A stretch of DNA of 64,000 nt from UHGV virus genome UHGV-0036384, one strand, 5' to 3'. This document shows, in pieces, positions 1 through 64,000 of the stretch. Source of the DNA: a virus. Numbering within the stretch: position 1 is the stretch's first letter; every line of letters starts with the position of its first letter. The position numbers were made by a program, and so were the translations under genes. Under the pieces are notes generated by a model that made no database searches, had not been told where the DNA came from, and saw nothing but the letters and a program-made list of their open reading frames with translations.

Positions 1-240
1 TGAGAAGCGGTGTAAGTGAACTGCAGTTGCCATGTTTTACGGCAGTGAGAGCAGAGATAGCGCTGATGTCCGGCAGTACTTTTACCGTTACGCACCACGC
101 CTTCAGTAGCTGAGCAGGAGGGACAACTGATGGAGATGGAAGCCACGGGAGCACCTCAAAAACACCATCATACACTAAATCAGTAAGTTGGCACCATTAC
201 CAACCATCTCATATTCATTCTTTTCGCTTCTTATCTGTAA

Positions 241-591
241 TTATTCTGCAATATCATTTGCCCATTGCACGGCAGCAAAATGAGTACCCAAACCACTCAG
301 GAAAGCAATTACCCCCAAAACAATACTTGCTGCTGTTGATTCAAACAAAGTACCAATACTATAGCCAATAGCTCCCCATACTAAGCTAAATACAATCATC
401 AATGGTATTGCTAGAAATTTTATTCTTAAACTAAAAATCAGTCCAAGAAAAGAACCGCCAAAGGCCCACCATGATTTAGACATTAAACCTATCAGTATTG
501 ACAGAATTCCTATTTCAATAAAGAGAATATTAGATTGCTCTTCATTGAATTTCGCATTTGTTACACCTTTACGAACATGTTCAGATGACAT
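241..591 (-). CDS. hypothetical small integral membrane protein
   Basis: 116-aa ORF with several hydrophobic helices (ILFIEIGILSILIGL, LAIPLMIVFSLVWGAIGY); AT-rich, sits upstream of the immI region. Confidence 0.4.
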   Translation of the reverse strand: MSSEHVRKGVTNAKFNEEQSNILFIEIGILSILIGLMSKSWWAFGGSFLGLIFSLRIKFLAIPLMIVFSLVWGAIGYSIGTLFESTAASIVLGVIAFLSGLGTHFAAVQWANDIAE

Positions 592-880
592 GATTAACTA
601 TCTCCTGCCACAGATAAAACGCCTTAAAATAACATTTTGTAGCATAAAGTTTCACCATGCAATGGTCAAAATCTTTGACCCATATCAATTAAACTCATAC
701 ATTTTAGTTACCAGAGAAATAATTTACATGGTTGCAAGTTGCTCTAATTATTTTATTTTTTTAGCTTCATATGCTACATTAACTTGCTTGCGTGCTAATG
801 CATTTTCGGTTTATCCTAAACAGGCATCTTAGTAAAACGGATGCCGGGATTGGAACCCCGGATAATGCAAAAGGCGACAT

Positions 881-903
881 AGACGCCAAAAGCGTCTTTT
901 TTT
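881..903 (+). terminator. rho-independent terminator-like hairpin
   Basis: agacgc-caaa-gcgtct stem-loop followed by a T7 run. Confidence 0.4.
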
Positions 904-939
904 GTGTCATGCCATCGCACAACCATACGTAGCACATAG

Positions 940-1040
940 CTCCGAGATCAATGGTAGTGCTGGCTGGGCTGCCGAAAGGCAGGCCGGTTCCCTTTTGCGC
1001 CGGTAGTTCCAACCCAGTCAGTGCTACCGCCATTGAGATT
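940..1040 (+). ncRNA. c4: c4-like antisense immunity RNA region (immI), boundaries approximate
   Basis: Structured non-coding stretch directly upstream of icd-ant; recurring attggaac / gttccaa complementary motifs (850, 1006, 1037) consistent with c4 a'/b' target pairing; long-range stem ggtagtgctg / cagtgctacc. Confidence 0.3.
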
Positions 1041-1088
1041 GGAACCTCACGCGGTAGCTCCTTAAATTAGCAAAAGGAGGCTGCCATT

Positions 1089-1310
1089 GTGGCTACTATC
1101 CCTACCCCTACTCATCCTGAATTTATCTGGCGCTTTTACTCCTGCCAAAAACACCACTATCACTTCGTTATCGCAGCAACAGAAGACGAAGCACGCTCTC
1201 AATTGCCTGATGGCCCCTGCATTTTTACTGCCCGTTTTTCAACTAACTCGCGCAATTCACTTAGTTACTGGAGCCTCCCCTTCTCTGCCGACGTTCAGGG
1301 GGGTTTATGA
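1089..1310 (+). CDS. icd: Icd-like small protein (interference with cell division), translationally coupled to ant
   Basis: 73-aa ORF, GTG start preceded by aaaggagg RBS; stop overlaps ant ATG (ATGA); position between c4 region and ant as in P1. Confidence 0.5.
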   Translation: MATIPTPTHPEFIWRFYSCQKHHYHFVIAATEDEARSQLPDGPCIFTARFSTNSRNSLSYWSLPFSADVQGGL

Positions 1311-2716
1311 AAACACCTCTCGTCACCCGTAATGAAATAGCCGAAGCGATCGCCTTGCATACTGCCTGTATGCCGACACGGGAGATCCCCGGCGCAATTG
1401 CTAACTATTTCATGATAACCAGACGTTTTTATACCCGAACAGATAAGGCTGTGATCAACAGGCTACTGATAGCCGAGATCAGGGATTATTTGATTGAACA
1501 AGGACGTCTACGTTACGCAACAGTGGCAGCAGAAATGAGAAAGGAGGCACATAGAATGACCGGTAATAATTTAAATGTTGAAAAAACAGCACCTGTTGCT
1601 TCAGCTACGCCATCACCAGCTGTGAATGTTATCTCCAACACTGGAGACACAATCGACAGCCAGACACTGTTAAAGATGGTCAATGAAGCGCGTAAGTTAT
1701 GTGGGGAACCAGAGGTTCGGAACAACAAATTCATCGAAAAAATACTCGACGAATTAGAAGGTGAGGACGGTTACACAAAAAGTGCAACCGTGCCGCCAGG
1801 TGGCGGTACGCCTATGGTTGTCATAACCATGACCTACAAACAAGCCCTGCGAGTTGCCGCGCGCGAGTCAAAAGCGGTCCGCCGTTCGCTACATACCATG
1901 ATTCAGGCATTGGAACCTATAAATGTTGAAAATCATCCTGATGAAATTCCCGTTCTGGAATGGCAGGGAGTACGCGTCGTGACAACCGAGACTCTTGCTA
2001 GAGGGTATGGCACTACACCTACTCGTATTCAGCAGAACTACAATCGCAATGAAGAACGATTTGTAGAGGGTAAACACTTCTTTAAAATCAAAGGAGATGA
2101 GATAAAAAGTTTGCGACTATCTTTTAGCGAGTTGCAAATTTCCCCCAAGACCAGATCCTTAATACTCTGGACCGAACGCGGAGCGGCACGCATGTCTAAG
2201 ATCGTAGACACAGAGCAAGCGTGGGCATTCTTTGAAAAACTGGAAGACAGCTACTTCCGGCAAAAAGAACAGCAACCGGTCGCAATCCCCCAGACGCTTC
2301 CCGAAGCTCTGCGCCTAGCTGCCGAGCTGGCTGAACAAAAGCAGCTACTGGAACAGAAAACCCACCAGCTAAATCAACAGCTGGTGGCCGCAGCCCCTAA
2401 AGTCGATTTTGCCGACCGGGTATCAGCGGCTAATGGAATCCTGATCGGGAACTTTGCAAAGGTCGTTGGACTTAAGCAAAACGCCCTTTTCTCATGGTTG
2501 CGCCAGAACGGCATTCTCATGGCTTTTGGTGCGCGCAAAAACGTACCGCGCCAGCAGTACATTAACGCCGGGTATTTCACGGTGAAAGAAGTGGTGCTGG
2601 ATGATGAAAATGGCTACCAGATACGGCTGACGCCCCAATTAACGGGTAAAGGCCAGCAGTGGTTAACTCGCAAGCTACTTGATGCTGGTTTGTTAAAACC
2701 AGTAGCAATAGGTTAA
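1307..2716 (+). CDS. ant1: antirepressor Ant (KilA-C/ANT C-terminal domain)
   Basis: 469-aa ORF; C-terminal ~150 aa (PQTLPEALRLAAELAEQKQ...GKGQQWL) is clearly paralogous to the C-terminus of the downstream KilA ORF; immI position. Confidence 0.65.
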   Translation: MKTPLVTRNEIAEAIALHTACMPTREIPGAIANYFMITRRFYTRTDKAVINRLLIAEIRDYLIEQGRLRYATVAAEMRKEAHRMTGNNLNVEKTAPVASATPSPAVNVISNTGDTIDSQTLLKMVNEARKLCGEPEVRNNKFIEKILDELEGEDGYTKSATVPPGGGTPMVVITMTYKQALRVAARESKAVRRSLHTMIQALEPINVENHPDEIPVLEWQGVRVVTTETLARGYGTTPTRIQQNYNRNEERFVEGKHFFKIKGDEIKSLRLSFSELQISPKTRSLILWTERGAARMSKIVDTEQAWAFFEKLEDSYFRQKEQQPVAIPQTLPEALRLAAELAEQKQLLEQKTHQLNQQLVAAAPKVDFADRVSAANGILIGNFAKVVGLKQNALFSWLRQNGILMAFGARKNVPRQQYINAGYFTVKEVVLDDENGYQIRLTPQLTGKGQQWLTRKLLDAGLLKPVAIG

Positions 2717-2793
2717 CAAAAGAAAAAAACCTGCCAGCAAACTGGCAGGTTTCTGAGCAGATCGTCCAACCCGATCTGGATCGAGCCAGAAAA

Positions 2794-2811
2794 ATTTGCT
2801 CTAATAAATTT
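2794..2811 (+). promoter_or_regulatory. C1 repressor operator-like site upstream of kilA
   Basis: atttgctctaataaattt matches the asymmetric P1 C1 operator consensus ATTGCTCTAATAAATTT. Confidence 0.5.
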
Positions 2812-2880
2812 CGTTTTCTAAGTGCAAAGAATCACCATTTCGAGCTGGTGATTGAAGGTTGATGCAAATTTGGAGAAAAA

Positions 2881-3681
2881 ATGCAACAAACATTCAATGC
2901 GGATATGAATATATCAAACCTTCATCAAAATGTCGATCCTTCAACCACTCTGCCCGTTATTTGTGGTGTTGAAATTACGACCGACCGCGCTGGCCGTTAC
3001 AACCTTAATGCTCTACACAGAGCGAGCGGACTCGGTGCCCATAAAGCGCCAGCTCAATGGCTAAGAACGCTGTCAGCTAAACAGCTCATCGAAGAGCTTG
3101 AAAAAGAAACTATGCAGAATTGCATAGTTTCGTTCGAAGGCCGTGGCGGCGGCACTTTTGCCCATGAATTGCTCGCTGTGGAGTACGCAGGCTGGATTTC
3201 TCCCGCGTTTCGGCTGAAGGTAAACCAGACATTTATCGACTATCGAACCGGAAGATTACAACCTGCTATTCCGCAGAGTCTCCCTGAAGCTCTCCGTTTG
3301 GCTGCCGACCTGGCAGAGCAAAAGCAACGGCTGGAGCAAAAAATGCTTATGGATGCACCTAAAGTCGAATTCGCTGAACGCGTTGCTACCGCCAGCGGGG
3401 TTCTAATCGGCAACTATGCCAAAGTGCTCGGCCTGGGCCAAAACTATCTCTTCACCTGGTTGCGTGATAACGGAATTCTGATCGCAACCGGTGAACGCAG
3501 GAACGTCCCCAAACAAGAATACATATCCCGTGGGTATTTCACCCTTAAAGAAACCGTGATCGATACAAGCAATGGAAGCAGGATTTCTTTCACGACTCGT
3601 ATAACCGGCAAAGGTCAGCAGTGGCTGATGAAGCGATTGCTTGATGCTGGTGTGCTGGTACCTGTCGCGGCAACGCGCTAA
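2881..3681 (+). CDS. kilA: KilA (lytic replicon, host-killing function)
   Basis: 266-aa ORF; KilA-N-like N-terminus and ANT-like C-terminus; directly precedes repL. Confidence 0.75.
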   Translation: MQQTFNADMNISNLHQNVDPSTTLPVICGVEITTDRAGRYNLNALHRASGLGAHKAPAQWLRTLSAKQLIEELEKETMQNCIVSFEGRGGGTFAHELLAVEYAGWISPAFRLKVNQTFIDYRTGRLQPAIPQSLPEALRLAADLAEQKQRLEQKMLMDAPKVEFAERVATASGVLIGNYAKVLGLGQNYLFTWLRDNGILIATGERRNVPKQEYISRGYFTLKETVIDTSNGSRISFTTRITGKGQQWLMKRLLDAGVLVPVAATR

Positions 3682-3710
3682 CAGACGTAGTAAGAACCAC
3701 CAGCATTGTA

Positions 3711-4556
3711 ATGCTGGCTAAAGTCACTTTCCTGAGCTGTATAACGATGAGCGATTTTACTTTTTCTGGCTATGAATTGGCCTGCTTTGTAACACACTCC
3801 GGTCTATCCCGTAGCGCCGGGCATATCCTGTCGCAATGTGCAAATCTCGCGGCAACAACCAGTGAATACTTCATTCACAAGCCTCACCGCCTGATCGCGG
3901 CAGAAACTGGTTATAGCCAATCAACCGTCGTTCGTGCATTCCGTGAAGCTGTAAACAAAGGAATCCTGTCTGTAGAGATTGTTATCGGCGATCACCGTGA
4001 ACGTCGCGCTAACCTGTACCGGTTTACACCATCCTTTTTGGCCTTCGCACAACAAGCCAAAAATGCGCTGATTGAAAGCAAATTAAAGATCTCTTCAGCG
4101 GCAACCAAGGTTAAAGCTGTTCTCGCTAAGACATTGGCTTTATTTAATTTTTTATCCACACCCCCATGTCAAAATGATACCCCCTCCCCCTGTCAGGATG
4201 ACGTGGCAATAAAGAATAAGAAGTCACAAGTTAAAAAAACAAAAAGATCAGTTTCCGGCGGTGCCGGAACGAGCAGACTCAAAAAATTGACTTCATGGAT
4301 CGCTGAGACAAAAGCAAAGGCTGACAATCTGCGGTTATCCAAAAAACGCGCACAAAAACATGAGTTCAAGCAGAAAGTAGAGGCGGCAGCGCGGAAATAT
4401 GCTTACCTGAAGAACAAGCGTTCTCCTGATATTGGCGGGGTATCAAACTTCGATAATTTGCCGCATTGCATGACGGTAAACGAAGCTCTTAATGCGGTTT
4501 TAGCCAAAAATAAAGATAACGAAAAATGGGGTATACCGGCAGGATTCAGAGGGTGA
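3711..4556 (+). CDS. repL: RepL lytic replication initiator
   Basis: 281-aa ORF (P1 RepL length) downstream of kilA; HTH-like segment STVVRAFREAVNKGIL. Confidence 0.75.
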   Translation: MLAKVTFLSCITMSDFTFSGYELACFVTHSGLSRSAGHILSQCANLAATTSEYFIHKPHRLIAAETGYSQSTVVRAFREAVNKGILSVEIVIGDHRERRANLYRFTPSFLAFAQQAKNALIESKLKISSAATKVKAVLAKTLALFNFLSTPPCQNDTPSPCQDDVAIKNKKSQVKKTKRSVSGGAGTSRLKKLTSWIAETKAKADNLRLSKKRAQKHEFKQKVEAAARKYAYLKNKRSPDIGGVSNFDNLPHCMTVNEALNAVLAKNKDNEKWGIPAGFRG

Positions 4557-4606
4557 TAGATTGCTCTAATCTGGAGTCACCTGGCGTTTTCAGTTTGAGG
4601 TCGGAG

Positions 4607-4852
4607 ATGCAATCTGATTTTTTACAGTTAGCGATCGCTTTTGCAGGATATGTTTGTATTGGCTTCTGTGTATACATGATCAGCCGAAAAATGCTTGTCG
4701 ATATCGACCGCAAAGAACGAGCAGAGGAGATCTTAGTATGGATTTTCTTTGGCGCGGTCTGGCCATTAGGGATCATGTTTGCTGCAACATTTCTTCTGAT
4801 GTGGATATTCACCCTTCCAGGTGATTTCTATAGAAAAAAAGCCAGACATTGA
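4607..4852 (+). CDS. small membrane protein
   Basis: ATG at 4607 preceded by gaggtcggag; two hydrophobic helices (LAIAFAGYVCIGFCVYMI, ILVWIFFGAVWPLGIMFAATFLLMWIF). Confidence 0.35.
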   Translation: MQSDFLQLAIAFAGYVCIGFCVYMISRKMLVDIDRKERAEEILVWIFFGAVWPLGIMFAATFLLMWIFTLPGDFYRKKARH

Positions 4853-5034
4853 TACAATCGCTGCGGGTGCTTGAGGCTATCTGCTTCAGGCATTACCCGA
4901 CAAGCAGATAGAAGAAAGCCCCAGATAACATTACGCGTCCTGCAAGACGCTTAACATTAATCTGAGGCCATATCTATGCTTAGCATACGTAGATTAGCCC
5001 TCTCCCCTTTTTAGGAGCAAGGAATTTTTTACTG

Positions 5035-5631
5035 CTATGCCGCCTTTCCAATTATGGATTCAGCGACCAGAACAACCCCATGCTTACTTCGATCTGGGTG
5101 TTCACTCCATATCTCGGATTCAGGAATACTTACCCCGTCATAGCAAACACGTTCGCCGTCAAACGGGTAATACTGAGCGGCATCGGTGTCGAGGATAAAC
5201 ACTTTTAGCTCGGAAGAGCGACGGGCGATGTGTTGCCAAAGAGCTTTTCCACCTTCGTATTGCTCATTATCACTGAGCAAAACAACACCAGCTTTTGAGG
5301 CTACGGTTTCGTAAACAAAAGTAGCTAAACCGACATCCCGGACGGTTCCATCAACCACGATACCTTCAATCTGGGCAACATCGCTATCCTCCCAGAACTT
5401 CCTTACCAGTACGCCTTCAAGCTGCGGGCGACGTTGAAGTTCAAGAGTAGCGACAACCTTATGGCGCATATCACCATCGATAACAGAAGGCGCAGCCTCT
5501 ATTACAGCTGCAAATGGGGTTTTGGAATCCCATATAACCTGGTAAAGCACACCCTGGATGGTAACTCCGTCCAGGATCGAAAATCGACGAGCGACAGTAC
5601 CCGGGGAGTACGACATTGGAATCACAGCCAT
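5035..5631 (-). CDS. hypothetical protein (late operon)
   Basis: ORF with internal ATG at 5631 preceded by aaaggggga RBS; co-oriented with tail genes. Confidence 0.5.
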   Translation of the reverse strand: MAVIPMSYSPGTVARRFSILDGVTIQGVLYQVIWDSKTPFAAVIEAAPSVIDGDMRHKVVATLELQRRPQLEGVLVRKFWEDSDVAQIEGIVVDGTVRDVGLATFVYETVASKAGVVLLSDNEQYEGGKALWQHIARRSSELKVFILDTDAAQYYPFDGERVCYDGVSIPESEIWSEHPDRSKHGVVLVAESIIGKAA

Positions 5632-5754
5632 TTTAGAGTCCCCCTTTAACAGTACAGGCACAAACATCTACCTCAATAATTGTAGTTTATTAGAACATTA
5701 ATAATCTAACATAAAACTCAAGACAATGTTATCGATGCATTCTTATATAAAATA

Positions 5755-5785
5755 GTTATAAAAAAAGCTCCCGAAGGAGCTTTAA
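5755..5785 (-). terminator. terminator hairpin between tube-like gene and downstream gene
   Basis: aaagctcc-cgaa-ggagcttt stem-loop flanked by A/T runs. Confidence 0.4.
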
Positions 5786-5802
5786 AATACAAGGGATGAC
5801 TC

Positions 5803-6312
5803 TTAATCCCACTCAATCCAGTTGTAGACGATACGAAGTGACGGGCGCACAGCGGCAGTCACATCTTCGGTACTAAAGTCGATTGCATCACTGTAGATTT
5901 TGCAGTCCAACATTTCAATTGTTGTAGCAGCTTTTGTCACAGCGTTAACCCCGGAAGATTTGGATTCAGGGGTAGCAGCCATCGTGATATCAACATAGTC
6001 CTTCGCCGCAATGCGATCCTTGATGAACTGAAGAATATCGCCTTCGATAGTCTCCACGCACTGGACCTGGATTTCCCCAGAGTTTCGAATTGGTCCGTGC
6101 TGGTTGAACTTCACACCATTCGGACCATAGTCCTCCACATCCTCGCGTGTCATTTCAGGGATTTGCGACGTGCGAACCAGTACGCTGATATCTTCATGGC
6201 CTGCAAAAGTGAGCTGGAATTCAGAAGATACCAGTCGTTCGCCTTTGGCCGCGTTGGCAGTATAGCGGCCCTTAATAAATTTACGGTTTCCCTTAGTGTT
6301 ATTGTGCCCCAT
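5803..6312 (-). CDS. virion structural protein, tail tube-like
   Basis: 169-aa ORF in late morphogenetic operon; size and composition typical of myovirus tube proteins. Confidence 0.45.
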   Translation of the reverse strand: MGHNNTKGNRKFIKGRYTANAAKGERLVSSEFQLTFAGHEDISVLVRTSQIPEMTREDVEDYGPNGVKFNQHGPIRNSGEIQVQCVETIEGDILQFIKDRIAAKDYVDITMAATPESKSSGVNAVTKAATTIEMLDCKIYSDAIDFSTEDVTAAVRPSLRIVYNWIEWD

Positions 6313-6323
6313 ATAAAATCCTT

Positions 6324-6905
6324 TTACTGGAACGCCCGAACAATATCGGAGCTGTTATATATCGAAGAACCGGTCAACTGGAGGTTGACGGTGTTTTTCA
6401 GGAAATATCCATTACTGTCCCTTGGCGCATCGAGATCAAAACTTAAGTCCTGGATGGCGACATCGGTGATGTTGATCCGGCGACCAATGTTTAGCGTCAC
6501 GCGCTCCGGGATTCGACCACCAACATTGGCCGCTTTTAGTTCCGGGCTAATCATGGCTGTCAACGCGGCGATAGCGCCTGAAACTTCAATGAATGGATTG
6601 TTCAAAGCAATGAAAGTTACAGGCAGCGTGAACGTCGGCGGAGTCCCCCCTTCCCAAACCATTAAGCTATTCCAACGGGCAACCGACGTTGTTTCAGTAC
6701 CTACTTGCACAAAACCACCCAGAGCACCAGAAACAGATCCCATGGACATACCGGTAAACGGCGCTTCCCAATTCTGGGCCATGTTCATTGCCGCTCCCTG
6801 GCTGATATATCCGGTAACCTGGTACTGAGAGTTCGTTAAAGTAACTTTCAGAAATGGCGATACACCGTCAGCCTGGCTGTAAACCCCATAAGGTATAGGT
6901 GCCAT
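6324..6905 (-). CDS. virion structural protein (tail-associated), hypothetical
   Basis: 193-aa ORF tightly packed in late operon. Confidence 0.45.
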   Translation of the reverse strand: MAPIPYGVYSQADGVSPFLKVTLTNSQYQVTGYISQGAAMNMAQNWEAPFTGMSMGSVSGALGGFVQVGTETTSVARWNSLMVWEGGTPPTFTLPVTFIALNNPFIEVSGAIAALTAMISPELKAANVGGRIPERVTLNIGRRINITDVAIQDLSFDLDAPRDSNGYFLKNTVNLQLTGSSIYNSSDIVRAFQ

Positions 6906-6940
6906 TCAAGTTAAAGGCCGGAGTTCTCCGGCCTCCTCCT

Positions 6941-7756
6941 TTAGCCAAGGCGCTTACGGCGCAGTTTCATTGACTTTTTGCGGGCAAGTTTTGCCGCGCC
7001 GGTCTGGGCTTTTCGACGCGCTTTTTTCAGCGCCGATTTTTGAGCCGCAGTCAGACGTTTTTTACGCAGGCGTTTACGGATGAGTTTGATCTCACCGTTA
7101 CGAACAACCTTCTTAAATGCTTCAGTCAGCATTTCATCAGAAGTGCCAGCAACAACAAACGCCGCTTCCAGTTCGTCGCGGTCGTCGCTATCTAAACCAG
7201 CGATAGAGGCACCAACATCAGCAGCAGCGTCGTCGTCTTCATCGTCAGCCAGTGCTTCGATCAGGTCATCATCTACACCGCATGCTGCGAGGAAGTCAGC
7301 AACATTTGCCCATGCTTCGTTATAGGCATCGTCCTGTTCTTCTGTAACTTCGGAGTCGTCGTCATCAGAGATACCAGCGATAGCCTGAACGAAACCATCA
7401 AGGGAGTCGAAAGTCAGATCACCGCTATCAGCCCAGGAGAAAACGGCGTCGGCCGCATCACTCAACGCATTCTGCATAGCACTTCGATTTGCAGCTTCCA
7501 GAATCATCTGGTGCGCCTGTTCGACGGTCCATTCTTTACCGTCTTTCCCTTCCAGGATTTGCTCTGGAGCCGGGGCAGATGGAACGTTATCGTTAGTCTG
7601 TGCCGCCGGTTCCGGATTATTATTAATAACCGGATCTGTTGGCGGTTCGGCGCTTGCTCGGGCAGACTCCATCAGCTGCACAGGATCAGAGTTCAAAGCG
7701 AAACGGGACAGTCCATTCCCCAAAAATGCCCCGGATTGAAAAAAGTTTTTGCTCAT
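6941..7756 (-). CDS. highly acidic protein with lysine/arginine-rich C-terminal tail
   Basis: 271 aa; D/E-rich core (DDDDSEVTEEQDD, ADDEDDDAAAD) and basic C-terminus (RKRLRKKRL...KLRRKRLG). Confidence 0.5.
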   Translation of the reverse strand: MSKNFFQSGAFLGNGLSRFALNSDPVQLMESARASAEPPTDPVINNNPEPAAQTNDNVPSAPAPEQILEGKDGKEWTVEQAHQMILEAANRSAMQNALSDAADAVFSWADSGDLTFDSLDGFVQAIAGISDDDDSEVTEEQDDAYNEAWANVADFLAACGVDDDLIEALADDEDDDAAADVGASIAGLDSDDRDELEAAFVVAGTSDEMLTEAFKKVVRNGEIKLIRKRLRKKRLTAAQKSALKKARRKAQTGAAKLARKKSMKLRRKRLG

Positions 7757-7765
7757 TGTATTCCC

Positions 7766-9355
7766 TTACTTAATAAGCAGCGGTACGCCCTGGATACGAC
7801 GGGCTACGCCAGTCGGGCAGCAGGCCCAGACTACTTCCCATTTATCGAATTCCGCCTGCGTAACTTTCAGCACATACGGTTCTGTACCGTCAGCATCGGG
7901 ATCACGAGGAGCCACCAGAGCGCCGGAGGCGACAAAGCGATCTAAAAGTTTGGTCATCCCTTTAGTCAGGCCAGCCGCAGTAATACCGTCCGGGCTATGC
8001 TTCATCTGTCGGGCTAACTGGACAAAGAAACGACTGATTGCATTCATCAGGGATGGGACGTGCTGGAAGTGCAGATAGTTATCCTGCGTGCAGCAAGTTA
8101 AAGCATCGTCGATGATCATCTGGCCAGAGGTGCCAACAGATACTTTATTGAGACGGCCCTTGACCATTGCTTCTTCGTCCGGGGTATCTTCCGGATACAG
8201 CGGTTGAATTGACGCACGAGCAATGACGGCACGTTCTTCACCAGCCGGTGAGTAATGCCAACCGCCGACATCAGAGTTTTTCTTGACGCCACGAGCTTTC
8301 GCCGCATACGCCGCGCCAGACAGACCGAAGACCACACGGGATTGGGTCCATTTGTCTTTGCAGGAGAACGGGTAGTGATAGACAGAACAGCTTACATAAT
8401 CGGTACCAAGTAAACCGGTACCCTCAACAGCTGTTAGTGCTTCTGCGTACCTTAATGTCGGTTTGACATCAAAGAAGCCATCAATCAGGCGATCTGCACA
8501 GATTTTACCTAATGCGGTGATAGCCGCATTGTCATAGCAGCCCAGGCCAAGAACAGCGGTGTACATGTACGGCGCATTATTCAGCACTTTAACCGCACGC
8601 AGGTAAGCAGCGGTTGAGATTTTCGACTGATCGCCATTGGTACCGCCAGTGAATGCCACCGATTTTTTATTTGTTACTTTCGCTGTAGAAATCAGCTCTT
8701 CATTAACAACCGCACGCAGATATTTAGAACGGGCTTCCAGAGCCGTAGGCAGATAACACAAGCGGCCCATGTCATCTTTCGCTTCTTCCGCCAAAGACAC
8801 AGTGTGTGTCTCCAGGGTCGTTACCACACCGAGCGAAGTCGTCTGGGTCAGTTTTAAGAGGAAGCGTTCATTACCCGCGCTGTCCGCTGTTGCCGTTTCG
8901 ATGGTTAACTCACGGGTAGGTGAAATACACGGATCACCATCATCAACGTAGATAGCAAAGGCTTCGCCGCTATCAAGTTCAATTTCAGAACCGTATGGCA
9001 ACGCACTGTTAGCCGGTTCGCCTGATTCATCGAACATAATAATCGGGAACTTCGCATCATCCGGAACAGCACGGACAACATAACCAGACGTTTGCTGAAT
9101 AGCTTCGTACACATGGCGAATTGGTTCAAACTGTGAGCCGGAAGACGGCTTCAGCGGTTCGCCAAGAACATCTTCGTAATTGGACTCAGTAACCGCAAGA
9201 ACAGTAAACGGCTTGCCACGCGCAAATACGCCAATACCAGCCCACAAGCTGCTATTTAATGCAACACCGGTAGATAACGTCGCATCGGCATTGATCGGGC
9301 TAACCGCGACGCCGGATGCATTACCTAATGACTGTTGAATTGAATATTGAGACAT
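7766..9355 (-). CDS. tail sheath-like protein (P1 gp22-like)
   Basis: 529-aa ORF adjacent to head gene in late operon; size consistent with contractile sheath. Confidence 0.5.
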   Translation of the reverse strand: MSQYSIQQSLGNASGVAVSPINADATLSTGVALNSSLWAGIGVFARGKPFTVLAVTESNYEDVLGEPLKPSSGSQFEPIRHVYEAIQQTSGYVVRAVPDDAKFPIIMFDESGEPANSALPYGSEIELDSGEAFAIYVDDGDPCISPTRELTIETATADSAGNERFLLKLTQTTSLGVVTTLETHTVSLAEEAKDDMGRLCYLPTALEARSKYLRAVVNEELISTAKVTNKKSVAFTGGTNGDQSKISTAAYLRAVKVLNNAPYMYTAVLGLGCYDNAAITALGKICADRLIDGFFDVKPTLRYAEALTAVEGTGLLGTDYVSCSVYHYPFSCKDKWTQSRVVFGLSGAAYAAKARGVKKNSDVGGWHYSPAGEERAVIARASIQPLYPEDTPDEEAMVKGRLNKVSVGTSGQMIIDDALTCCTQDNYLHFQHVPSLMNAISRFFVQLARQMKHSPDGITAAGLTKGMTKLLDRFVASGALVAPRDPDADGTEPYVLKVTQAEFDKWEVVWACCPTGVARRIQGVPLLIK

Positions 9356-9415
9356 AACTTTCCCTGTTATGCGCCCCGCGCGGGGGCGCTATGTTAAACG
9401 GAGAGCTTCCCCTGA

Positions 9416-32185: not shown

Positions 32186-32764
32186 ATGTTGCGCTTTACT
32201 GAGGAAGAGTTTCAGGCTTTTAGTGAGCGTCGAAATAAGGGGCGGTCCAGGCCAAAAACCAAAAAGGATCCATTCTTATCGCTTGCGCCGGTAAAAGAAG
32301 TTTCTCCACATGCGAAGGCACTTGCAGCACTTGCAAAGAACCCAGACCTGCGCGACGGAAATTGCGAGCACTTCGAGCAGGTTTTCATTTTTGATTACTT
32401 CGAACGCAAGCACCCTGACATCTATGAGCTGTTGCATGCAACGCCTAACGGAGGGAAACGTTCAAAAGCAACCGCCGGGAAAATGAAGGCTGAAGGGCAG
32501 AAAAAAGGTTATCCGGACATGAGTCTCGATAAAGCATGCGGTATTTATCACGGCATGCGAATTGAGCTTAAAGAACCAAATGGTAAAGCCCCGACGAAAG
32601 AGCAGATCGCCTGGATGCGCAGGCTTAGAGAGGAAGGTTACTACGTCGTTCTTGCGTACGGTGCAGAACAAGCGATTACCGCCATCCTGGAATACATAAG
32701 TCTTAAAAAGGGTGAGGCTATTGAGCATGTATTGAACGGCGATAAGTGGTTGCATGCTGCTTAA
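32186..32764 (+). CDS. VRR-NUC domain nuclease
   Basis: 192 aa; PD-(D/E)xK-like core KGYPDMSL ... MRIELKEP. Confidence 0.5.
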   Translation: MLRFTEEEFQAFSERRNKGRSRPKTKKDPFLSLAPVKEVSPHAKALAALAKNPDLRDGNCEHFEQVFIFDYFERKHPDIYELLHATPNGGKRSKATAGKMKAEGQKKGYPDMSLDKACGIYHGMRIELKEPNGKAPTKEQIAWMRRLREEGYYVVLAYGAEQAITAILEYISLKKGEAIEHVLNGDKWLHAA

Positions 32765-32830
32765 AATAATAAATTAATTAGTGCATGTGCGCTCTTTGTG
32801 GTAGTGCACTTTAACATCGGGAGAATAATC

Positions 32831-32986
32831 GTGTCATCCAAGGTTAATTATGAGTCGCTGGCATCGGTCATGCCGCGTAATGAACAGGAAACAGATGCTG
32901 TAGTGGACCCTGTAATCGCTGAAATGAATGCTCGCCTGGAGGCTGAATTTGCAGCTGAGAATGAACATACCACCCAGGGCGACTAG
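32831..32986 (+). CDS. small acidic protein
   Basis: GTG start after gggaga RBS. Confidence 0.3.
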   Translation: MSSKVNYESLASVMPRNEQETDAVVDPVIAEMNARLEAEFAAENEHTTQGD

Positions 32987-33590
32987 GACTGTTTTTTGTG
33001 TCGGTAGCGGTCCGTCACTCACTCGTGAGGACTGTGCTGCTATAGAAAAAACTGGCTGTTCAATCATCGCGGTTAACAATTCCTGGCAGATGTTCGATGA
33101 CATTTATGCCTTATACGCCGGTGATTTGTCATGGTGGAAGCAATACGGTTCCACCATACCGGGAGGGAGGTTCCGCAAAGTGACAGCCAACCTGGCGGCG
33201 GCGAAATCATTTTCGTTGGAGTACAGGCGATATTGTGGACCGGCGGAAGGGGTAAATAGCGGCGCGCAGGCTATCAGTCTGGCTGCTGAATCAGGGGCTG
33301 AAGTAGTGGTATTAGTCGGCTATGACTGTTCTCTGCAAAACGGCCTTCATTGGCATGGCGCGCACCCTCAAGCCCTACGGAATCCAACGCAGGTGTCTAT
33401 TTCAAAATGGCAACAGCAGTTCCTGGATACCCGCAAAAAACACGCAGATTTACATATTTTGAATGCAAGTAGGAGCAGTGCAATTCAATGTTTCCCAAGA
33501 ATAAATTTAGAGGCAGTGATCGCGTTATTATCGTCGGCAGTGGCCCAAGCGCCGCAAACTTTGTTGCGCCGCGCGGAGTGCCGATTATAG
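32961..33590 (+). CDS. GT42/DUF115-like Rossmann protein (glycosyltransferase-like), paralog 1
   Basis: N-terminal VGSGPS ... IIAVNN and LVGYD motifs resembling sialyltransferase-type GNGPS / SGID signatures; start uncertain. Confidence 0.4.
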   Translation: MNIPPRATRTVFCVGSGPSLTREDCAAIEKTGCSIIAVNNSWQMFDDIYALYAGDLSWWKQYGSTIPGGRFRKVTANLAAAKSFSLEYRRYCGPAEGVNSGAQAISLAAESGAEVVVLVGYDCSLQNGLHWHGAHPQALRNPTQVSISKWQQQFLDTRKKHADLHILNASRSSAIQCFPRINLEAVIALLSSAVAQAPQTLLRRAECRL

Positions 33591-34114
33591 CGGTCAATGG
33601 GGCCATCGACTGGCTGAACCGCGCTTCTTATTTTTTCACCCTTGATCCATCCCCAGACAATATGCGGCGCGTTGGTCGTGGCCGCCGTCGCCGTGGTGTT
33701 TGTTATTGCATGGCACTACCCGATGTTAAAGAACGTGAAGTCAGAGATGGCGTTCTGTGCTTCCGTCGTGTGGCTGAACGCGGCATGGAGCCAAAAAATA
33801 CGAATTCTCCCGAGTGGTGGGCGTGGCGCTGGTCCGCACATTTCGGCCTTTGCGAAGATGAGAATGAAATTGCCAGCGGCAATAGTGCATATGGTGCTCT
33901 GAACCTGGCTTTCCATATCGGATTCAAACATGTAGCTCTGGTGGGCGTTGACGCTACGCAAGAACTACGCGTTCACTCCGGCGGCACGCCAAAAAATCTA
34001 AGTCACCTGCCTTTGTTATTCCAGTCTGCGCGTGAACAGATTGACGTTGTTTCATGCGGGAAAATGGGAGGTATTCCGCAGATGACTCTTAAAGAATGGC
34101 TGAAGAATACATGA
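33488..34114 (+). CDS. GT42/DUF115-like Rossmann protein, paralog 2
   Basis: IIVGSGPS ... IIAVNG ... HVALVGVD; AGGAG RBS 12 nt upstream of ATG. Confidence 0.45.
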
Positions 34115-34788
34115 TGGCACCCACAATTTATCACCGTATCGACGGTACCAAATACAGGAATGTCTGGGTTGTTGGTGATCTGCATGGTTGCTACACCAGA
34201 CTGATGTCCGAACTCCATCGTGTGGATTTTGACCCGGCGCAGGATTTACTGATATCGGTCGGCGACCTTATCGATCGCGGTACTGAAAATGTCGAATGTC
34301 TGGAACTATTGCAGATGCCCTGGTTCAGGGCAGTGATGGGGAACCATGAGCGGTTGATGCTCGATGCGTTAAGTCCTGATGGCAACGTGAATAACTGGCT
34401 AATGAATGGCGGACAATGGTTCTTCATGCTGGACACTGATCAGGAAATATTAGCCAGGGCGCTGGTGGAGCTGGTAAAGCGTCTGCCCTATATCATTGAG
34501 TTGAACACCGGGCAAGAAACTATCGTTATAGCCCATGCCGACTATCCGGATAATGAATACCAATTCGGTAAGGAGGTGCCGCTTTTCAACGTTGTCTGGG
34601 CGCGCGAGCGTATCAGTGATTCGATGGATGATATTGGTGGCGAAATTTCGGGCGCAGATCGTTTTATCTTTGGTCACACTCCGGTGAAAAGCCCGAAGAC
34701 ATTCTGGAATCAGCAGTATATCGACACTGGTGCCGTATTTTGCGGAAACCTGACATTGATGAAAGTGAAAGGTGATGGTGCAGCATGA
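34096..34788 (+). CDS. ppp: Ppp serine/threonine protein phosphatase (lambda PPase family)
   Basis: 230 aa; metallophosphatase motifs GDLHG, GDLIDRG, GNHE. Confidence 0.8.
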
Positions 34789-35486
34789 AGATTGCTTTAG
34801 TTCTTCGCTCTGGTGGTGACTATAACGCTTCCGATGTGCAGTGGCTGGTTAATCAACTGCCAAAAGACTATGAAATTATTTGCCTGACAGACCTGAAGTG
34901 TTTACATGTACCTGGCGTCAAAGTTATCCCATTGATCAACCAGTGGCAAAAGTGCCGTGGCTGGTGGGCGAAAATCGAGTTGTTCCGACCGGATATAACC
35001 GATGATCTGTTCTATCTGGATTTGGACACGGTTATTGCCGGTGATATACGCCCAATCCTAGAGCATCCACCAACCAGCTTCACCATGCTTAGGGATTTTT
35101 ACCATCCACAATATCGTGGTAGCGGTGCCCTGTGGATACCAAATAGTGTTAAAGCGCATATCTGGAGTTCATTCTGGCAAGATCCGGAAGGTTGGATTTC
35201 TCGTTGTGTCACTACTGAGTGCTGGGGTGACCAGGGGTTCTTACGAAAGGTTATGGGCGATGATACACCAGCATTTCAGGATCTGTATCCAGGATGGTTT
35301 GTAAGTTACAAGGCCGATGTTGTGGAACCTGGTTCAAAATATGCGAGCGCGCGTTACTCCAGGGGGAATGGGGCATTACCAAAAGACTGCCGAATAATCT
35401 TTTTCCACGGCAAACCGCGACCTCGCGAAGTGTCAGAGGATTGGCTCCCCCTTATCAGCTCATTTTTTGAGCGAGAATCAGAATAA
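34785..35486 (+). CDS. GT-A-like glycosyltransferase candidate
   Basis: 233 aa; DxD-type motif FYLDLDTVI after Rossmann-like N-terminus. Confidence 0.4.
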
Positions 35487-35487
35487 T

Positions 35488-35555
35488 ATTGCTCTAATAA
35501 TTCCATATTTTTAAAACGTGATGTACACTCATCACGTTTTTTATTAGAGCAATCT
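35488..35555. promoter_or_regulatory. pair of inverted C1 operator-like sites bracketing a terminator hairpin
   Basis: attgctctaataattcc (35488-35504), hairpin aaaacgtgatg-tacactc-atcacgtttt (35513-35540), inverted ttattagagcaat (35541-35553). Confidence 0.5.
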
Positions 35556-35567
35556 ACAAGGTGCACT

Positions 35568-35786
35568 ATGTGGCCATTCCGACGGAAATATCACTACTGG
35601 CTGATCGCCTTTGTTACGCCGACCGGCGGTATCAGGCATGTCATCACCAGGTATCGCAACAAGAGACTCACCTTAGCCAGAATTTTACAGGCTGCCATAG
35701 GTGAGGGACTGGATACAAATTGCGTAGTCCTTCCTCCTTCATACTTAGGAAAAATGACCGAAGCACAAGCTAATACGGAACTTTGA
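35568..35786 (+). CDS. small hypothetical protein
   Basis: 72-aa ORF. Confidence 0.35.
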   Translation: MWPFRRKYHYWLIAFVTPTGGIRHVITRYRNKRLTLARILQAAIGEGLDTNCVVLPPSYLGKMTEAQANTEL

Positions 35787-35787
35787 A

Positions 35788-37050
35788 ATGATCACTTCAG
35801 CACAAAACCAATCAATCGAAAATGTATCTATCCCTGACGTCCTGAATGCCGGTATCCCGGCCATTATCCAGAACATCCGGGCCGCGCAACGCCGCGTTAG
35901 TTGTGATGACCTCACAGCGCGTTTTTTTGATAATGCGGTTCAGTCAGCGGAGATGCTTCACGCACAGCTTATTGATGTTTATAACGCAGAAGCTGATAGC
36001 CATAACTCCCTGGTAGATGCAGCTGAAAATATGCAGTTGGATCTCGGTCTGAAGGGTAAAGAAATTGAAGAGCTTCAGCTACAAATTGAACATTTGAAAC
36101 GCCAGCAACAGGACGCGATCGACAATGCGACGCATGACGCCAACCAGCGTGCTGATAATGCCGAACGTATAAGCATTGAGCTGGAAACAAAACTCAATGA
36201 AATGACCGCGATGGTTGAACTGCGGAACTCACAGATTTCAACGCTAAAATCTCAATATAAAGAGATCATGAAACTTGATCCTTTTAACCTTGAGAAACGC
36301 TATAACAAAGCTAAAAGCGAGCGACAGGAACTGCGTAAGCAGGTCGCCGACCTTAACCAACAGCTCAAAAAAACTATTAAAGATGCAAGCGAAGCGCGCG
36401 TGGCATTTGCTAATAAAAAAGCAGAGGTTACCGCGCTGGTTAATGAGAATGCCAAATTTGCGACGCTCAAGAAGGAAATGTATGGCATTACTGAGCGCCG
36501 TTTCCCTGCAAGCAAACTTCATCCGACGTTAGGGCAAATCTCCTTCTTCCCGCGCCTCCTGGCTTATGGGATCTCATCGCCTAAAGAGTTCAATAACGAG
36601 CGTCCTTATATCGTTTCTAAGCTGGACTTTGCTTATCAGTTCTGCTGCGACATGGGCTATGCCATTGATATCCGAATCAACGAATGGTTGATGCCAAACT
36701 TCCAGCCGTTGGCAATTTTCCGCGAGTTCCAGCCGGAAGGTTGGGTAGAGTTCTTCCATGAATTGATCTGTAAAGAGATGGAAAGCCGCCGCCCGGAATT
36801 GGTCCGTCGAGTTGAGTGGGCGCAAGAGGTTATGTTGGCAGATGCAGAGCTGCCGTTCGAACCGGAATTCATTGATGATCTGGCAACTAAAGGGTTGCAT
36901 ACCCTGTTTGATGTGGTTACCCGCCGTCATGAGCAGTTGGTTGTCGAATTGGGTTTAGAGGAAACAGCGGCAAGAAGACTTCTCGATGTTTGCTATGCAC
37001 GTAGCGATGCATGGGAAAAAGAGAACGGCGGCACTATTTACGTCCGCTGA
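35788..37050 (+). CDS. coiled-coil protein
   Basis: 420 aa with long heptad-like charged stretch. Confidence 0.5.
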   Translation: MITSAQNQSIENVSIPDVLNAGIPAIIQNIRAAQRRVSCDDLTARFFDNAVQSAEMLHAQLIDVYNAEADSHNSLVDAAENMQLDLGLKGKEIEELQLQIEHLKRQQQDAIDNATHDANQRADNAERISIELETKLNEMTAMVELRNSQISTLKSQYKEIMKLDPFNLEKRYNKAKSERQELRKQVADLNQQLKKTIKDASEARVAFANKKAEVTALVNENAKFATLKKEMYGITERRFPASKLHPTLGQISFFPRLLAYGISSPKEFNNERPYIVSKLDFAYQFCCDMGYAIDIRINEWLMPNFQPLAIFREFQPEGWVEFFHELICKEMESRRPELVRRVEWAQEVMLADAELPFEPEFIDDLATKGLHTLFDVVTRRHEQLVVELGLEETAARRLLDVCYARSDAWEKENGGTIYVR

Positions 37051-37122
37051 TAGTTACAGCGTCACTTTTAATGCTGGTGGAGTGCGCCCACCAGCATTTT
37101 TTTCGTCCAATGAGGAGGGCAT

Positions 37123-37629
37123 TTGAGTATTTTCAATAAACACGCACACCAGGAACGTCCGTATATCGTCATAGTCGATATTGATGGAACAATATCAGAG
37201 GCAACTGAAGACAGACTGCATTTGCTTCCGCCACCAGGTAAAGGTGCATTAACAAAGGACTGGAACGAGTTTAATCTCGCCTGTGACACCGATACTCCCA
37301 TCACTCCGGTTATTGATATGGTGCGCCAGTTATTTAACGTTTACACGGTCTGGTTTGTAACCGGGCGCTGTGAGATCGCAAGGGATAAAACACGAGCCTG
37401 GCTGCGGAAGTACGTAACAAACGGGGCTGAGCCTTTGCTATCTATGCGTCCTGCCACCGATGACAGAAATGACGGTCCAGCAAAGATTGATCTCCTGAAG
37501 AAAATTGGTCTAAGTAAAATTGCGTTCGCGCTGGAAGATAAGATTGAAGTGGCGCGTGTTTTCAGGAGTCACGGCGTACTTACGTTAATGGTCAGGGAGT
37601 ATGAAAACGCGCTTCTCCACCAACAATAA
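37123..37629 (+). CDS. HAD-like phosphatase
   Basis: 168 aa; DxDGT motif VIVDIDGTI near N-terminus. Confidence 0.5.
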   Translation: MSIFNKHAHQERPYIVIVDIDGTISEATEDRLHLLPPPGKGALTKDWNEFNLACDTDTPITPVIDMVRQLFNVYTVWFVTGRCEIARDKTRAWLRKYVTNGAEPLLSMRPATDDRNDGPAKIDLLKKIGLSKIAFALEDKIEVARVFRSHGVLTLMVREYENALLHQQ

Positions 37630-37646
37630 TTGCTCTAATAAATATT
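37629..37646 (+). promoter_or_regulatory. C1 operator-like site
   Basis: attgctctaataaatatt. Confidence 0.45.
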
Positions 37647-37727
37647 GATTTTTAAAACAGAGAAAGTGAAAATAAAAACATGCCGCAAGGCGCGGCATGT
37701 ATCCAATCAATCACAGGAGCTGAAAAT

Positions 37728-37814
37728 ATGAACACGGCATTCAAAATCATTATGGCCGCGATCTATTTCTGGCTGTTCTCTATCACTTTTGGCGGCATCG
37801 TCGCGCATGGGTAA
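37728..37814 (+). CDS. 28-aa hydrophobic peptide
   Basis: MNTAFKIIMAAIYFWLFSITFGGIVAHG; RBS caggagc 8 nt upstream. Confidence 0.3.
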   Translation: MNTAFKIIMAAIYFWLFSITFGGIVAHG

Positions 37815-37823
37815 GGGGGATGC

Positions 37824-38552
37824 ATGAAAGGCGAAGTGAAAGAGCGCGGCATGATTTTCAACGATGAGATGGTCCGAGCCATCCTCGAAGGAAGGAAAAC
37901 GCAGACGCGGCGGATAATGAAAAATCAGCCTGCGGAAGTTGGTCCAGAAGCACCAGTGATGGTTAGGGAAATTGGTGCAGGTTTTCAGTGGTACGGGGCT
38001 GATGGTGTAAGCAGTGTTTTCAATTGCCCCTTTGGTATCGTCGGCGATCGAATTTGGGTTCGTGAAACATGGGCGATATTAGGCAATGAAGATGGTTGCA
38101 GTGTGGACTGGAACGACAACCTTTGTCGTGGCGATGAGAAGAACGCAGCAAGGATTTATCGGGCCAGTTGTGAGCAAAAGCCTGGTGATTACGGTTTATG
38201 GTCGATACCCGATGATGCCGACTGGAAACCTCACACTGTGAATGAAAAGTTTGATGGTGGGTGGCGTCCATCAATTCACATGCCGCGATGGGCATCACGC
38301 ATCCTGTTGGAAATTACCAACGTGCGCGTTGAGCGGTTGAACGATATCAGCGAATGCGATGCAAGGGATGAGGGCGTTCCGCCTGCTGGAAGTTTGCTTC
38401 CTGATCACCCGGGAACATTCCTTACTCCCAAGGGGGATTTCGCAATGGCCAAGGTTGCGTTCCAGCGTCTGTGGGAATCCATCTATGGTGAAGAAAGCTG
38501 GAACGCTAATCCCTGGGTGTGGGTAATCGAGTTTAAGCGCATTCAGGAATAA
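37824..38552 (+). CDS. hypothetical protein
   Basis: 242 aa; RBS taaggggga upstream. Confidence 0.5.
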   Translation: MKGEVKERGMIFNDEMVRAILEGRKTQTRRIMKNQPAEVGPEAPVMVREIGAGFQWYGADGVSSVFNCPFGIVGDRIWVRETWAILGNEDGCSVDWNDNLCRGDEKNAARIYRASCEQKPGDYGLWSIPDDADWKPHTVNEKFDGGWRPSIHMPRWASRILLEITNVRVERLNDISECDARDEGVPPAGSLLPDHPGTFLTPKGDFAMAKVAFQRLWESIYGEESWNANPWVWVIEFKRIQE

Positions 38553-38635
38553 ACCGTGAGTATGCATCAAATCGTCAGTTTTTCAGGTGGACGAGCATCG
38601 GCCTGTCTCGTTCATCTGTTCGAATAGGTAGTGGC

Positions 38636-38839
38636 ATGACAATCGTAAAAACCCATACCGGCACCGTGATCACCAAAGACGGTCCGCAGGTAAAAAAACT
38701 GCACCAAACAGAGCGGATGTGGGTCGTCGGCAAAAACGAGTTTTACCACAAAGAAACTGGACGCCGCCATTTTGCAGAAAATACGCGCCGCCGACTGCTG
38801 TTAGACACCATCAAGCCTATCGAGGTGAAGCATGTTTAA
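38636..38839 (+). CDS. small basic protein
   Basis: 67-aa ORF. Confidence 0.35.
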   Translation: MTIVKTHTGTVITKDGPQVKKLHQTERMWVVGKNEFYHKETGRRHFAENTRRRLLLDTIKPIEVKHV

Positions 38840-39071
38840 ACAGAACGAAAAGGCTATCGCTCAAATTGCTGATTATATCCCGCGTGCGTGCCGGGGTATG
38901 CAGTTGCAGGAAGCCAAAGCGCGCCTGGAGAAAAAAATTGCGCTCTATATTGATGACGGCTGTGATGCTGCTGTTCTTAACGCAGCGTTCGCGCCAGCTC
39001 TTAACAGTCATACGCGGGAGTCTTTTTTTTCGCGCATCGCAGCGCAGATCCGTAAAGGAGGCAACCAGTGA
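38832..39071 (+). CDS. small protein ending in QIRKGGNQ
   Basis: 79 aa; 3' end shares the aaaggaggcaaccagtgagc junction with next gene. Confidence 0.4.
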   Translation: MFKQNEKAIAQIADYIPRACRGMQLQEAKARLEKKIALYIDDGCDAAVLNAAFAPALNSHTRESFFSRIAAQIRKGGNQ

Positions 39072-39793
39072 GCGAAATTAACTATAAAGAACTGCGCGAG
39101 GCGGCGAAACAGGCAACGCAAGATGAATGGGTAGCATATATTTTGCCGGGTCATAACGGCATTTATCCTGCGCGCACGTCTGAGGGTAGGCATTGCGGAT
39201 ACTTTATTGACTGGCCTAGCGTCTGTCAGGGGCGGGAGAGCATCAACATGAGCATCAGAACCTACGCAGTGAATTGCAATGACGCATGGCTAAACACCGA
39301 AGGTGATGACATCTCCGGCTCATACGTTAAGTACAAAGACCATCAGGAAGTGGTTGCCGCTCTTGAGGCCAAGTGCGCGGCGCTGGCGGCGGAGAATGAG
39401 CTGGCTCGTAAGGCAGTTCAGGCATTCTGCGATGTTGTTGGCGACAACACCGAGGTTATCGCTGAGGAGGTTGGGCGAGATGGCGTTCTGGTTATTTTGG
39501 GGGCCATGAAGGCAACAGGAAATATTTCAGCCACCGATGCTTTTCTGGCTGAAATTCGTGCGGAAGCACGCAACGAGGGGATTAACTATACCGCCAGCCG
39601 TCTTGCTGCTGCGTTCAATCACGGATTTATCAATAAGTCTTTGCGTGAAGTTTTCGACGTTACGCGCATGATTCTGTCAGCGAAAGAAGAGTTGGCTAAT
39701 GAACCGTACCCGATTGATGGCCTGTCCGGTGAATATGCGGAGAAATCCCTTGAAGAATGGGCGGAACAGATTCGCAAAGGAGGCAACCAGTGA
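39068..39793 (+). CDS. Ead/Ea22-like protein, paralog 1
   Basis: GTG start; N-terminus SEINYKELREAAKQATQDEW; ends QIRKGGNQ. Confidence 0.5.
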   Translation: MSEINYKELREAAKQATQDEWVAYILPGHNGIYPARTSEGRHCGYFIDWPSVCQGRESINMSIRTYAVNCNDAWLNTEGDDISGSYVKYKDHQEVVAALEAKCAALAAENELARKAVQAFCDVVGDNTEVIAEEVGRDGVLVILGAMKATGNISATDAFLAEIRAEARNEGINYTASRLAAAFNHGFINKSLREVFDVTRMILSAKEELANEPYPIDGLSGEYAEKSLEEWAEQIRKGGNQ

Positions 39794-40488
39794 GCAAGAT
39801 TGACTATCAGGTACTGCGTGAAAAGGCAGAAAAAGCAACGTGTGGTGAGTGGTCTCTCGAATATGGAGAGAGCCGATTTGATGGTGATGATGCACTAATT
39901 CATCGTGAAGTTGCTGGATATATTCCCATTTGCAGAATTGAAGGAGCGCATCCAGAAAGCCGTTTCTATGAAGATTTCCAAATGGAGCAGCAGGCCAATG
40001 CTGAATTCATCGCCGCAGCCAATCCAGCTACCGTGCTGGCACTGCTGGATGAACGGGAAAGAAACCTGCAATACATCAAAAGCCGCGATCAGGAGAACGA
40101 GGATATTGCGCTTACGGTTGGGAAGCTGAGAGTTGAGCTTGAGGAGACAAAATCAAAACTCAACGAGCAGCGTGAGTATTACGAAGGTGTTATCTCGGAT
40201 GGGAGTAAGCGCATTGCTGAACTAGAGGAGCGGGAAATAAAACCAGCCAAAGGTGAAGTTCTGGTCGTTGTATCTGGTTTTACTGGTTGCGGAAAAAGCG
40301 CCATTGCCGGGGAAATAGAAATCGCGATGAAGGCTATTGGTGTACCGGTTAAGTGGACTAATGGCGATGCAGAAAAGCGCATGACTGGCGCTGACTGGCT
40401 GACTGCGATTGAGATGTACAAACCAACTGTGCGCATCGTGGAAGTTAATGTGCCACGCGCCCCTGGCATTCGCATCAAAGGAGAGTGA
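39790..40488 (+). CDS. Ead/Ea22-like protein, paralog 2
   Basis: GTG start overlapping previous stop (GTGA); N-terminus SKIDYQVLREKAEKATCGEW. Confidence 0.5.
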   Translation: MSKIDYQVLREKAEKATCGEWSLEYGESRFDGDDALIHREVAGYIPICRIEGAHPESRFYEDFQMEQQANAEFIAAANPATVLALLDERERNLQYIKSRDQENEDIALTVGKLRVELEETKSKLNEQREYYEGVISDGSKRIAELEEREIKPAKGEVLVVVSGFTGCGKSAIAGEIEIAMKAIGVPVKWTNGDAEKRMTGADWLTAIEMYKPTVRIVEVNVPRAPGIRIKGE

Positions 40489-40489
40489 T

Positions 40490-40699
40490 ATGGCTATCGC
40501 TGCAAGTTACACCATGCATCTCTATTGTGACTGCCGCCAGTGTACGGAAGGTGTATATCCAGTGCCAGACTTCGGTGAGTATATCGGTACGTCATGGTCT
40601 GGTTGTGCAAAAGAGGCCCGTAAAGACGGGTGGCGAATAAGTAAAGACAAAACACGTGCTTTTGCGCCCGGGCATAAAGTTTTGAGGATTAACAAATGA
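40490..40699 (+). CDS. small Cys-rich protein
   Basis: 69 aa from ATG 40490 with aaaggagag RBS; CDCRQC motif. Confidence 0.4.
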   Translation: MAIAASYTMHLYCDCRQCTEGVYPVPDFGEYIGTSWSGCAKEARKDGWRISKDKTRAFAPGHKVLRINK

Positions 40700-41871
40700 C
40701 CACTATTACCAAAGAACGTATCGAATTATTCATTAAAAATCCGCTTGATAACGGGCTTACCCGTGGCGAACAAATGGAACTGGCACGAATTGCACTGGCC
40801 TCGCTTGAGGCAGAGCCAGTTGGTGCATTCCACATTGCTGAACAGCAAGTTGACGGCACAAGTGACTACATCAAGGATGGAGAGTGGCCTATTGATAATG
40901 GGATTATTGAAGTCTACGCCGCTCCGCCAGTACCGGTAGTACCTGCTGCATTACCTGAGAACGACGATGAGGACGGGCATGACATTGATTATCTTGAGCC
41001 ATCTGAAGTTTACGCGCTTGGGCGAACAGCTGGATGGAACGCCTGCCGCGCCGCCATGCTTCAGTCCGGAAACTTTCGGGAAAACAAGAATTCGTCAACC
41101 AATAATTTTCGGGAAATCGCGGAAACGTCAACCAACTATCCGGTAATTCCTAGTGAGGTGTTGTCCGCAATCCTGAAGGTTGCCAAGATTCGTGCCGATT
41201 TCGATGATTTTGACGGTGACAGGCGAGGTATCGGTGATTGTCTGGATGAGGCTGAGCAAGAGCTTATCGTTACCATTAACAAATATGCCAGTCAGTTGGC
41301 AGCAGAACCGATAGCGACTAATGACGTTCGAGAGCAAACAGCCGTTCCGCCAATACAGGCTGATGTCGCGCAAGCAATTGAAAATCTCAAGCAGAAGTTA
41401 GTGGAATGCAATCGCTATAACTACTGCGCAGATGCAGTGAAGAACGTAGAGGATGCCTGCCGTGCTGTTAGCTATAGCCAAGCCGACAATCAGCCAGCAT
41501 CTGGCAACCAGGCTGCCGAATCCAATCGCGGTAATGAGTGGACTGGCAATCCTGATATTGATAACGCCATCATCATGCTCGACCGCATAGATACGCTGGA
41601 AAATTGCGATGATGACCGTATTGAGGCTGTTAAGGCTGTTTTGCGTAGACTGGCTGGCAACTCTCCGGTAACTCCGGATAGTTGGATAAGCTGTAGTGAG
41701 CGAATGCCCGCTCAAGATGATTGGATTTTAATTTATTCAAAGCACGGCGAGTATATGGCAGGCCAGGTGCAAGGGGAATACGTGGAGTTGAGCGACGGCA
41801 CTTTATCGTGGTTAGGGAACGCCTTGTTCTGGATGCCGCTACCAGAACCGCCGCAGGAGGTGAATCAATGA
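40696..41871 (+). CDS. hypothetical protein with DUF551-like C-terminus
   Basis: 391-aa ORF; C-terminal DSWISCSERMP...WMPLPEPP. Confidence 0.5.
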   Translation: MTTITKERIELFIKNPLDNGLTRGEQMELARIALASLEAEPVGAFHIAEQQVDGTSDYIKDGEWPIDNGIIEVYAAPPVPVVPAALPENDDEDGHDIDYLEPSEVYALGRTAGWNACRAAMLQSGNFRENKNSSTNNFREIAETSTNYPVIPSEVLSAILKVAKIRADFDDFDGDRRGIGDCLDEAEQELIVTINKYASQLAAEPIATNDVREQTAVPPIQADVAQAIENLKQKLVECNRYNYCADAVKNVEDACRAVSYSQADNQPASGNQAAESNRGNEWTGNPDIDNAIIMLDRIDTLENCDDDRIEAVKAVLRRLAGNSPVTPDSWISCSERMPAQDDWILIYSKHGEYMAGQVQGEYVELSDGTLSWLGNALFWMPLPEPPQEVNQ

Positions 41872-41951
41872 GCTGGCCTGAAGCATTCACCACGGTAGGA
41901 ATTGTGATGGCGGCAGCACTGGGTTTGTATTCAATTTGTCGCTGGTGGTAA
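41868..41951 (+). CDS. 27-aa hydrophobic peptide, translationally coupled
   Basis: MSWPEAFTTVGIVMAAALGLYSICRWW; ATG overlaps upstream stop (ATGA); gcaggagg RBS. Confidence 0.3.
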   Translation: MSWPEAFTTVGIVMAAALGLYSICRWW

Positions 41952-42187
41952 CGATGGGAAAAATAACTTTTGTAGTCGAATTTGAGGATGGCAAAGAGCC
42001 ACCTGTTAGCGCCAATCTTGATGTTGCTGGTGGCAGGCTTGTTTCGGTTCTATTTGGTGACTACCGAGATGACTTCTTCCAACCAGAAGAAGTTGATGTA
42101 GTGCGAGAGGCATTAAACGAGTTAAGTGTTGATAACGATGATGCTCATGCGGAAATCATCCAAAAAATGGAACTGCTAACTCACTAA
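41936..42187 (+). CDS. small acidic protein
   Basis: 83-aa ORF. Confidence 0.4.
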   Translation: MSLVVTMGKITFVVEFEDGKEPPVSANLDVAGGRLVSVLFGDYRDDFFQPEEVDVVREALNELSVDNDDAHAEIIQKMELLTH

Positions 42188-42235
42188 ATTATCAATTATG
42201 GTGCTATCACCTACGACACCGAGAGAAAATTTATA

Positions 42236-42358
42236 ATGTCAAAAGTAAATGTTTTGATTTTTTCAGCAATTGTTGGCTTTGGTTTTACTGCCGGAGTGCA
42301 GATTTATATTACGTGGGAAAAAATCATCAACTACGCATGGAGTTGTTTTATTAAGTGA
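42236..42358 (+). CDS. 40-aa membrane peptide
   Basis: MSKVNVLIFSAIVGFGFTAGVQIYITWEKIINYAWSCFIK in AT-rich island. Confidence 0.3.
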   Translation: MSKVNVLIFSAIVGFGFTAGVQIYITWEKIINYAWSCFIK

Positions 42359-42365
42359 GGTAAGT

Positions 42366-42659
42366 ATGTGGAGAGGTAATAGTCATGGCAAAAGCCAGAT
42401 GATACTTACCGAATATCAGTTTGACCATAAAACCAATAAATCACGTTCAGTATATTTGCTTCGGCACAATAGCCGCGTAAGGAATACCGTGCTGGAGCAA
42501 AATCTGACTGTTGAAATAGATAATTACGGGGGCTTCAAGCCAACAATTTCGCTTGATGATTTTCCTCGTGGTTTAAGCGAAAGAGAAGCAATGCTGAAAT
42601 TAGCAGAATGGCTACAAAGATTAAGCATTGCTATTGAAGATAACTGGTCTGAACCTTAA
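42366..42659 (+). CDS. hypothetical soluble protein (AT-rich island)
   Basis: ATG 42366 after taagtgagg RBS; 98 aa. Confidence 0.4.
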   Translation: MWRGNSHGKSQMILTEYQFDHKTNKSRSVYLLRHNSRVRNTVLEQNLTVEIDNYGGFKPTISLDDFPRGLSEREAMLKLAEWLQRLSIAIEDNWSEP

Positions 42660-42665
42660 ATTTAT

Positions 42666-43040
42666 ATGATGACACTAAAACATTTTCTTGACCGCCCATT
42701 ATGGGCGGCAGCCGCAGGCTATGACTTTAATTATATGGATTGCATGTCTTATACCGCCAATGCATACGACTATTCCTTCAGTCTGCTGCTTAATTCTTTA
42801 AGAATATTGCCGCAAACAGAAGTTGGAGAGCTTCATTTATGGCTATTGGGCTTTATCGCGGCTGGAGTTGGTATTGCTGTATGGCCTTTTATTTTCTGGC
42901 TGGTGGCTGTTGTAGTGTGGTTTAAGTGCAAGACGTACCGGAGAAAGTATTTCTTAGGTGATGGAATGACTGATATTGCCAAAATGAACATTGAAAGATG
43001 GACTAAGGAATGTGAAAAGAAATGGCGCAAAAAGAAATGA
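42666..43040 (+). CDS. membrane protein (two TM helices, basic tail)
   Basis: 124 aa; LWLLGFIAAGVGIAVWPFIFWLVAVVVWF. Confidence 0.45.
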   Translation: MMTLKHFLDRPLWAAAAGYDFNYMDCMSYTANAYDYSFSLLLNSLRILPQTEVGELHLWLLGFIAAGVGIAVWPFIFWLVAVVVWFKCKTYRRKYFLGDGMTDIAKMNIERWTKECEKKWRKKK

Positions 43041-43954
43041 CCAGAATCACTGAAGAGCGTATATCAGAGATTATTTCCCGTATCGAAATGTATGGTCACG
43101 GTGCTGGATATACGGCAGATGAAGTATTGGCACTTGCCCAAATGGCTTTGGCGGCTTGCAAAGATGATAAAAAAATGAAGTTTATCGACTTGTTAGTGAA
43201 GGAACTGCCTAAGTGCGGCGGGTGGCCTGATGGAATGAGTTATTGTTACCTACCCAGTGTCAATTTAATGGCACCATGCGCGACTTTTGCTTTTGGCTCA
43301 GACCACAAAAAAGACACTTTCTTTGGGCGCAATTTTTGTTGTGAGATTGAGCTTCCAATTGGTGACCTTGATAGCGATGAATACCAGTCAGTTGTCACTC
43401 GCGAACAATACGAATCAGCTCTCATAGCGTCGCAGAAAGTCGAGTTCAATGGTGATGAACTTGAAAGTAAGACTTACAGGTTGGATTTTGGGCAATGGCT
43501 GGAACAGCAACGCGGGAAAATCGATGTGGACTGTGGTTGTGTGTCCACTGAAACATTCATGCACTGGCTGCGGGTAGCTTACGAGGCTGGCAACTATCCG
43601 GATATTCCGGATAGTTCGGTGCCAGCACCAGGAAAGGGCGTCACCGGTGAACGTATCCGAATTAAGCCGCATGTTTATCGCGAACTGGTTAACCGTCTCC
43701 ACGATACAGCGATCAAGTGTGCTGGCACCCAGCAATTACGAGAAAGAATTAGCCGTGTTTTGGGCGACGTTATTACACCAGATCATCATAAACAAGCCGA
43801 GAAAAGTGGCCTGGAAAGGTGTCACCTTGAGGCGGCATTAAACATTAAGCCGGGGCATACGCTTGGCATTATTGATGCACTATTGGTTCATAAGATGGCC
43901 AGGGCTTTATTGCCGCTGGTGGATGCTGGCGATACAAGCGAGGGTGAAGTATGA
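43022..43954 (+). CDS. hypothetical protein
   Basis: 310-aa ORF. Confidence 0.5.
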   Translation: MAQKEMTRITEERISEIISRIEMYGHGAGYTADEVLALAQMALAACKDDKKMKFIDLLVKELPKCGGWPDGMSYCYLPSVNLMAPCATFAFGSDHKKDTFFGRNFCCEIELPIGDLDSDEYQSVVTREQYESALIASQKVEFNGDELESKTYRLDFGQWLEQQRGKIDVDCGCVSTETFMHWLRVAYEAGNYPDIPDSSVPAPGKGVTGERIRIKPHVYRELVNRLHDTAIKCAGTQQLRERISRVLGDVITPDHHKQAEKSGLERCHLEAALNIKPGHTLGIIDALLVHKMARALLPLVDAGDTSEGEV

Positions 43955-44313
43955 GAGTTGCAGATCACATCAAACACCTTGAAAGAATTATCGAAAACGG
44001 TGAACTCTTAAGAGATCAGATGAGACGCACGGCAGAAGTCAGAGAGGCGATAATCCGCAGTCAGGCTGGTAAATTAAAGCAATTATCAGAGATTAACGCG
44101 CTATACAAGAACAGACGTAACCGGGCGGCGCTGCGGCTTCAGAAAGCACGTAATGAAATTAAATTGGTGGAGGCAAAACTGAAAAAACAGATTCAGCGTT
44201 ACGATCAGCAAGATGCTTTTTATGCCGCCATCAAGGCGGCTGCTAATGAAATAGGCATCTGGAAGTTGCTGGTGGAGAAAGCAAAGACGAAGTTAAATGC
44301 CAACGAAAGCTGA
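43951..44313 (+). CDS. coiled-coil protein
   Basis: 120-aa ORF, overlapping start. Confidence 0.45.
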   Translation: MRVADHIKHLERIIENGELLRDQMRRTAEVREAIIRSQAGKLKQLSEINALYKNRRNRAALRLQKARNEIKLVEAKLKKQIQRYDQQDAFYAAIKAAANEIGIWKLLVEKAKTKLNANES

Positions 44314-44387
44314 ACTACAGGTACCCACCAGCACATACAGAAAATGATTGTTTCCACATCAAGGAGATTTTAATGTTTCACTGAACA

Positions 44388-44525
44388 TTAAGTAAGCCAG
44401 TGCATAATTCCATTTTTTACTGACCTTAAAAGCAAAATCAAAACGATGATGAGGATGATCGCCAGAATCTGGCTAATAACAGGCGCATCTAAAAATGCAC
44501 TCAGGAACTGAAAAAAAGCAGTCAT
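44388..44525 (-). CDS. 45-aa hydrophobic peptide (possible small membrane toxin / holin-like)
   Basis: MTAFFQFLSAFLDAPVISQILAIILIIVLILLLRSVKNGIMHWLT; alone on minus strand in AT-rich ORF-poor region. Confidence 0.3.
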   Translation of the reverse strand: MTAFFQFLSAFLDAPVISQILAIILIIVLILLLRSVKNGIMHWLT

Positions 44526-44974
44526 TAAGGTGGTTCCTTGTCAAATGTAAAGGAGCACTTGCTCACGTTGACGTAGAAACCCAACCCCTATATAGTTGGA
44601 TTCGGTGAAAGAAAGTCGTTAACGTGAGCTTACGGCACATGTTTTCGGAACAACATCAGGGAACGGCTAATTCCTTGATGCGGATGGGGTCTGTAATGCA
44701 GACCCTATCTATTAACGTCATGATTGCATCTCAAATTTTCTCCTTATCTTCATTAATCAAAATTCATTTCATTTGTGAAACATCACAATATTTAGAAAAT
44801 GGCCCTCTTGCAAGTGCATAACTTTGTGGATAAATCAGGAAGAAAAAAGTTGATTCTGCGCACGGCAAGGCAGATAAGCTGTGCACAAAAATCAATGGGA
44901 AAAGAAAAAAAATTAAAAGTTACTTTGCTGGTTAAATAATAGTCGTTACGCAATTGTTCTGGATGGGATTTGAT

Positions 44975-45226
44975 ATGCACGATTGGAATATTGCAGCTAA
45001 AAGTCAGGAAGAACGGGATAAGGTTAACGTTGATCTGGCTGCCAGCGGTGTGGCGTACAAAGAGCGATTGAACATACCTGTCATAGCTGAACAGGTAGCC
45101 CGCGAGCAACCAGAGAATCTGCGCACCTATTTCATGGAACGGTTACGGCACTATCGGCAGTTAAGCCTCCAGTTGCCAAAAGGGAGCGATCCGGTGTATC
45201 AGAACGAGGATGCACCAAAAAAATAA
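44975..45226 (+). CDS. hot: Hot, homolog of DNA polymerase III theta subunit
   Basis: [36 protein letters not shown] closely resembles E. coli HolE. Confidence 0.7.
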
Positions 45227-45311
45227 CGGCAAGATGGGGGAGAAATGTGATTAGCCCCCAGCGTGGCGCGCCTACAAACCCCGCTTTCACAAACTATGCC
45301 TTTTCAATGTA

Positions 45312-45331
45312 TACTGTATGAATAAACAGTA
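45312..45331 (+). promoter_or_regulatory. LexA (SOS) box upstream of humD
   Basis: tactgtatgaataaacagta matches CTGT-N8-ACAG. Confidence 0.6.
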
Positions 45332-45349
45332 TCATTGAGGTAAAACGCT

Positions 45350-45739
45350 ATGGGCTTCCCTTCTCCTGCGGCGGATTATGTTGAAAGCCGAATTTCTCTT
45401 GATCAGCAGATAATTAGACATCCTTCAGCGACCTACTTCATGCGGGCAGCTGATAGCCATCACCGTGAGGGAATATTGCAGGGTGCTTTGCTGGTGGTTG
45501 ATTCCTCGCTTACTCCGGTTGATGGTTCTCTGCTTGTGTGCGCTATGGAGGGTGAATATCGCATAAAGAGATACAGGAAGTATCCGCGCCAGCACCTGGA
45601 GGATTTAAGCACCGGGAAGAAAGAGGCGTTACCAGTAGATGACGATGGATACACGGGCAGTAATGCTGTTTTTGGTGTGATCACTCATGTCATCAATGAT
45701 GCCCGAAGTGGGGAATTTGATGATTGTCCGGTTATTTAA
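45350..45739 (+). CDS. humD: HumD, UmuD homolog (S24 LexA-like peptidase)
   Basis: 129 aa; UmuD'-like fold signature; LexA box upstream. Confidence 0.8.
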   Translation: MGFPSPAADYVESRISLDQQIIRHPSATYFMRAADSHHREGILQGALLVVDSSLTPVDGSLLVCAMEGEYRIKRYRKYPRQHLEDLSTGKKEALPVDDDGYTGSNAVFGVITHVINDARSGEFDDCPVI

Positions 45740-45811
45740 GCTGCAAAGTGCTGGTGCTTTATGCCTGTGAAGTTTATAATTGTGTACACATAACGAGTAC
45801 ACGAGGTGTTT

Positions 45812-46033
45812 ATGCAATCCATTAACTTCCGTACCGCGCGTGGCAACCTTTCTGAAGTGCTCAACAATGTTGAAGCCGGGGAAGAGGTTGAAATCACCCG
45901 CAGAGGCCGTGAGCCAGCAGTAATTGTCAGCAAGGCTACTTTCGAAGCCTACAAAAAAGCGGCGCTGGATGCTGAATTTGCATCCCTGTTTGACACCCTG
46001 GACTCCACCAACAAGGAACTGGTTAACCGATAA
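45812..46033 (+). CDS. phd: Phd antitoxin
   Basis: 73 aa [39 protein letters not shown]..., recognised as P1 Phd. Confidence 0.9.
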
Positions 46034-46413
46034 TGAGGCATATATCACCGGAAGAACTTATTGCGCTTCATGATGCGAATATAAACCGCTACGGCGGCCT
46101 GCCGGGAATGTCTGATCCGGGCAGGGCAGAGGCCATTATCGGGAGAGTTCAGGCCAGAGTTGCCTACGAAGAGATCACCGACCTTTTCGAAGTCTCCGCC
46201 ACCTACCTGGTGGCTACAGCGAGAGGGCATATATTCAATGATGCCAATAAGCGTACCGCGCTAAACAGTGCGCTGTTATTTCTACGCCGTAACGGGGTGC
46301 AGGTATTTGATTCACCTGAACTGGCAGACCTTACCGTAGGGGCTGCGACCGGAGAGATATCTGTATCTTCTGTCGCCGACACGTTACGTAGATTGTATGG
46401 TTCTGCGGAGTAG
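46033..46413 (+). CDS. doc: Doc toxin (Fic-fold kinase)
   Basis: 126 aa [26 protein letters not shown]..., recognised as P1 Doc; overlaps phd stop. Confidence 0.9.
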
Positions 46414-46597
46414 ATTAATGGCACGCAAATACAACAAATTGTCCCGTGAAGCGTTAAAGATGCTTCTTGATGGCGTGAGTCGCCGCGAGGTAAAGCAATA
46501 CCTGGCTGGTAAGCAAATTGGTGCCAGGACCGCTATTGCTGTGTTATGCCGTCAGGAAATGGTTGTGCTTAAACAGAGAATGCCGGGCAGCAGATAA
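46397..46597 (+). CDS. small basic protein
   Basis: 66-aa ORF after doc. Confidence 0.35.
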
Positions 46598-46624
46598 AGC
46601 CCAATCAGTGATTAAAGGTGTGAT

Positions 46625-47668
46625 GTGAAAGCCGTAATTACTCCCTTTGTACAGAAAGAGCTTGGCCTCGCCACGTTCAAAGTGGATCAGGAGGTCAGAA
46701 AGCTGGTGGAGGCTGGCCGTAAATTTATTATGGAGCCGGTGCCGCGTGAGTTAATCGAGCACATGGAAGACGGCCTCGTTGTTACCGAGCAAACCATGGC
46801 AACAAATGAGGCGTTGCAGCCGTTTTTTAACAGCGATGAACTGTTTCGCCGTATTGGTGGAATTGACGCGCTGGTGGCGTGGTTGCGTAGGAAAGAGGGT
46901 CAATGCCAGGCCGCAGATCGTAGTTGGTGTGACAACCATATTGTCCACGCTGAACGAGACAATAGCGCGGTGTTGTTGTGCTGGCATCACGATAACCATT
47001 ACCGGATGCGTGGTTTTAATGAGCTGAAAGAAACGCTGCACAATAATCGCGTTAACTGGATACTGGATGTCGCCCGTCAGGAAATGGGCCTTTCAAATAG
47101 CCATGATTTAAGTATTCAGGAGCTGTGCTGGTGGGCTTTCATGCGCAACATGATGCACCTGATGCCGGAAGAAGTCTGCCGCATATCAATAAATAAGATG
47201 AAGGCTACTCCGCAGGATAGCGGACCTCTGAAAGAGGCGGATATTCGCCCGTATGACGATCGCGCTACAGCATATGTTCAGATGATGGAAGAACGCGCCG
47301 CGCCGATGCGTGCAAAAGTATGCCCTGTGGATGTTGACGCCGACCCTGGCATGGCGCATTTCAAAATACCAAAACTTCAATCGCTAAAATTGCCCGAGTA
47401 CATGGATTTTGTGGCTTCCCGTCCATGCTGTGGCTGTGGAGCTGCGGGAGCTGGCGCTCACATTACGCCTTATATCGTTCGTCATAGTCGATTATGCGCG
47501 CATGACATTTATGCTGTTCCTCTGTGCCAGTCATGCCAGCGTGATATTGAGCGTGACCGCGATAATTGGGAGAAGACGCACGGTAGGCTGGCGATGCATC
47601 AACGATTGTTCTTTGATTACGCGCTTGGAGTCGGCGCTATCACAAGTCATTCGTCGAGCGTTAGATAA
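46625..47668 (+). CDS. hypothetical protein (pdcB-like position)
   Basis: 347-aa ORF; Cys-rich C-terminus. Confidence 0.5.
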
Positions 47669-47669
47669 A

Positions 47670-47686
47670 ATTGCTCTAATGTATTG
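47670..47686 (+). promoter_or_regulatory. C1 operator-like site
   Basis: attgctctaatgtattg. Confidence 0.4.
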
Positions 47687-47756
47687 CTATTTCTTTAATC
47701 GAGGGTATTATATTCGACGTTGATTAGTTGACATGGGCTAATCAGTAGGTGACAGG

Positions 47757-48209
47757 ATGTTACTTAACTGGCAGGGACGCCACTTCATGGAAATAAATCA
47801 CTCACGAATAACATCGTACGAGATTGCGGATTACATGATCCGCACTAAATCTCTTCTATCAGCGAAAGATCTCGCAGCAATTCTTGAAAAGGAATACCCG
47901 CATCTGGATGTCGATAAGCGCGATGTTTATCTGCGCTTAAAGGCTATCGCTGTGTCTAAGTATTCGTCTGTTTTGATTGATGACAGTACACGCCCACGTA
48001 GATTTCAGATCCACTCTCTGAATCCTGAATTCTTTCGCCGCAGCCGCGCTCCGCGCCGGTTTGATGAAAAACTCCAGAACGAACTCTATATGACGCAGGA
48101 CGAAAAGGAACGCCGGGAGCACCAGCCTTGGGTGATGGCGCGTCAACTTTTCAATAAGGTGGTCCGTCAGCACCGTCATTACGGTAATGCCACATCCGCA
48201 CGTATCTGA
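47757..48209 (+). CDS. lpa: Lpa-like late promoter activator
   Basis: 150-aa ORF immediately upstream of pacA as in P1. Confidence 0.5.
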   Translation: MLLNWQGRHFMEINHSRITSYEIADYMIRTKSLLSAKDLAAILEKEYPHLDVDKRDVYLRLKAIAVSKYSSVLIDDSTRPRRFQIHSLNPEFFRRSRAPRRFDEKLQNELYMTQDEKERREHQPWVMARQLFNKVVRQHRHYGNATSARI

Positions 48210-48295
48210 TTGATTGCTTGCCCGTTCCGGGCCTTTTGACATGTGACTTTCGTTACCCTCGCGTCAAAAAGAGTTTTATACGAAAGGAAGCATAA

Positions 48296-49489
48296 GTGAC
48301 CTGGGACGATCACAAGAAGAATTTTGCTCGCCTGGCGCGAGATGGTGGTTACACCATCGCACAATATGCCGCCGAGTTTAATCTCAACCCAAACACCGCA
48401 CGTCGTTATCTCCGTGCATTCAAAGAAGACACCGGAACAGCGGACAGCCGTAAGCCAAATAAGCCTGTCAGAAAACCACTAAAAAGCATGATCATTGATC
48501 ACGCTAATGATCAACGTGCAGGTGATCACATTGTGGCTGAAATGGCTGAAAAACAAAGAGTTAATGCTGTTGTCAGTGCCGCAGTCGAGAACGCGAAGCG
48601 CCAGAATAAGCGCATAAATGATCGTTCTGATGATCATGACGTGATCACCCGCGCCCACCGGACCTTACGTGATCGCCTGGAACGCGACACCCTGGATGAT
48701 GATGGTGAACGCTTTGAATTCGAAGCTGGCGATTACCTGATAGATAACGTTGAAGCGCGGAAGGCCGCGCGCGCTATGTTGCGTCGGTCCGGGGCCGATG
48801 TTCTGGAAACCACTCTTCTGGAAAAGTCTCTTTCTCATCTCCTTATGCTGGAGAACGCCAGGGATACGTGTATTCGCCTGGTGCAGGAAATGCGCGATCA
48901 GCAAAAAGACGATGATGAAGGTACTCCGCCTGAATACCGTATCGCGAGCATGCTAAACAGCTGTTCCGCGCAGATAAGCAGCCTGATCAACACCATTTAC
49001 AGCATCCGGAATAACTATCGAAAAGAAAGCCGGGAGGCGGAAAAGCACGCTTTGTCTATGGGGCAAGCTGGCATTGTTAAGCTGGCATACGAACGAAAGC
49101 GTGAAAATAACTGGTCAGTGCTGGAAGCAGCTGAATTCATCGAGGCGCATGGCGGGAAAGTGCCGCCCCTGATGCTGGAGCAAATCAAAGCCGATCTGCG
49201 TGCTCCTAAGACCAATACCGATGATGAGGAAAGGCAAACAGCCGTCGGTGGCCCTTCTCTTGAAGATCTGGACAAAGTTGCGCGAGAACGGGCCGCCAAC
49301 CGCCGCGCCGATGCCGCATTGTGGATTGAGCAGCGTAGGGAAGAAATCGCCGATATCGTTGATACAGGCGGTTATGGAGATGTTGATACTGAAGGTGTAT
49401 CAAACGACCCATGGCTGGAACAAGACCTGGACGAAGACGAGGAGGAAGACGAAGAAGTTACCCGCAAGCTATACGGGGATGATGATTAA
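48296..49489 (+). CDS. pacA: PacA terminase small subunit
   Basis: 397 aa, GTG start; contains pac hexamer repeats; acidic C-terminus. Confidence 0.85.
48489..48680 (+). other. pac: pac packaging site (TGATCA/G hexamer clusters)
   Basis: tgatca at 48489, 48497, 48507, 48523 and tgatcg/tgatca at 48619, 48631, 48642, 48671, within 5' part of pacA. Confidence 0.6.
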
Positions 49490-50973
49490 TGGCCAGAAGT
49501 TGCGTAACGGATCCACGTTGGCGCGAGCTGGTGGCGCTATATCGTTATGACTGGATTGCGGCCGCTGATGTTTTGTTCGGCAAAACACCTACCTGGCAGC
49601 AGGATCTGATTATTGAGTCTGTGCAGGAACAGGGTAGCAAGACATCTGTTTCGTCTGGTCACGGTACCGGGAAATCAGACATGACTTCTATCATGATCAT
49701 GTTGTTCATAATCATGTATCCAGGTGCCCGTGCCATTATCGTTGCGAACAAAATTCAGCAGGTAATGACCGGTATATTCAAGTACATCAAGATAAACTGG
49801 GCTACTGCCACCAGCCGTTTCCCATGGCTTGCTGATTATTTTGTTCTGACAGAAACCGCTTTCTATGAGATTACTGGTAAAGGTGTATGGACTGTAGTAC
49901 CGAAGGGCTTTCGTCTGGGAAGTGAAGAAGCTCTCGCCGGTGAACACGCAGATCATCTTCTGTATATTATCGATGAAGCCTCCGGTGTCAGTGATAGAGC
50001 TTTCGGTATCATCACCGGTGCTCTTACCGGACAGGATAACCGCATCTTATTGCTGTCACAGCCTACACGCCCAAGCGGCTATTTCTACGATACACACCAT
50101 AAACTGGCCAAGCGTCCTGGTAACCCTGATGGCGTTTATACGGCGATCACGCTTAACAGTGAGGAATCACCGTTGGTAACGCCAGCATTTATCAAAATGA
50201 AGCTGGCGGAGTACGGCGGGCGTGATAACCCTATGTACATGATTAAGGTACGCGGCCTATTCCCTAAATCACAGGATGGCTTCCTTCTTGGACGTGATGA
50301 GGTTGAACGTGCAACGCGGCGGAAAGTCAAGATTGCAAAAGGATGGGGCTGGCTTGCATGTGTGGACGTTGCTGGTGGTACGGGACGGGATAAGTCCGTT
50401 ATCAATATCATGATGGTGTCCGGCCAGCGAAATAAACGCCGTGTAATCAACTATCGAATGCTGGAATACACAGACGTTACAGAAACGCAGCTTGCCGCCA
50501 AAATTTTCGCAGAATGTAATCCTGAGCGATTCCCAAATATCACCATAGCGATAGACGGCGATGGCCTGGGTAAAGCAACGGCGGATCTGATGTACGAGTA
50601 TTATGGTATTACCGTACAGCGTATACGCTGGGGTAAAAAGATGCATAGCCGTGAAGATAAGAGCCTGTACTTTGATAAACGTGCTTATGCCAACGTTCAA
50701 GCCGCAGAGGCCGTAAAATCTGGTCGTATGAGACTGGATAAGGGTAATGAAACTATTGAGGAAGCGTCGAAAATCCCTGTAGGGATTAACTCCGCAGGTC
50801 AATGGAAGGTGATGAGTAAGGAGGATATGAAGAAAAAACTCAACCTGCACTCACCAGACCATTGGGATACATATTGTTTCGCTATGCTGGCTGATTATGT
50901 TCCCCAGGATGAAGTGCTTAGCGTCGAAGACGAAGCGCAGGTTGATGAAGCTCTGGCATGGCTTAATGAATAA
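49489..50973 (+). CDS. pacB: PacB terminase large subunit
   Basis: 494 aa; Walker A-like [10 protein letters not shown]. Confidence 0.85.
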
Positions 50974-50997
50974 CTCATTGACCATGCCGGATAGAAA

Positions 50998-51849
50998 CTA
51001 TTGCGCGCTTTCGGGGTTGTCGTTTACTGGCTGCCCCTTCTTAGTTTTACGGCTGCGCGTAACTGATGCGGCTGATTTGACCTTTTTCTCTTCGCGAGTG
51101 ATGGCAATTTGTTTTTTTACATTTTCAATATCTGCCAGGCGATATATTTTTGCCTGCGGCCAGCGGTCGCAGATGATCGGTTTTATAGAGTCATAAAGGC
51201 TAAATTTTGCTTTCTCGAATTCACCGTTGATGATGATTCCATCACGGAGAGTTTCATCGCAGATAAACACACCACACAGCGGCACATGGTAACTAACTGA
51301 TTTACCATCATTGTAGTTAGGGCTACTGGAAATGTAGTGGACGCGCAGCATTGTTTCGCTAAAGCCGTGTACACGCATACGGAATTTTTCATCCTCCGGG
51401 TACTGCTTCATTAGCTCTTTTGTTGCTTCCAGGTTCTCTATGTATTTCGCACTGTGCTCATTGATCCCCGCGCTTTTCTGGATGCGAATGTCCTTATCAA
51501 TCAGATGAATAATGCGGCCAGCGGTCATGTTGACGCTGTTCACAGCTTCTGTCTGATAAGTCGTAACCTTACGCACACCGCGAAGGATGTTAGGCACAGG
51601 ATATAAAATAGTCTTTGGGATATTGAGGTCTGGGTACTGTTCCAGTTCCCGCGCCATTAAAGTCCATTTATCAATTTCAGCCTGAATGCTGTCCGTTTCT
51701 TTGAACGGCAGAACGACAACCGGGCGTACAGGACGACCGTCGCTGGCGGCATCAACGTGTTGGGCGCGTGCAACAGCTTTTTTTAGAAAGAGATCCCTGA
51801 AGCTGACGAACTCCTGGTACAGTTGTTCGCCGTAGACATAATTTATCAT
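50998..51849 (-). CDS. c1: C1 repressor of lysis
   Basis: 283 aa MINYVYGEQLYQEFVSFRDLF..., recognised as P1 C1. Confidence 0.9.
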   Translation of the reverse strand: MINYVYGEQLYQEFVSFRDLFLKKAVARAQHVDAASDGRPVRPVVVLPFKETDSIQAEIDKWTLMARELEQYPDLNIPKTILYPVPNILRGVRKVTTYQTEAVNSVNMTAGRIIHLIDKDIRIQKSAGINEHSAKYIENLEATKELMKQYPEDEKFRMRVHGFSETMLRVHYISSSPNYNDGKSVSYHVPLCGVFICDETLRDGIIINGEFEKAKFSLYDSIKPIICDRWPQAKIYRLADIENVKKQIAITREEKKVKSAASVTRSRKTKKGQPVNDNPESAQ

Positions 51850-51943
51850 TGATCCTCCTCCAGAATTGACATGGCCAACAACTCACAGCGGATTACACTG
51901 GGAGTTGTTGGCCACCATTATAGAAGGATCCAACGAAAATAAT

Positions 51944-52507
51944 AGATTTATTAGTGCATTTATTGTGAGTCTGGCTGGTTAGTGGCCATGAGATATTCGA
52001 TTGTGTCAGTGAGATCATCCAGGTCGTCTTGGGTGATGCGGTACTCCTGATTGGATATCTTTGAGTAGTGTTCAGCAATGGCGCGGGCAGCGTCGGTTTC
52101 GGCGGGGTCTACAGATAAAGCGTTAGAGCAATGTCTAACGTCGTCGATGGTTGGTGGAATGAAAGCCATAATTATGCCTCACTGTATTGACAACACAGAG
52201 CCTGAAGCTCTGACCTACTGTTTCACCCATGATCCATGCTGGGGTAATCTAACAACATTGCGCTGTGTGTAAGATGAGCAATGCATAGCTGTAATGCCGT
52301 TGTATAAGGTTTCCCTGTTTGCTCATTTCCTTCTGAGCCGCTCTACAACGCTGAAGACACATTAAATAGTGAATCCAAAGTCGTATTACGAAACGGCGGC
52401 AAAACTATAATTTATTAGAGCAATTGTCAAACAACTATGAAAAACAATCCAGTTTTTGGCTGGTGGAGTGGGATTTTTCTCTCAAAATTTATTGCTCTAA
52501 TAATTCT
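51944..52507. promoter_or_regulatory. immC operator cluster (Op99-like multiple C1 sites)
   Basis: Sites at 51944-51959 (-), 52409-52424 (-), 52491-52507 (+). Confidence 0.5.
51960..52169 (-). CDS. coi: Coi, C1 inactivator
   Basis: 69-aa ORF MAFIPPTIDDVRHC..., upstream of c1. Confidence 0.8.
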   Translation of the reverse strand: MAFIPPTIDDVRHCSNALSVDPAETDAARAIAEHYSKISNQEYRITQDDLDDLTDTIEYLMATNQPDSQ

Positions 52508-52550
52508 TGATTTTTATGCGCAGCTGGACGTAAACTCCTCTTCAGACCTA

Positions 52551-52584
52551 ATAACTTCGTATAGCATACATTATACGAAGTTAT
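52551..52584 (+). other. loxP: loxP site-specific recombination site
   Basis: Exact ATAACTTCGTATA-GCATACAT-TATACGAAGTTAT. Confidence 0.95.
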
Positions 52585-52773
52585 CTTAAGGGTTATTGAA
52601 CATGATCAATTTACCTGTAAATCCATACAGTTCAATACCTTATCAGGTCAAATAGTGATCACTTGATCATTTGATCAAGGTAGCGCTACGTAAAATCTGC
52701 GAAATGTTGGCGGTGTTAGTCCTACAGATTTCGCGTAGCGCACTTAGCACCACCAATCAATCAGAGGTGAAAA

Positions 52774-52995
52774 ATGGGATATTCAGCTGCCAAAGTGTCC
52801 ACTCATCTTGAGCTTGAGAAAAACCGTGGTTACTGGCGGGCAAAAGGGTTTGATCGTGATAGTTGTCAACTGTCATTATCGCGCGGTGAAGAGAAAATAG
52901 AACGCACGCGCGGTCGCTGGCGTTTCTATGACGAGAACCATAAACAGGTAAAGGCAGAGCCGATCCTGTACACTTTACTTAAAACCATTATCTGA
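52774..52995 (+). CDS. small hypothetical ORF between loxP and cre (may be non-coding promoter region)
   Basis: 73-aa ORF. Confidence 0.2.
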   Translation: MGYSAAKVSTHLELEKNRGYWRAKGFDRDSCQLSLSRGEEKIERTRGRWRFYDENHKQVKAEPILYTLLKTII

Positions 52996-53002
52996 GTGTT
53001 AA

Positions 53003-54034
53003 ATGTCCAATTTACTGACCGTACACCAAAATTTGCCTGCATTACCGGTCGATGCAACGAGTGATGAGGTTCGCAAGAACCTGATGGACATGTTCAGGGA
53101 TCGCCAGGCGTTTTCTGAGCATACCTGGAAAATGCTTCTGTCCGTTTGCCGATCGTGGGCGGCATGGTGCAAGTTGAATAACCGGAAATGGTTTCCCGCA
53201 GAACCTGAAGATGTTCGCGATTATCTTCTATATCTTCAGGCGCGCGGTCTGGCAGTAAAAACTATCCAGCAACATTTGGGCCAGCTAAACATGCTTCATC
53301 GTCGGTCCGGGCTGCCACGACCAAGTGACAGTAATGCTGTTTCACTGGTCATGCGACGGATCCGAAAAGAAAACGTTGATGCCGGTGAACGTGCAAAACA
53401 GGCACTGGCGTTCGAACGCACTGATTTCGACCAGGTTCGTTCACTCATGGAAAATAGCGATCGCTGCCAGGATATACGTAATCTGGCATTTCTGGGGATT
53501 GCTTATAACACCCTATTACGTATAGCCGAAATTGCCAGGATCAGGGTTAAAGATATCTCACGTACTGACGGTGGGAGAATGTTAATCCATATTGGCAGAA
53601 CGAAAACGCTGGTTAGCACCGCAGGTGTAGAGAAGGCACTTAGCCTGGGGGTAACTAAACTGGTCGAGCGATGGATTTCTGTCTCTGGTGTGGCTGATGA
53701 TCCGAATAACTACTTGTTTTGCCGTGTCAGAAAAAATGGTGTTGCCGCGCCATCTGCCACCAGCCAGCTATCAACTCGCGCCCTGGAAGGGATTTTTGAA
53801 GCAACTCATCGATTGATTTACGGCGCTAAGGATGACTCTGGTCAGAGATACCTGGCCTGGTCTGGACACAGTGCCCGTGTCGGAGCCGCGCGAGATATGG
53901 CCCGCGCCGGAGTTTCAATACCGGAGATCATGCAAGCTGGTGGCTGGACCAACGTAAATATTGTCATGAACTATATCCGTAACCTGGATAGTGAAACGGG
54001 GGCAATGGTGCGCCTGCTGGAAGATGGCGATTAG
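53003..54034 (+). CDS. cre: Cre tyrosine recombinase
   Basis: 343 aa MSNLLTVHQNLPALPVDATSDEVRKNLMDMFRDRQAF..., recognised as Cre. Confidence 0.95.
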   Translation: MSNLLTVHQNLPALPVDATSDEVRKNLMDMFRDRQAFSEHTWKMLLSVCRSWAAWCKLNNRKWFPAEPEDVRDYLLYLQARGLAVKTIQQHLGQLNMLHRRSGLPRPSDSNAVSLVMRRIRKENVDAGERAKQALAFERTDFDQVRSLMENSDRCQDIRNLAFLGIAYNTLLRIAEIARIRVKDISRTDGGRMLIHIGRTKTLVSTAGVEKALSLGVTKLVERWISVSGVADDPNNYLFCRVRKNGVAAPSATSQLSTRALEGIFEATHRLIYGAKDDSGQRYLAWSGHSARVGAARDMARAGVSIPEIMQAGGWTNVNIVMNYIRNLDSETGAMVRLLEDGD

Positions 54035-54051
54035 CCGTTCATTTGCGCTTG

Positions 54052-54068
54052 ATTGTTCTAATAATTTG
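54052..54068 (+). promoter_or_regulatory. C1 operator-like site downstream of cre
   Basis: attgttctaataatttg. Confidence 0.4.
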
Positions 54069-54084
54069 ATATTTATGGTGACAC

Positions 54085-54396
54085 ATGCGGAAGGATTTCA
54101 AAATAGACGGAAAATATGTGGTGCTGTCTGTAAGCTCTCAAATTCAGTCACCATCTGTCATTGTCACCGTAAAGTTGAGCGATAGGATGCCTGATATCGA
54201 CTCGATATCTGTTGCGTTCCCCGTTAAAAGTATGCGGAGTGCTGAACATTTTGTGATGAATGCAACGGAGGAGGAAGCGCGGCGCGGGCTTACTAGAGTG
54301 ATGGTGGAATTTGGCGAACTCCTGGGTAAGGTAAACAATGCCCTTTCAATCAGTTCAGCAAGATCCAAAGCGTTAACAGCTTCCATGATGAAATAA
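54085..54396 (+). CDS. Cra-like small protein
   Basis: 103-aa ORF directly after cre. Confidence 0.4.
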   Translation: MRKDFKIDGKYVVLSVSSQIQSPSVIVTVKLSDRMPDIDSISVAFPVKSMRSAEHFVMNATEEEARRGLTRVMVEFGELLGKVNNALSISSARSKALTASMMK

Positions 54397-54527
54397 AAAA
54401 AGCCTGGCAAGGAGCCAGGCTGCACAAAAGAGCGGGTTTGTATTCCGCATCCAATCAATCAAGAAGGAGTATAGCACACAGGTACTGAAGTGAAAAAATG
54501 TGATTCGCGATTAACAAAATATCTACC

Positions 54528-54544
54528 ATTGCTCTAATTGATTG
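54528..54544 (+). promoter_or_regulatory. C1 operator-like site upstream of ref
   Basis: attgctctaattgattg. Confidence 0.45.
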
Positions 54545-54642
54545 CTATAATTAAGCCGCAGTTTTTGTCAACTACGAAGACGTTGCCATTACTTAACTCC
54601 TTGACATCATTGGCGGCCATTAGGCCGCCTTTTTTTTGCCAT

Positions 54643-55203
54643 ATGAAAACAATCGAACAAAAACTTGAACAGCGCCGCGAGTGGCAGAAGGCAGCCAGAG
54701 AACGAGCGATCGCTCGGCAACGGGAAAAGTTGGCTGACCCCGCCTGGCGAGAATCGCAATATCAGAAAATGCGGGATTCTATCGACCGCCGTATCGCTAA
54801 ACAGAAAGAGCGCCCACCAGCCAGCAAAACGCGGAAAAGTGCGGTAAAGATAAAATCTCGTGGCTTGAAGGGGCGAACATCGACAGCGGAGGAACGGAGC
54901 ATCGCCAATGCTCTTGGCGCTCTCCCCTGCATTGCCTGCTACATGCATGGAGTAATATCTGAAGAGGTATCTCTGCACCATATCTCCGGTCGTACCGCGC
55001 CGGGTTGTCACAAAAAGCAATTGCCCCTTTGTAGATGGCACCACCAGCATGCAGCACCGGCTGAAGTAAGAGAAAAATACCCCTGGCTGGTACCTGTTCA
55101 TGCCGATGGTGTGGTTGGAGGCAAGAAAGAATTCACCTTGCTGAACAAGTCAGAGATGGAGTTGCTGGCTGACGCCTATGAGATGGCAAACATCATGCAC
55201 TAA
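54643..55203 (+). CDS. ref: Ref, HNH-family recombination enhancement endonuclease
   Basis: 186 aa from ATG 54643; CIACYMHG...HH...CRWHH HNH/zinc motif. Confidence 0.8.
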   Translation: MKTIEQKLEQRREWQKAARERAIARQREKLADPAWRESQYQKMRDSIDRRIAKQKERPPASKTRKSAVKIKSRGLKGRTSTAEERSIANALGALPCIACYMHGVISEEVSLHHISGRTAPGCHKKQLPLCRWHHQHAAPAEVREKYPWLVPVHADGVVGGKKEFTLLNKSEMELLADAYEMANIMH

Positions 55204-55391
55204 TAAATATATTATTTTTAATCTGAAATAATTGACAACTGACAAGTGACTTCAGTCAGAATCATCACATGCCCGGTACGGATGGATCCCTTTTCAAATA
55301 TTCCATGGACGGCACAGTCTGAGTACCGGGCGCTACCTTCAGTTGTATTGCTAAGCCGCCGCTGGTGGCTTTTCTTTTTTGTAGGGGCGCT

Positions 55392-56033
55392 ATGGATAAG
55401 AAAATATGCGTTGTGTCGATGAGCGTCGGCAAACCGGCGTCAATGACTGCTGCATGGATCAATAACGAGCTGATAATGGCTGAGCGGACCAGCTACCCTG
55501 AACGCCGCCGCGATATGGAACTCCAGCTGCTGCGCGAATTGCGAGAAAAAGAGGAAAAGGGTTTTATCGTGCTGGTGGAAGAGGAAAACAGCTTTATTAC
55601 TGGTCGAGTTGGCCAGCGTGTAAGGTTGCGCGATCCCTTCATGAACGGCAGGCCGGTACTAATTGAGGCAATGCAGATTTATAAGGAGCTGGAACGCCAG
55701 AAAGCAATCAAGTTACCGCGCAAGGAATCCGGCAAATACATTCTCCACCAAAGCATCTTCGATTCCGAACACGATAAAAAAGGCGATGAATTTTTCAACA
55801 TCAACTGGAGCGAAATAACGACAGAGCATGTTCTGACGTTACTATGTTGCTTTGCGACGGAATACAACAACGTTGCCAGCGCCGACTACATCAGGGCAAT
55901 GGCTGGAGAAGTTGAGGCCCGCCAAGAACCATCGTTACTAAGTCCACTGATTAACATAATTCTGGGCACCCAGATACTGGAACAAAAAAAAGTGCCGAAA
56001 GGGGTATTAACAGGCAAGCATAATTATTTTTAA
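55392..56033 (+). CDS. Mat-like protein (particle maturation)
   Basis: 214-aa ORF after ref. Confidence 0.45.
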   Translation: MDKKICVVSMSVGKPASMTAAWINNELIMAERTSYPERRRDMELQLLRELREKEEKGFIVLVEEENSFITGRVGQRVRLRDPFMNGRPVLIEAMQIYKELERQKAIKLPRKESGKYILHQSIFDSEHDKKGDEFFNINWSEITTEHVLTLLCCFATEYNNVASADYIRAMAGEVEARQEPSLLSPLINIILGTQILEQKKVPKGVLTGKHNYF

Positions 56034-56126
56034 CAATTACATACAGTAATTTTGTGGTTACATTCTCCATTGATTTTCTAACCGCTTTATCATTAGATGT
56101 AACAGCATGTAAATCATTTAAAATGG

Positions 56127-57263
56127 ATGAAAGCAATGGGGAATGAAGTTTATCAAAGTCAAAAATGCAAGTTGAAATATTCAAAATCTCAAATTGATAG
56201 GGCTGCTCAATTGATAAGGCACGGGTGTAGTGACGAAGAAAGGCAGCAATCTATTGAAATGATACAAAATTTCCGTGAGCTGCATCTTTATCCATTAATG
56301 CTCATGAAAAATCATTTAGCAAGAGCAGCTGCTAAGGTTGACAAGGACAAAAAGATTCTCGTTGCAAGAAGACTTAAGCGACTTTCTACCATAATAGATA
56401 AACTAGAGCGTCCTAGTCTTGATGGAGGCAGAACTAGCAATGCAATTAAATTAACACGGATGCAGGACGTTGGCGGATGTAGGGCCATTGTCAGAAACTT
56501 AGACCAGTTGATACAGCTAAAGGAACGTCTTTTAAAAAGCAAATCTGTTCATAGGATTGTTAAAGAGTATGATTATCTTACTCCCAAAGACAGCGGCTAT
56601 AGTGGAATCCACCTTGCATACAGTTGCTTCGATCAGAAAGAGGATCAATATCCGTGGCGAAAAACAAAGATTGAGATACAGTTAAGAACTCAATTGCAGC
56701 ATGCTTGGGCTACCAGCCTTGAAATAATTGATACCCTTGAAGGTATCAAGCTGAAAACTTCAAGTGAAGGGCATCCAGAATGGAGACGATTTTTCTATCT
56801 AGCCGGATGTCTTGTAGCGCACGACGAAAAAGCCTGCACTCTTGATGAGCTAGTTGTATCTCAGTATGAAGGCGAGCTTAAAGAGCTGGAACGGACTTTA
56901 TCTGTACGGAGGAAACTAAGCACATACACCATCGCCTTAAATTTAACTTCTGACGCGAATTTGATTAAGAAGTTGCCAAAAAATCATAAGGGGCATTACT
57001 TAGTAACAATGAGAAATGCAGAAAACAAGCCCAATACAAAAAACAAAAAAATGTTCCTAGTGTCTGTTCGCGCATTTAAAACAAAAGAAGCAGATGAAGC
57101 CCTTGAGGCCTTAAATAAAGACGATTCTAATCCTAATGTATTGATATCTGTTCTCGTTGCTACAGATAACATTAAGTCACTAAAAAAAGCCTACCCCAAC
57201 TATTTTGGCTCAACAAACCAGTTTACAAAATTCTTAGATAAGCATCTTCGTAACGAAGGATAG
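56127..57263 (+). CDS. fused toxSAS toxin-antitoxin candidate (RelA/SpoT-domain, CapRel-like)
   Basis: 378 aa; all four synthetase motifs in order (RLKRLSTIIDKLER, DVGGCRAIV, GYSGIHLAY, EIQLRTQLQHAWA); Lys-rich C-terminal ~170 aa; AT-rich; occupies P1 res-mod position. Confidence 0.75.
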   Translation: MKAMGNEVYQSQKCKLKYSKSQIDRAAQLIRHGCSDEERQQSIEMIQNFRELHLYPLMLMKNHLARAAAKVDKDKKILVARRLKRLSTIIDKLERPSLDGGRTSNAIKLTRMQDVGGCRAIVRNLDQLIQLKERLLKSKSVHRIVKEYDYLTPKDSGYSGIHLAYSCFDQKEDQYPWRKTKIEIQLRTQLQHAWATSLEIIDTLEGIKLKTSSEGHPEWRRFFYLAGCLVAHDEKACTLDELVVSQYEGELKELERTLSVRRKLSTYTIALNLTSDANLIKKLPKNHKGHYLVTMRNAENKPNTKNKKMFLVSVRAFKTKEADEALEALNKDDSNPNVLISVLVATDNIKSLKKAYPNYFGSTNQFTKFLDKHLRNEG

Positions 57264-57299
57264 TTGCTTAATTTTGCCCGGTAATTCCGGGCAAAATTG

Positions 57300-57548
57300 T
57301 CAATCTGCATTCAGGAGCAATGCGTTATCTATGATGATCTGCTCCCATTCTTCGAATGCCCGATCGCGGACGCCCTGGGGAACACTGTTAGTTTTGAAAT
57401 CGACCACCGTCCGCCATTTCCCGTCCGGGCGGTACATGCGCAGAGCTTTACTTCCCCCTTCCCTGCGCACCTCAACGTTATGCTTATCAGCAAACTCTTG
57501 TAATGCTCGTAGCGTCCCATGCTTTACTGTGTAGTATCGCTTTTTCAA
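57300..57548 (-). CDS. lxc: Lxc-like modulator of C1
   Basis: 82-aa ORF downstream of ulx/darB. Confidence 0.55.
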   Translation of the reverse strand: MKKRYYTVKHGTLRALQEFADKHNVEVRREGGSKALRMYRPDGKWRTVVDFKTNSVPQGVRDRAFEEWEQIIIDNALLLNAD

Positions 57549-57985
57549 GTTTTCTCTCCAGCCTGTGCCAAGGCTTCAACTTCCAAATCGTAAGACTCAA
57601 ACTCATAGTCCTGGTCGTCAACTTCTTCAGGCACTGGCAGTAAATGCCAGGCTGAGTATATCTGACCATTATCAAAACGCTCCTGGCTGTAGAGCGTCGC
57701 GGCTATGAGTGTTAGCGCCGGGCGGTCATAACGGTAAATTTTGCGAACGTCACGGTCAACGAGACGACCGAAATTACCATAACCGCGCTCCAGTAATAAT
57801 TTTTTAATTTCCGGCCAGTATGGGCCATAGCTGCGGTACAGGCGGGGATTTTTCAGTAATCGCCCGCGTAGCCCTGACAGGAAGAAATCAACGTATTCGT
57901 CTTCTGTCTTTCCTAACAATGCCGTACGCAGTACCGCCTCAAGATATGTTTTATTCGGTTTTATTGTATCAGATAGTGTGGCCAT
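57545..57985 (-). CDS. ulx: Ulx-like protein
   Basis: 146-aa ORF between darB and lxc. Confidence 0.5.
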   Translation of the reverse strand: MATLSDTIKPNKTYLEAVLRTALLGKTEDEYVDFFLSGLRGRLLKNPRLYRSYGPYWPEIKKLLLERGYGNFGRLVDRDVRKIYRYDRPALTLIAATLYSQERFDNGQIYSAWHLLPVPEEVDDQDYEFESYDLEVEALAQAGEKT

Positions 57986-58018
57986 ATTATGCGACGCCCG
58001 GCGAACCGGGCGCTCCTG

Positions 58019-61000
58019 TTATGCGTATTGTTGGATGACGGCCAGAACGTCCGCCACGTTGTGTTTTGTCTCGATAATCCACCAGTTACCCGGGAAATCG
58101 CTGTTCTTCGCCTTCGCTGGCAGCCAGCGAGCGCCGAATTTCGCCTTGATTGCGTCTTTCGCACGGAAAAGAACGCCTTTCATGCCTGAGGCTTCCTGAA
58201 GCCCAAATACCTCGCCAGCGGCGAATTTTGGTGCGTACATCATCTTCAGGTCGGCGGTGGATACGCGATAATTCAGACCAAGAGACTGAGCTATGCTGGT
58301 GGCATCACCCTGTATTGATGATAACTCTTCTTGTTTCTCGTTTCTGGCGGCAATTTCTTCCTCCGTGATGTTGCCAAGGGCCAGGTTTATCCGATCAGCG
58401 TCGGCCTGTTTCTCTTCATCGGTGCGTCCGGCAAGAACCGTGTTAACTCTCTGCAATATCTCCACATGATTCTTGCGCATGCTGAGCAATTCCGGCGTAA
58501 CCTCGTTAAGATCCACCAGCCCAAGGATGGCAAGGTCGGAAAACATTGATACCAGGTTGTAGGTCATGCGATAGCTGAGTTGACCATAGGCTGATGGCAA
58601 CTTCACCGCATCCATTTGATAGGCATCCATAAATTTAGAGCCGTCGTTTACGACATCCGCAATTGCCGGTGTGATTTTTCCTGTGGTGGCGGCCTCCCTG
58701 ATTGCTGTTACCCACGATTGAGTCAGCGCGGCGACTGCATGATTCAGATTGGCTTTCCGTTCTGCTGCAATGCGCGCACTTGCTGCGTCCATTGCCTGCT
58801 TGATCTCGTCTTTATTGCTGTAAATGCCAATGGTGCCAAACTGTGCTGTGGTGATCTCATAATCTGACGCCCGGAACTCATTGGTACCGAAAATGGCATT
58901 GGTGACTTCAAGTTCAGAATCCCCGTTACGAGTAGACCCCTGGCTTGTTTTTTCCGGCATTCTGGCGATCGCATCCGCTATTTTCTCCTGAATTGCTTCA
59001 GGGGATAGCGTATCTCCGTATGACGCGATTACATCGCCATAATTGGAGCCAAACAATTCAACCAGGAATGTTTCTGCCGAACGGATCTGGCGGTTATTCC
59101 CTTCCGACATCATACCAAGCACCCATTTTGCAATTGACGACTTCAGCGCGCCGTCACGGCGATCCGGGTAAACCGCATGCTTCAGTGGGTCCGTATAGGT
59201 GCCAACAAAATCAATGCTATAGCCTGACTCTGTAGTCTGAACGCCGTATGAGTCAGTGATTTTGATCATGCCGCGCTGCTGGAAACGGTAGAAATCGTCA
59301 CAGGAAATGATGTCGTTAATCCCGGCGATGGAGACGCCACCACTGATTTTCTGCATAACAGCATCTTCATCGGGAGTTACATCCACCTGTTTATCCAGCG
59401 TCTTCACATCCCAGTTACCCGATTTGGTGCCTTTGAAGGTAAAGATGATCTCCACGTCTGCGCGCTGGCTGTCGAAGTCCAGCGACTTAATGCGAACGAT
59501 ATCACCGGCACAATCATAGTATTGGCCTACACGCCATGAGCGATCGCCGATAACAAGGAACTCATTCGCATGGTTAACCAGATCAGGATCAACATCCAGA
59601 ATGCCTTTATTTATTGCATCCTCCACCAGCGGGCGCAGGCGTTTGATATCCGTCGCGGCCTTCTGAGTACGGTTCAATAATTTCTCATAGCGGGAGATGG
59701 CCTGAGAGATATTAGCCTTGCGCTGAATGGCGCTTTTCAACGACGCGCGATACTGTGCTAACAACATACGGTCTGTGTGATGGACGCTACCCCAGCGGGC
59801 TTTCCAGTCTGCGTTATCAGCTGCTTTGGCCATTACCGCCTGTTTGAATTTGGCGACGTCGGCGGTGGTCTTTTCAAGTTCCGCTTTGCTTCGCTCCAAT
59901 TCAGCGGTAAGTACCTCCACATCCTCACCAGCTGCGTGCTGCGCCTTGATGTAGTTCTGAAGGTCGATAGTAGCCTGTTCTTTCTGGCGAGCGCGTTTCG
60001 CAGCTTTCGCCTTATCCATTTGAACCTGCATCATTACCAGACGTTCGCCGTCATCCTTCGCGGTATACATCTGCATTTCGATCATGTCATTGGCGTCGGC
60101 GTTCTCCATTTCTGACTTATCTGAACGGAGGATATCGGAGATCCAGCCTGCTTTACGCTTCAGCGTCTTCAGTCGGTATTCATCGAAAGACCCCTTGCCG
60201 CAGTAGTAGTGAACGCGAACGCTTGCACGGTTGGAGCCAACTCGTGCACCGCGACCGTTACGTTGTGCGATACTGGCTGGTGTCCACGGCAACGTCAGGT
60301 GGTGGATATCCGTCGTTCCTCGATGCAGGTTGATACCCACCTCTGCCTTTTTGTTGCAGATGATGATCGGAGTCCGGCCCTCCTGGAAGTCGGCTGCAAT
60401 CTTTTCCAGACCGCCCAACGACATTTCATTTTGCTGCGCGATATAGGCGTCATACAGAGCCATTTGCTCGTTGTATTTCGCTATCTGTGCATCTGTTGGT
60501 TCATCCGGTAGCTCTTTCGGCGGTTTAACCGCTTTCAGTTTCTTACCGGTTTTACCTGCCTCGGCAACCGTCTGAGCATTCAGGATCCCCACCTTTGAAG
60601 GTTCAAGGTTTAGAGCATTGCAGATAATGCGCTTGAGCTTCTGGTGCTGCGTTTTTTCATCGGTGAAGATGATTTGCTTACCTTCCGGGAAAAACTCCTT
60701 CAGCGTGGCGATCAGCTTCGCGTATTTCGGCGTAACGGGGTGAGTTACGGTCTGTTCGTCAATGCCAAACCTGGCCAGGCGATTATTCACTTCCTGCTCA
60801 AATGCTTCCGGTACCTGCAACTGAATAAACTCGCCCTTATCTATCAGGGAGTATTGCGATTGCTGCGTGATCGAATCATCACTGTCGTCGTCTTCGCTGG
60901 TGGCTTGTTTAGGCAAACTGTCCGCCAGCTGCTGCACCGCATCGGCGTACTCCGGCAGGAAACGATAGGTGATCCTGCGATAGTACAGGTCCATGTCAGT

Positions 61001-64000
61001 ACATACGCGGTCCATATCCCTGATTATTGAGAAGATCGGACGGGCTTTCTCGTGCTCAATCACGCCGTCTTCATTGACCGAGGTCGTTACGCCATTGTTG
61101 GCTTTGGCTGCCGCTTCCGCCTGCTGACGCAATTCTTCATACGCCGCCAGTTGTTCTTCCGTAAGTGGTGCATCCTGCTGGTGTTCGTCCAGTTCCGGGA
61201 TCTCCACGGTATCCTTAACGTCTTCCGCCGTTTTAAGCGTTGTCCAGCGATGGAATATGCCGCGCAGCGCATCAAGGTTTTCAAAGCCCACCAGCGCCAT
61301 TTTTTCTTCAACTTCACCGCTGATTTTCTGTACCGTTTCCAGCCTGGTCTTGCCGAAGAATTTAACGAAGTCATCAGGACCGTAGATCCCCATCTTCTGC
61401 CAGTATTCCTTCGGCAGCACATGAGAAAGCATGTTGTATGCATCGATCGGGGTGTTAACGACTGGCGTTGCAGTCAGGAGAACCGGTCCGCGCCCACCAT
61501 TCTTTTTCATCAGGTACGCGTTTTTAATTGCCATATCCCGCGCCGATTGCGCCACCGCGCTGGTGGGCAGATAGGCCAGTTGTGACGCTTCGCGACCATT
61601 TTTATAGCTATTGCGGTAGTTGTGACCTTCGTCAGCGATCACACTATCGAAGCCCATATCCTCAAAGTACGGATACTTCTCTGCTTTTTCGGTGCCGGTA
61701 TCTGAATACTCCGACAATACCCGGCGACGCGCGGCCTCTTTGCGGTGGGAGTCGGAGTCCATTGCGCTGGCTACGCGCCCGGCGGCAACGAAGTCATAAA
61801 GCATATCCTGTGCATGCTCATCTACGGTGTCATCACGTAGCGGAATGCGGGCGTATTGTTCTTTGGTAAACACGACTGCACGGTAATTTGAGTGCGGGAT
61901 CGCGTTCATCCGCGCCGTGATAGTGGCTTCATCTGCCAGTTTTAGGGCATCGCGCATAACTGGAGTGCCATCAGTACCAAGAACAGGTTTACCGTTCTCA
62001 TCGAGCACCGGCACCTGGCGAATCTGATCGCCATCCATCAGCACATCAAGACCGACGAACAGGTAGTTACTGAATGCCTCTTCACTCAGGAATTCTTTTG
62101 CTTCGTAATACCAGTTTTCCAGCACTGATTTAGGCACTACATACGCAGTACGGGTGGAGCGACCGTTCTCATAGTTGAACGCCTCAAGCGCCAGCGCGGT
62201 CGTAGTTTTACCCAGCCCGGTGCCGAAGCCCAGGATGCCGCGCCCATCTTCGGACAGTCGGCGCACTTCGCTATTCTGGTAATCAAATGGCTGGCGCTTA
62301 CCGCTTAATCCCTTCAACCCAAGCGGATCGCCAGAGTGTTCATACGGGATATTGCTATTGAACACATCGTTGTATTTGGCAACCAGTTCATCGTAGCGAT
62401 CGTGCGTCTTGATCCACTTATTGAACTGGTCCTCAAGCAGTGCCATCTGCTCGCGGTAGCCGTTCGCCGTCGCGCTATCTTTGCCACCGATACGCGCACC
62501 ATTGAGATACTTTTCCAGCTGTGCCGGGAACCCGGTCGCGTTTTCACCTGATTTACGGTCCCACTCGTAGCGGATCTCGCCTGTTTCTTTATCCTTGCGC
62601 TGGACGACACCGTATCGGTGCCCGACGAACAGGCCATCACCACCGTGATAGGTGTCAGAAACCATTTCGTCGCCTTCCAGCTGCACTGACTGCACATAGC
62701 GCAGATCCGGATAGCCGTTTTCCTGCAAAAACTCCAGAATGACGGAACGGTCGAACCAACGGCTATTGAGCTTAAAGCGGATATTCTCTGCTGGCGTCTT
62801 GATGCGCTTCTCTTCGATCGCTGCCAGCTGATTAAGGACGTTGTTCTTTACTGGACCGTCGGGGAGCGTGGCGAGGAATTCCTGTTTTGGAGCCACTATC
62901 TCGTTAATGTCGCCGCTGGTGGCGCGGGCGAACGGAACAATCCCGCCATACGGAGAAACCGCAATACCAGGGGTGCTGGCCAATAAATTGAGTAACTCTT
63001 CATCACTGGCTGGCAGTTCGCCGGTAAACGCAAGGCGGAAATCATCGAGCTGGATTGGATCGCGGGTAAGATCGCTATAGAGATAACGCAGGGTATCCTG
63101 ATAGCTGGTGGAGTCATAACTGGCGCTGGAATCATGCGTAACCAGCTTTCCTGTCAGCTCGTCAGAAATAGTGCCATCCAGCTTAATTGCACCACGGAAA
63201 GCAAACCAGGCGCGCGCACCGCTTCCCGATAATTTAGCTATCGGACCGCGACCGGGGTTACCAAAATGGTCAATCTCTGCCTGCAAACGGGACACCAGAG
63301 AAAGGCGCTGTTGTTCGATTTGTTCAGCACTATGCCCGGCGGCCTTCATATCCTGATATTCAATTAACATCCGGCCAATCATCGCCCCGCGATACAAGCG
63401 TTCACGGTATTTTTCAGGCTGGCTGTTAATCCAGTCCACCAGCTGCACCATATCGTCGCTGATTGATGTGGTGTACTTATCGCGGACATTTGCCATCTGG
63501 GTAAATGTCATGCCGAGACGGCCTTCTGTTGTAGTCAGGTTACGCTGAAGAGCCTCCCAGCTATCCGCGCCATAACTGGCAGCATCGATCTTAAGTTCCT
63601 TCCCGGCATCAGCTTCAATCCAGCGACCACCAGCATATTTTTGCCATACACCATTAATCAGGCGCATTTCCCCTTCACCAACAACGTCTGCGGTCGGTGA
63701 CGGTTCAGCCATATCGAGCAAAGACCAGTCGATACGGCTTTCGAAACGATGAATCAGCTTCGCTTTAAGAGCCTGGTTATCAATCTGACCGTCGGCACGA
63801 ACCTCAATACGCCCCTGGAAGCCCTTTTCCTGGGTGCCATGAACAAACCGGCGGCCATCCTTTTCAAACCACTTGCCAGAAATAAACGTTGGCCAAAGCA
63901 CATTTGCCGATTCAAGAGTGCCTTCATCCACCAGGGGGATTTTCTCAGCCATCTCTGCCGGATGTTTGCGCATCAGCACCACATCAACGACTGTACTGGT
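58019..64000 (-). CDS. darB: DarB-like giant antirestriction protein (helicase part and C-terminus; N-terminus lies beyond window end)
   Basis: Uninterrupted minus-strand frame of more than 1987 codons; Walker A GFGTGLGKTTTA, DEGH box VIADEGHNYRN; ORF still open at window edge. Confidence 0.8.
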   Translation of the reverse strand, partial: TSTVVDVVLMRKHPAEMAEKIPLVDEGTLESANVLWPTFISGKWFEKDGRRFVHGTQEKGFQGRIEVRADGQIDNQALKAKLIHRFESRIDWSLLDMAEPSPTADVVGEGEMRLINGVWQKYAGGRWIEADAGKELKIDAASYGADSWEALQRNLTTTEGRLGMTFTQMANVRDKYTTSISDDMVQLVDWINSQPEKYRERLYRGAMIGRMLIEYQDMKAAGHSAEQIEQQRLSLVSRLQAEIDHFGNPGRGPIAKLSGSGARAWFAFRGAIKLDGTISDELTGKLVTHDSSASYDSTSYQDTLRYLYSDLTRDPIQLDDFRLAFTGELPASDEELLNLLASTPGIAVSPYGGIVPFARATSGDINEIVAPKQEFLATLPDGPVKNNVLNQLAAIEEKRIKTPAENIRFKLNSRWFDRSVILEFLQENGYPDLRYVQSVQLEGDEMVSDTYHGGDGLFVGHRYGVVQRKDKETGEIRYEWDRKSGENATGFPAQLEKYLNGARIGGKDSATANGYREQMALLEDQFNKWIKTHDRYDELVAKYNDVFNSNIPYEHSGDPLGLKGLSGKRQPFDYQNSEVRRLSEDGRGILGFGTGLGKTTTALALEAFNYENGRSTRTAYVVPKSVLENWYYEAKEFLSEEAFSNYLFVGLDVLMDGDQIRQVPVLDENGKPVLGTDGTPVMRDALKLADEATITARMNAIPHSNYRAVVFTKEQYARIPLRDDTVDEHAQDMLYDFVAAGRVASAMDSDSHRKEAARRRVLSEYSDTGTEKAEKYPYFEDMGFDSVIADEGHNYRNSYKNGREASQLAYLPTSAVAQSARDMAIKNAYLMKKNGGRGPVLLTATPVVNTPIDAYNMLSHVLPKEYWQKMGIYGPDDFVKFFGKTRLETVQKISGEVEEKMALVGFENLDALRGIFHRWTTLKTAEDVKDTVEIPELDEHQQDAPLTEEQLAAYEELRQQAEAAAKANNGVTTSVNEDGVIEHEKARPIFSIIRDMDRVCTDMDLYYRRITYRFLPEYADAVQQLADSLPKQATSEDDDSDDSITQQSQYSLIDKGEFIQLQVPEAFEQEVNNRLARFGIDEQTVTHPVTPKYAKLIATLKEFFPEGKQIIFTDEKTQHQKLKRIICNALNLEPSKVGILNAQTVAEAGKTGKKLKAVKPPKELPDEPTDAQIAKYNEQMALYDAYIAQQNEMSLGGLEKIAADFQEGRTPIIICNKKAEVGINLHRGTTDIHHLTLPWTPASIAQRNGRGARVGSNRASVRVHYYCGKGSFDEYRLKTLKRKAGWISDILRSDKSEMENADANDMIEMQMYTAKDDGERLVMMQVQMDKAKAAKRARQKEQATIDLQNYIKAQHAAGEDVEVLTAELERSKAELEKTTADVAKFKQAVMAKAADNADWKARWGSVHHTDRMLLAQYRASLKSAIQRKANISQAISRYEKLLNRTQKAATDIKRLRPLVEDAINKGILDVDPDLVNHANEFLVIGDRSWRVGQYYDCAGDIVRIKSLDFDSQRADVEIIFTFKGTKSGNWDVKTLDKQVDVTPDEDAVMQKISGGVSIAGINDIISCDDFYRFQQRGMIKITDSYGVQTTESGYSIDFVGTYTDPLKHAVYPDRRDGALKSSIAKWVLGMMSEGNNRQIRSAETFLVELFGSNYGDVIASYGDTLSPEAIQEKIADAIARMPEKTSQGSTRNGDSELEVTNAIFGTNEFRASDYEITTAQFGTIGIYSNKDEIKQAMDAASARIAAERKANLNHAVAALTQSWVTAIREAATTGKITPAIADVVNDGSKFMDAYQMDAVKLPSAYGQLSYRMTYNLVSMFSDLAILGLVDLNEVTPELLSMRKNHVEILQRVNTVLAGRTDEEKQADADRINLALGNITEEEIAARNEKQEELSSIQGDATSIAQSLGLNYRVSTADLKMMYAPKFAAGEVFGLQEASGMKGVLFRAKDAIKAKFGARWLPAKAKNSDFPGNWWIIETKHNVADVLAVIQQYA

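Follow-up and report, generated by a model that had tools for sequence, protein, structure and literature searches.

pmgO, pmgP and pmgQ of phage P1 form a conserved cassette that may encode a cytoplasmic glycosylation system

Three genes of phage P1, pmgO, pmgP and pmgQ, form a conserved cassette that occurs in other phages without the phosphatase gene ppp, which lies among them in P1. Judged from sequence, profile and predicted-structure comparisons, the cassette has an even chance of encoding a three-enzyme cytoplasmic glycosylation system, with a virion structural protein as its most likely substrate. The original prediction had treated all four genes as a carbohydrate or post-translational modification module. 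That idea stands as the best reading of pmgO, pmgP and pmgQ and falls for ppp, which is absent from the cassettes elsewhere. The notion that the individual genes encode glycosyltransferases is not new, as RefSeq and PHROGs already use the labels sialyltransferase and glycosyltransferase. The capsid-linked cassette, on the other hand, appears to be undescribed in the searchable literature, where we found no functional study of pmgO, pmgP or pmgQ or of a DUF115/MptE-like phage cassette. P1 is a paradigm phage that serves as the standard tool for transduction and as a chassis for delivery particles, both phagemid and antibacterial, and pmgO, pmgP and pmgQ have carried the label "putative morphogenetic" for 20 years, with knockout and CRISPRi screens giving no phenotype.

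Gene layout and regulatory elements

The window analysed is a 64,000-nucleotide stretch of viral DNA (UHGV virus genome UHGV-0036384). Its segment 32700-35700 is 99.7% identical at the DNA level to phage P1 (NC_005856, AF234172), which settles the question of whether the genes are conserved in P1: the four are P1's own pmgO, pmgP, ppp and pmgQ. The PmgN, PmgO and PmgP proteins show no differences from their P1 counterparts, and Ppp and PmgQ each carry a single substitution (I7M and N94H, respectively). Features of the locus are given below. Positions in the P1 record were converted to window positions with an offset of -46664, which was checked on pmgL, pmgO, pmgR and pmgS.

31831..31849, plus strand: LPpmgL late promoter, 5' of pmgL-pmgM and the cassette (P1 annotation, record 78495-78513)
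32732-32758, plus strand: PpmgN, predicted sigma-70 promoter (P1 annotation, record 79396-79422)
32771-32787, minus strand: Oppp, C1 repressor operator (P1 annotation, record 79435-79451)
32831..32986, plus strand: pmgN, 51 aa, no assigned function, overlapping the annotated pmgO start
32928..33590, plus strand: pmgO, 220 aa, predicted glycosyltransferase with an MptE-like/sialyltransferase-like fold
33488..34114, plus strand: pmgP, 208 aa, second enzyme of predicted MptE-like fold, distant PmgO homologue
34096..34788, plus strand: ppp, 230 aa, lambda-type Ser/Thr (PPP/metallophos) phosphatase, between pmgP and pmgQ
34785..35486, plus strand: pmgQ, 233 aa, GT8-like (GT-A, DxD) predicted retaining hexosyltransferase
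35488..35554, no strand assigned: C1 operators OpmgRa and OpmgRb plus promoter PpmgR, at the cassette's 3' boundary (P1 annotation, record 82152-82217)
35568..35786, plus strand: feature 3' of pmgQ; the O-P-Q-R-S order is kept in other P1-like elements
37070..37098, plus strand: strong intrinsic-terminator-like hairpin 3' of pmgS (stem of 11 bp, then a T run)

The gene block had been proposed to begin at 32961, which is an internal ATG within pmgO; the annotated start is 32928. The first 103 nt of pmgP overlap pmgO out of frame. The small gene pmgN is found 5' of the PmgO gene in close P1 relatives only, and pmgQ is followed in P1 by pmgR, a head-completion gene. No terminator comparable to the hairpin at 37070..37098 was found between pmgL and pmgS, and transcription through the cassette is likely to stop at this hairpin. 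The annotated PpmgN and Oppp imply repression in the lysogen, and pmgO, pmgP and pmgQ would accordingly be expressed during lytic growth.

Folds and motifs of the cassette proteins

The motifs quoted in the original prediction were all located in the PmgO, PmgP, PmgQ and Ppp sequences. PmgO carries GSGPS at residues 26-30 (nt 33003-33017) and VVLVGYD at residues 127-133, along with AVNNSW (N50), YAGD (D66), NSG (S111), GYDCS (D133) and HWHGAH (141-146). The corresponding PmgP motifs are GSGPS at residues 17-21 (nt 33536-33550) and VALVGVD at residues 149-155, and PmgP further contains AVNGA (N37), FTLD (D53), GNSA (S133), GVDA (D155) and NLSHLP (H173). The two proteins had been called paralogues, and this is borne out by their family profiles, which align over 161 columns with a probability of 98% and an E value of 1.9e-13. 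BLASTP alone gives a weak match (E 0.003), and cross-matches among PHROGs are consistent with the relationship. At the level of sequence, the likeness of PmgO to PmgP is beyond chance.

Both proteins are related to the MptE-like family PF01973 (DUF115). In Pfam and NCBIfam scans of the single proteins, PmgO and PmgP give MptE-like matches below threshold only. Their PF01973 scores, 23.4 bits for PmgO and 20.9 bits for PmgP, lie under the gathering threshold of 34.6, and matches at E<=0.01 are found for 31 of 33 PmgO-family and 28 of 32 PmgP-family members. Several homologues carry precomputed PF01973 annotations, and the protein P0171 scores 44.6 bits. The predicted structures of PmgO and PmgP have the Rossmann-like fold common to Maf, MptE, Cst and TPK; Maf is the top match for both and gives the longest alignment (163 residues). 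A search of BFVD returned uncharacterised phage MptE-like proteins only. Single-family profiles were insufficient when run against the PDB: the PmgP profile matched none of its sequences, and the PmgO profile reached Cst-II alone, below threshold (E 0.3-0.6). A pooled MptE-like profile was needed to rank these families, and gives E values of 0.0034 for Maf, 0.0047 for Cst-II and 0.62 for the MptE pyrophosphokinase HPPK.

The pooled-profile alignment places the invariant Asp of the G-x-D strand (PmgO D133, PmgP D155) on D415 of Magnetospirillum magneticum Maf, and the serine of the NSG motif on S132 of Cst-II. This serine, in NSG or GNSA, is invariant in the PmgO and PmgP families. The equivalent of Maf E324 would be PmgO D66 and PmgP D53, by spacing only. 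Invariant histidines lie C-terminal to the G-x-D strand (PmgO H141 and H143, PmgP H173) and are, by position, candidate counterparts of the catalytic base His188 in the lid region of Cst-II. In Maf, the acidic residue E324, D415 and the conserved serine are reported to be necessary for activity, and in E. coli lacking nonulosonic acids CMP-Kdo can serve Maf as the donor (bioRxiv 10.1101/2020.06.03.131540). The Maf flagellin nonulosonic-acid O-glycosyltransferases (Maf_flag10/PF01973; PDB 5mu5) share with PmgO and PmgP the GSGPS loop, the conserved Ser and the G-x-D Asp, and they offer a precedent for cytoplasmic protein O-glycosylation with a donor that is usable in E. coli. They differ in size and architecture, as Maf exceeds 600 aa and has flagellin-binding N- and C-terminal domains whereas PmgO and PmgP are single-domain proteins of ~200 aa. 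Sequence similarity between them is marginal (E 0.003, with the pooled profile only), and the acceptor of PmgO and PmgP would not be flagellin.

The GT42 enzymes Cst-I and Cst-II have an N-terminal G-x-G-P-S-L loop, a T/N-S-G motif and a G-I/Y-D strand that align with PmgO and PmgP. The earlier comparison of the pair with GT42/DUF115 sialyltransferase-like folds agrees with the predicted fold. Membership of GT42 by sequence we rejected, since PF06002 is not matched and single-family profiles reach Cst-II only below threshold. RefSeq and PHROGs name PmgO "alpha-2,3-sialyltransferase". E. coli K-12 is not known to make CMP-Neu5Ac, so the name is unlikely to be literally correct. No transmembrane or hydrophobic segments were found in the cassette proteins. 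PmgO and PmgP are best described as soluble MptE-like/sialyltransferase-like enzymes nearest to Maf and Cst, both of which act on CMP-activated ulosonic acids, with a presumed transferase activity; the same fold also houses pyrophosphokinases, and by itself is no proof of that activity.

PmgQ belongs to a different fold class. The DxD motif of FYLDLDTVI (DLD at residues 79-81, nt 35019-35027) had been taken as a sign of a GT-A enzyme, and the PmgQ family profile agrees: against the PDB it matches AgtA (6mw5, E 1.5e-7), a GT8 enzyme (5gvv, 1.3e-5) and glycogenin (6.8e-5). The match to GT8 spans ~170 residues (E 1.5e-7 to 1e-4) with the DxD, GDQ and H..KPW signatures in register, which in PmgQ are D79-L-D81, G148-D149-Q150 and H208-G-K-P. 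Across the 28 sequences of the family, D79-L-D81 is invariant and falls on D-A-D in AgtA and glycogenin and on D-S-D in 5gvv. D149-Q150 is also invariant in the family alignment and H208-G209 is at least 90% conserved, and the two line up with glycogenin's GDQGLL and HFLGQTKPW. This likeness is detected by the profile-to-PDB search only, as none of the 28 members matches a Pfam model, Glyco_transf_8 included, at E<=0.01, and PmgQ by itself drew no match from Pfam or NCBIfam. The family comprises ~5,900 clusters at 50% identity, has no Pfam model of its own, and is represented in PHROGs by phrog_1962 "glycosyltransferase". PmgQ is predicted to be a soluble, DxD-dependent, GT8-like retaining hexosyltransferase with a UDP-sugar as its donor. 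GT8 includes glycogenin, the Skp1 alpha-galactosyltransferase AgtA, streptococcal GT8 and the LPS enzymes WaaO and WaaJ, and PmgQ differs from GT8 in being shorter (~200-235 aa across the family) and in the missing Glyco_transf_8 match. Several GT8 enzymes elongate protein-linked glycans.

The cassette in other phages and the place of ppp

The three genes travel together beyond P1. Other P1-like phage-plasmids keep the order pmgM-O-P-Q-R-S without ppp, and O-P-Q is contiguous without ppp in a Citrobacter rodentium prophage, six other P1-like phage-plasmids and four HK97-like contigs. The HK97-like carriers are prophages and viral contigs from many Gram-negative lineages, in which the gene order is terminase, portal, protease, capsid, PmgO-like, a variable set (PmgP-like, methyltransferases and other tailoring genes), PmgQ-like and connector. 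Among 119 non-P1 PmgQ-like loci, 68 have a same-strand MptE-like gene within 4 kb, which lies upstream in 63 of the 68; ~40% of the PmgQ-like genes lack such a neighbour. Fusions of PmgQ-like and MptE-like domains, in both orders, account for 9 of 16 long family representatives, an example being a 421-aa PmgQ-PmgO fusion (L071). Genes interleaved in the cassettes encode FkbM and TylF methyltransferases, PIG-L deacetylase, sulfotransferase, GT2 enzymes, a TupA-like ATP-grasp protein, a radical SAM enzyme and additional copies of GT8, and the hosts are overwhelmingly diderm bacteria. Linkage and fusion to such glycan genes are the one indirect pointer to the predicted transfer of Neu5Ac, Pse, Leg or Kdo from a CMP-sugar by PmgO and PmgP. 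A role in defence or anti-defence was dropped, as PADLOC returned no defence-system match for the six proteins submitted.

These neighbourhoods bear on the possibility that PmgO and PmgP are MptE/TPK-like pyrophosphokinases, which during infection would transfer a diphosphate to some small molecule, a cofactor precursor or a signalling compound for instance. Their best Pfam family carries the name of the MptE pyrophosphokinase, and the Asp and Ser motifs are conserved across the whole superfamily, pyrophosphokinase members included. We nevertheless regard this as very improbable. The structural matches favour Maf for both proteins, and the pooled profile prefers Maf and Cst-II to HPPK by ~100-fold. 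The MptE-like domains also show consistent linkage to a GT8-like glycosyltransferase, with repeated fusions between the two, in the company of sugar methyltransferases and the other tailoring enzymes listed above, and their vicinity is free of genes for pterin or thiamine pathways.

As had been proposed, Ppp is a protein phosphatase of the lambda type, with nothing out of the ordinary about it. Its metal-binding motifs GDLHG, GDLIDRG and GNHE begin at residues 27, 56 and 82 and correspond to the GDxHG, GDxxDRG and GNHE motifs of lambda PPase (NinI) and E. coli PrpA/PrpB. It scores 59.4 bits against PF00149 Metallophos (cut-off 21.5) and 274.9 bits against NCBIfam PRK11439 (under the equivalog cut-off of 326), and falls in the NinI-like phrog_246 (E 5e-113). 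The P1 annotation gives 64% identity to lambda PPase. Its lambda-type kin lie in the nin region, whereas ppp sits within the glycosyltransferase cassette. P1, P7 and close relatives have ppp wedged between pmgP and pmgQ, which it overlaps by 4 to 19 nt. The three genes therefore share a transcript, probably with translational coupling, and Ppp could in principle prepare or regulate a glycosylation target by dephosphorylation. We think it distinctly unlikely that the four genes form one such module. Six other P1-like phage-plasmids, phiNP-type and lambdoid prophages and all HK97-like loci carry O-P-Q without ppp, phage D6 carries ppp among lambdoid nin-like genes without O-P-Q, and the nearest relatives of Ppp are NinI-type phosphatases. 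The claim that ppp is part of a conserved module is not upheld; the gene is an insertion of the P1/P7 lineage and stands outside the cassette.

Candidate acceptors and known glycosylation systems

In P1 itself the cassette is separate from the capsid gene and adjoins only the head-completion gene pmgR. The tie to the virion comes from relatives, in which an MptE-like gene lies within 700 nt 3' of the capsid gene in 24 of the 28 loci with a recognisable capsid. This arrangement is seen in two unrelated capsid families, PF05065 and PF19821, and in HK97-like loci connector or head-closure genes lie 3' of the PmgQ-like gene. All of pmgO, pmgP, ppp and pmgQ are dispensable for plaque formation in P1 knockouts and knockdowns (PMC10695390; PMC9024508), as expected of an accessory virion modification. 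The P1 virion proteome paper reports no glycosylation of virion proteins.

The mechanism that we infer, with its transferase activities, acceptor, donor sugars and order of action, would most likely attach a short, cytoplasmically built glycan to a structural protein of the virion, in the manner of mycobacteriophage capsid glycosylation systems, the major capsid protein being the leading candidate. For PmgO and PmgP the simplest donor would be CMP-Kdo, the only CMP-ulosonic acid on hand in E. coli K-12, a choice that is plausible and purely inferential. PmgQ would transfer a hexose from a UDP-sugar in a DxD-dependent manner. The fully specified version, in which P1 and many phages of Gram-negative bacteria O-glycosylate their capsids using small Maf-like enzymes acting on CMP-Kdo, a precursor of the host's LPS, with a hexose added by a GT8-like enzyme, is speculative and on balance unlikely. 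If true, the virion would be coated with LPS-like sugars that change its immunogenicity, stability or non-productive binding, and the cassette would represent the first virion glycosylation system for Gram-negative phages and the first natural Kdo-protein linkage.

The receptor of P1 is the glucose of the LPS core, and the cassette could instead edit the host envelope (LPS core or another surface glycan), where Kdo or hexose added to LPS would stop superinfection or the re-adsorption of progeny to debris. GT8 is the family to which the LPS outer-core transferases belong, and 10 of 32 PmgP-family members weakly match the WaaZ Kdo-III transferase model (best E 0.006). In hhalign comparisons with K-12 WaaZ and WaaO as single sequences, motifs fall in register, those of PmgQ with WaaO, at probabilities of 9-18% that are not significant. 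Some PmgQ-only loci (L076) follow tail-fibre genes and include a hexapeptide acetyltransferase, the classic position and content of an LPS-conversion moron, and the cassettes of the lambdoid C. rodentium prophage and a Serratia prophage adjoin lysis genes, also a typical moron position. Set against this are the capsid-adjacent position in 24 of 28 loci and two capsid families, the C1 operators by which the P1 operon should be off in lysogens, and the fact that Maf, the nearest structural relative, is a protein O-glycosyltransferase. Deletions give no plating phenotype, which is a weak point because the assay is blind to exclusion. We consider an envelope target rather unlikely; if LPS is the target, a phage that binds the LPS core would be using the cassette to edit its own receptor in the lytic phase.

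P1 DNA is a standard restriction substrate and is protected by Dar proteins and by methylation. Glycosylation of the phage DNA itself, as a base hypermodification against restriction, has a precedent in phage GT-A enzymes, including GT8-like secondary transferases, that decorate 5hmC or 5hmU DNA elsewhere, in systems tied to 5mYOX/TET or thymidylate-synthase-like genes (bioRxiv 10.1101/2023.12.21.572611). None of the loci examined showed such partner genes next to the cassette, the cassette belongs to head modules and not to replication modules, and antirestriction is unchanged in the deletions (PMC9024508). We rejected this explanation, which has very little probability left, on the lack of partners and the head-module location.

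Modification of a virion protein, the reading that we prefer, would have practical consequences if the capsid is its target. It would explain the missing plaque phenotype, would mean that P1 particles are modified in a host-dependent way that matters for antibody recognition and pharmacokinetics, and would extend virion glycosylation to phages of diderm bacteria in thousands of lineages. Virion glycosylation has so far been shown for actinobacteriophages and giant viruses. A P1 deletion library exists (Gonzales 2022), which makes capsid glycosylation directly testable.

The closest known parallel is that of the Che8-type mycobacteriophages. Their glycosylation system is reportedly dispensable for plaque formation, and its genes are said to be capsid-adjacent, as in relatives of the P1 cassette, and accompanied by methyltransferases. 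The likenesses to the cassette in plaque dispensability and in the methyltransferases alongside, and the possible one in gene position, are set against differences, as the P1 cassette belongs to phages of Gram-negative hosts, uses MptE-like and GT8-like enzymes and in P1 is set apart from the capsid gene. Capsid glycosylation has been observed for the Che8-type phages, whereas that of P1 and its relatives is predicted from genes alone. A secondary source for the work of Freeman et al. 2023 describes phage-encoded glycosyltransferases that modify the mycobacteriophage major capsid protein, and places their genes near the 3' end of the genome (PMC11256854).

Gene identities and boundaries

Positions 32700–35700 (3 kb) are 99.7% identical to phage P1 (NC_005856, AF234172/3) and 97.7–99.9% identical to P7, SJ46, RCS47 and other P1-like phage-plasmids. 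Genes were assigned from the P1 annotation together with the window ORF list:

32928–33590, pmgO (the original prediction began this gene at 32961, an internal ATG)
33488–34114, pmgP
34096–34788, ppp, the phosphatase gene
34785–35486, pmgQ

PmgN, PmgO and PmgP match the P1 proteins without differences; Ppp carries I7M and PmgQ carries N94H. The four genes are thus P1's own, which settles the question of P1 conservation that the original prediction had left open. All of the motifs it quoted are present, each at its expected position.

The annotated start of pmgO (32928) overlaps pmgN by 59 nt (32928–32986). The SGPS motif lies only ~3–20 residues from the N-terminus in most PmgO homologues, residues 1–17 of the PmgO model are low-confidence, and translation may in fact begin at the internal ATG (32961). 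An out-of-frame overlap of 103 nt (33488–33590) joins pmgO to pmgP and encodes the GSGPS loop of PmgP (33536–33550). A Citrobacter rodentium prophage cassette (L004; 40–57% identical) retains a comparable overlap of ~94 nt (8510–8603). Gene callers often truncate PmgP homologues with loss of the motif, as in P0281 (176 aa) and P0174 (178 aa). 'Norphogenetic protein', a typo in the original P1 annotation, has become the official product name of hundreds of RefSeq/GenBank PmgO- and PmgP-family proteins.

Predicted enzyme families of PmgO, PmgP and PmgQ

Profile comparison identifies PmgO and PmgP as true though distant homologues. BLASTP detects only the N-terminal GSGPS...IIAVN segment (E 0.003), and family profiles built from 33 PmgO-type and 32 PmgP-type proteins align across 161 columns (hhalign, probability 98%, E 1.9e-13). 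Five motifs are common to both: SGPS, (I)AVN, a strand-end acidic residue (YAGD or FTLD), (G)NS(G/A) and G-x-D. The MptE-like family PF01973 (formerly DUF115) is sub-threshold in the P1 proteins and is matched by 31 of 33 PmgO-family and 28 of 32 PmgP-family members. A pooled profile of 55 MptE-like sequences places the flagellin O-glycosyltransferase Maf (E 0.0034) and the Campylobacter sialyltransferase Cst-II (E 0.0047) well ahead of MptE (E 0.62), and aligns the invariant Asp of G-x-D with Maf D415 and the NSG Ser with Cst-II S132. Maf activity reportedly requires D415 and a conserved Ser (bioRxiv 10.1101/2020.06.03.131540).

This ranking and motif alignment, together with confident AlphaFold2 models (pLDDT 86.6 and 91.8 for PmgO and PmgP), bear out the GT42/DUF115 sialyltransferase-like fold that had been guessed, although by sequence neither protein is a GT42 member. 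The fold carries a caveat in that its superfamily also includes ATP-dependent pyrophosphokinases; SteA, thiamine pyrophosphokinases and GT29 sialyltransferases are later-ranked fold matches of the models. Action as pyrophosphokinases appears very unlikely, and we regard PmgO and PmgP as probable glycosyltransferases.

Neither PmgQ nor any of 28 relatives is matched by a Pfam or NCBIfam model. Over ~170 residues, the PmgQ family profile aligns with GT8 structures, namely AgtA (Skp1 alpha-galactosyltransferase; E 1.5e-7), a streptococcal GT8 (E 1.3e-5) and glycogenin (E 6.8e-5). Motif for motif (DxD, G-D-Q and H-x-G-x-x-(K/R)P), the alignment stays in register, and each of these positions is either invariant in the family or conserved in at least 90% of its members. 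The match and its aligned motifs mark PmgQ as a divergent GT8-like enzyme, in keeping with the earlier call of a DxD-bearing GT-A enzyme for the gene after ppp. That PmgQ is a glycosyltransferase is predicted with high confidence, and it is presumably retaining and UDP-sugar-dependent. Clustered at 50% identity, the family comprises 5,905 clusters at E<=1e-3 and 1,757 at E<=1e-30.

For the individual genes, databases already carry such names: PmgO is 'alpha-2,3-sialyltransferase' and PmgQ 'glycosyltransferase' in RefSeq, and PHROGs uses the same labels.

The conserved unit and the place of ppp

Ppp is an ordinary lambda-type PPP phosphatase, as first proposed (Metallophos 59 bits, PRK11439 275 bits, phrog_246 E 5e-113), and it retains the three metal motifs. 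Its grouping with the transferases is not supported. The lambdoid C. rodentium prophage carries adjoining PmgO-, PmgP- and PmgQ-like genes with no ppp among them. Among viral contigs retrieved using a PmgP homologue, 13 of 14 have the order O-P-(x)-Q, and six of these belong to other P1-like phage-plasmids, in which the genes run pmgM-O-P-Q-R-S without ppp. Among the loci compared, ppp lies inside the cassette only in the P1/P7 sublineage. Phage D6 (L174, 3447–4139) carries a ppp homologue with 90% DNA identity to the window among lambdoid nin-region-like small genes, with no O, P or Q gene adjoining it. ppp is therefore a lineage-specific insertion in the O-P-Q cassette, and among P1-like phages it moves independently of pmgO, pmgP and pmgQ. 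We are confident that O-P-Q forms a single functional unit; a genuinely integrated four-gene module that includes Ppp is improbable.

The P1 annotation places C1 repressor operators (Oppp, OpmgRa/b) in this operon and a late promoter upstream of it, and a strong terminator follows pmgS (37070–37098). From these annotated features the cassette would be expected to stay off in the prophage and to be transcribed during lytic growth. CRISPRi efficiencies of plating are 1.1 for pmgO, 0.72 for pmgP, 1.2 for ppp and 1.4 for pmgQ, and single deletions of these genes are non-essential and leave antirestriction unaltered (PMC10695390; PMC9024508). None of these proteins is among the virion components given in the P1 virion proteome paper, which reports no glycosylation.

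Head-gene association and candidate target

In Onishia (Halomonadaceae) and Martelella (Rhizobiales) prophages, PmgQ homologues lie directly downstream of the HK97-type major capsid gene region, in the order capsid, PmgO-like, PmgQ homologue, head-tail connector or head-closure gene. The P1 gene after pmgQ, the head-completion gene pmgR, mirrors this connector position. Surveys of viral contigs, and of genomes sampled at one per species, reveal a recurring order, terminase-portal-protease-capsid-MptE-like-(0–3 genes)-PmgQ-like, across Gamma-, Beta- and Alphaproteobacteria as well as metagenomic phages. An MptE-like gene lies within 4 kb and on the same strand as the PmgQ-like gene in 68 of 119 non-P1 loci (upstream in 63 of the 68). 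A recognisable capsid gene is present in 28 of the 119, and in 24 of these an MptE-like gene follows within 700 nt. Two unrelated capsid families (PF05065 and PF19821) share this arrangement, which argues for a functional link rather than inheritance of a single intact head module.

PmgQ-like and MptE-like domains are also joined in independent Rosetta-stone fusions, as one polypeptide in contig L071 and in 9 of 16 long PmgQ-family representatives, in both domain orders. Interleaved with the cassette are glycan-tailoring genes encoding FkbM and TylF/MT24 methyltransferases, PIG-L deacetylase, sulfotransferase, GT2 enzymes, TupA-like ATP-grasp, a radical SAM enzyme and extra GT8-like copies. 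An unusually elaborate example follows the head genes of L071 (IMGVR_UViG_3300006931_000010, 5293–10532). There, genes for a TylF-like O-methyltransferase, a PIG-L deacetylase and a sulfotransferase accompany a PmgO-like gene, the 421-aa PmgQ-PmgO fusion and a 326-aa protein of unknown function. This gene set suggests a glycan that is methylated, de-N-acetylated and sulfated.

The best-supported reading is that O-P-Q is a soluble three-enzyme cassette that would build a glycan; PmgO, PmgP and PmgQ have no hydrophobic segments. The predicted carbohydrate- or post-translational-modification module is likewise the favoured reading for O-P-Q, with Ppp outside it. PmgO and PmgP would be Maf/Cst-like, the kind of enzyme that transfers CMP-activated ulosonic acids, and PmgQ a GT8-like hexosyltransferase. 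The most likely target would be a virion structural protein, with capsid the first candidate, and the balance tips slightly towards a virion protein as acceptor. Mycobacteriophage capsid glycosylation (Freeman 2023, as presented in PMC11256854) would offer a parallel. We class the cassette as a putative system for glycosylating phage virions, one that belongs to phages of Gram-negative bacteria and uses a different set of enzymes; if so, P1 virions may carry glycans. In the searchable literature we found no account of the conserved cassette or its regular position behind capsid genes, of the domain fusions, of a unit that leaves out ppp, or of possible P1 virion glycosylation.

Some enterobacterial PmgQ-like genes have no MptE-like partner (L076, 3009–7729; L069; L063). 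They lie 3' of tail-fibre and tail-fibre-assembly genes, by a hexapeptide acetyltransferase (L076), or by terminase/portal genes (L063), and may act on something else, for example LPS or the tail fibre. Modification of the host envelope or LPS by the cassette itself would draw on such loci behind tail-fibre genes with an acetyltransferase, on the LPS relatives of GT8 and on moron-like cassette positions in two prophages; we consider it unlikely, and glycosylation of DNA barely plausible.

E. coli K-12 is not known to make sialic, pseudaminic or legionaminic acid, and sugar-nucleotide synthesis genes are not part of the cassette, so CMP-Kdo would be the economical donor. Kdo is a tentative assignment, somewhat short of an even chance. 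It fits the use of CMP-Kdo by Maf enzymes in E. coli (bioRxiv 10.1101/2020.06.03.131540) and the almost exclusively diderm hosts of the cassette. Similarity to WaaZ is weak and not significant on direct comparison.

One further locus, in Serratia plymuthica (L003, CP180221, 2525–15731), is odd and not obviously viral: a phage lysozyme adjoins PmgQ- and PmgP-like genes, and two separate PmgO-like copies (8016–8519 and 15216–15731) flank Big_1-domain proteins and a lipoxygenase. In the P1 region, pmgN (32831–32986) lies right at the cassette's C1-controlled promoter and scored as essential by CRISPRi (EOP 1.4e-2), yet as non-essential by deletion (PMC10695390). Two other P1 proteins hint at nucleic-acid end processing: PmgM (32186–32764), whose match to the VRR-NUC nuclease model falls short of threshold (21.3 vs 23.8 bits), and Pap (37123–37629), whose match (46 bits) is to PF25109, the HAD phosphatase domain of polynucleotide kinase-phosphatase, rather than to a generic acid phosphatase.

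Follow-up and report, generated by a model that had tools for sequence, protein, structure and literature searches.

The DNA analysed here, referred to below as the window, is a stretch of 64,000 nucleotides from a P1-like phage-plasmid. The region shares 99.9% identity with Escherichia phage vB_EcoM-813R1 and 98% with Salmonella phage SJ46, two members of the genus Punavirus. Between pap and the hot/humD/phd-doc genes lies an AT-rich stretch with three small genes, named A, B and C here, and the features in and around it are as follows.

37629-37645, + strand: C1 repressor operator, the equivalent of P1 OpmgT (formerly Op88), directly after the pap stop codon and with one mismatch to ATTGCTCTAATAAATTT.
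37630-37673, + strand: predicted sigma-70 promoters P2pmgT/P1pmgT, overlapping the operator; positions transferred from the NC_005856 annotation.
37728-37814, + strand: ORF for a 28-aa hydrophobic leader at the start of the operon, MNTAFKIIMAAIYFWLFSITFGGIVAHG.
37824-38552, + strand: gene for a 242-aa protein, residues 1-232 of which correspond to residues 1-232 of P1 PmgT (99% identity by tblastn).
38519-43578, no strand assigned: mosaic array of early accessory genes of lambdoid/N15 type, absent from reference P1 (blastn against NC_005856).
41954-42187, + strand: up77, gene for a 77-aa acidic protein (phrog_3876, PHROG E = 6e-53), forming one exchangeable block with A.
42236-42358, + strand: A, gene for a 40-aa membrane peptide with a single predicted transmembrane (TM) segment (phrog_5525, PHROG HMM E = 1e-24).
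42366-42659, + strand: B, gene for a 97-aa soluble protein (phrog_1258, PHROG HMM E = 3e-49).
42666-43040, + strand: C, gene for a 124-aa membrane protein, predicted to be single-pass (phrog_2638, PHROG HMM E = 2e-62).
43022-43954, + strand: gene for a 310-aa protein, overlapping the 3' end of C by 19 nt; its last 111 residues are P1 PmgU, in frame.
43951-44313, + strand: pmgV, the last gene of the co-directional array, 100% identical to P1 PmgV.
44917-44940, + strand: late promoter LPhot, downstream of the array, with the -22 box AAGTTACTT and a -10 box (NC_005856 annotation).

The GC content of positions 42236-43040 is 0.390, compared with 0.480 for the whole window, and falls in the lowest 1% of 805-bp windows. 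The original prediction, made from the sequence alone, had described a stretch more AT-rich than its flanks, and the windowed GC comparison confirmed this and supports a compositionally foreign stretch. The true extent of the dip is about 41900-43100, which takes in the upstream gene up77 (GC 0.43). Successive sub-blocks of the 5-kb array have GC contents of 0.51, 0.49, 0.40 and 0.46, and the AT-rich part of the array is confined to 41.9-43.1 kb. Homologues of B in N15 and phiKO2, and of A in a lambdoid phage, have GC contents of about 0.48-0.50, which indicates that AT-richness is a trait of the A and B alleles found here and not of the A and B families. The composition of these two alleles suggests import from a lower-GC gene pool. 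Homologues of C range from 0.33 to 0.48. Comparable AT-rich patches (GC below 0.42 in 805-bp windows) are present elsewhere in the window, at 1-400, about 10850-11150, 44150-44400, 51850-52350 and 55550-56650.

The three gene products agree largely with what had been predicted. A encodes 40 residues with one hydrophobic segment, as expected, and would be an inner-membrane peptide. A lambdoid phage encodes, after its ea22 gene, a peptide 48% identical to A that keeps the pattern GFGxxAG...YITW..IN.AWS, while the DNA is only 56% identical. Such conservation at the protein level shows that A is a real small gene. The dN/dS test was not usable for A, as there is too little variation among the P1-like copies; for the neighbouring up77 it gave 0.05-0.09.

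A peptide of 40 residues with one TM segment would also suit a type I toxin controlled by an antisense RNA, and two weak promoter-like sites on the minus strand (42427-42399 and 42391-42363) could drive antisense transcription. Promoter-like matches in the region are at chance level, however, and a search of 37-46 kb against Rfam (E ≤ 1) found no family there, giving nothing but a sub-threshold GcvB match elsewhere. No known type I toxin or antitoxin family was matched by A in Rfam or Pfam. In addition, A ends 7 nt upstream of B within an operon and is not a stand-alone locus. It is highly improbable, then, that A is a type I toxin or, given its protein-level conservation after ea22 genes in lambdoid phages, that it is not a gene at all. 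Other small hydrophobic ORFs occur in the operon region: besides the 28-aa leader, there is one of 27 aa at 41868-41951 (+), overlapping the DUF551 stop codon (ATGA) at the site occupied by eaa in relatives, and one of 45 aa at 44388-44525 (-) that is annotated in SJ46.

B, predicted as a soluble protein of 98 aa, has 97 residues (98 codons including the stop) and no hydrophobic segment, and is a homologue of N15 gp44 and phiKO2 gp43. Its first 12 residues are conserved and its ATG is preceded at a distance of 5 nt by a GAGGT Shine-Dalgarno sequence, which the stop codon of A overlaps. The conserved N-terminus and the ribosome-binding site support the 97-aa form as the right start. Many gene callers give B 125-140 aa by using upstream TTG or other starts that overlap A in another frame (proteins P0001-P0009 and others); a 129-aa version would occupy 42270-42659 in the window, and RefSeq calls an 86-aa form in SJ46. 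In the structural model of B (pLDDT 86) a long C-terminal helix comes after four antiparallel strands, and the invariant residues lie mostly within and just before this helix. B would be a small cytoplasmic protein of beta-sheet-plus-helix type, with the C-terminal helix as its putative conserved surface. When P1-like copies are compared, B has a dN/dS of 0.08-0.33 and C one of 0.31-0.37. Both are thus under purifying selection and, with their PHROG matches, are real genes.

For C, the predicted length of 124 aa, membrane nature and basic tail were all found, but the two TM helices were not. The protein has a 31-residue uncharged core (residues 56-86), and in the AlphaFold2 model (pLDDT 91) one continuous helix, residues 53-96, holds the whole hydrophobic stretch; the remainder consists of short N-terminal helices, a helix at 23-46 and a C-terminal helix. 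Over 29 members of the family the median length of the uncharged core is 30 residues; the flank on its N-terminal side is net acidic (mean K+R 1.8, D+E 2.9) and that on its C-terminal side is basic (K+R 4.7, D+E 1.9). Flanks of opposite charge around one continuous helix make it most likely that C is single-pass, with one long TM helix oriented N-out/C-in, and correct the earlier count of two. One TM segment is therefore predicted in each of A and C. The conserved, acidic N-terminal domain of about 55 residues would probably be periplasmic and the basic tail probably cytoplasmic.

The C family is small: at 50% identity, 1.84 billion proteins yield 34 clusters of it. A search of the genome collection with a shallow C alignment gave a single locus. 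The most conserved part of the family is an N-terminal motif, F-x3-P-x2-A-x3-GY-x5-D, in which F7, P11, A14, G18, Y19 and D25 are invariant or nearly so. One allele (P0126, 81% identical) differs by an apparent compensating pair of frameshifts that spans the TM segment. The substituted residues remain hydrophobic, and the alternative peptide is encoded in the window by a +2-frame ORF at 42823-42915. The C protein of plasmid ET896 shows two gaps in the alignment.

Neither single-sequence nor profile searches of Pfam, NCBIfam and the PDB produced a meaningful match to A, B or C. Foldseek searches of BFVD returned one significant match each for B and C, in both cases an unnamed protein (28-32% identity across the two) that is presumably a family member.

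The trio lies within a larger segment that reference P1 does not have. Alignment with blastn showed that window 35001-38518 corresponds to P1 81665-85182 and window 43579-45229 to P1 85182-86833, so that there is a single clean breakpoint at P1 nt 85182, inside pmgT, where the window has 5,060 bp that are missing in P1. Two Ead/Ea22 genes and one DUF551 gene are among the contents of this array. In the window the 242-aa gene has a normal end and the 310-aa gene continues in frame into the sequence annotated as pmgU in P1, whereas P1 "pmgT" reads out of frame across the junction. With full-length, in-frame flanking ORFs here and an out-of-frame pmgT tail in P1, classical P1 looks like a deletion derivative in which pmgT and pmgU would be the remnants of a 5-kb deletion, a point of possible use to users of the P1 reference annotation. 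A repeated motif of about 18-32 nt, GGCTGGCAACTATCCGGATATTCCGGATAGTT, encoding AGN(Y/S)P(D/V)(I/T)PDS, was seen at 41133-41150, 41652-41683 and 43585-43616, that is, twice in the DUF551 gene and once precisely at the right-hand junction of the 5-kb segment. The motif may serve as a recombination linker between modular genes of the Ea/DUF551 type.

Matches to the AT-rich stretch were found in 309 of 5,426 complete E. coli genomes, at 318 places of which 314 are on plasmids, and 266 E. coli genomes contain at least 80% of the stretch. The P1 core gene pmgS is present in 674 of the complete E. coli genomes, which puts P1-like elements in about 12% of them. Part or all of the stretch accompanies pmgS in 309 of these 674, or about 46%, which is a lower bound set by the sensitivity of megablast. 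Its presence in nearly half of these elements and its absence from reference P1 show that it is variable among P1-like genomes. One 245.8-kb plasmid, NZ_CP100885.1, holds a P1-like region together with the stretch and is far bigger than a P1-like genome; it is possibly a cointegrate.

This variability agrees with published work on the region. Eight hypervariable regions have been described in P1-like phage-plasmids, one of which ("variable region 8") spans pmgT to humD, and the variable regions are associated with low GC (PMC9603915). P1-like elements swap many genes with other mobile elements, about 30% per element having been recently exchanged (PMC10879196), and all of the P1 genes tested between pap and doc are non-essential for lytic growth (PMC10695390). 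Absence from P1, variable presence and the non-essential nature of the P1 genes in this slot suggest that A, B and C are likewise dispensable for lytic growth.

The small acquired three-gene cassette that had been proposed stood in part. The foreign composition, the three proteins and the variable presence were all found, but the trio divides into two blocks, and outside P1-like elements the three genes are found apart from one another. The match to RCS47 runs exactly from 42360 to 43041 and takes in B and C, with boundaries at the gene edges; RCS47 has eaa and an ASCH-domain gene in place of up77 and A. Homology with SJ46 begins at 41942, and the exchange junctions are 41942, 42360 and 43041. 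Among 75 IMG/VR loci encoding C, all 72 P1-like ones have B upstream, preceded either by up77 and A or by eaa and the ASCH-domain gene; up77 is always found together with A, and in three of these P1-like loci a 54-aa gene separates B from C. The 3 of the 75 that are not P1-like have C by itself, about 57% identical. Among E. coli plasmids B also occurs without C, and one plasmid has only a 3' remnant of C. The exact coverage of B and C in RCS47 and the arrangements in IMG/VR show that the trio is made up of two exchangeable blocks, [up77-A] and [B-C], and is not one cassette. A search for repeats turned up none on the flanks, direct or inverted, that would hint at transposition.

Elsewhere the three genes have the company of early genes. 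A is found after ea22/eaa genes. Relatives of B are N15 gp44 and phiKO2 gp43, and others are encoded by P22-like phages, in the nin region, and by Proteus phages. For C, the N15-like early-right operons have the order Q, RdgC, RNase T, C, Dam, DinI, which places the gene between an RNase T-type exonuclease and Dam. C also occurs in a nin region from Klebsiella, a Yersinia phage and Proteus Gorganvirus phages; in the last it is among the replication genes, flanked by a helicase/exonuclease and a primase. Homologues of all three are thus located in repressor-controlled early operons of other temperate phages. Several loci (L010 and L012, 6001-6378 and downstream, and L005) have a DNA methyltransferase gene close by: the C homologue of N15-like phage-plasmids overlaps the start of the Dam methyltransferase gene, with DinI following, C is one gene from Dam in Yersinia phage P840, and the B homologue of phiKO2 comes directly after a DNA methyltransferase gene. 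A lysis-cassette setting was never seen for A or C; their neighbours everywhere are early, replication or recombination genes. A role for either as a holin, antiholin or spanin was rejected, no endolysin-adjacent lysis cassette being present in any context.

The window was scanned with the C1 operator consensus of P1, and 15 matches were found (e.g. at 2795, 17911, 21433, 37629 and 52408) where 0.3 were expected. The core of this consensus is the most repeated 10-mer in the window; other top repeated 10-mers are ATGTGTGCTGGAGGG, which we take to represent RepA-type iterons, and the Chi sequence GCTGGTGG, with about 9 copies. SJ46, RCS47 and plasmid ET896 have the operator of 37629-37645 at the corresponding position. 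NC_005856 annotates this site as OpmgT/Op88, and over 60 nt there the window and P1 differ by a single nucleotide. P1pmgT and P2pmgT are predictions in the NC_005856 record, carried over to a near-identical sequence in the window. The 28-aa leader ORF that follows has an identical, unannotated counterpart in reference P1, and in SJ46 it falls within an annotated "membrane protein". Just past the operator and promoters, in what would be the 5' leader of this operon, there is a perfect 8-bp GC-rich hairpin without a T-run (37679-37699, CATGCCGC-AAGGC-GCGGCATG).

Downstream of the operator as far as 44313, every gene is on the + strand, separated from the next by a short gap or overlapping it, and the trio lies 4.6 kb downstream of OpmgT/Op88. 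Promoter-like and terminator-like sites are not enriched in the region, and there is no promoter-like site on the + strand in 41.9-43.1 kb. No exact late -22 box occurs within the array, the only one nearby being that of LPhot at 44917; the -22 boxes were taken from the NC_005856 annotation and only exact matches were counted, one-mismatch matches being at chance level. A de novo motif search in the window did not recover the P1 late-promoter motif, and the main text of the P1vir RNA-seq paper makes no mention of the pmgT operon.

With no promoter or terminator of their own and a C1 operator upstream, A, B and C probably owe their transcription to PpmgT, which C1 would shut off in the lysogen, and would be expressed early once the phage infects or is induced. 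Such timing agrees with the early operons that house their homologues. This timing is deduced from the operator, the promoters predicted in the reference and the lack of consensus signals near the genes. Weak internal promoters can escape a consensus scan in AT-rich DNA, so A, B and C may be expressed to some extent in the lysogen.

The original prediction had likened the trio to the superinfection-exclusion or abortive-infection modules of prophages, and the evidence did not support this part of it. Such a module, expressed by the prophage and shielding the lysogen from other phages, would fit with two of the three products being small (predicted) membrane proteins and with the block being AT-rich and variably present, and variable regions of P1-like elements do bear defence functions elsewhere, such as res-mod and simABC (PMC9603915). 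PADLOC (E ≤ 1), however, gave no match for A, B, C or the flanking genes, save chance-level matches on pmgV, and the Pfam, NCBIfam and PDB searches described above likewise found no defence or exclusion family. Such a module would also be expected to be active in the lysogen, and the probable repression by C1 of an operon in which these genes have no promoter or terminator of their own would not fit with this. Furthermore, the genes are separable, and other phages have them singly in early lytic operons, one such place being the replication genes of Proteus Gorganvirus phages. A prophage-expressed exclusion or abortive-infection role is, on these grounds, quite improbable.

The association of B with C raises another possibility: that the two are a functional pair acting early in the lytic cycle, with C as membrane anchor or sensor and B as its soluble partner, and with A as unrelated cargo. 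The pair might, for example, block DNA entry by secondary phages in the manner of T4 Imm and Sp, or counter an envelope-associated host defence. B is immediately upstream of C in 72 of the 75 C-encoding IMG/VR loci, and the two move as one 682-bp block. C has no Shine-Dalgarno sequence and starts 6 nt past the B stop codon, which would couple its translation to that of B; this coupling, along with no C having been seen without B in P1-like elements, could mean a functional pair. The strongly conserved and probably periplasmic N-terminal domain of C would also suit such a role. Outside P1-like elements, however, C never adjoins a B homologue. The genes upstream of C in the Yersinia, Proteus and N15-like phages matched B with an hhalign probability of about 1% or less, and N15 gp45, which lies downstream of a B homologue, is unrelated to C. 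The ideas that hidden relatives of B stand upstream of C, or that gp45 is a hidden relative of C, were rejected, all comparisons being negative. P1-like plasmids with B and without C exist, and another gene can be inserted between the two. As the neighbours elsewhere are unrelated, the linkage of B and C within P1-like elements is as expected from common descent of the 682-bp block, and common descent alone predicts linkage within one lineage. We therefore think a functional B-C pair rather unlikely. The more specific proposal, that B and C form a new early-lytic membrane module of phage-plasmids in which the periplasmic motif of C and the coupled B block DNA entry or a host defence, is a doubtful one to which we give little weight, and the tests reported here gave no specific pointer to an exclusion role of C in lytic growth.

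The explanation that we favour, and consider moderately probable taken as a whole, is that the AT-rich stretch is mosaic early accessory cargo in the operon of the pmgT slot, under the control of C1. It would be the low-GC part of a 5.06-kb mosaic early accessory array, of the kind found in lambdoid ea/nin regions and the early-right region of N15, and the array would fill the pmgT slot of the P1-like phage-plasmid, i.e. hypervariable region 8 (pap to hot). Within it [up77-A] and [B-C] would be independently exchangeable. The genes would be read through as part of a long co-directional operon from PpmgT, and tight translational coupling is suggested by the A stop codon lying in the ribosome-binding site of B, the lack of such a site for C and the overlap of C with the next gene. 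They would most likely be off in the lysogen and on early after infection or induction. A, B and C would then be dispensable cargo, perhaps modulating the host envelope or a host factor in early lytic development.

On present evidence the import of this is small. It gives a tidier annotation of a common accessory block of P1-like phage-plasmids and places the block in a predicted C1-repressed early operon and not among prophage defence genes. Of most interest are the C family, small as it is, and the possibility that C pairs with B; if C or the pair acts on the envelope, they would represent a small new family of early host-manipulation or exclusion proteins of temperate phages.

These genes can be compared with several known systems. 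T4 Imm and Sp and HK97 gp15 are small phage-made inner-membrane exclusion proteins, the T4 ones being made early in the lytic cycle. C resembles them in being small, phage-made and, as predicted, located in the inner membrane, but this is a functional analogy only: no similarity of sequence or fold was detected, and C has no known exclusion phenotype. The closest families are phrog_5525 for A, phrog_1258 for B and phrog_2638 for C, with full-length HMM matches; all three are annotated as of "unknown function". Variable region 8 is the same slot and has the same variability and the same association with low GC, while A, B and C individually, their OpmgT context and the 5,060-bp breakpoint in pmgT are not described in that work (PMC9603915). 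The accessory genes of the lambdoid ea/nin and N15 early-right regions differ from those in the window in two respects: here they belong to a P1-like phage-plasmid with control by C1 at OpmgT instead of a lambda-type pL/pR arrangement, and the alleles are unusually AT-rich compared with B of N15 and phiKO2 and the lambdoid A. In other ways the likeness is close. Those genes too are small, tightly packed, co-directional, transcribed early under repressor control and swapped at gene boundaries, the neighbours in the window are Ead/Ea22 and DUF551 proteins, and it is in exactly these ea/nin and early-right regions that the homologues of A, B and C are found.

Follow-up and report, generated by a model that had tools for sequence, protein, structure and literature searches.

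The 64,000-nt stretch analysed here (the window; UHGV virus genome UHGV-0036384) is part of a P1-like (Punavirus) phage-plasmid. We conclude, with a probability of about 0.8, that the region between its mat and lxc genes is the published RD-1 slot holding a CapRel-type gene, that this gene is a defence gene by homology, and that the contents of the slot are swapped by homologous recombination. The swap is real and ordinary, and neither the slot nor a gene of this kind is new. The features of the region are as follows.

52551–52584, + strand: loxP, perfect over 34 bp; no other site in the window matches within 3 mismatches
54643–55203, + strand: ref, RecA-dependent nuclease, conserved left flank (PF16786, E 1.8e-49)
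55392–56033, + strand: mat, maturation control, 213 aa form, left flanking core gene
55900–56033, + strand: variable 3′ tail of mat (its final 43 codons), moving with the cassette
56034–56135, + strand: intergenic leader of the capRel-like gene, homologous to the SJ46 leader
56136–57263, + strand: capRel-like gene, by homology a fused toxSAS toxin-antitoxin, 375 aa (74% identity to CapRelSJ46)
57270–57298, no strand assigned: hairpin with perfect 12-bp arms, AATTTTGCCCGG / CCGGGCAAAATT, between capRel and lxc
57300–57548, − strand: lxc, modulator of the C1 repressor, right flanking core gene
57545–57985, − strand: ulx, Ulx-like anti-restriction gene, part of the Dar system
58019–64000, − strand: darB, defence against restriction, methyltransferase/helicase, with its 5′ end beyond the window

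The loxP site, which marks the origin of the P1 map, is listed for context only.

The stop codons of the converging genes mat (56033) and lxc (57300) are separated by 1,266 bp. This interval contains one long ORF on the + strand (56127/56136–57263, 378/375 aa). Its ATG at 56136 agrees with the SJ46 start, and the alternative start at 56127 gives the 378-aa form. The GC content of the interval is 0.33–0.43, compared with about 0.45–0.55 in the flanks. Both flanks keep the P1 gene order (cre-c8-ref-mat and lxc-ulx-darB) at 95–99% identity to P1. The first-pass annotation had described an interval of about 1.2 kb with one gene and syntenic flanks, and these measurements agree with it. Across up to 88 loci, ref, mat, lxc, ulx and darB were 92–100% identical, with ulx at 98–100% among relatives. 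The window mat is the same 642-nt CDS as in the RCS47 annotation, and up to about 55900 it is 96–100% identical among relatives.

No consensus promoter for capRel was found in 56034–56135, and the 5′ leader folded no better than shuffled sequence. No structured RNA matched Rfam at E≤1 over 55000–58300. The hairpin at 57270–57298 gave folding energies of −21.8 and −18.4 kcal/mol (z −4.3 and −4.9) and looks like a bidirectional terminator.

To judge from its sequence, the gene in the interval is a CapRel-type fused toxSAS toxin-antitoxin. When compared by BLASTP with SJ46 gp058 (CapRelSJ46, YP_009293515), it showed 275/371 identities over the full length. CapRelSJ46 is a characterised fused toxin-antitoxin from the P1-like Salmonella phage SJ46 (PDB 7ZTB; Zhang et al. 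2022, PMC9712102). The match to PDB 7ztb covered residues 4–374 (E 4.9e-185), and since this solved structure is 74% identical the family is settled. The Pfam domain RelA_SpoT (PF04607) matched residues 82–196 (E 3e-12), the same region over which 7ztb aligns, and PADLOC returned PDC-S33 (6.7e-86). In a global alignment R79, R116 and the G-loop residue Y155 were identical to CapRelSJ46, and L280 and L307 were conserved; these are the catalytic and autoinhibition residues that were probed in CapRelSJ46 (PMC9712102). Tyr155 belongs to the G-loop, and Arg79 and Arg116 coordinate ATP (CapRelSJ46 numbering; PMC9712102). The C-terminal antitoxin/sensor (pseudo-ZFD) domain is fused to the toxin, as the alignment to CapRelSJ46 extends to residue 370 of 373.

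Public records call the gene merely a RelA/SpoT domain-containing protein or a GTP pyrophosphokinase, and it does contain the Pfam RelA_SpoT domain. By these labels it could be a plain small alarmone synthetase, supplying the host or the plasmid with (p)ppGpp and having no role as a defence toxin. However, matches to the housekeeping enzymes RelP, RelQ, YjbM and YwaC were confined to about 118 residues and had E 2e-8 or weaker. The CapRelSJ46 match spans all 371 residues (E 4.9e-185), including a C-terminal domain that small alarmone synthetases do not have, and both tRNA pyrophosphorylation and anti-phage defence have been demonstrated for CapRelSJ46 (PMC9712102). We regard the small alarmone synthetase reading as very improbable and keep the CapRel assignment, which betters the public labels.

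In CapRelSJ46 the isolated N-terminal domain is toxic and is neutralised by the C-terminal domain (PMC9712102). The protein protects against phage by tRNA pyrophosphorylation that depends on a trigger, Gp57 of SECPhi27 (PMC9712102). From this 74%-identical homologue we infer anti-phage function, tRNA pyrophosphorylation and a trigger for the window allele. By homology, the C-terminal antitoxin/sensor domain would keep the N-terminal toxSYNTH domain of its own polypeptide inactive until a protein of the infecting phage, the major capsid protein in the case of CapRelSJ46, binds the sensor. Binding would release the enzyme, which would pyrophosphorylate tRNA, stop translation and abort the infection. 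Aborted infection would shield the resident phage-plasmid together with the population of lysogens.

The bicistronic toxSAS systems PhRel/ATphRel of mycobacteriophage Phrann and FaRel2/ATfaRel2 likewise use a RelA/SpoT-type toxin that pyrophosphorylates tRNA (PMC9712102), and the Phrann system is a prophage-encoded defence (PMC9712102). In these pairs the antitoxin is a gene of its own, whereas in the window it is fused to the toxin; with only one ORF in the mat-lxc interval, there is no separate antitoxin or partner gene there.

CapRelSJ46 occupies the same position between mat and lxc, equals the window gene in length and is likewise a single-gene system. The two proteins differ at about 27% of residues, mostly in the region that sets phage specificity. 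The sensor region (residues 270–339) is 62% identical, compared with 77% for the rest, and residues 300–329 are only 53% identical. The window allele probably senses a different range of phages from CapRelSJ46, because divergence between the two proteins is greatest in the sensor region. The phage protein that it senses may also be another one. The SJ46 cassette further differs in its mat tail and in the terminator hairpin linked to it, and no allele intermediate between the two was present in PLSDB. With two CapRel alleles so deeply diverged, this locus offers a natural pair for studying the evolution of sensor specificity.

At the same position P1 carries res and mod (NC_005856, mat-lxc interval 3469–9749), and the P7 slot likewise holds res-mod. 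These EcoP1I and EcoP7I type III restriction-modification cassettes are also prophage defence cargo. Compared with the 1.3-kb window cassette, they consist of two genes on the opposite strand over about 5 kb. Their proteins are unrelated to CapRel and act by DNA cleavage and methylation rather than translation arrest. The first-pass annotation had placed res, mod, IS1 and isaAB between mat and lxc of P1. It was right about res and mod. However, IS1 and isaA/isaB of NC_005856 lie past ssb at about 21.5 kb, about 12 kb from the slot, and the insertion element within the slot is instead an IS5 in mod (the sequenced P1 strain is mod749::IS5). The contrast it drew between a restriction-modification cassette of several kb in P1 and a single gene of 1.3 kb in the window stands.

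The mat-lxc interval is a cassette-exchange slot adjoining the Dar anti-restriction genes ulx and darB. Among 82 P1-like elements we found 15 slot states, with 9 of the 82 elements empty, in a survey whose IMG/VR sample (80 of 101 matching loci) contains redundancy and over-represents sequenced isolates. Because 15 different states occur there, the position is not a chance feature. In the empty state 39 bp separate the mat and lxc stop codons. The other states are res-mod, two CapRel alleles, SIR2-like, DUF2971, PIN-like and JukA-like genes, and cargo lacking any defence annotation. Known or candidate defence models matched 55 of the 73 occupied slots, several of the models being PADLOC PDC candidates that are not all validated. 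These matches were res-mod, CapRel, SIR2 (PDC-S25), DUF2971 (PDC-S31), PIN (PDC-S34, partial) and JukA-like. The other 18 occupied slots held EAL+AraC, GNAT, YaaC-like+NDT-like or lipoprotein genes and gave no defence match. A cassette-exchange hotspot beside the Dar system had been proposed for this DNA, and the number of states and the matches of most cargo to known or candidate defence proteins support this. About 11% of the P1-like plasmids from completely sequenced E. coli carry the window cassette.

A 2022 study reportedly described a fixed core-gene position in a temperate element that holds many alternative defence systems with fast turnover. P2/P4-type hotspots likewise hold mostly single- or two-gene defence systems between conserved core genes (PMC13586616). 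They belong to another element family, whereas P1-like elements are plasmid prophages. The P1-like slot also differs in lying between converging genes that adjoin ulx and darB, and in that the mat tail moves with the cargo.

The slot has been published as RD-1 (Venturini et al. 2019, PMC6906374) and as variable region 1, holding res-mod (PMC9603915); both are the same interval, P1 3,469–9,749. Plasmid pTZ20_1P (MN510447) is 99.9% identical to the window cassette, which this literature described as "2 orfs including a putative phosphokinase" and whose low GC it likewise remarked (PMC6906374, PMC9603915). These papers reported variability of gene content without identifying the cargo as defence systems. 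The present analysis adds the placement of the boundaries within mat and lxc and a test for junction signals, neither of which they contain. The discovery value is small, as the slot is published and the founding member of the CapRel family comes from the same slot of SJ46.

The 15-state survey and the mapped boundaries allow simple extraction of the slot from hundreds of P1-like plasmids and a choice of cargos for defence assays. Several cargos that recur but lack a defence match may have anti-phage or superinfection-exclusion functions: a YaaC-like gene paired with a nucleoside-deoxyribosyltransferase-like one, the GNAT of 201 aa, EAL paired with AraC, and small lipoproteins. The C-terminal tail of Mat might be functionally coupled to its cargo and not just hitch-hiking. 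That all three hold jointly, namely that the slot is a place to find new immune genes, that the window allele senses another phage protein and that the Mat tail is cargo-coupled, is a tentative proposal that we would sooner doubt than accept.

The breakpoints, when mapped across P1-like relatives, fell inside the 3′ end of mat and the end of lxc. The divergent block runs from 65–130 nt inside the mat 3′ end to about 50 nt into lxc. Mat tails differ by 16–32% between cassette types and by about 2% within a type. In lxc only the last ~50 nt (57300–57350) are linked to cassette type, and left of about 55600 and right of about 57350 the divergence between types equals that within types. This decay of linkage to the flanks within a few hundred bases fits general homologous recombination.

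Flanks and cassettes also occur in mixed pairs. L061, a relative with the PIN-like cassette, is identical to the window over 54400–55902 and divergent from 55903, while the window, L012 and L036 carry the same cassette in different flank haplotypes. Mat-tail alleles are common to different cargos: the tails of cassette types c3 and c8 are 95% identical, and those of c7 and c11 are 78% identical by global alignment, a value lowered by an early stop in c11 (1-nt indel).

These patterns bear on whether any exchange took place. Cargos could have been gained and lost independently in each lineage by illegitimate recombination at a permissive spot where two genes converge, the cassette types being old lineages. 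The empty state exists, the low GC (0.33–0.43) and the separate terminator of each cassette are what foreign insertions would have, and the first arrival of each cargo must have been by illegitimate recombination or a similar route. However, beyond about 300 nt on the left and about 50 nt on the right, elements that share a cassette type have flanks no more similar than elements of different types. This decay, the mixed pairs of flanks and cassettes, and the reshuffling of mat tails among cargos together require recombination after the insertions. Gain and loss without exchange is thus unlikely, though we give it more weight than the other alternatives discussed here.

In the reading that we prefer, based on these population patterns, the swap would be general homologous recombination between P1-like elements within conserved flanks, in the body of mat to the left and in lxc-ulx-darB to the right. 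The moving unit would comprise the last 65–130 nt of mat, the cargo, its own terminator hairpin and about the last 50 nt of lxc. For the first entry of each cargo into the slot, illegitimate recombination is our guess.

The first-pass annotation had suggested that the junctions may carry recombination signals, which was not borne out. Site-specific recombination, by Cre on pseudo-lox sites, at integron-like attC sites or at transposon ends, might be suspected as the slot lies 3.4 kb from loxP and about 2–3.4 kb from cre, the boundaries cluster at a few positions (change-points at about 55900–55910 and 55960–55970), and several cassette types have a similar GCCCGG-loop-CCGGGC hairpin adjoining lxc. 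However, the change-points are within coding sequence, and the left boundary lies in coding sequence that all types share as diverged homologues. No direct or inverted repeats beyond chance-level 8–18-mers flanked the window cassette, no flanking repeat pairs longer than 9 nt were found in any of the 13 non-empty cassette types scanned, and no 8-mer was common to at least 4 cassette types in the 90 nt on the lxc side. Besides loxP (52551), no pseudo-lox site within 3 mismatches was found in the 64-kb window, which leaves Cre with no target at the slot junctions. Every cassette type has its own terminal hairpin beside lxc; these hairpins vary in sequence and are placed where convergent transcription needs a terminator. 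No recombinase gene is encoded in any cassette, and transposases are likewise absent except for the IS5 of the P1 reference strain. We therefore consider site-specific exchange highly unlikely and favour homologous recombination. The clustering of boundaries at two positions in mat could mirror an unrecognised local feature.

Correctly oriented Chi sites flank the slot (55361+, 55571+ and 58513−). They were rejected as a slot-specific feature because Chi sites are about 25 times as frequent as expected throughout the window (45 compared with 1.8).

The record OP279344 ("P1 del res del mod") was rejected as an engineered deletion control. It carries a natural cassette and was therefore taken as an example of module replacement. 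A laboratory stock of P1 differs from reference P1 by exactly the slot module, with boundaries at P1 3336 and 9754.

The 3′ third of the window corresponds to the beginning of the P1 genetic map. In a megablast search of 50,697 phage records, this locus matched P1-like phages (Punavirus) only. Its flanks are 95-99% identical to those of P1, and identity to Escherichia phage vB_EcoM-673R5 is 99.5% over the entire 7-kb stretch.

Features of the window around the mat-lxc interval
52551-52584: loxP, a perfect site
53003-54034: cre
54085-54396: gene c8
54643-55203: ref (Pfam RecA_dep_nuc, E 1.8e-49)
55392-56033: mat, converging with lxc
57300-57548, strand opposite to mat: lxc
57545-57985, strand opposite to mat: ulx
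58019 to beyond the window end, strand opposite to mat: darB

The first-pass annotation had described the mat-lxc interval (the slot) as short and holding one gene, and this was correct for the window: the two stop codons are 1,266 bp apart and enclose one long ORF, and the GC content is 0.33-0.43, compared with ∼0.45-0.55 on either side. The ORF (56127-57263) encodes 378 aa, or 375 from the ATG at 56136, which matches the annotated start in Salmonella phage SJ46. A perfect hairpin with 12-bp arms (57270-57298) separates the converging stop codons and folds stably from either strand (-21.8 and -18.4 kcal/mol, z ∼ -4.3 and -4.9). Its simplest interpretation is a bidirectional terminator. An Rfam search of the interval matched no family, and a search for a promoter of the gene identified none.

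The P1 content named in that annotation was res, mod, IS1 and isaAB. Only res and mod are there. In P1 (NC_005856), the interval runs from the end of mat at 3468 to lxc at 9750-9998 and contains res (3544-6456) and mod; the sequenced strain, mod749::IS5, has an IS5 (7652-8846) within mod. IS1, isaA and isaB are outside the interval, with isaA starting at 21569, after ssb. After this correction, the contrast between res-mod in P1 and a single gene in the window still holds. P7 (NC_050152) carries an ordinary EcoP7 res-mod cassette arranged as in P1. Its lxc is at 13.5 kb, further along than in P1, because Tn3 is inserted in ref. This Tn3 (bla TEM; locus 620-5569), an already annotated feature, interrupts ref at its 3′ end, immediately upstream of mat.

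To identify the cargo of the window, the protein was compared with domain, defence and structure collections. It matched Pfam RelA_SpoT (E 3e-12) and, over its full length, the PADLOC candidate defence model PDC-S33 (E 6.7e-86). The best match among solved structures was 7ztb (E 4.9e-185, residues 4-374), whereas housekeeping small alarmone synthetases matched over ∼118 residues with E 2e-8 at best. 7ztb is CapRelSJ46, the product of gp058 of phage SJ46, and gp058 occupies the same position between mat and lxc as the window gene. By BLASTP the two proteins share 275 of 371 residues (74%), and R79, R116, Y155, L280 and L307, the residues named for CapRelSJ46 (PMC9712102), are all kept. On every criterion that a sequence comparison offers, the window gene is a member of the CapRel family.

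In CapRelSJ46, toxin and antitoxin are fused in one protein (Zhang et al. 2022, PMC9712102). In that study, the C-terminal domain autoinhibits the N-terminal toxSYNTH domain and also senses infection by binding the SECPhi27 major capsid protein; once freed, the enzyme pyrophosphorylates tRNAs, which blocks translation and gives abortive-infection-type protection. Phage specificity is set by the C-terminal pseudo-ZFD region. Identity between the window protein and CapRelSJ46 is 77% over residues 1-269, 62% over 270-339 and 53% over 300-329. By homology with CapRelSJ46, we infer that the window protein would likewise be activated by a phage trigger; its range probably differs from that of CapRelSJ46. 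The window copy is intact, unlike that in vB_EcoM-673R5 (ON470615.2, locus 4128-5227). There capRel is annotated as two CDSs and was recovered as three tblastn pieces, so it is frameshifted; the frameshifts are either sequencing errors or the mark of a pseudogene.

That P1-like elements have this slot, that it is variable and that they can carry CapRel is already known. Venturini et al. 2019 (PMC6906374) described five variation hot-spots in P1-like plasmids, among them RD-1 (P1 3,469-9,749), the res-mod interval, and recorded RD-1 of pTZ20_1P as [quoted passage not shown]. The res-mod region was also variable region 1 among 54 P1-like elements in another study, which pointed out its low GC (PMC9603915). 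A 2025 preprint screened ∼1,600 P1/D6 elements with DefenseFinder; the main P1-like defences were type III RM, dGTPase, PrrC and CapRel, with CapRel commoner in E. coli. Genes recently exchanged by phage-plasmids are enriched in defence genes (Pfeifer et al. 2024). The pTZ20_1P sequence (MN510447) and the window cassette are 99.9% identical. Our analysis adds the recognition that the "phosphokinase" of RD-1 is a second allele of CapRel, located in the slot that also yielded CapRelSJ46. It also adds a catalogue of 15 slot states, and boundaries placed inside mat and lxc together with a negative test for junction signals.

The window system belongs to a family already characterised and occupies a variable locus already published; its exact sequence is common in public genomes. 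Seventy PLSDB plasmids matched the cassette at all, 52 of them at 99% identity or more; lxc-ulx is carried by 699 PLSDB plasmids. Among completely sequenced E. coli genomes with lxc-ulx, 83 of 699 have the cassette, almost always on plasmids of 92-130 kb. P1-like plasmids in PLSDB encode only two CapRel alleles, that of the window (at least 98.9% identity, 52 records) and that of SJ46 (74.1%, ∼22 records), and at the protein level nothing intermediate or recombinant was seen. Within the phage records, homologues occur in P1-like genomes only.

To survey the slot in relatives, we took 80 of the 101 matching IMG/VR loci encoding Lxc, with 10-kb flanks, and eight annotated phage records. Counting the window, 82 elements had a mat and an lxc that could both be located; their intervals were clustered and the cargo was annotated with Pfam and PADLOC. 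The 82 elements fall into 15 slot states. The proposed cassette-exchange hotspot was right in substance.

Slot states among the 82 elements
c0: DUF2971 / PDC-S31, 346 aa (n=11)
c1, with diverged alleles c13 and c14: SIR2_2 / PDC-S25 / ThsA-like, 434 aa (n=11 + 1 + 1)
c2: empty, stops 39 bp apart, as in RCS47 (n=9)
c3: res-mod (n=8)
c4: CapRelSJ46 allele (n=7)
c5: PIN_12, 316 aa, PDC-S34 match partial (n=7)
c6: EAL protein and AraC-type regulator (n=6)
c7: CapRel allele of the window (n=5)
c8: 3.7-kb block with lipoprotein, ANT/ORF6N antirepressor, HTH protein and JukA-like protein (E 1e-65) (n=4)
c9, c11: 201-aa GNAT, two alleles (n=4 + 3)
c10: YaaC-like protein and weakly NDT-like 169-aa protein (n=4)
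c12: 135-aa lipoprotein (n=1)

Proteins matching known or candidate defence models are present in 55 of the 73 occupied slots. Enrichment of the slot in defence genes is likely but not proven, because several of the matched models are unvalidated candidates. Four kinds of cargo had no PADLOC match or only a partial one: the YaaC-like 346-aa protein with its 169-aa partner, weakly nucleoside-deoxyribosyltransferase-like, in locus L020; the 3.7-kb block in L010, where the JukA-like protein (E 1e-65) adjoins the HTH protein and the ANT/ORF6N antirepressor; GNAT in L013 and L011; and the lipoprotein in L031. These are candidates for defence or exclusion functions. The combined reading, that the unannotated cargos are new defence systems and that the window CapRel allele senses a different phage protein, is tentative, and we put it at somewhat below even odds.

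Seven further loci have lxc but no mat in the stored DNA (L016, L033, L034, L046, L050, L056 and L088), and L016 is also without ulx. For most, truncation at a contig end is the probable cause; rearrangement, or a larger cassette outside the survey, may account for some.

Alignment to P1 and its relatives placed the breakpoints inside mat and lxc. On the left, the divergent block begins before the mat stop codon rather than at it. Over 55900-56033, divergence between types is 16-32%, compared with ∼2% within types (50-nt windows). Some excess reaches back to ∼55600, and further left the two are equal. Pairwise change-points cluster at ∼55900-55910 and 55960-55970, that is, 65-130 nt before the mat stop. 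L061, a locus with a PIN-like cassette, matches the window base for base over 54400-55902, with divergence beginning at 55903. On the right side, linkage to cassette type is limited to 50 nt of lxc (57300-57350), and the window cassette is paired with different right-flank haplotypes in loci L012 and L036. Cassette replacement is seen directly in three pairwise comparisons: that with L061, that with L012 and L036, and that of OP279344.1 with P1.

The 43-codon Mat tail exists as distinct alleles with a conserved VPxGxLTGKxNxx end. Unrelated cargos have tail alleles in common (c3 with c8, at 95%; c7 with c11), so breakpoints also occur right at the mat end. Across loci L001-L088 the tail (55900-56033) varies about equally in protein and DNA (window and P1, 77% aa and 80% nt). 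In L011, of the GNAT type, an A-run is one base shorter and Mat is truncated. Mat is a poorly understood protein with a freely varying tail.

The slot swap is real and was correctly located, but the recombination signals suspected at its junctions were not found. The window cassette is not flanked by any meaningful repeats, direct or inverted. In the 13 non-empty cassette types scanned, repeat pairs did not exceed 9 nt, and no 8-mer was common to four or more types in the 90 nt adjoining lxc; each type terminates with its own hairpin. Only loxP matched the lox pattern within three mismatches in the 64-kb window, and the cassettes encode no recombinase. Exchange fits general homologous recombination between P1-like elements meeting in one cell, since core divergence is sharp, flank linkage is lost rapidly and the tails are mosaic. 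Each cargo would originally have been acquired through some illegitimate event. P1-P7 hybrids are a classical example of recombination between P1-like elements.

Chi was considered as a slot-specific feature and rejected. Sites at 55361-55368 +, 55571-55578 + and 58513-58520 - flank the slot in productive orientation, and another site is at 58295-58302 +, yet the octamer GCTGGTGG occurs 45 times in the window, compared with 1.8 expected from shuffles. Because of this over-representation throughout, the sites are uninformative on this locus. Chi richness is reportedly a known property of the P1 genome. The stretch 55579-58294, which includes the low-GC cassette, has no Chi octamer.

The same module boundaries were found in OP279344.1 (locus 233-8086), where an EAL + AraC cassette replaces P1 3337-9753 and the two flanks are 99.3% and 98.4% identical to reference P1. 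This record, named "P1 isolate del res del mod", is of a laboratory P1vir stock and is not a clean deletion: homology to NC_005856 ends at P1 3336 and restarts at 9754. The natural EAL + AraC-type cassette is also present in vB_EcoM-Ro157c2YLVW. Users of this stock as "P1" are working with another cargo at the slot.

What the first reader, a model, noticed from the sequence alone, without database searches (positions are those of the whole stretch)
56040..57263. Single-gene RelA/SpoT (toxSAS) fused toxin-antitoxin candidate sitting where P1 carries res-mod
The 378-aa product has all four (p)ppGpp-synthetase-type nucleotidyltransferase motifs in the right order (R-x-K-x3-S-x3-K, D-x2-G-x-R-x-I, G-Y-x3-H, E-I-Q-x-R-T-x3-H-x-W-A). 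It is followed by a ~170-residue Lys-rich C-terminal region rather than a hydrolase or ribosome-binding domain. That is the architecture of fused toxSAS / CapRel-type anti-phage proteins, which pyrophosphorylate tRNA 3' ends and are triggered by incoming phage capsid proteins. The gene is AT-rich, monocistronic, and lies between conserved mat and lxc. I cannot tell from sequence alone whether this is the described CapRel of P1-like phage SJ46, a divergent allele with different trigger specificity, or a new toxSAS subtype.
Basis: partly seen in the sequence, partly recalled or inferred. Interest (0 to 1): 0.85.

Follow-up and report, generated by a model that had tools for sequence, protein, structure and literature searches.

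The report
Untested CapRel allele in P1-like phage
This gene is a real but uncharacterised variant (74% identical) of CapRel, a known single-protein anti-phage toxin-antitoxin, and it sits in a swappable defence-gene slot of a P1-like phage-plasmid; family, mechanism and location are already described, so only its trigger specificity remains open.

Summary
An intact ORF (56127/56136..57263, +) encodes a 375-378 aa RelA/SpoT-type protein in a 1,265-bp AT-rich cassette. The cassette lies exactly between the mat and lxc stop codons, where P1 and P7 carry type III res-mod. The protein is a full-length homologue of CapRel-SJ46 (PDB 7ZTB/9ERV; E 5e-185; 74% identity). Every experimentally defined catalytic and autoinhibition residue is conserved, and the predicted C-terminal fold matches the pseudo-zinc-finger antitoxin/sensor. 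It is none of the four tested CapRels: SJ46 74%, Ebc 70%, EcHT-type 70%, Kp about 35%. Divergence is concentrated in the specificity-determining region (53-63% identity; unique beta6-beta7 loop). Synonymous sites versus SJ46 are saturated (pS 0.85), while the flanks are 93-100% identical, so an old allele was swapped into the same slot. The exact protein (WP_000526244.1) is common: at least 1,000 contigs, and 52 of about 699 P1-like plasmids against 22 with the SJ46 allele. A 2025 preprint already notes CapRel in E. coli P1-like phage-plasmids. This is a new member of a known kind, of modest interest, and its trigger is unknown.

The parts
55392..56033 (+). mat (maturation control), the left conserved flank. 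Homology to P1, RCS47 and JL22 ends at its stop codon (TAA, 56031-56033).
   Evidence: PGAP annotation of the identical plasmid. blastn breakpoints at 56027-56034. The last 23 codons are already diverged from SJ46 (dS 1.38, against 0.19 for the first 190 codons), so the recombination breakpoint lies inside the 3' end of mat.
56035..57299 (+). The 1,265-bp cargo cassette: leader, CapRel gene and hairpin. It occupies the variable mat-lxc slot.
   Evidence: Breakpoints against P1, RCS47, JL22 and Ro157c2YLVW. DNA identity to SJ46 is 55-77% inside the cassette and 93-100% outside it. GC is 38.8% against 48% for the window. 52 plasmid records carry it at >=99.5% identity.
56035..56135 (+). Non-coding leader homologous to the SJ46 leader. 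Candidate promoter TTGATT (56070-56075), 17-nt spacer, TTAGAT (56093-56098). SD-like GGATG at 56125-56129, 6 nt before the ATG at 56136.
   Evidence: The leader alignment with SJ46 shows conserved blocks at these positions. The equivalent ~115 bp of SJ46 was the 'native promoter' that drove functional defence in PMC9712102. This is inference only: the consensus promoter scan found no site in the leader.
56136..57263 (+). CapRel-family fused toxSAS toxin-antitoxin CDS: 375 aa, RefSeq WP_000526244.1, stop TAG at 57261-57263. An alternative in-frame ATG at 56127 gives 378 aa.
56136..56951 (+). Toxin part (residues 1-272 in SJ46 numbering), containing the toxSYNTH nucleotidyltransferase core. R79 is at 56370-56372, R116 at 56481-56483, and the G-loop Y155 at 56598-56600.
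   Evidence: 77% identical to SJ46 residues 1-272, and 81% over the core 41-200. R79, R116, Y155 and A77 are conserved. Pfam RelA_SpoT matches residues 82-196.
56952..57260 (+). Antitoxin/sensor part (residues 273-375): the end of anchor helix alpha9, the pseudo-ZFD (approximately 56973-57149) and the C-terminal anchor helices, with the YXXY autoinhibition motif Y353-x-x-Y356 at 57192-57203.
   Evidence: 64% identical to SJ46 over 273-373, 59% over the pseudo-ZFD and 91% over 338-360. V338, L339, A341, A351, Y352, Y355, L280 and L307 are conserved. The AF2 model shows beta286-294, beta307-315, alpha316-330, beta335-343 and terminal helices. The beta6-beta7 loop RNAENKPNTKNKKM is unique and carries a 1-residue insertion.
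57272..57296 (.). Perfect GC-rich palindromic hairpin (TTTTGCCCGGTAATTCCGGGCAAAA) between the convergent CapRel and lxc stop codons.
   Evidence: RNA fold -21.8 kcal/mol, z = -6.1, 0 of 200 shuffles as stable. It is not a canonical intrinsic terminator: the U-run is upstream and the A-run downstream on both strands, and the terminator scan did not flag it. Analogous hairpins occupy this position in SJ46 and in the empty-slot phage RCS47.
57300..57548 (-). lxc (modulator of C1), the right conserved flank. Homology to P1-family phages resumes at its stop codon.
   Evidence: dS to SJ46 is 0.12 and dN is 0.

Best explanation
The gene encodes an uncharacterised allele of CapRel, a fused (single-polypeptide) toxSAS toxin-antitoxin carried as lysogen-expressed cargo by a P1-like phage-plasmid. 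The mechanism is inferred by homology to CapRel-SJ46. In uninfected cells the C-terminal pseudo-zinc-finger/anchor domain folds back onto the N-terminal toxSYNTH domain, and the YXXY motif (Y353/Y356) inserts between R79 and R116 to block the ATP site. When a superinfecting phage makes a specific protein, that protein binds the C-terminal domain, holds the enzyme open, and lets it transfer pyrophosphate from ATP to the 3' end of tRNAs. This stops translation and aborts the infection, protecting the lysogen population and the resident phage-plasmid. Shown here: family membership, conserved catalytic and autoinhibitory residues, the predicted fold, the position in a defence-cargo slot, purifying selection, and the ancient divergence of this allele from SJ46. 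Inferred: toxicity, the tRNA target, the abortive-infection outcome, and the existence of a phage trigger. The trigger is unknown. Because the specificity-determining region is only 53-63% identical to any characterised allele, the phage range probably differs from that of SJ46.
For: 1. Homology. Full-length match to PDB 7ZTB/9ERV at E 5e-185, 275/371 = 74% identity with one 1-residue gap. PDB 7ZTB is CapRel-SJ46. PADLOC defence-candidate model PDC-S33 matches end to end at E 6.7e-86. Pfam RelA_SpoT passes its cut-off.
2. Conserved functional residues. Every residue whose mutation in SJ46 kills catalysis (Y155; R79 and R116 coordinate ATP) or causes constitutive toxicity (A77, R116, V338, L339, A341, A351, Y352, Y355) is identical. 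So are L280 and L307, which are needed for capsid binding (residue roles from PMC9712102).
3. Fold. The AF2 model (pLDDT 82.3, pTM 0.79) has the three-stranded sheet with a helix between strands 2 and 3, plus the C-terminal helical extension described for the pseudo-ZFD. Foldseek's top hits are 9ERV and 7ZTB, E about 1e-40, over 360 columns.
4. Selection. pN 0.17 against pS 0.85 overall. pN is lowest (0.04) across the autoinhibitory helix 338-360 and highest (0.24) in the pseudo-ZFD. This is the gradient reported for the family.
5. Context. The gene is in the same mat-lxc slot as CapRel-SJ46. In P1 and P7 that slot holds type III R-M, in JL22 and Ro157c2YLVW it holds other cargo, and in RCS47 it is empty. 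Relatives sit in a P4-like satellite and at prophage ends.
6. Maintenance. 52 plasmids carry the cassette at >=99.5% identity, and the exact protein occurs on at least 1,000 contigs.
Against: Nothing functional was tested for this allele: not toxicity of residues 1-272, not rescue by 273-375, not tRNA pyrophosphorylation, not phage defence, not a trigger. The promoter is only a weak consensus match (TTGATT-N17-TTAGAT) that the scan did not call. Some natural copies are inactivated by ISKpn26 or IS1 insertion or by 5' truncation, so the gene is dispensable and possibly costly. The AF2 model differs from the open crystal structures by about 10 A RMSD. That fits a closed, autoinhibited pose, but I could not inspect coordinates to confirm that the YXXY motif docks at R79/R116. 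The homologue CapRel-Ebc senses a phage protein together with host FtsZ rather than a capsid protein (PMC13423816), so 'capsid-triggered' cannot be assumed.
Confidence: 0.85

Rival explanations
1. It is chiefly a post-segregational killing (addiction) module that stabilises the phage-plasmid, and not an anti-phage sensor.
For: It has toxin-antitoxin architecture and sits on a low-copy plasmid prophage. All 52 plasmid copies are in P1-like elements.
Against: Toxin and antitoxin are one polypeptide, so the differential-stability logic of addiction does not apply without specific proteolysis. The slot is empty or holds unrelated cargo in most P1-like elements: only 52 + 22 of about 699 plasmids carry a CapRel. 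IS-disrupted copies persist in otherwise intact plasmids. The close homologue was shown to act through phage-protein-triggered abortive infection (PMC9712102).
Confidence: 0.04
2. It is an alarmone-producing enzyme: either a housekeeping small alarmone synthetase (RelQ/RelP/YjbM-like (p)ppGpp synthetase) or an ATP-depleting (pp)pApp/pppGpp toxSAS such as FaRel or GRel/Pag1B. It would not be a tRNA pyrophosphokinase.
For: The catalytic domain is the shared RelA_SpoT fold. The next-best structural and sequence matches are RelP/RelQ. Other anti-phage toxSAS do make alarmones.
Against: The NCBIfam YjbM equivalog scores 35.5 bits against a cut-off of 320. Identity to SAS enzymes is about 20-25% over the core only, against 81% to the CapRel-SJ46 core. 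The SJ46 product is deposited as a 'tRNA pyrophosphokinase' and was shown to pyrophosphorylate tRNA. Housekeeping SAS enzymes lack the 100-residue autoinhibitory pseudo-ZFD present here.
Confidence: 0.05
3. It is a decaying or functionally silent remnant that hitch-hikes in a variable region.
For: The phage record vB_EcoM-673R5 has the gene split by two single-A deletions. Some plasmid copies are IS-disrupted or truncated.
Against: The window copy is an intact ORF with all key residues. pN/pS is about 0.2 over saturated synonymous divergence. 49 of 52 plasmid copies are full length at >=99.5% identity, with at most two amino-acid polymorphisms in the two variant copies compared.
Confidence: 0.03

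Closest known systems
CapRel-SJ46 (Salmonella phage SJ46; PDB 7ZTB, 9ERV; Zhang et al. 2022 Nature, PMC9712102; 2024 Nature, PMC11578894)
   Same: Same fused toxSYNTH + anchor + pseudo-ZFD architecture and almost the same length (375 vs 373 aa). 74% identity overall and 81% in the catalytic core. All characterised catalytic and autoinhibition residues, and L280 and L307, are identical. Same mat-lxc slot in a P1-like phage-plasmid, with a homologous leader. Helix alpha9, the Gp54-Bas11 contact, is 8/10 identical, with L270, D273, N275, L276 and K278 conserved.
   Different: Pseudo-ZFD only 59% identical and swap region 270-339 only 63%. The beta6-beta7 loop, predicted to contact the capsid A-domain, is rewritten with a 1-residue insertion. 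K277I, S279K and R314K fall at or near Gp54-contact positions. Synonymous sites are saturated, so these are old alleles and not recent variants. Phage range and trigger are untested.
CapRel-EcHT (E. coli HT2012018; PMC9712102), represented here by its ~90% cluster P0012
   Same: Fused CapRel, 70% identity overall. Helix alpha10 and the C-terminal anchor are nearly identical to the window allele. It also defends via the Bas8 capsid protein even though its swap region is only 51% identical to SJ46.
   Different: A different allele: the OCR'd gBlock matches the window protein at about 56% over residues 139-372, and P0012 is 60% identical in the swap region. Its upstream DNA differs from this window's and shows no match to mat.
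CapRel-Ebc (Enterobacter chengduensis; PMC9712102, PMC13423816), cluster P0017
   Same: Fused CapRel, 70% identity. Strand beta6 (NHKGHYLVTM) is identical to the window allele.
   Different: Swap region 53% identical. Ebc is triggered by T7 Gp0.4 in complex with host FtsZ. It lies in a different genomic context.
PADLOC candidate family PDC-S33
   Same: End-to-end profile match: residues 14-374 to profile positions 4-342 of 349, E 6.7e-86.
   Different: This is a computational candidate label only, with no description in the library. It appears to cover the same family as CapRel.
Bicistronic toxSAS TA systems (PhRel/ATphRel of mycobacteriophage Phrann; FaRel2/ATfaRel2)
   Same: Same toxSYNTH toxin fold. 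FaRel2 appears as a weak structural match (8PU3, E 3.5e-3). According to PMC9712102, the antitoxin is homologous to the CapRel C-terminal domain.
   Different: Those systems encode toxin and antitoxin as separate genes. Here there is a single ORF flanked directly by mat and lxc, with no separate antitoxin gene annotated in the cassette.

Membership tests
CapRel subfamily of fused toxSAS toxin-antitoxins | N-terminal RelA/SpoT-type (toxSYNTH) nucleotidyltransferase domain with ATP-coordinating arginines and the G-loop tyrosine | tested here: met
   Pfam PF04607 at E 3e-12, 47.2 bits against a cut-off of 27. R79, R116 and Y155 are conserved and invariant in a 67-sequence family alignment.
CapRel subfamily of fused toxSAS toxin-antitoxins | Full-length sequence homology to an experimentally validated CapRel | tested here: met
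   phmmer against PDB 7ZTB_A: E 4.9e-185, residues 4-374 aligned to 1-370. BLASTP 74% identity.
CapRel subfamily of fused toxSAS toxin-antitoxins | Toxin and antitoxin fused in one ORF, with a C-terminal pseudo-zinc-finger domain (three-stranded sheet, helix between strands 2 and 3, no Cys ligands) flanked by anchor helices | tested here: met
   Single ORF. The AF2 model has secondary-structure elements beta286-294, beta307-315, alpha316-330, beta335-343 and helices 346-371. Foldseek aligns 360 columns to 9ERV and 7ZTB. There are no cysteines in residues 280-375 (sequence).
CapRel subfamily of fused toxSAS toxin-antitoxins | YXXY autoinhibition motif and the conserved intramolecular interface (A77, R116, V338, L339, A341, A351) | tested here: met
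   All are identical to SJ46. A352, Y353 and R116 are invariant, and A77, V339, L340 and Y356 nearly invariant, across 67 homologues.
CapRel subfamily of fused toxSAS toxin-antitoxins | Autoinhibited closed conformation, with the YXXY motif docked in the ATP site | tested here: inconclusive
   The AF2 model aligns to the open crystal structures with about 10 A RMSD despite TM 0.70-0.76.
CapRel subfamily of fused toxSAS toxin-antitoxins | The N-terminal fragment is toxic and is neutralised in trans by the C-terminal fragment | not testable with these tools
   Requires expression of residues 1-272 with and without 273-375 in E. coli.
CapRel subfamily of fused toxSAS toxin-antitoxins | Pyrophosphorylation of tRNA 3' ends and inhibition of translation | not testable with these tools
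   Biochemical assay required. Inferred from 81% core identity to SJ46.
CapRel subfamily of fused toxSAS toxin-antitoxins | Activation by direct binding of a phage-encoded protein, and Y155-dependent phage defence | not testable with these tools
   Requires phage challenge and trigger genetics. No complex-prediction tool was available.
CapRel subfamily of fused toxSAS toxin-antitoxins | Carried as cargo of prophages or other mobile elements | tested here: met
   Located in the mat-lxc slot of a P1-like phage-plasmid. Relatives are found in a P4-like satellite and at prophage ends.
Housekeeping small alarmone synthetases (RelQ/YjbM, RelP/YwaC) | Meets the NCBIfam equivalog score for GTP diphosphokinase YjbM | tested here: not met
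   35.5 bits against a cut-off of 320. Only the ~115-residue core aligns, at about 20-25% identity.
Long RelA/SpoT homologues (RSH) | HD hydrolase, TGS and ACT/RIS ribosome-binding domains accompanying the synthetase domain | tested here: not met
   A Pfam scan at E <= 1 found only RelA_SpoT plus a sub-threshold Sec23 match. The protein is only 375 aa.
Bicistronic toxSAS TA (FaRel2/ATfaRel2, PhRel/ATphRel) | A separate adjacent antitoxin gene | tested here: not met
   The cassette 56035-57299 contains only this gene, and its neighbours are mat and lxc.

The most novel reading that the evidence does not exclude
This allele is the most common CapRel in Escherichia P1-like phage-plasmids, yet it has never been studied. 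It may recognise a different trigger set from SJ46, Ebc and EcHT, through its unique beta6-beta7 loop and its mosaic sensor surface (alpha9 and beta7 SJ46-like, beta6 Ebc-like, alpha10 EcHT-like). On this reading the mat-lxc slot of the P1 family is a defence-exchange hotspot. There, anciently diverged CapRel alleles, type III R-M systems and other cargo replace one another by recombination in the conserved flanks, retuning superinfection immunity without changing the phage backbone.
Probability: 0.5. Interest if true: 0.45.

Novelty: new member of a known kind. Interest (0 to 1): 0.3.

Why it matters
CapRel is the model for direct, PAMP-like sensing of phage proteins by a bacterial immune protein. 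Its sensor domain is thought to be in an arms race with phage capsids. This allele is a natural, abundant, intact variant in the same genomic slot as the reference protein. Its catalytic and autoinhibitory machinery is identical, but 37-47% of the specificity region is rewritten. That makes it a ready-made comparator for mapping which sensor residues set phage range, and for asking whether one scaffold can switch between capsid, Gp54-like and host-assisted triggers. It is also the CapRel most likely to influence phage susceptibility of clinical and livestock E. coli carrying P1-like plasmids. Beyond that it adds no new principle: family, mechanism and location are published.

Tried and rejected
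1. Is it CapRel-EcHT, the E. coli homologue in the 2022 paper? No. I rebuilt the gBlock from the OCR'd supplement and it is a different allele, about 56% identical over residues 139-372, with different upstream DNA.
2. Is it CapRel-Ebc or CapRel-Kp? No. Ebc is cluster P0017 at 70%. My 46% SJ46-Ebc swap-region value reproduces the published 47%, which validates that identification. Kp is only about 33-35% identical to the family members retrieved and is absent from the top 120 hits.
3. Are the plasmid hits at 90-95% identity intermediate or recombinant alleles? No. They disappear when the query is restricted to the cassette, so they were flank-only matches.
4. Did the allele diverge in situ by fast evolution? 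Rejected. Synonymous sites are saturated (pS 0.85), while the flanking genes have dS of 0.04-0.26.
5. Is the hairpin after the gene a canonical bidirectional intrinsic terminator? Not supported. It is very stable, but its U- and A-tracts are on the wrong sides and the scan did not call it.
6. Is there a consensus sigma-70 promoter in the leader? The scan found none. Only a weak TTGATT-N17-TTAGAT, conserved with SJ46, could be found.
7. Is darB interrupted near the window end? No. It is collinear with P7 darB and runs off the window.
8. Has this allele been published under its accession? Searches for WP_000526244 and WP_071447930 found nothing.
9. A dS-based omega could not be computed because of saturation, so only pN and pS are reported.
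Full report
OBSERVATION. An intact ORF lies at 56127..57263 on the + strand, 378 aa from the first ATG. NCBI's pipeline annotates the identical gene in plasmid records from the ATG at 56136 (375 aa, MGNEVYQ...). That is also where the SJ46 protein and its crystallised construct begin. A GGATG lies 6 nt before this ATG and is conserved in SJ46, so I use 375-aa numbering, which coincides with SJ46 numbering up to residue 298. The first is mis-spaced: the actual sequence is R-x-K-x2-S-x4-K, RLKRLSTIIDK. The Pfam RelA_SpoT domain is hit at E 3e-12, above its gathering cut-off. The region after the synthetase core is 175 residues and 12% Lys, rising to 15.5% in the last 103. The gene is 38.8% GC in a 48% GC window.

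WHAT IT IS. The protein matches PDB 7ZTB and 9ERV end to end (E 4.9e-185). These are CapRel-SJ46 alone and bound to Bas11 Gp54. BLASTP gives 275/371 identities (74%) with a single one-residue gap. PADLOC's candidate-defence profile PDC-S33 also matches over its full length (E 6.7e-86). The housekeeping SAS equivalog YjbM scores 35.5 bits against a cut-off of 320, and no hydrolase, TGS or ACT domain is present. This excludes a RelQ/RelP orthologue and a long RSH.

I mapped every SJ46 residue with a published mutant phenotype onto the window protein (residue roles from PMC9712102 and PMC11578894). All of the following are identical:
- the ATP/adenine-coordinating R79 and R116, and the G-loop Y155;
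- the autoinhibition interface A77, V338, L339, A341 and A351;
- the YXXY motif Y352/Y355 (Y353/Y356 in this protein);
- L280 and L307, which are needed for capsid-protein binding.
Most of these are invariant or nearly so across 67 family members.

An AlphaFold2 model built on that alignment is confident (pLDDT 82.3, pTM 0.79). Its C-terminal domain has strands 286-294 and 307-315, a helix at 316-330, a strand at 335-343 and two terminal helices. This is the pseudo-zinc-finger topology described for SJ46. Foldseek's best PDB matches are 9ERV and 7ZTB (E about 1e-40, TM 0.70-0.76, 360 aligned columns); the small alarmone synthetases follow far behind and align only to the core. The ~10 A RMSD to the open crystal forms suggests the model is in another domain pose, possibly the closed autoinhibited one. 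I could not inspect coordinates to confirm this.

WHICH ALLELE. It is none of the four CapRels tested experimentally.
- SJ46: 74% identical.
- CapRel-EcHT: I rebuilt the synthetic gene from the OCR'd supplement of PMC9712102. It matches the window protein at only about 56% over residues 139-372 and has unrelated upstream DNA.
- Using the noisy gBlocks only as probes, I identified clean database proteins for CapRel-Ebc (P0017) and for the EcHT-type cluster (P0012). Each is 70% identical to the window protein.
- CapRel-Kp is only about 33-35% identical to the family members retrieved and falls outside the top 120 hits.
As a control, my SJ46-Ebc identity over the swapped region 270-339 is 46%, against the published 47%.

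Divergence from SJ46 is uneven:
- catalytic core 41-200: 81% identity;
- autoinhibitory helix 338-360: 91%;
- pseudo-ZFD 280-337: 59%;
- region 270-339, whose exchange transfers phage specificity: 63%.

The window allele is roughly equidistant from all characterised alleles in that specificity region: 63% to SJ46, 60% to EcHT-type and 53% to Ebc. Its sensor looks mosaic. Helix alpha9 and strand beta7 are SJ46-like, beta6 is identical to Ebc, and alpha10 is EcHT-like. The beta6-beta7 loop (RNAENKPNTKNKKM) is unique and one residue longer. Among the 29 closest 90%-identity clusters in a 5.8-billion-protein collection that I aligned, none exceeds 72% identity across the pseudo-ZFD.

LOCUS AND HISTORY. 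Homology to P1, RCS47, JL22 and Ro157c2YLVW stops at the mat stop codon (about 56034) and resumes at the lxc stop codon (57300). This defines a 1,265-bp cassette. The same interval holds different cargo in different phages:
- P1: res-mod of EcoPI plus IS5;
- P7: a type III res-mod;
- JL22: one unrelated gene;
- Ro157c2YLVW: two unrelated genes;
- RCS47: nothing, only about 40 bp;
- SJ46: CapRel-SJ46.

Compared with SJ46, the flanks are 93-100% identical, but the cassette, including its non-coding leader, is 55-77% identical. Nei-Gojobori counts give pS 0.85 (saturated) and pN 0.17 for CapRel, against dS values of 0.26 (mat), 0.12 (lxc) and 0.04 (ulx) for the flanks. The two alleles are therefore much older than the split between their phage backbones. 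One replaced the other, or each arrived independently at the same site, by recombination. The left breakpoint lies inside the last ~23 codons of mat, where dS jumps to 1.38. pN is lowest in the autoinhibitory helix (0.04) and highest in the pseudo-ZFD (0.24). This fits a conserved engine with a diversifying sensor, although saturation prevents a formal omega estimate.

Close relatives of the protein sit in other mobile-element cargo sites: a P4-like satellite next to psu and ogr/delta (P0013), a prophage end beside integrases (P0005), and next to a prophage CI repressor (P0006).

EXPRESSION SIGNALS (INFERRED). The 101-bp leader shares conserved blocks with the SJ46 leader. These include TTGATT-N17-TTAGAT (TTATAT in SJ46) at 56070-56098. 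The equivalent ~115 bp of SJ46 served as the native promoter in the published defence assays. The consensus scan, however, called no promoter in the leader and no terminator between mat and the gene. An independent promoter is therefore plausible but unproven, and read-through from mat is possible. A perfect GC-rich hairpin at 57272-57296 separates the convergent stop codons (-21.8 kcal/mol, z = -6.1). Its U- and A-tracts are arranged the wrong way round for a canonical intrinsic terminator.

PREVALENCE AND PRIOR KNOWLEDGE.
- The exact protein is RefSeq WP_000526244.1, 'MULTISPECIES: RelA/SpoT domain-containing protein', and is seen on at least 1,000 contigs.
- In PLSDB, 699 plasmids carry the P1-type lxc-ulx flank. 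Of these, 52 carry this cassette, all from Escherichia and all >=99.5% identical, and 22 carry the SJ46 cassette.
- Among 5,426 complete E. coli genomes, 94 have a match to the slightly wider query 56000-57300, and 76 of them cover at least 80% of it. By analogy with the plasmid search, the 11 records at 90-95% identity are probably flank-only matches.
- The minor variant WP_071447930.1 differs by N332D and E374K, both in the sensor domain.
- A few copies are broken by ISKpn26 or IS1 or are truncated. The copy in phage vB_EcoM-673R5 is split by two single-A deletions.
- A 2025 preprint that screened P1-like phage-plasmids with defence finders already states that those from E. coli commonly carry CapRel.
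- No paper in the library cites either accession. The later CapRel papers study only SJ46 and Ebc.

MECHANISM AND RIVALS. The best explanation is that this is a working CapRel, autoinhibited by its C-terminal domain. A protein from a superinfecting phage would open it, after which it would pyrophosphorylate tRNA 3' ends and abort the infection. My confidence in the family assignment and the general mechanism is about 0.85. The trigger is unknown. CapRel-EcHT still senses the Bas8 capsid protein although its swap region is only 51% identical to SJ46, so a siphovirus major capsid protein is a reasonable guess. The near-intact alpha9 helix also makes a Gp54-like trigger conceivable. But Ebc senses T7 Gp0.4 together with FtsZ, and single residues flip recognition in this system, so specificity cannot be read from sequence. 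The three rivals are a plasmid-addiction role, alarmone synthesis instead of tRNA modification, and a decaying remnant. Each is disfavoured for the reasons given in its entry.

VERDICT. Its open question is answered: this is a divergent, anciently separated allele of CapRel in the same slot as the SJ46 gene, not SJ46 CapRel itself and not a new toxSAS subtype. It is a new member of a known kind. Interest is modest (0.3). The only real unknown is its trigger specificity, and its main value is as an abundant natural comparator for the SJ46 model system.

LIMITS. No function was tested. The EcHT, Ebc and Kp sequences came from OCR'd PDF text and were used only as probes, and P0012 is a cluster-level proxy for EcHT. 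Plasmid counts are not de-replicated.

Noticed in passing
window 56034-57300, and loci L004 (P1), L005 (RCS47), L006 (Ro157c2YLVW), L007 (JL22), L008 (P7), L001 (SJ46): The mat-lxc interval is a variable cargo slot in the P1 family. It holds type III res-mod (P1, P7), nothing (RCS47), one or two unrelated uncharacterised genes (JL22: a 316-aa protein; Ro157c2YLVW: a 199-aa protein plus a 240-aa HTH protein), or one of two CapRel alleles. The unrelated cargo genes may be unrecognised defence genes.
   Followed up: partly
window 55963-56033 (3' end of mat): The last ~23 codons of mat are much more diverged from SJ46 (dS 1.38, dN 0.19) than the first 190 codons (dS 0.19, dN 0.002). The cassette-exchange breakpoint therefore lies inside mat, and the Mat C-terminus differs between lineages.
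   Followed up: partly
L002 (vB_EcoM-673R5), positions equivalent to window 56637 and 57182: The 99.8%-identical copy in this phage record is annotated as two CDSs because of two single-A deletions. It could be a real pseudogene or a homopolymer sequencing error.
   Followed up: partly
L011 (pE148-2, NZ_AP024520.1) and H54 (NZ_CP050045.1): Some natural copies of this allele are interrupted by ISKpn26 (IS5-like) or IS1A insertions, and others lack the first ~200-370 bp of the cassette. This points to occasional loss of the gene, which might reflect a fitness cost.
   Followed up: partly
window 57272-57296: There is a perfect palindromic GC hairpin between the convergent CapRel and lxc stops (dG -21.8, z -6.1). 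Different but analogous hairpins occupy the same position in SJ46 and in the empty-slot phage RCS47. None has a canonical downstream U-tract.
   Followed up: partly
window 56127 vs 56136: Two in-frame ATGs lie 9 nt apart, and both are conserved in SJ46 (ATG TTA GTA ATG there). The protein collection holds both the 378-aa and the 375-aa forms. The true start has not been determined experimentally.
   Followed up: no
L013 (Logan DRR294283 contig, 3501-4628): A 70%-identical CapRel (P0013) sits in a P4-like satellite, directly after psu and ogr/delta and downstream of the primase. The family is thus also cargo of P4-type satellites.
   Followed up: no
window 58019-64000 (- strand): The ORF list shows darB starting at an internal GTG (63982), but the reading frame is open to the window edge. 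The DNA is collinear with P7 darB (97.8% identity, no gaps), so the gene simply runs off the window and is not truncated.
   Followed up: yes
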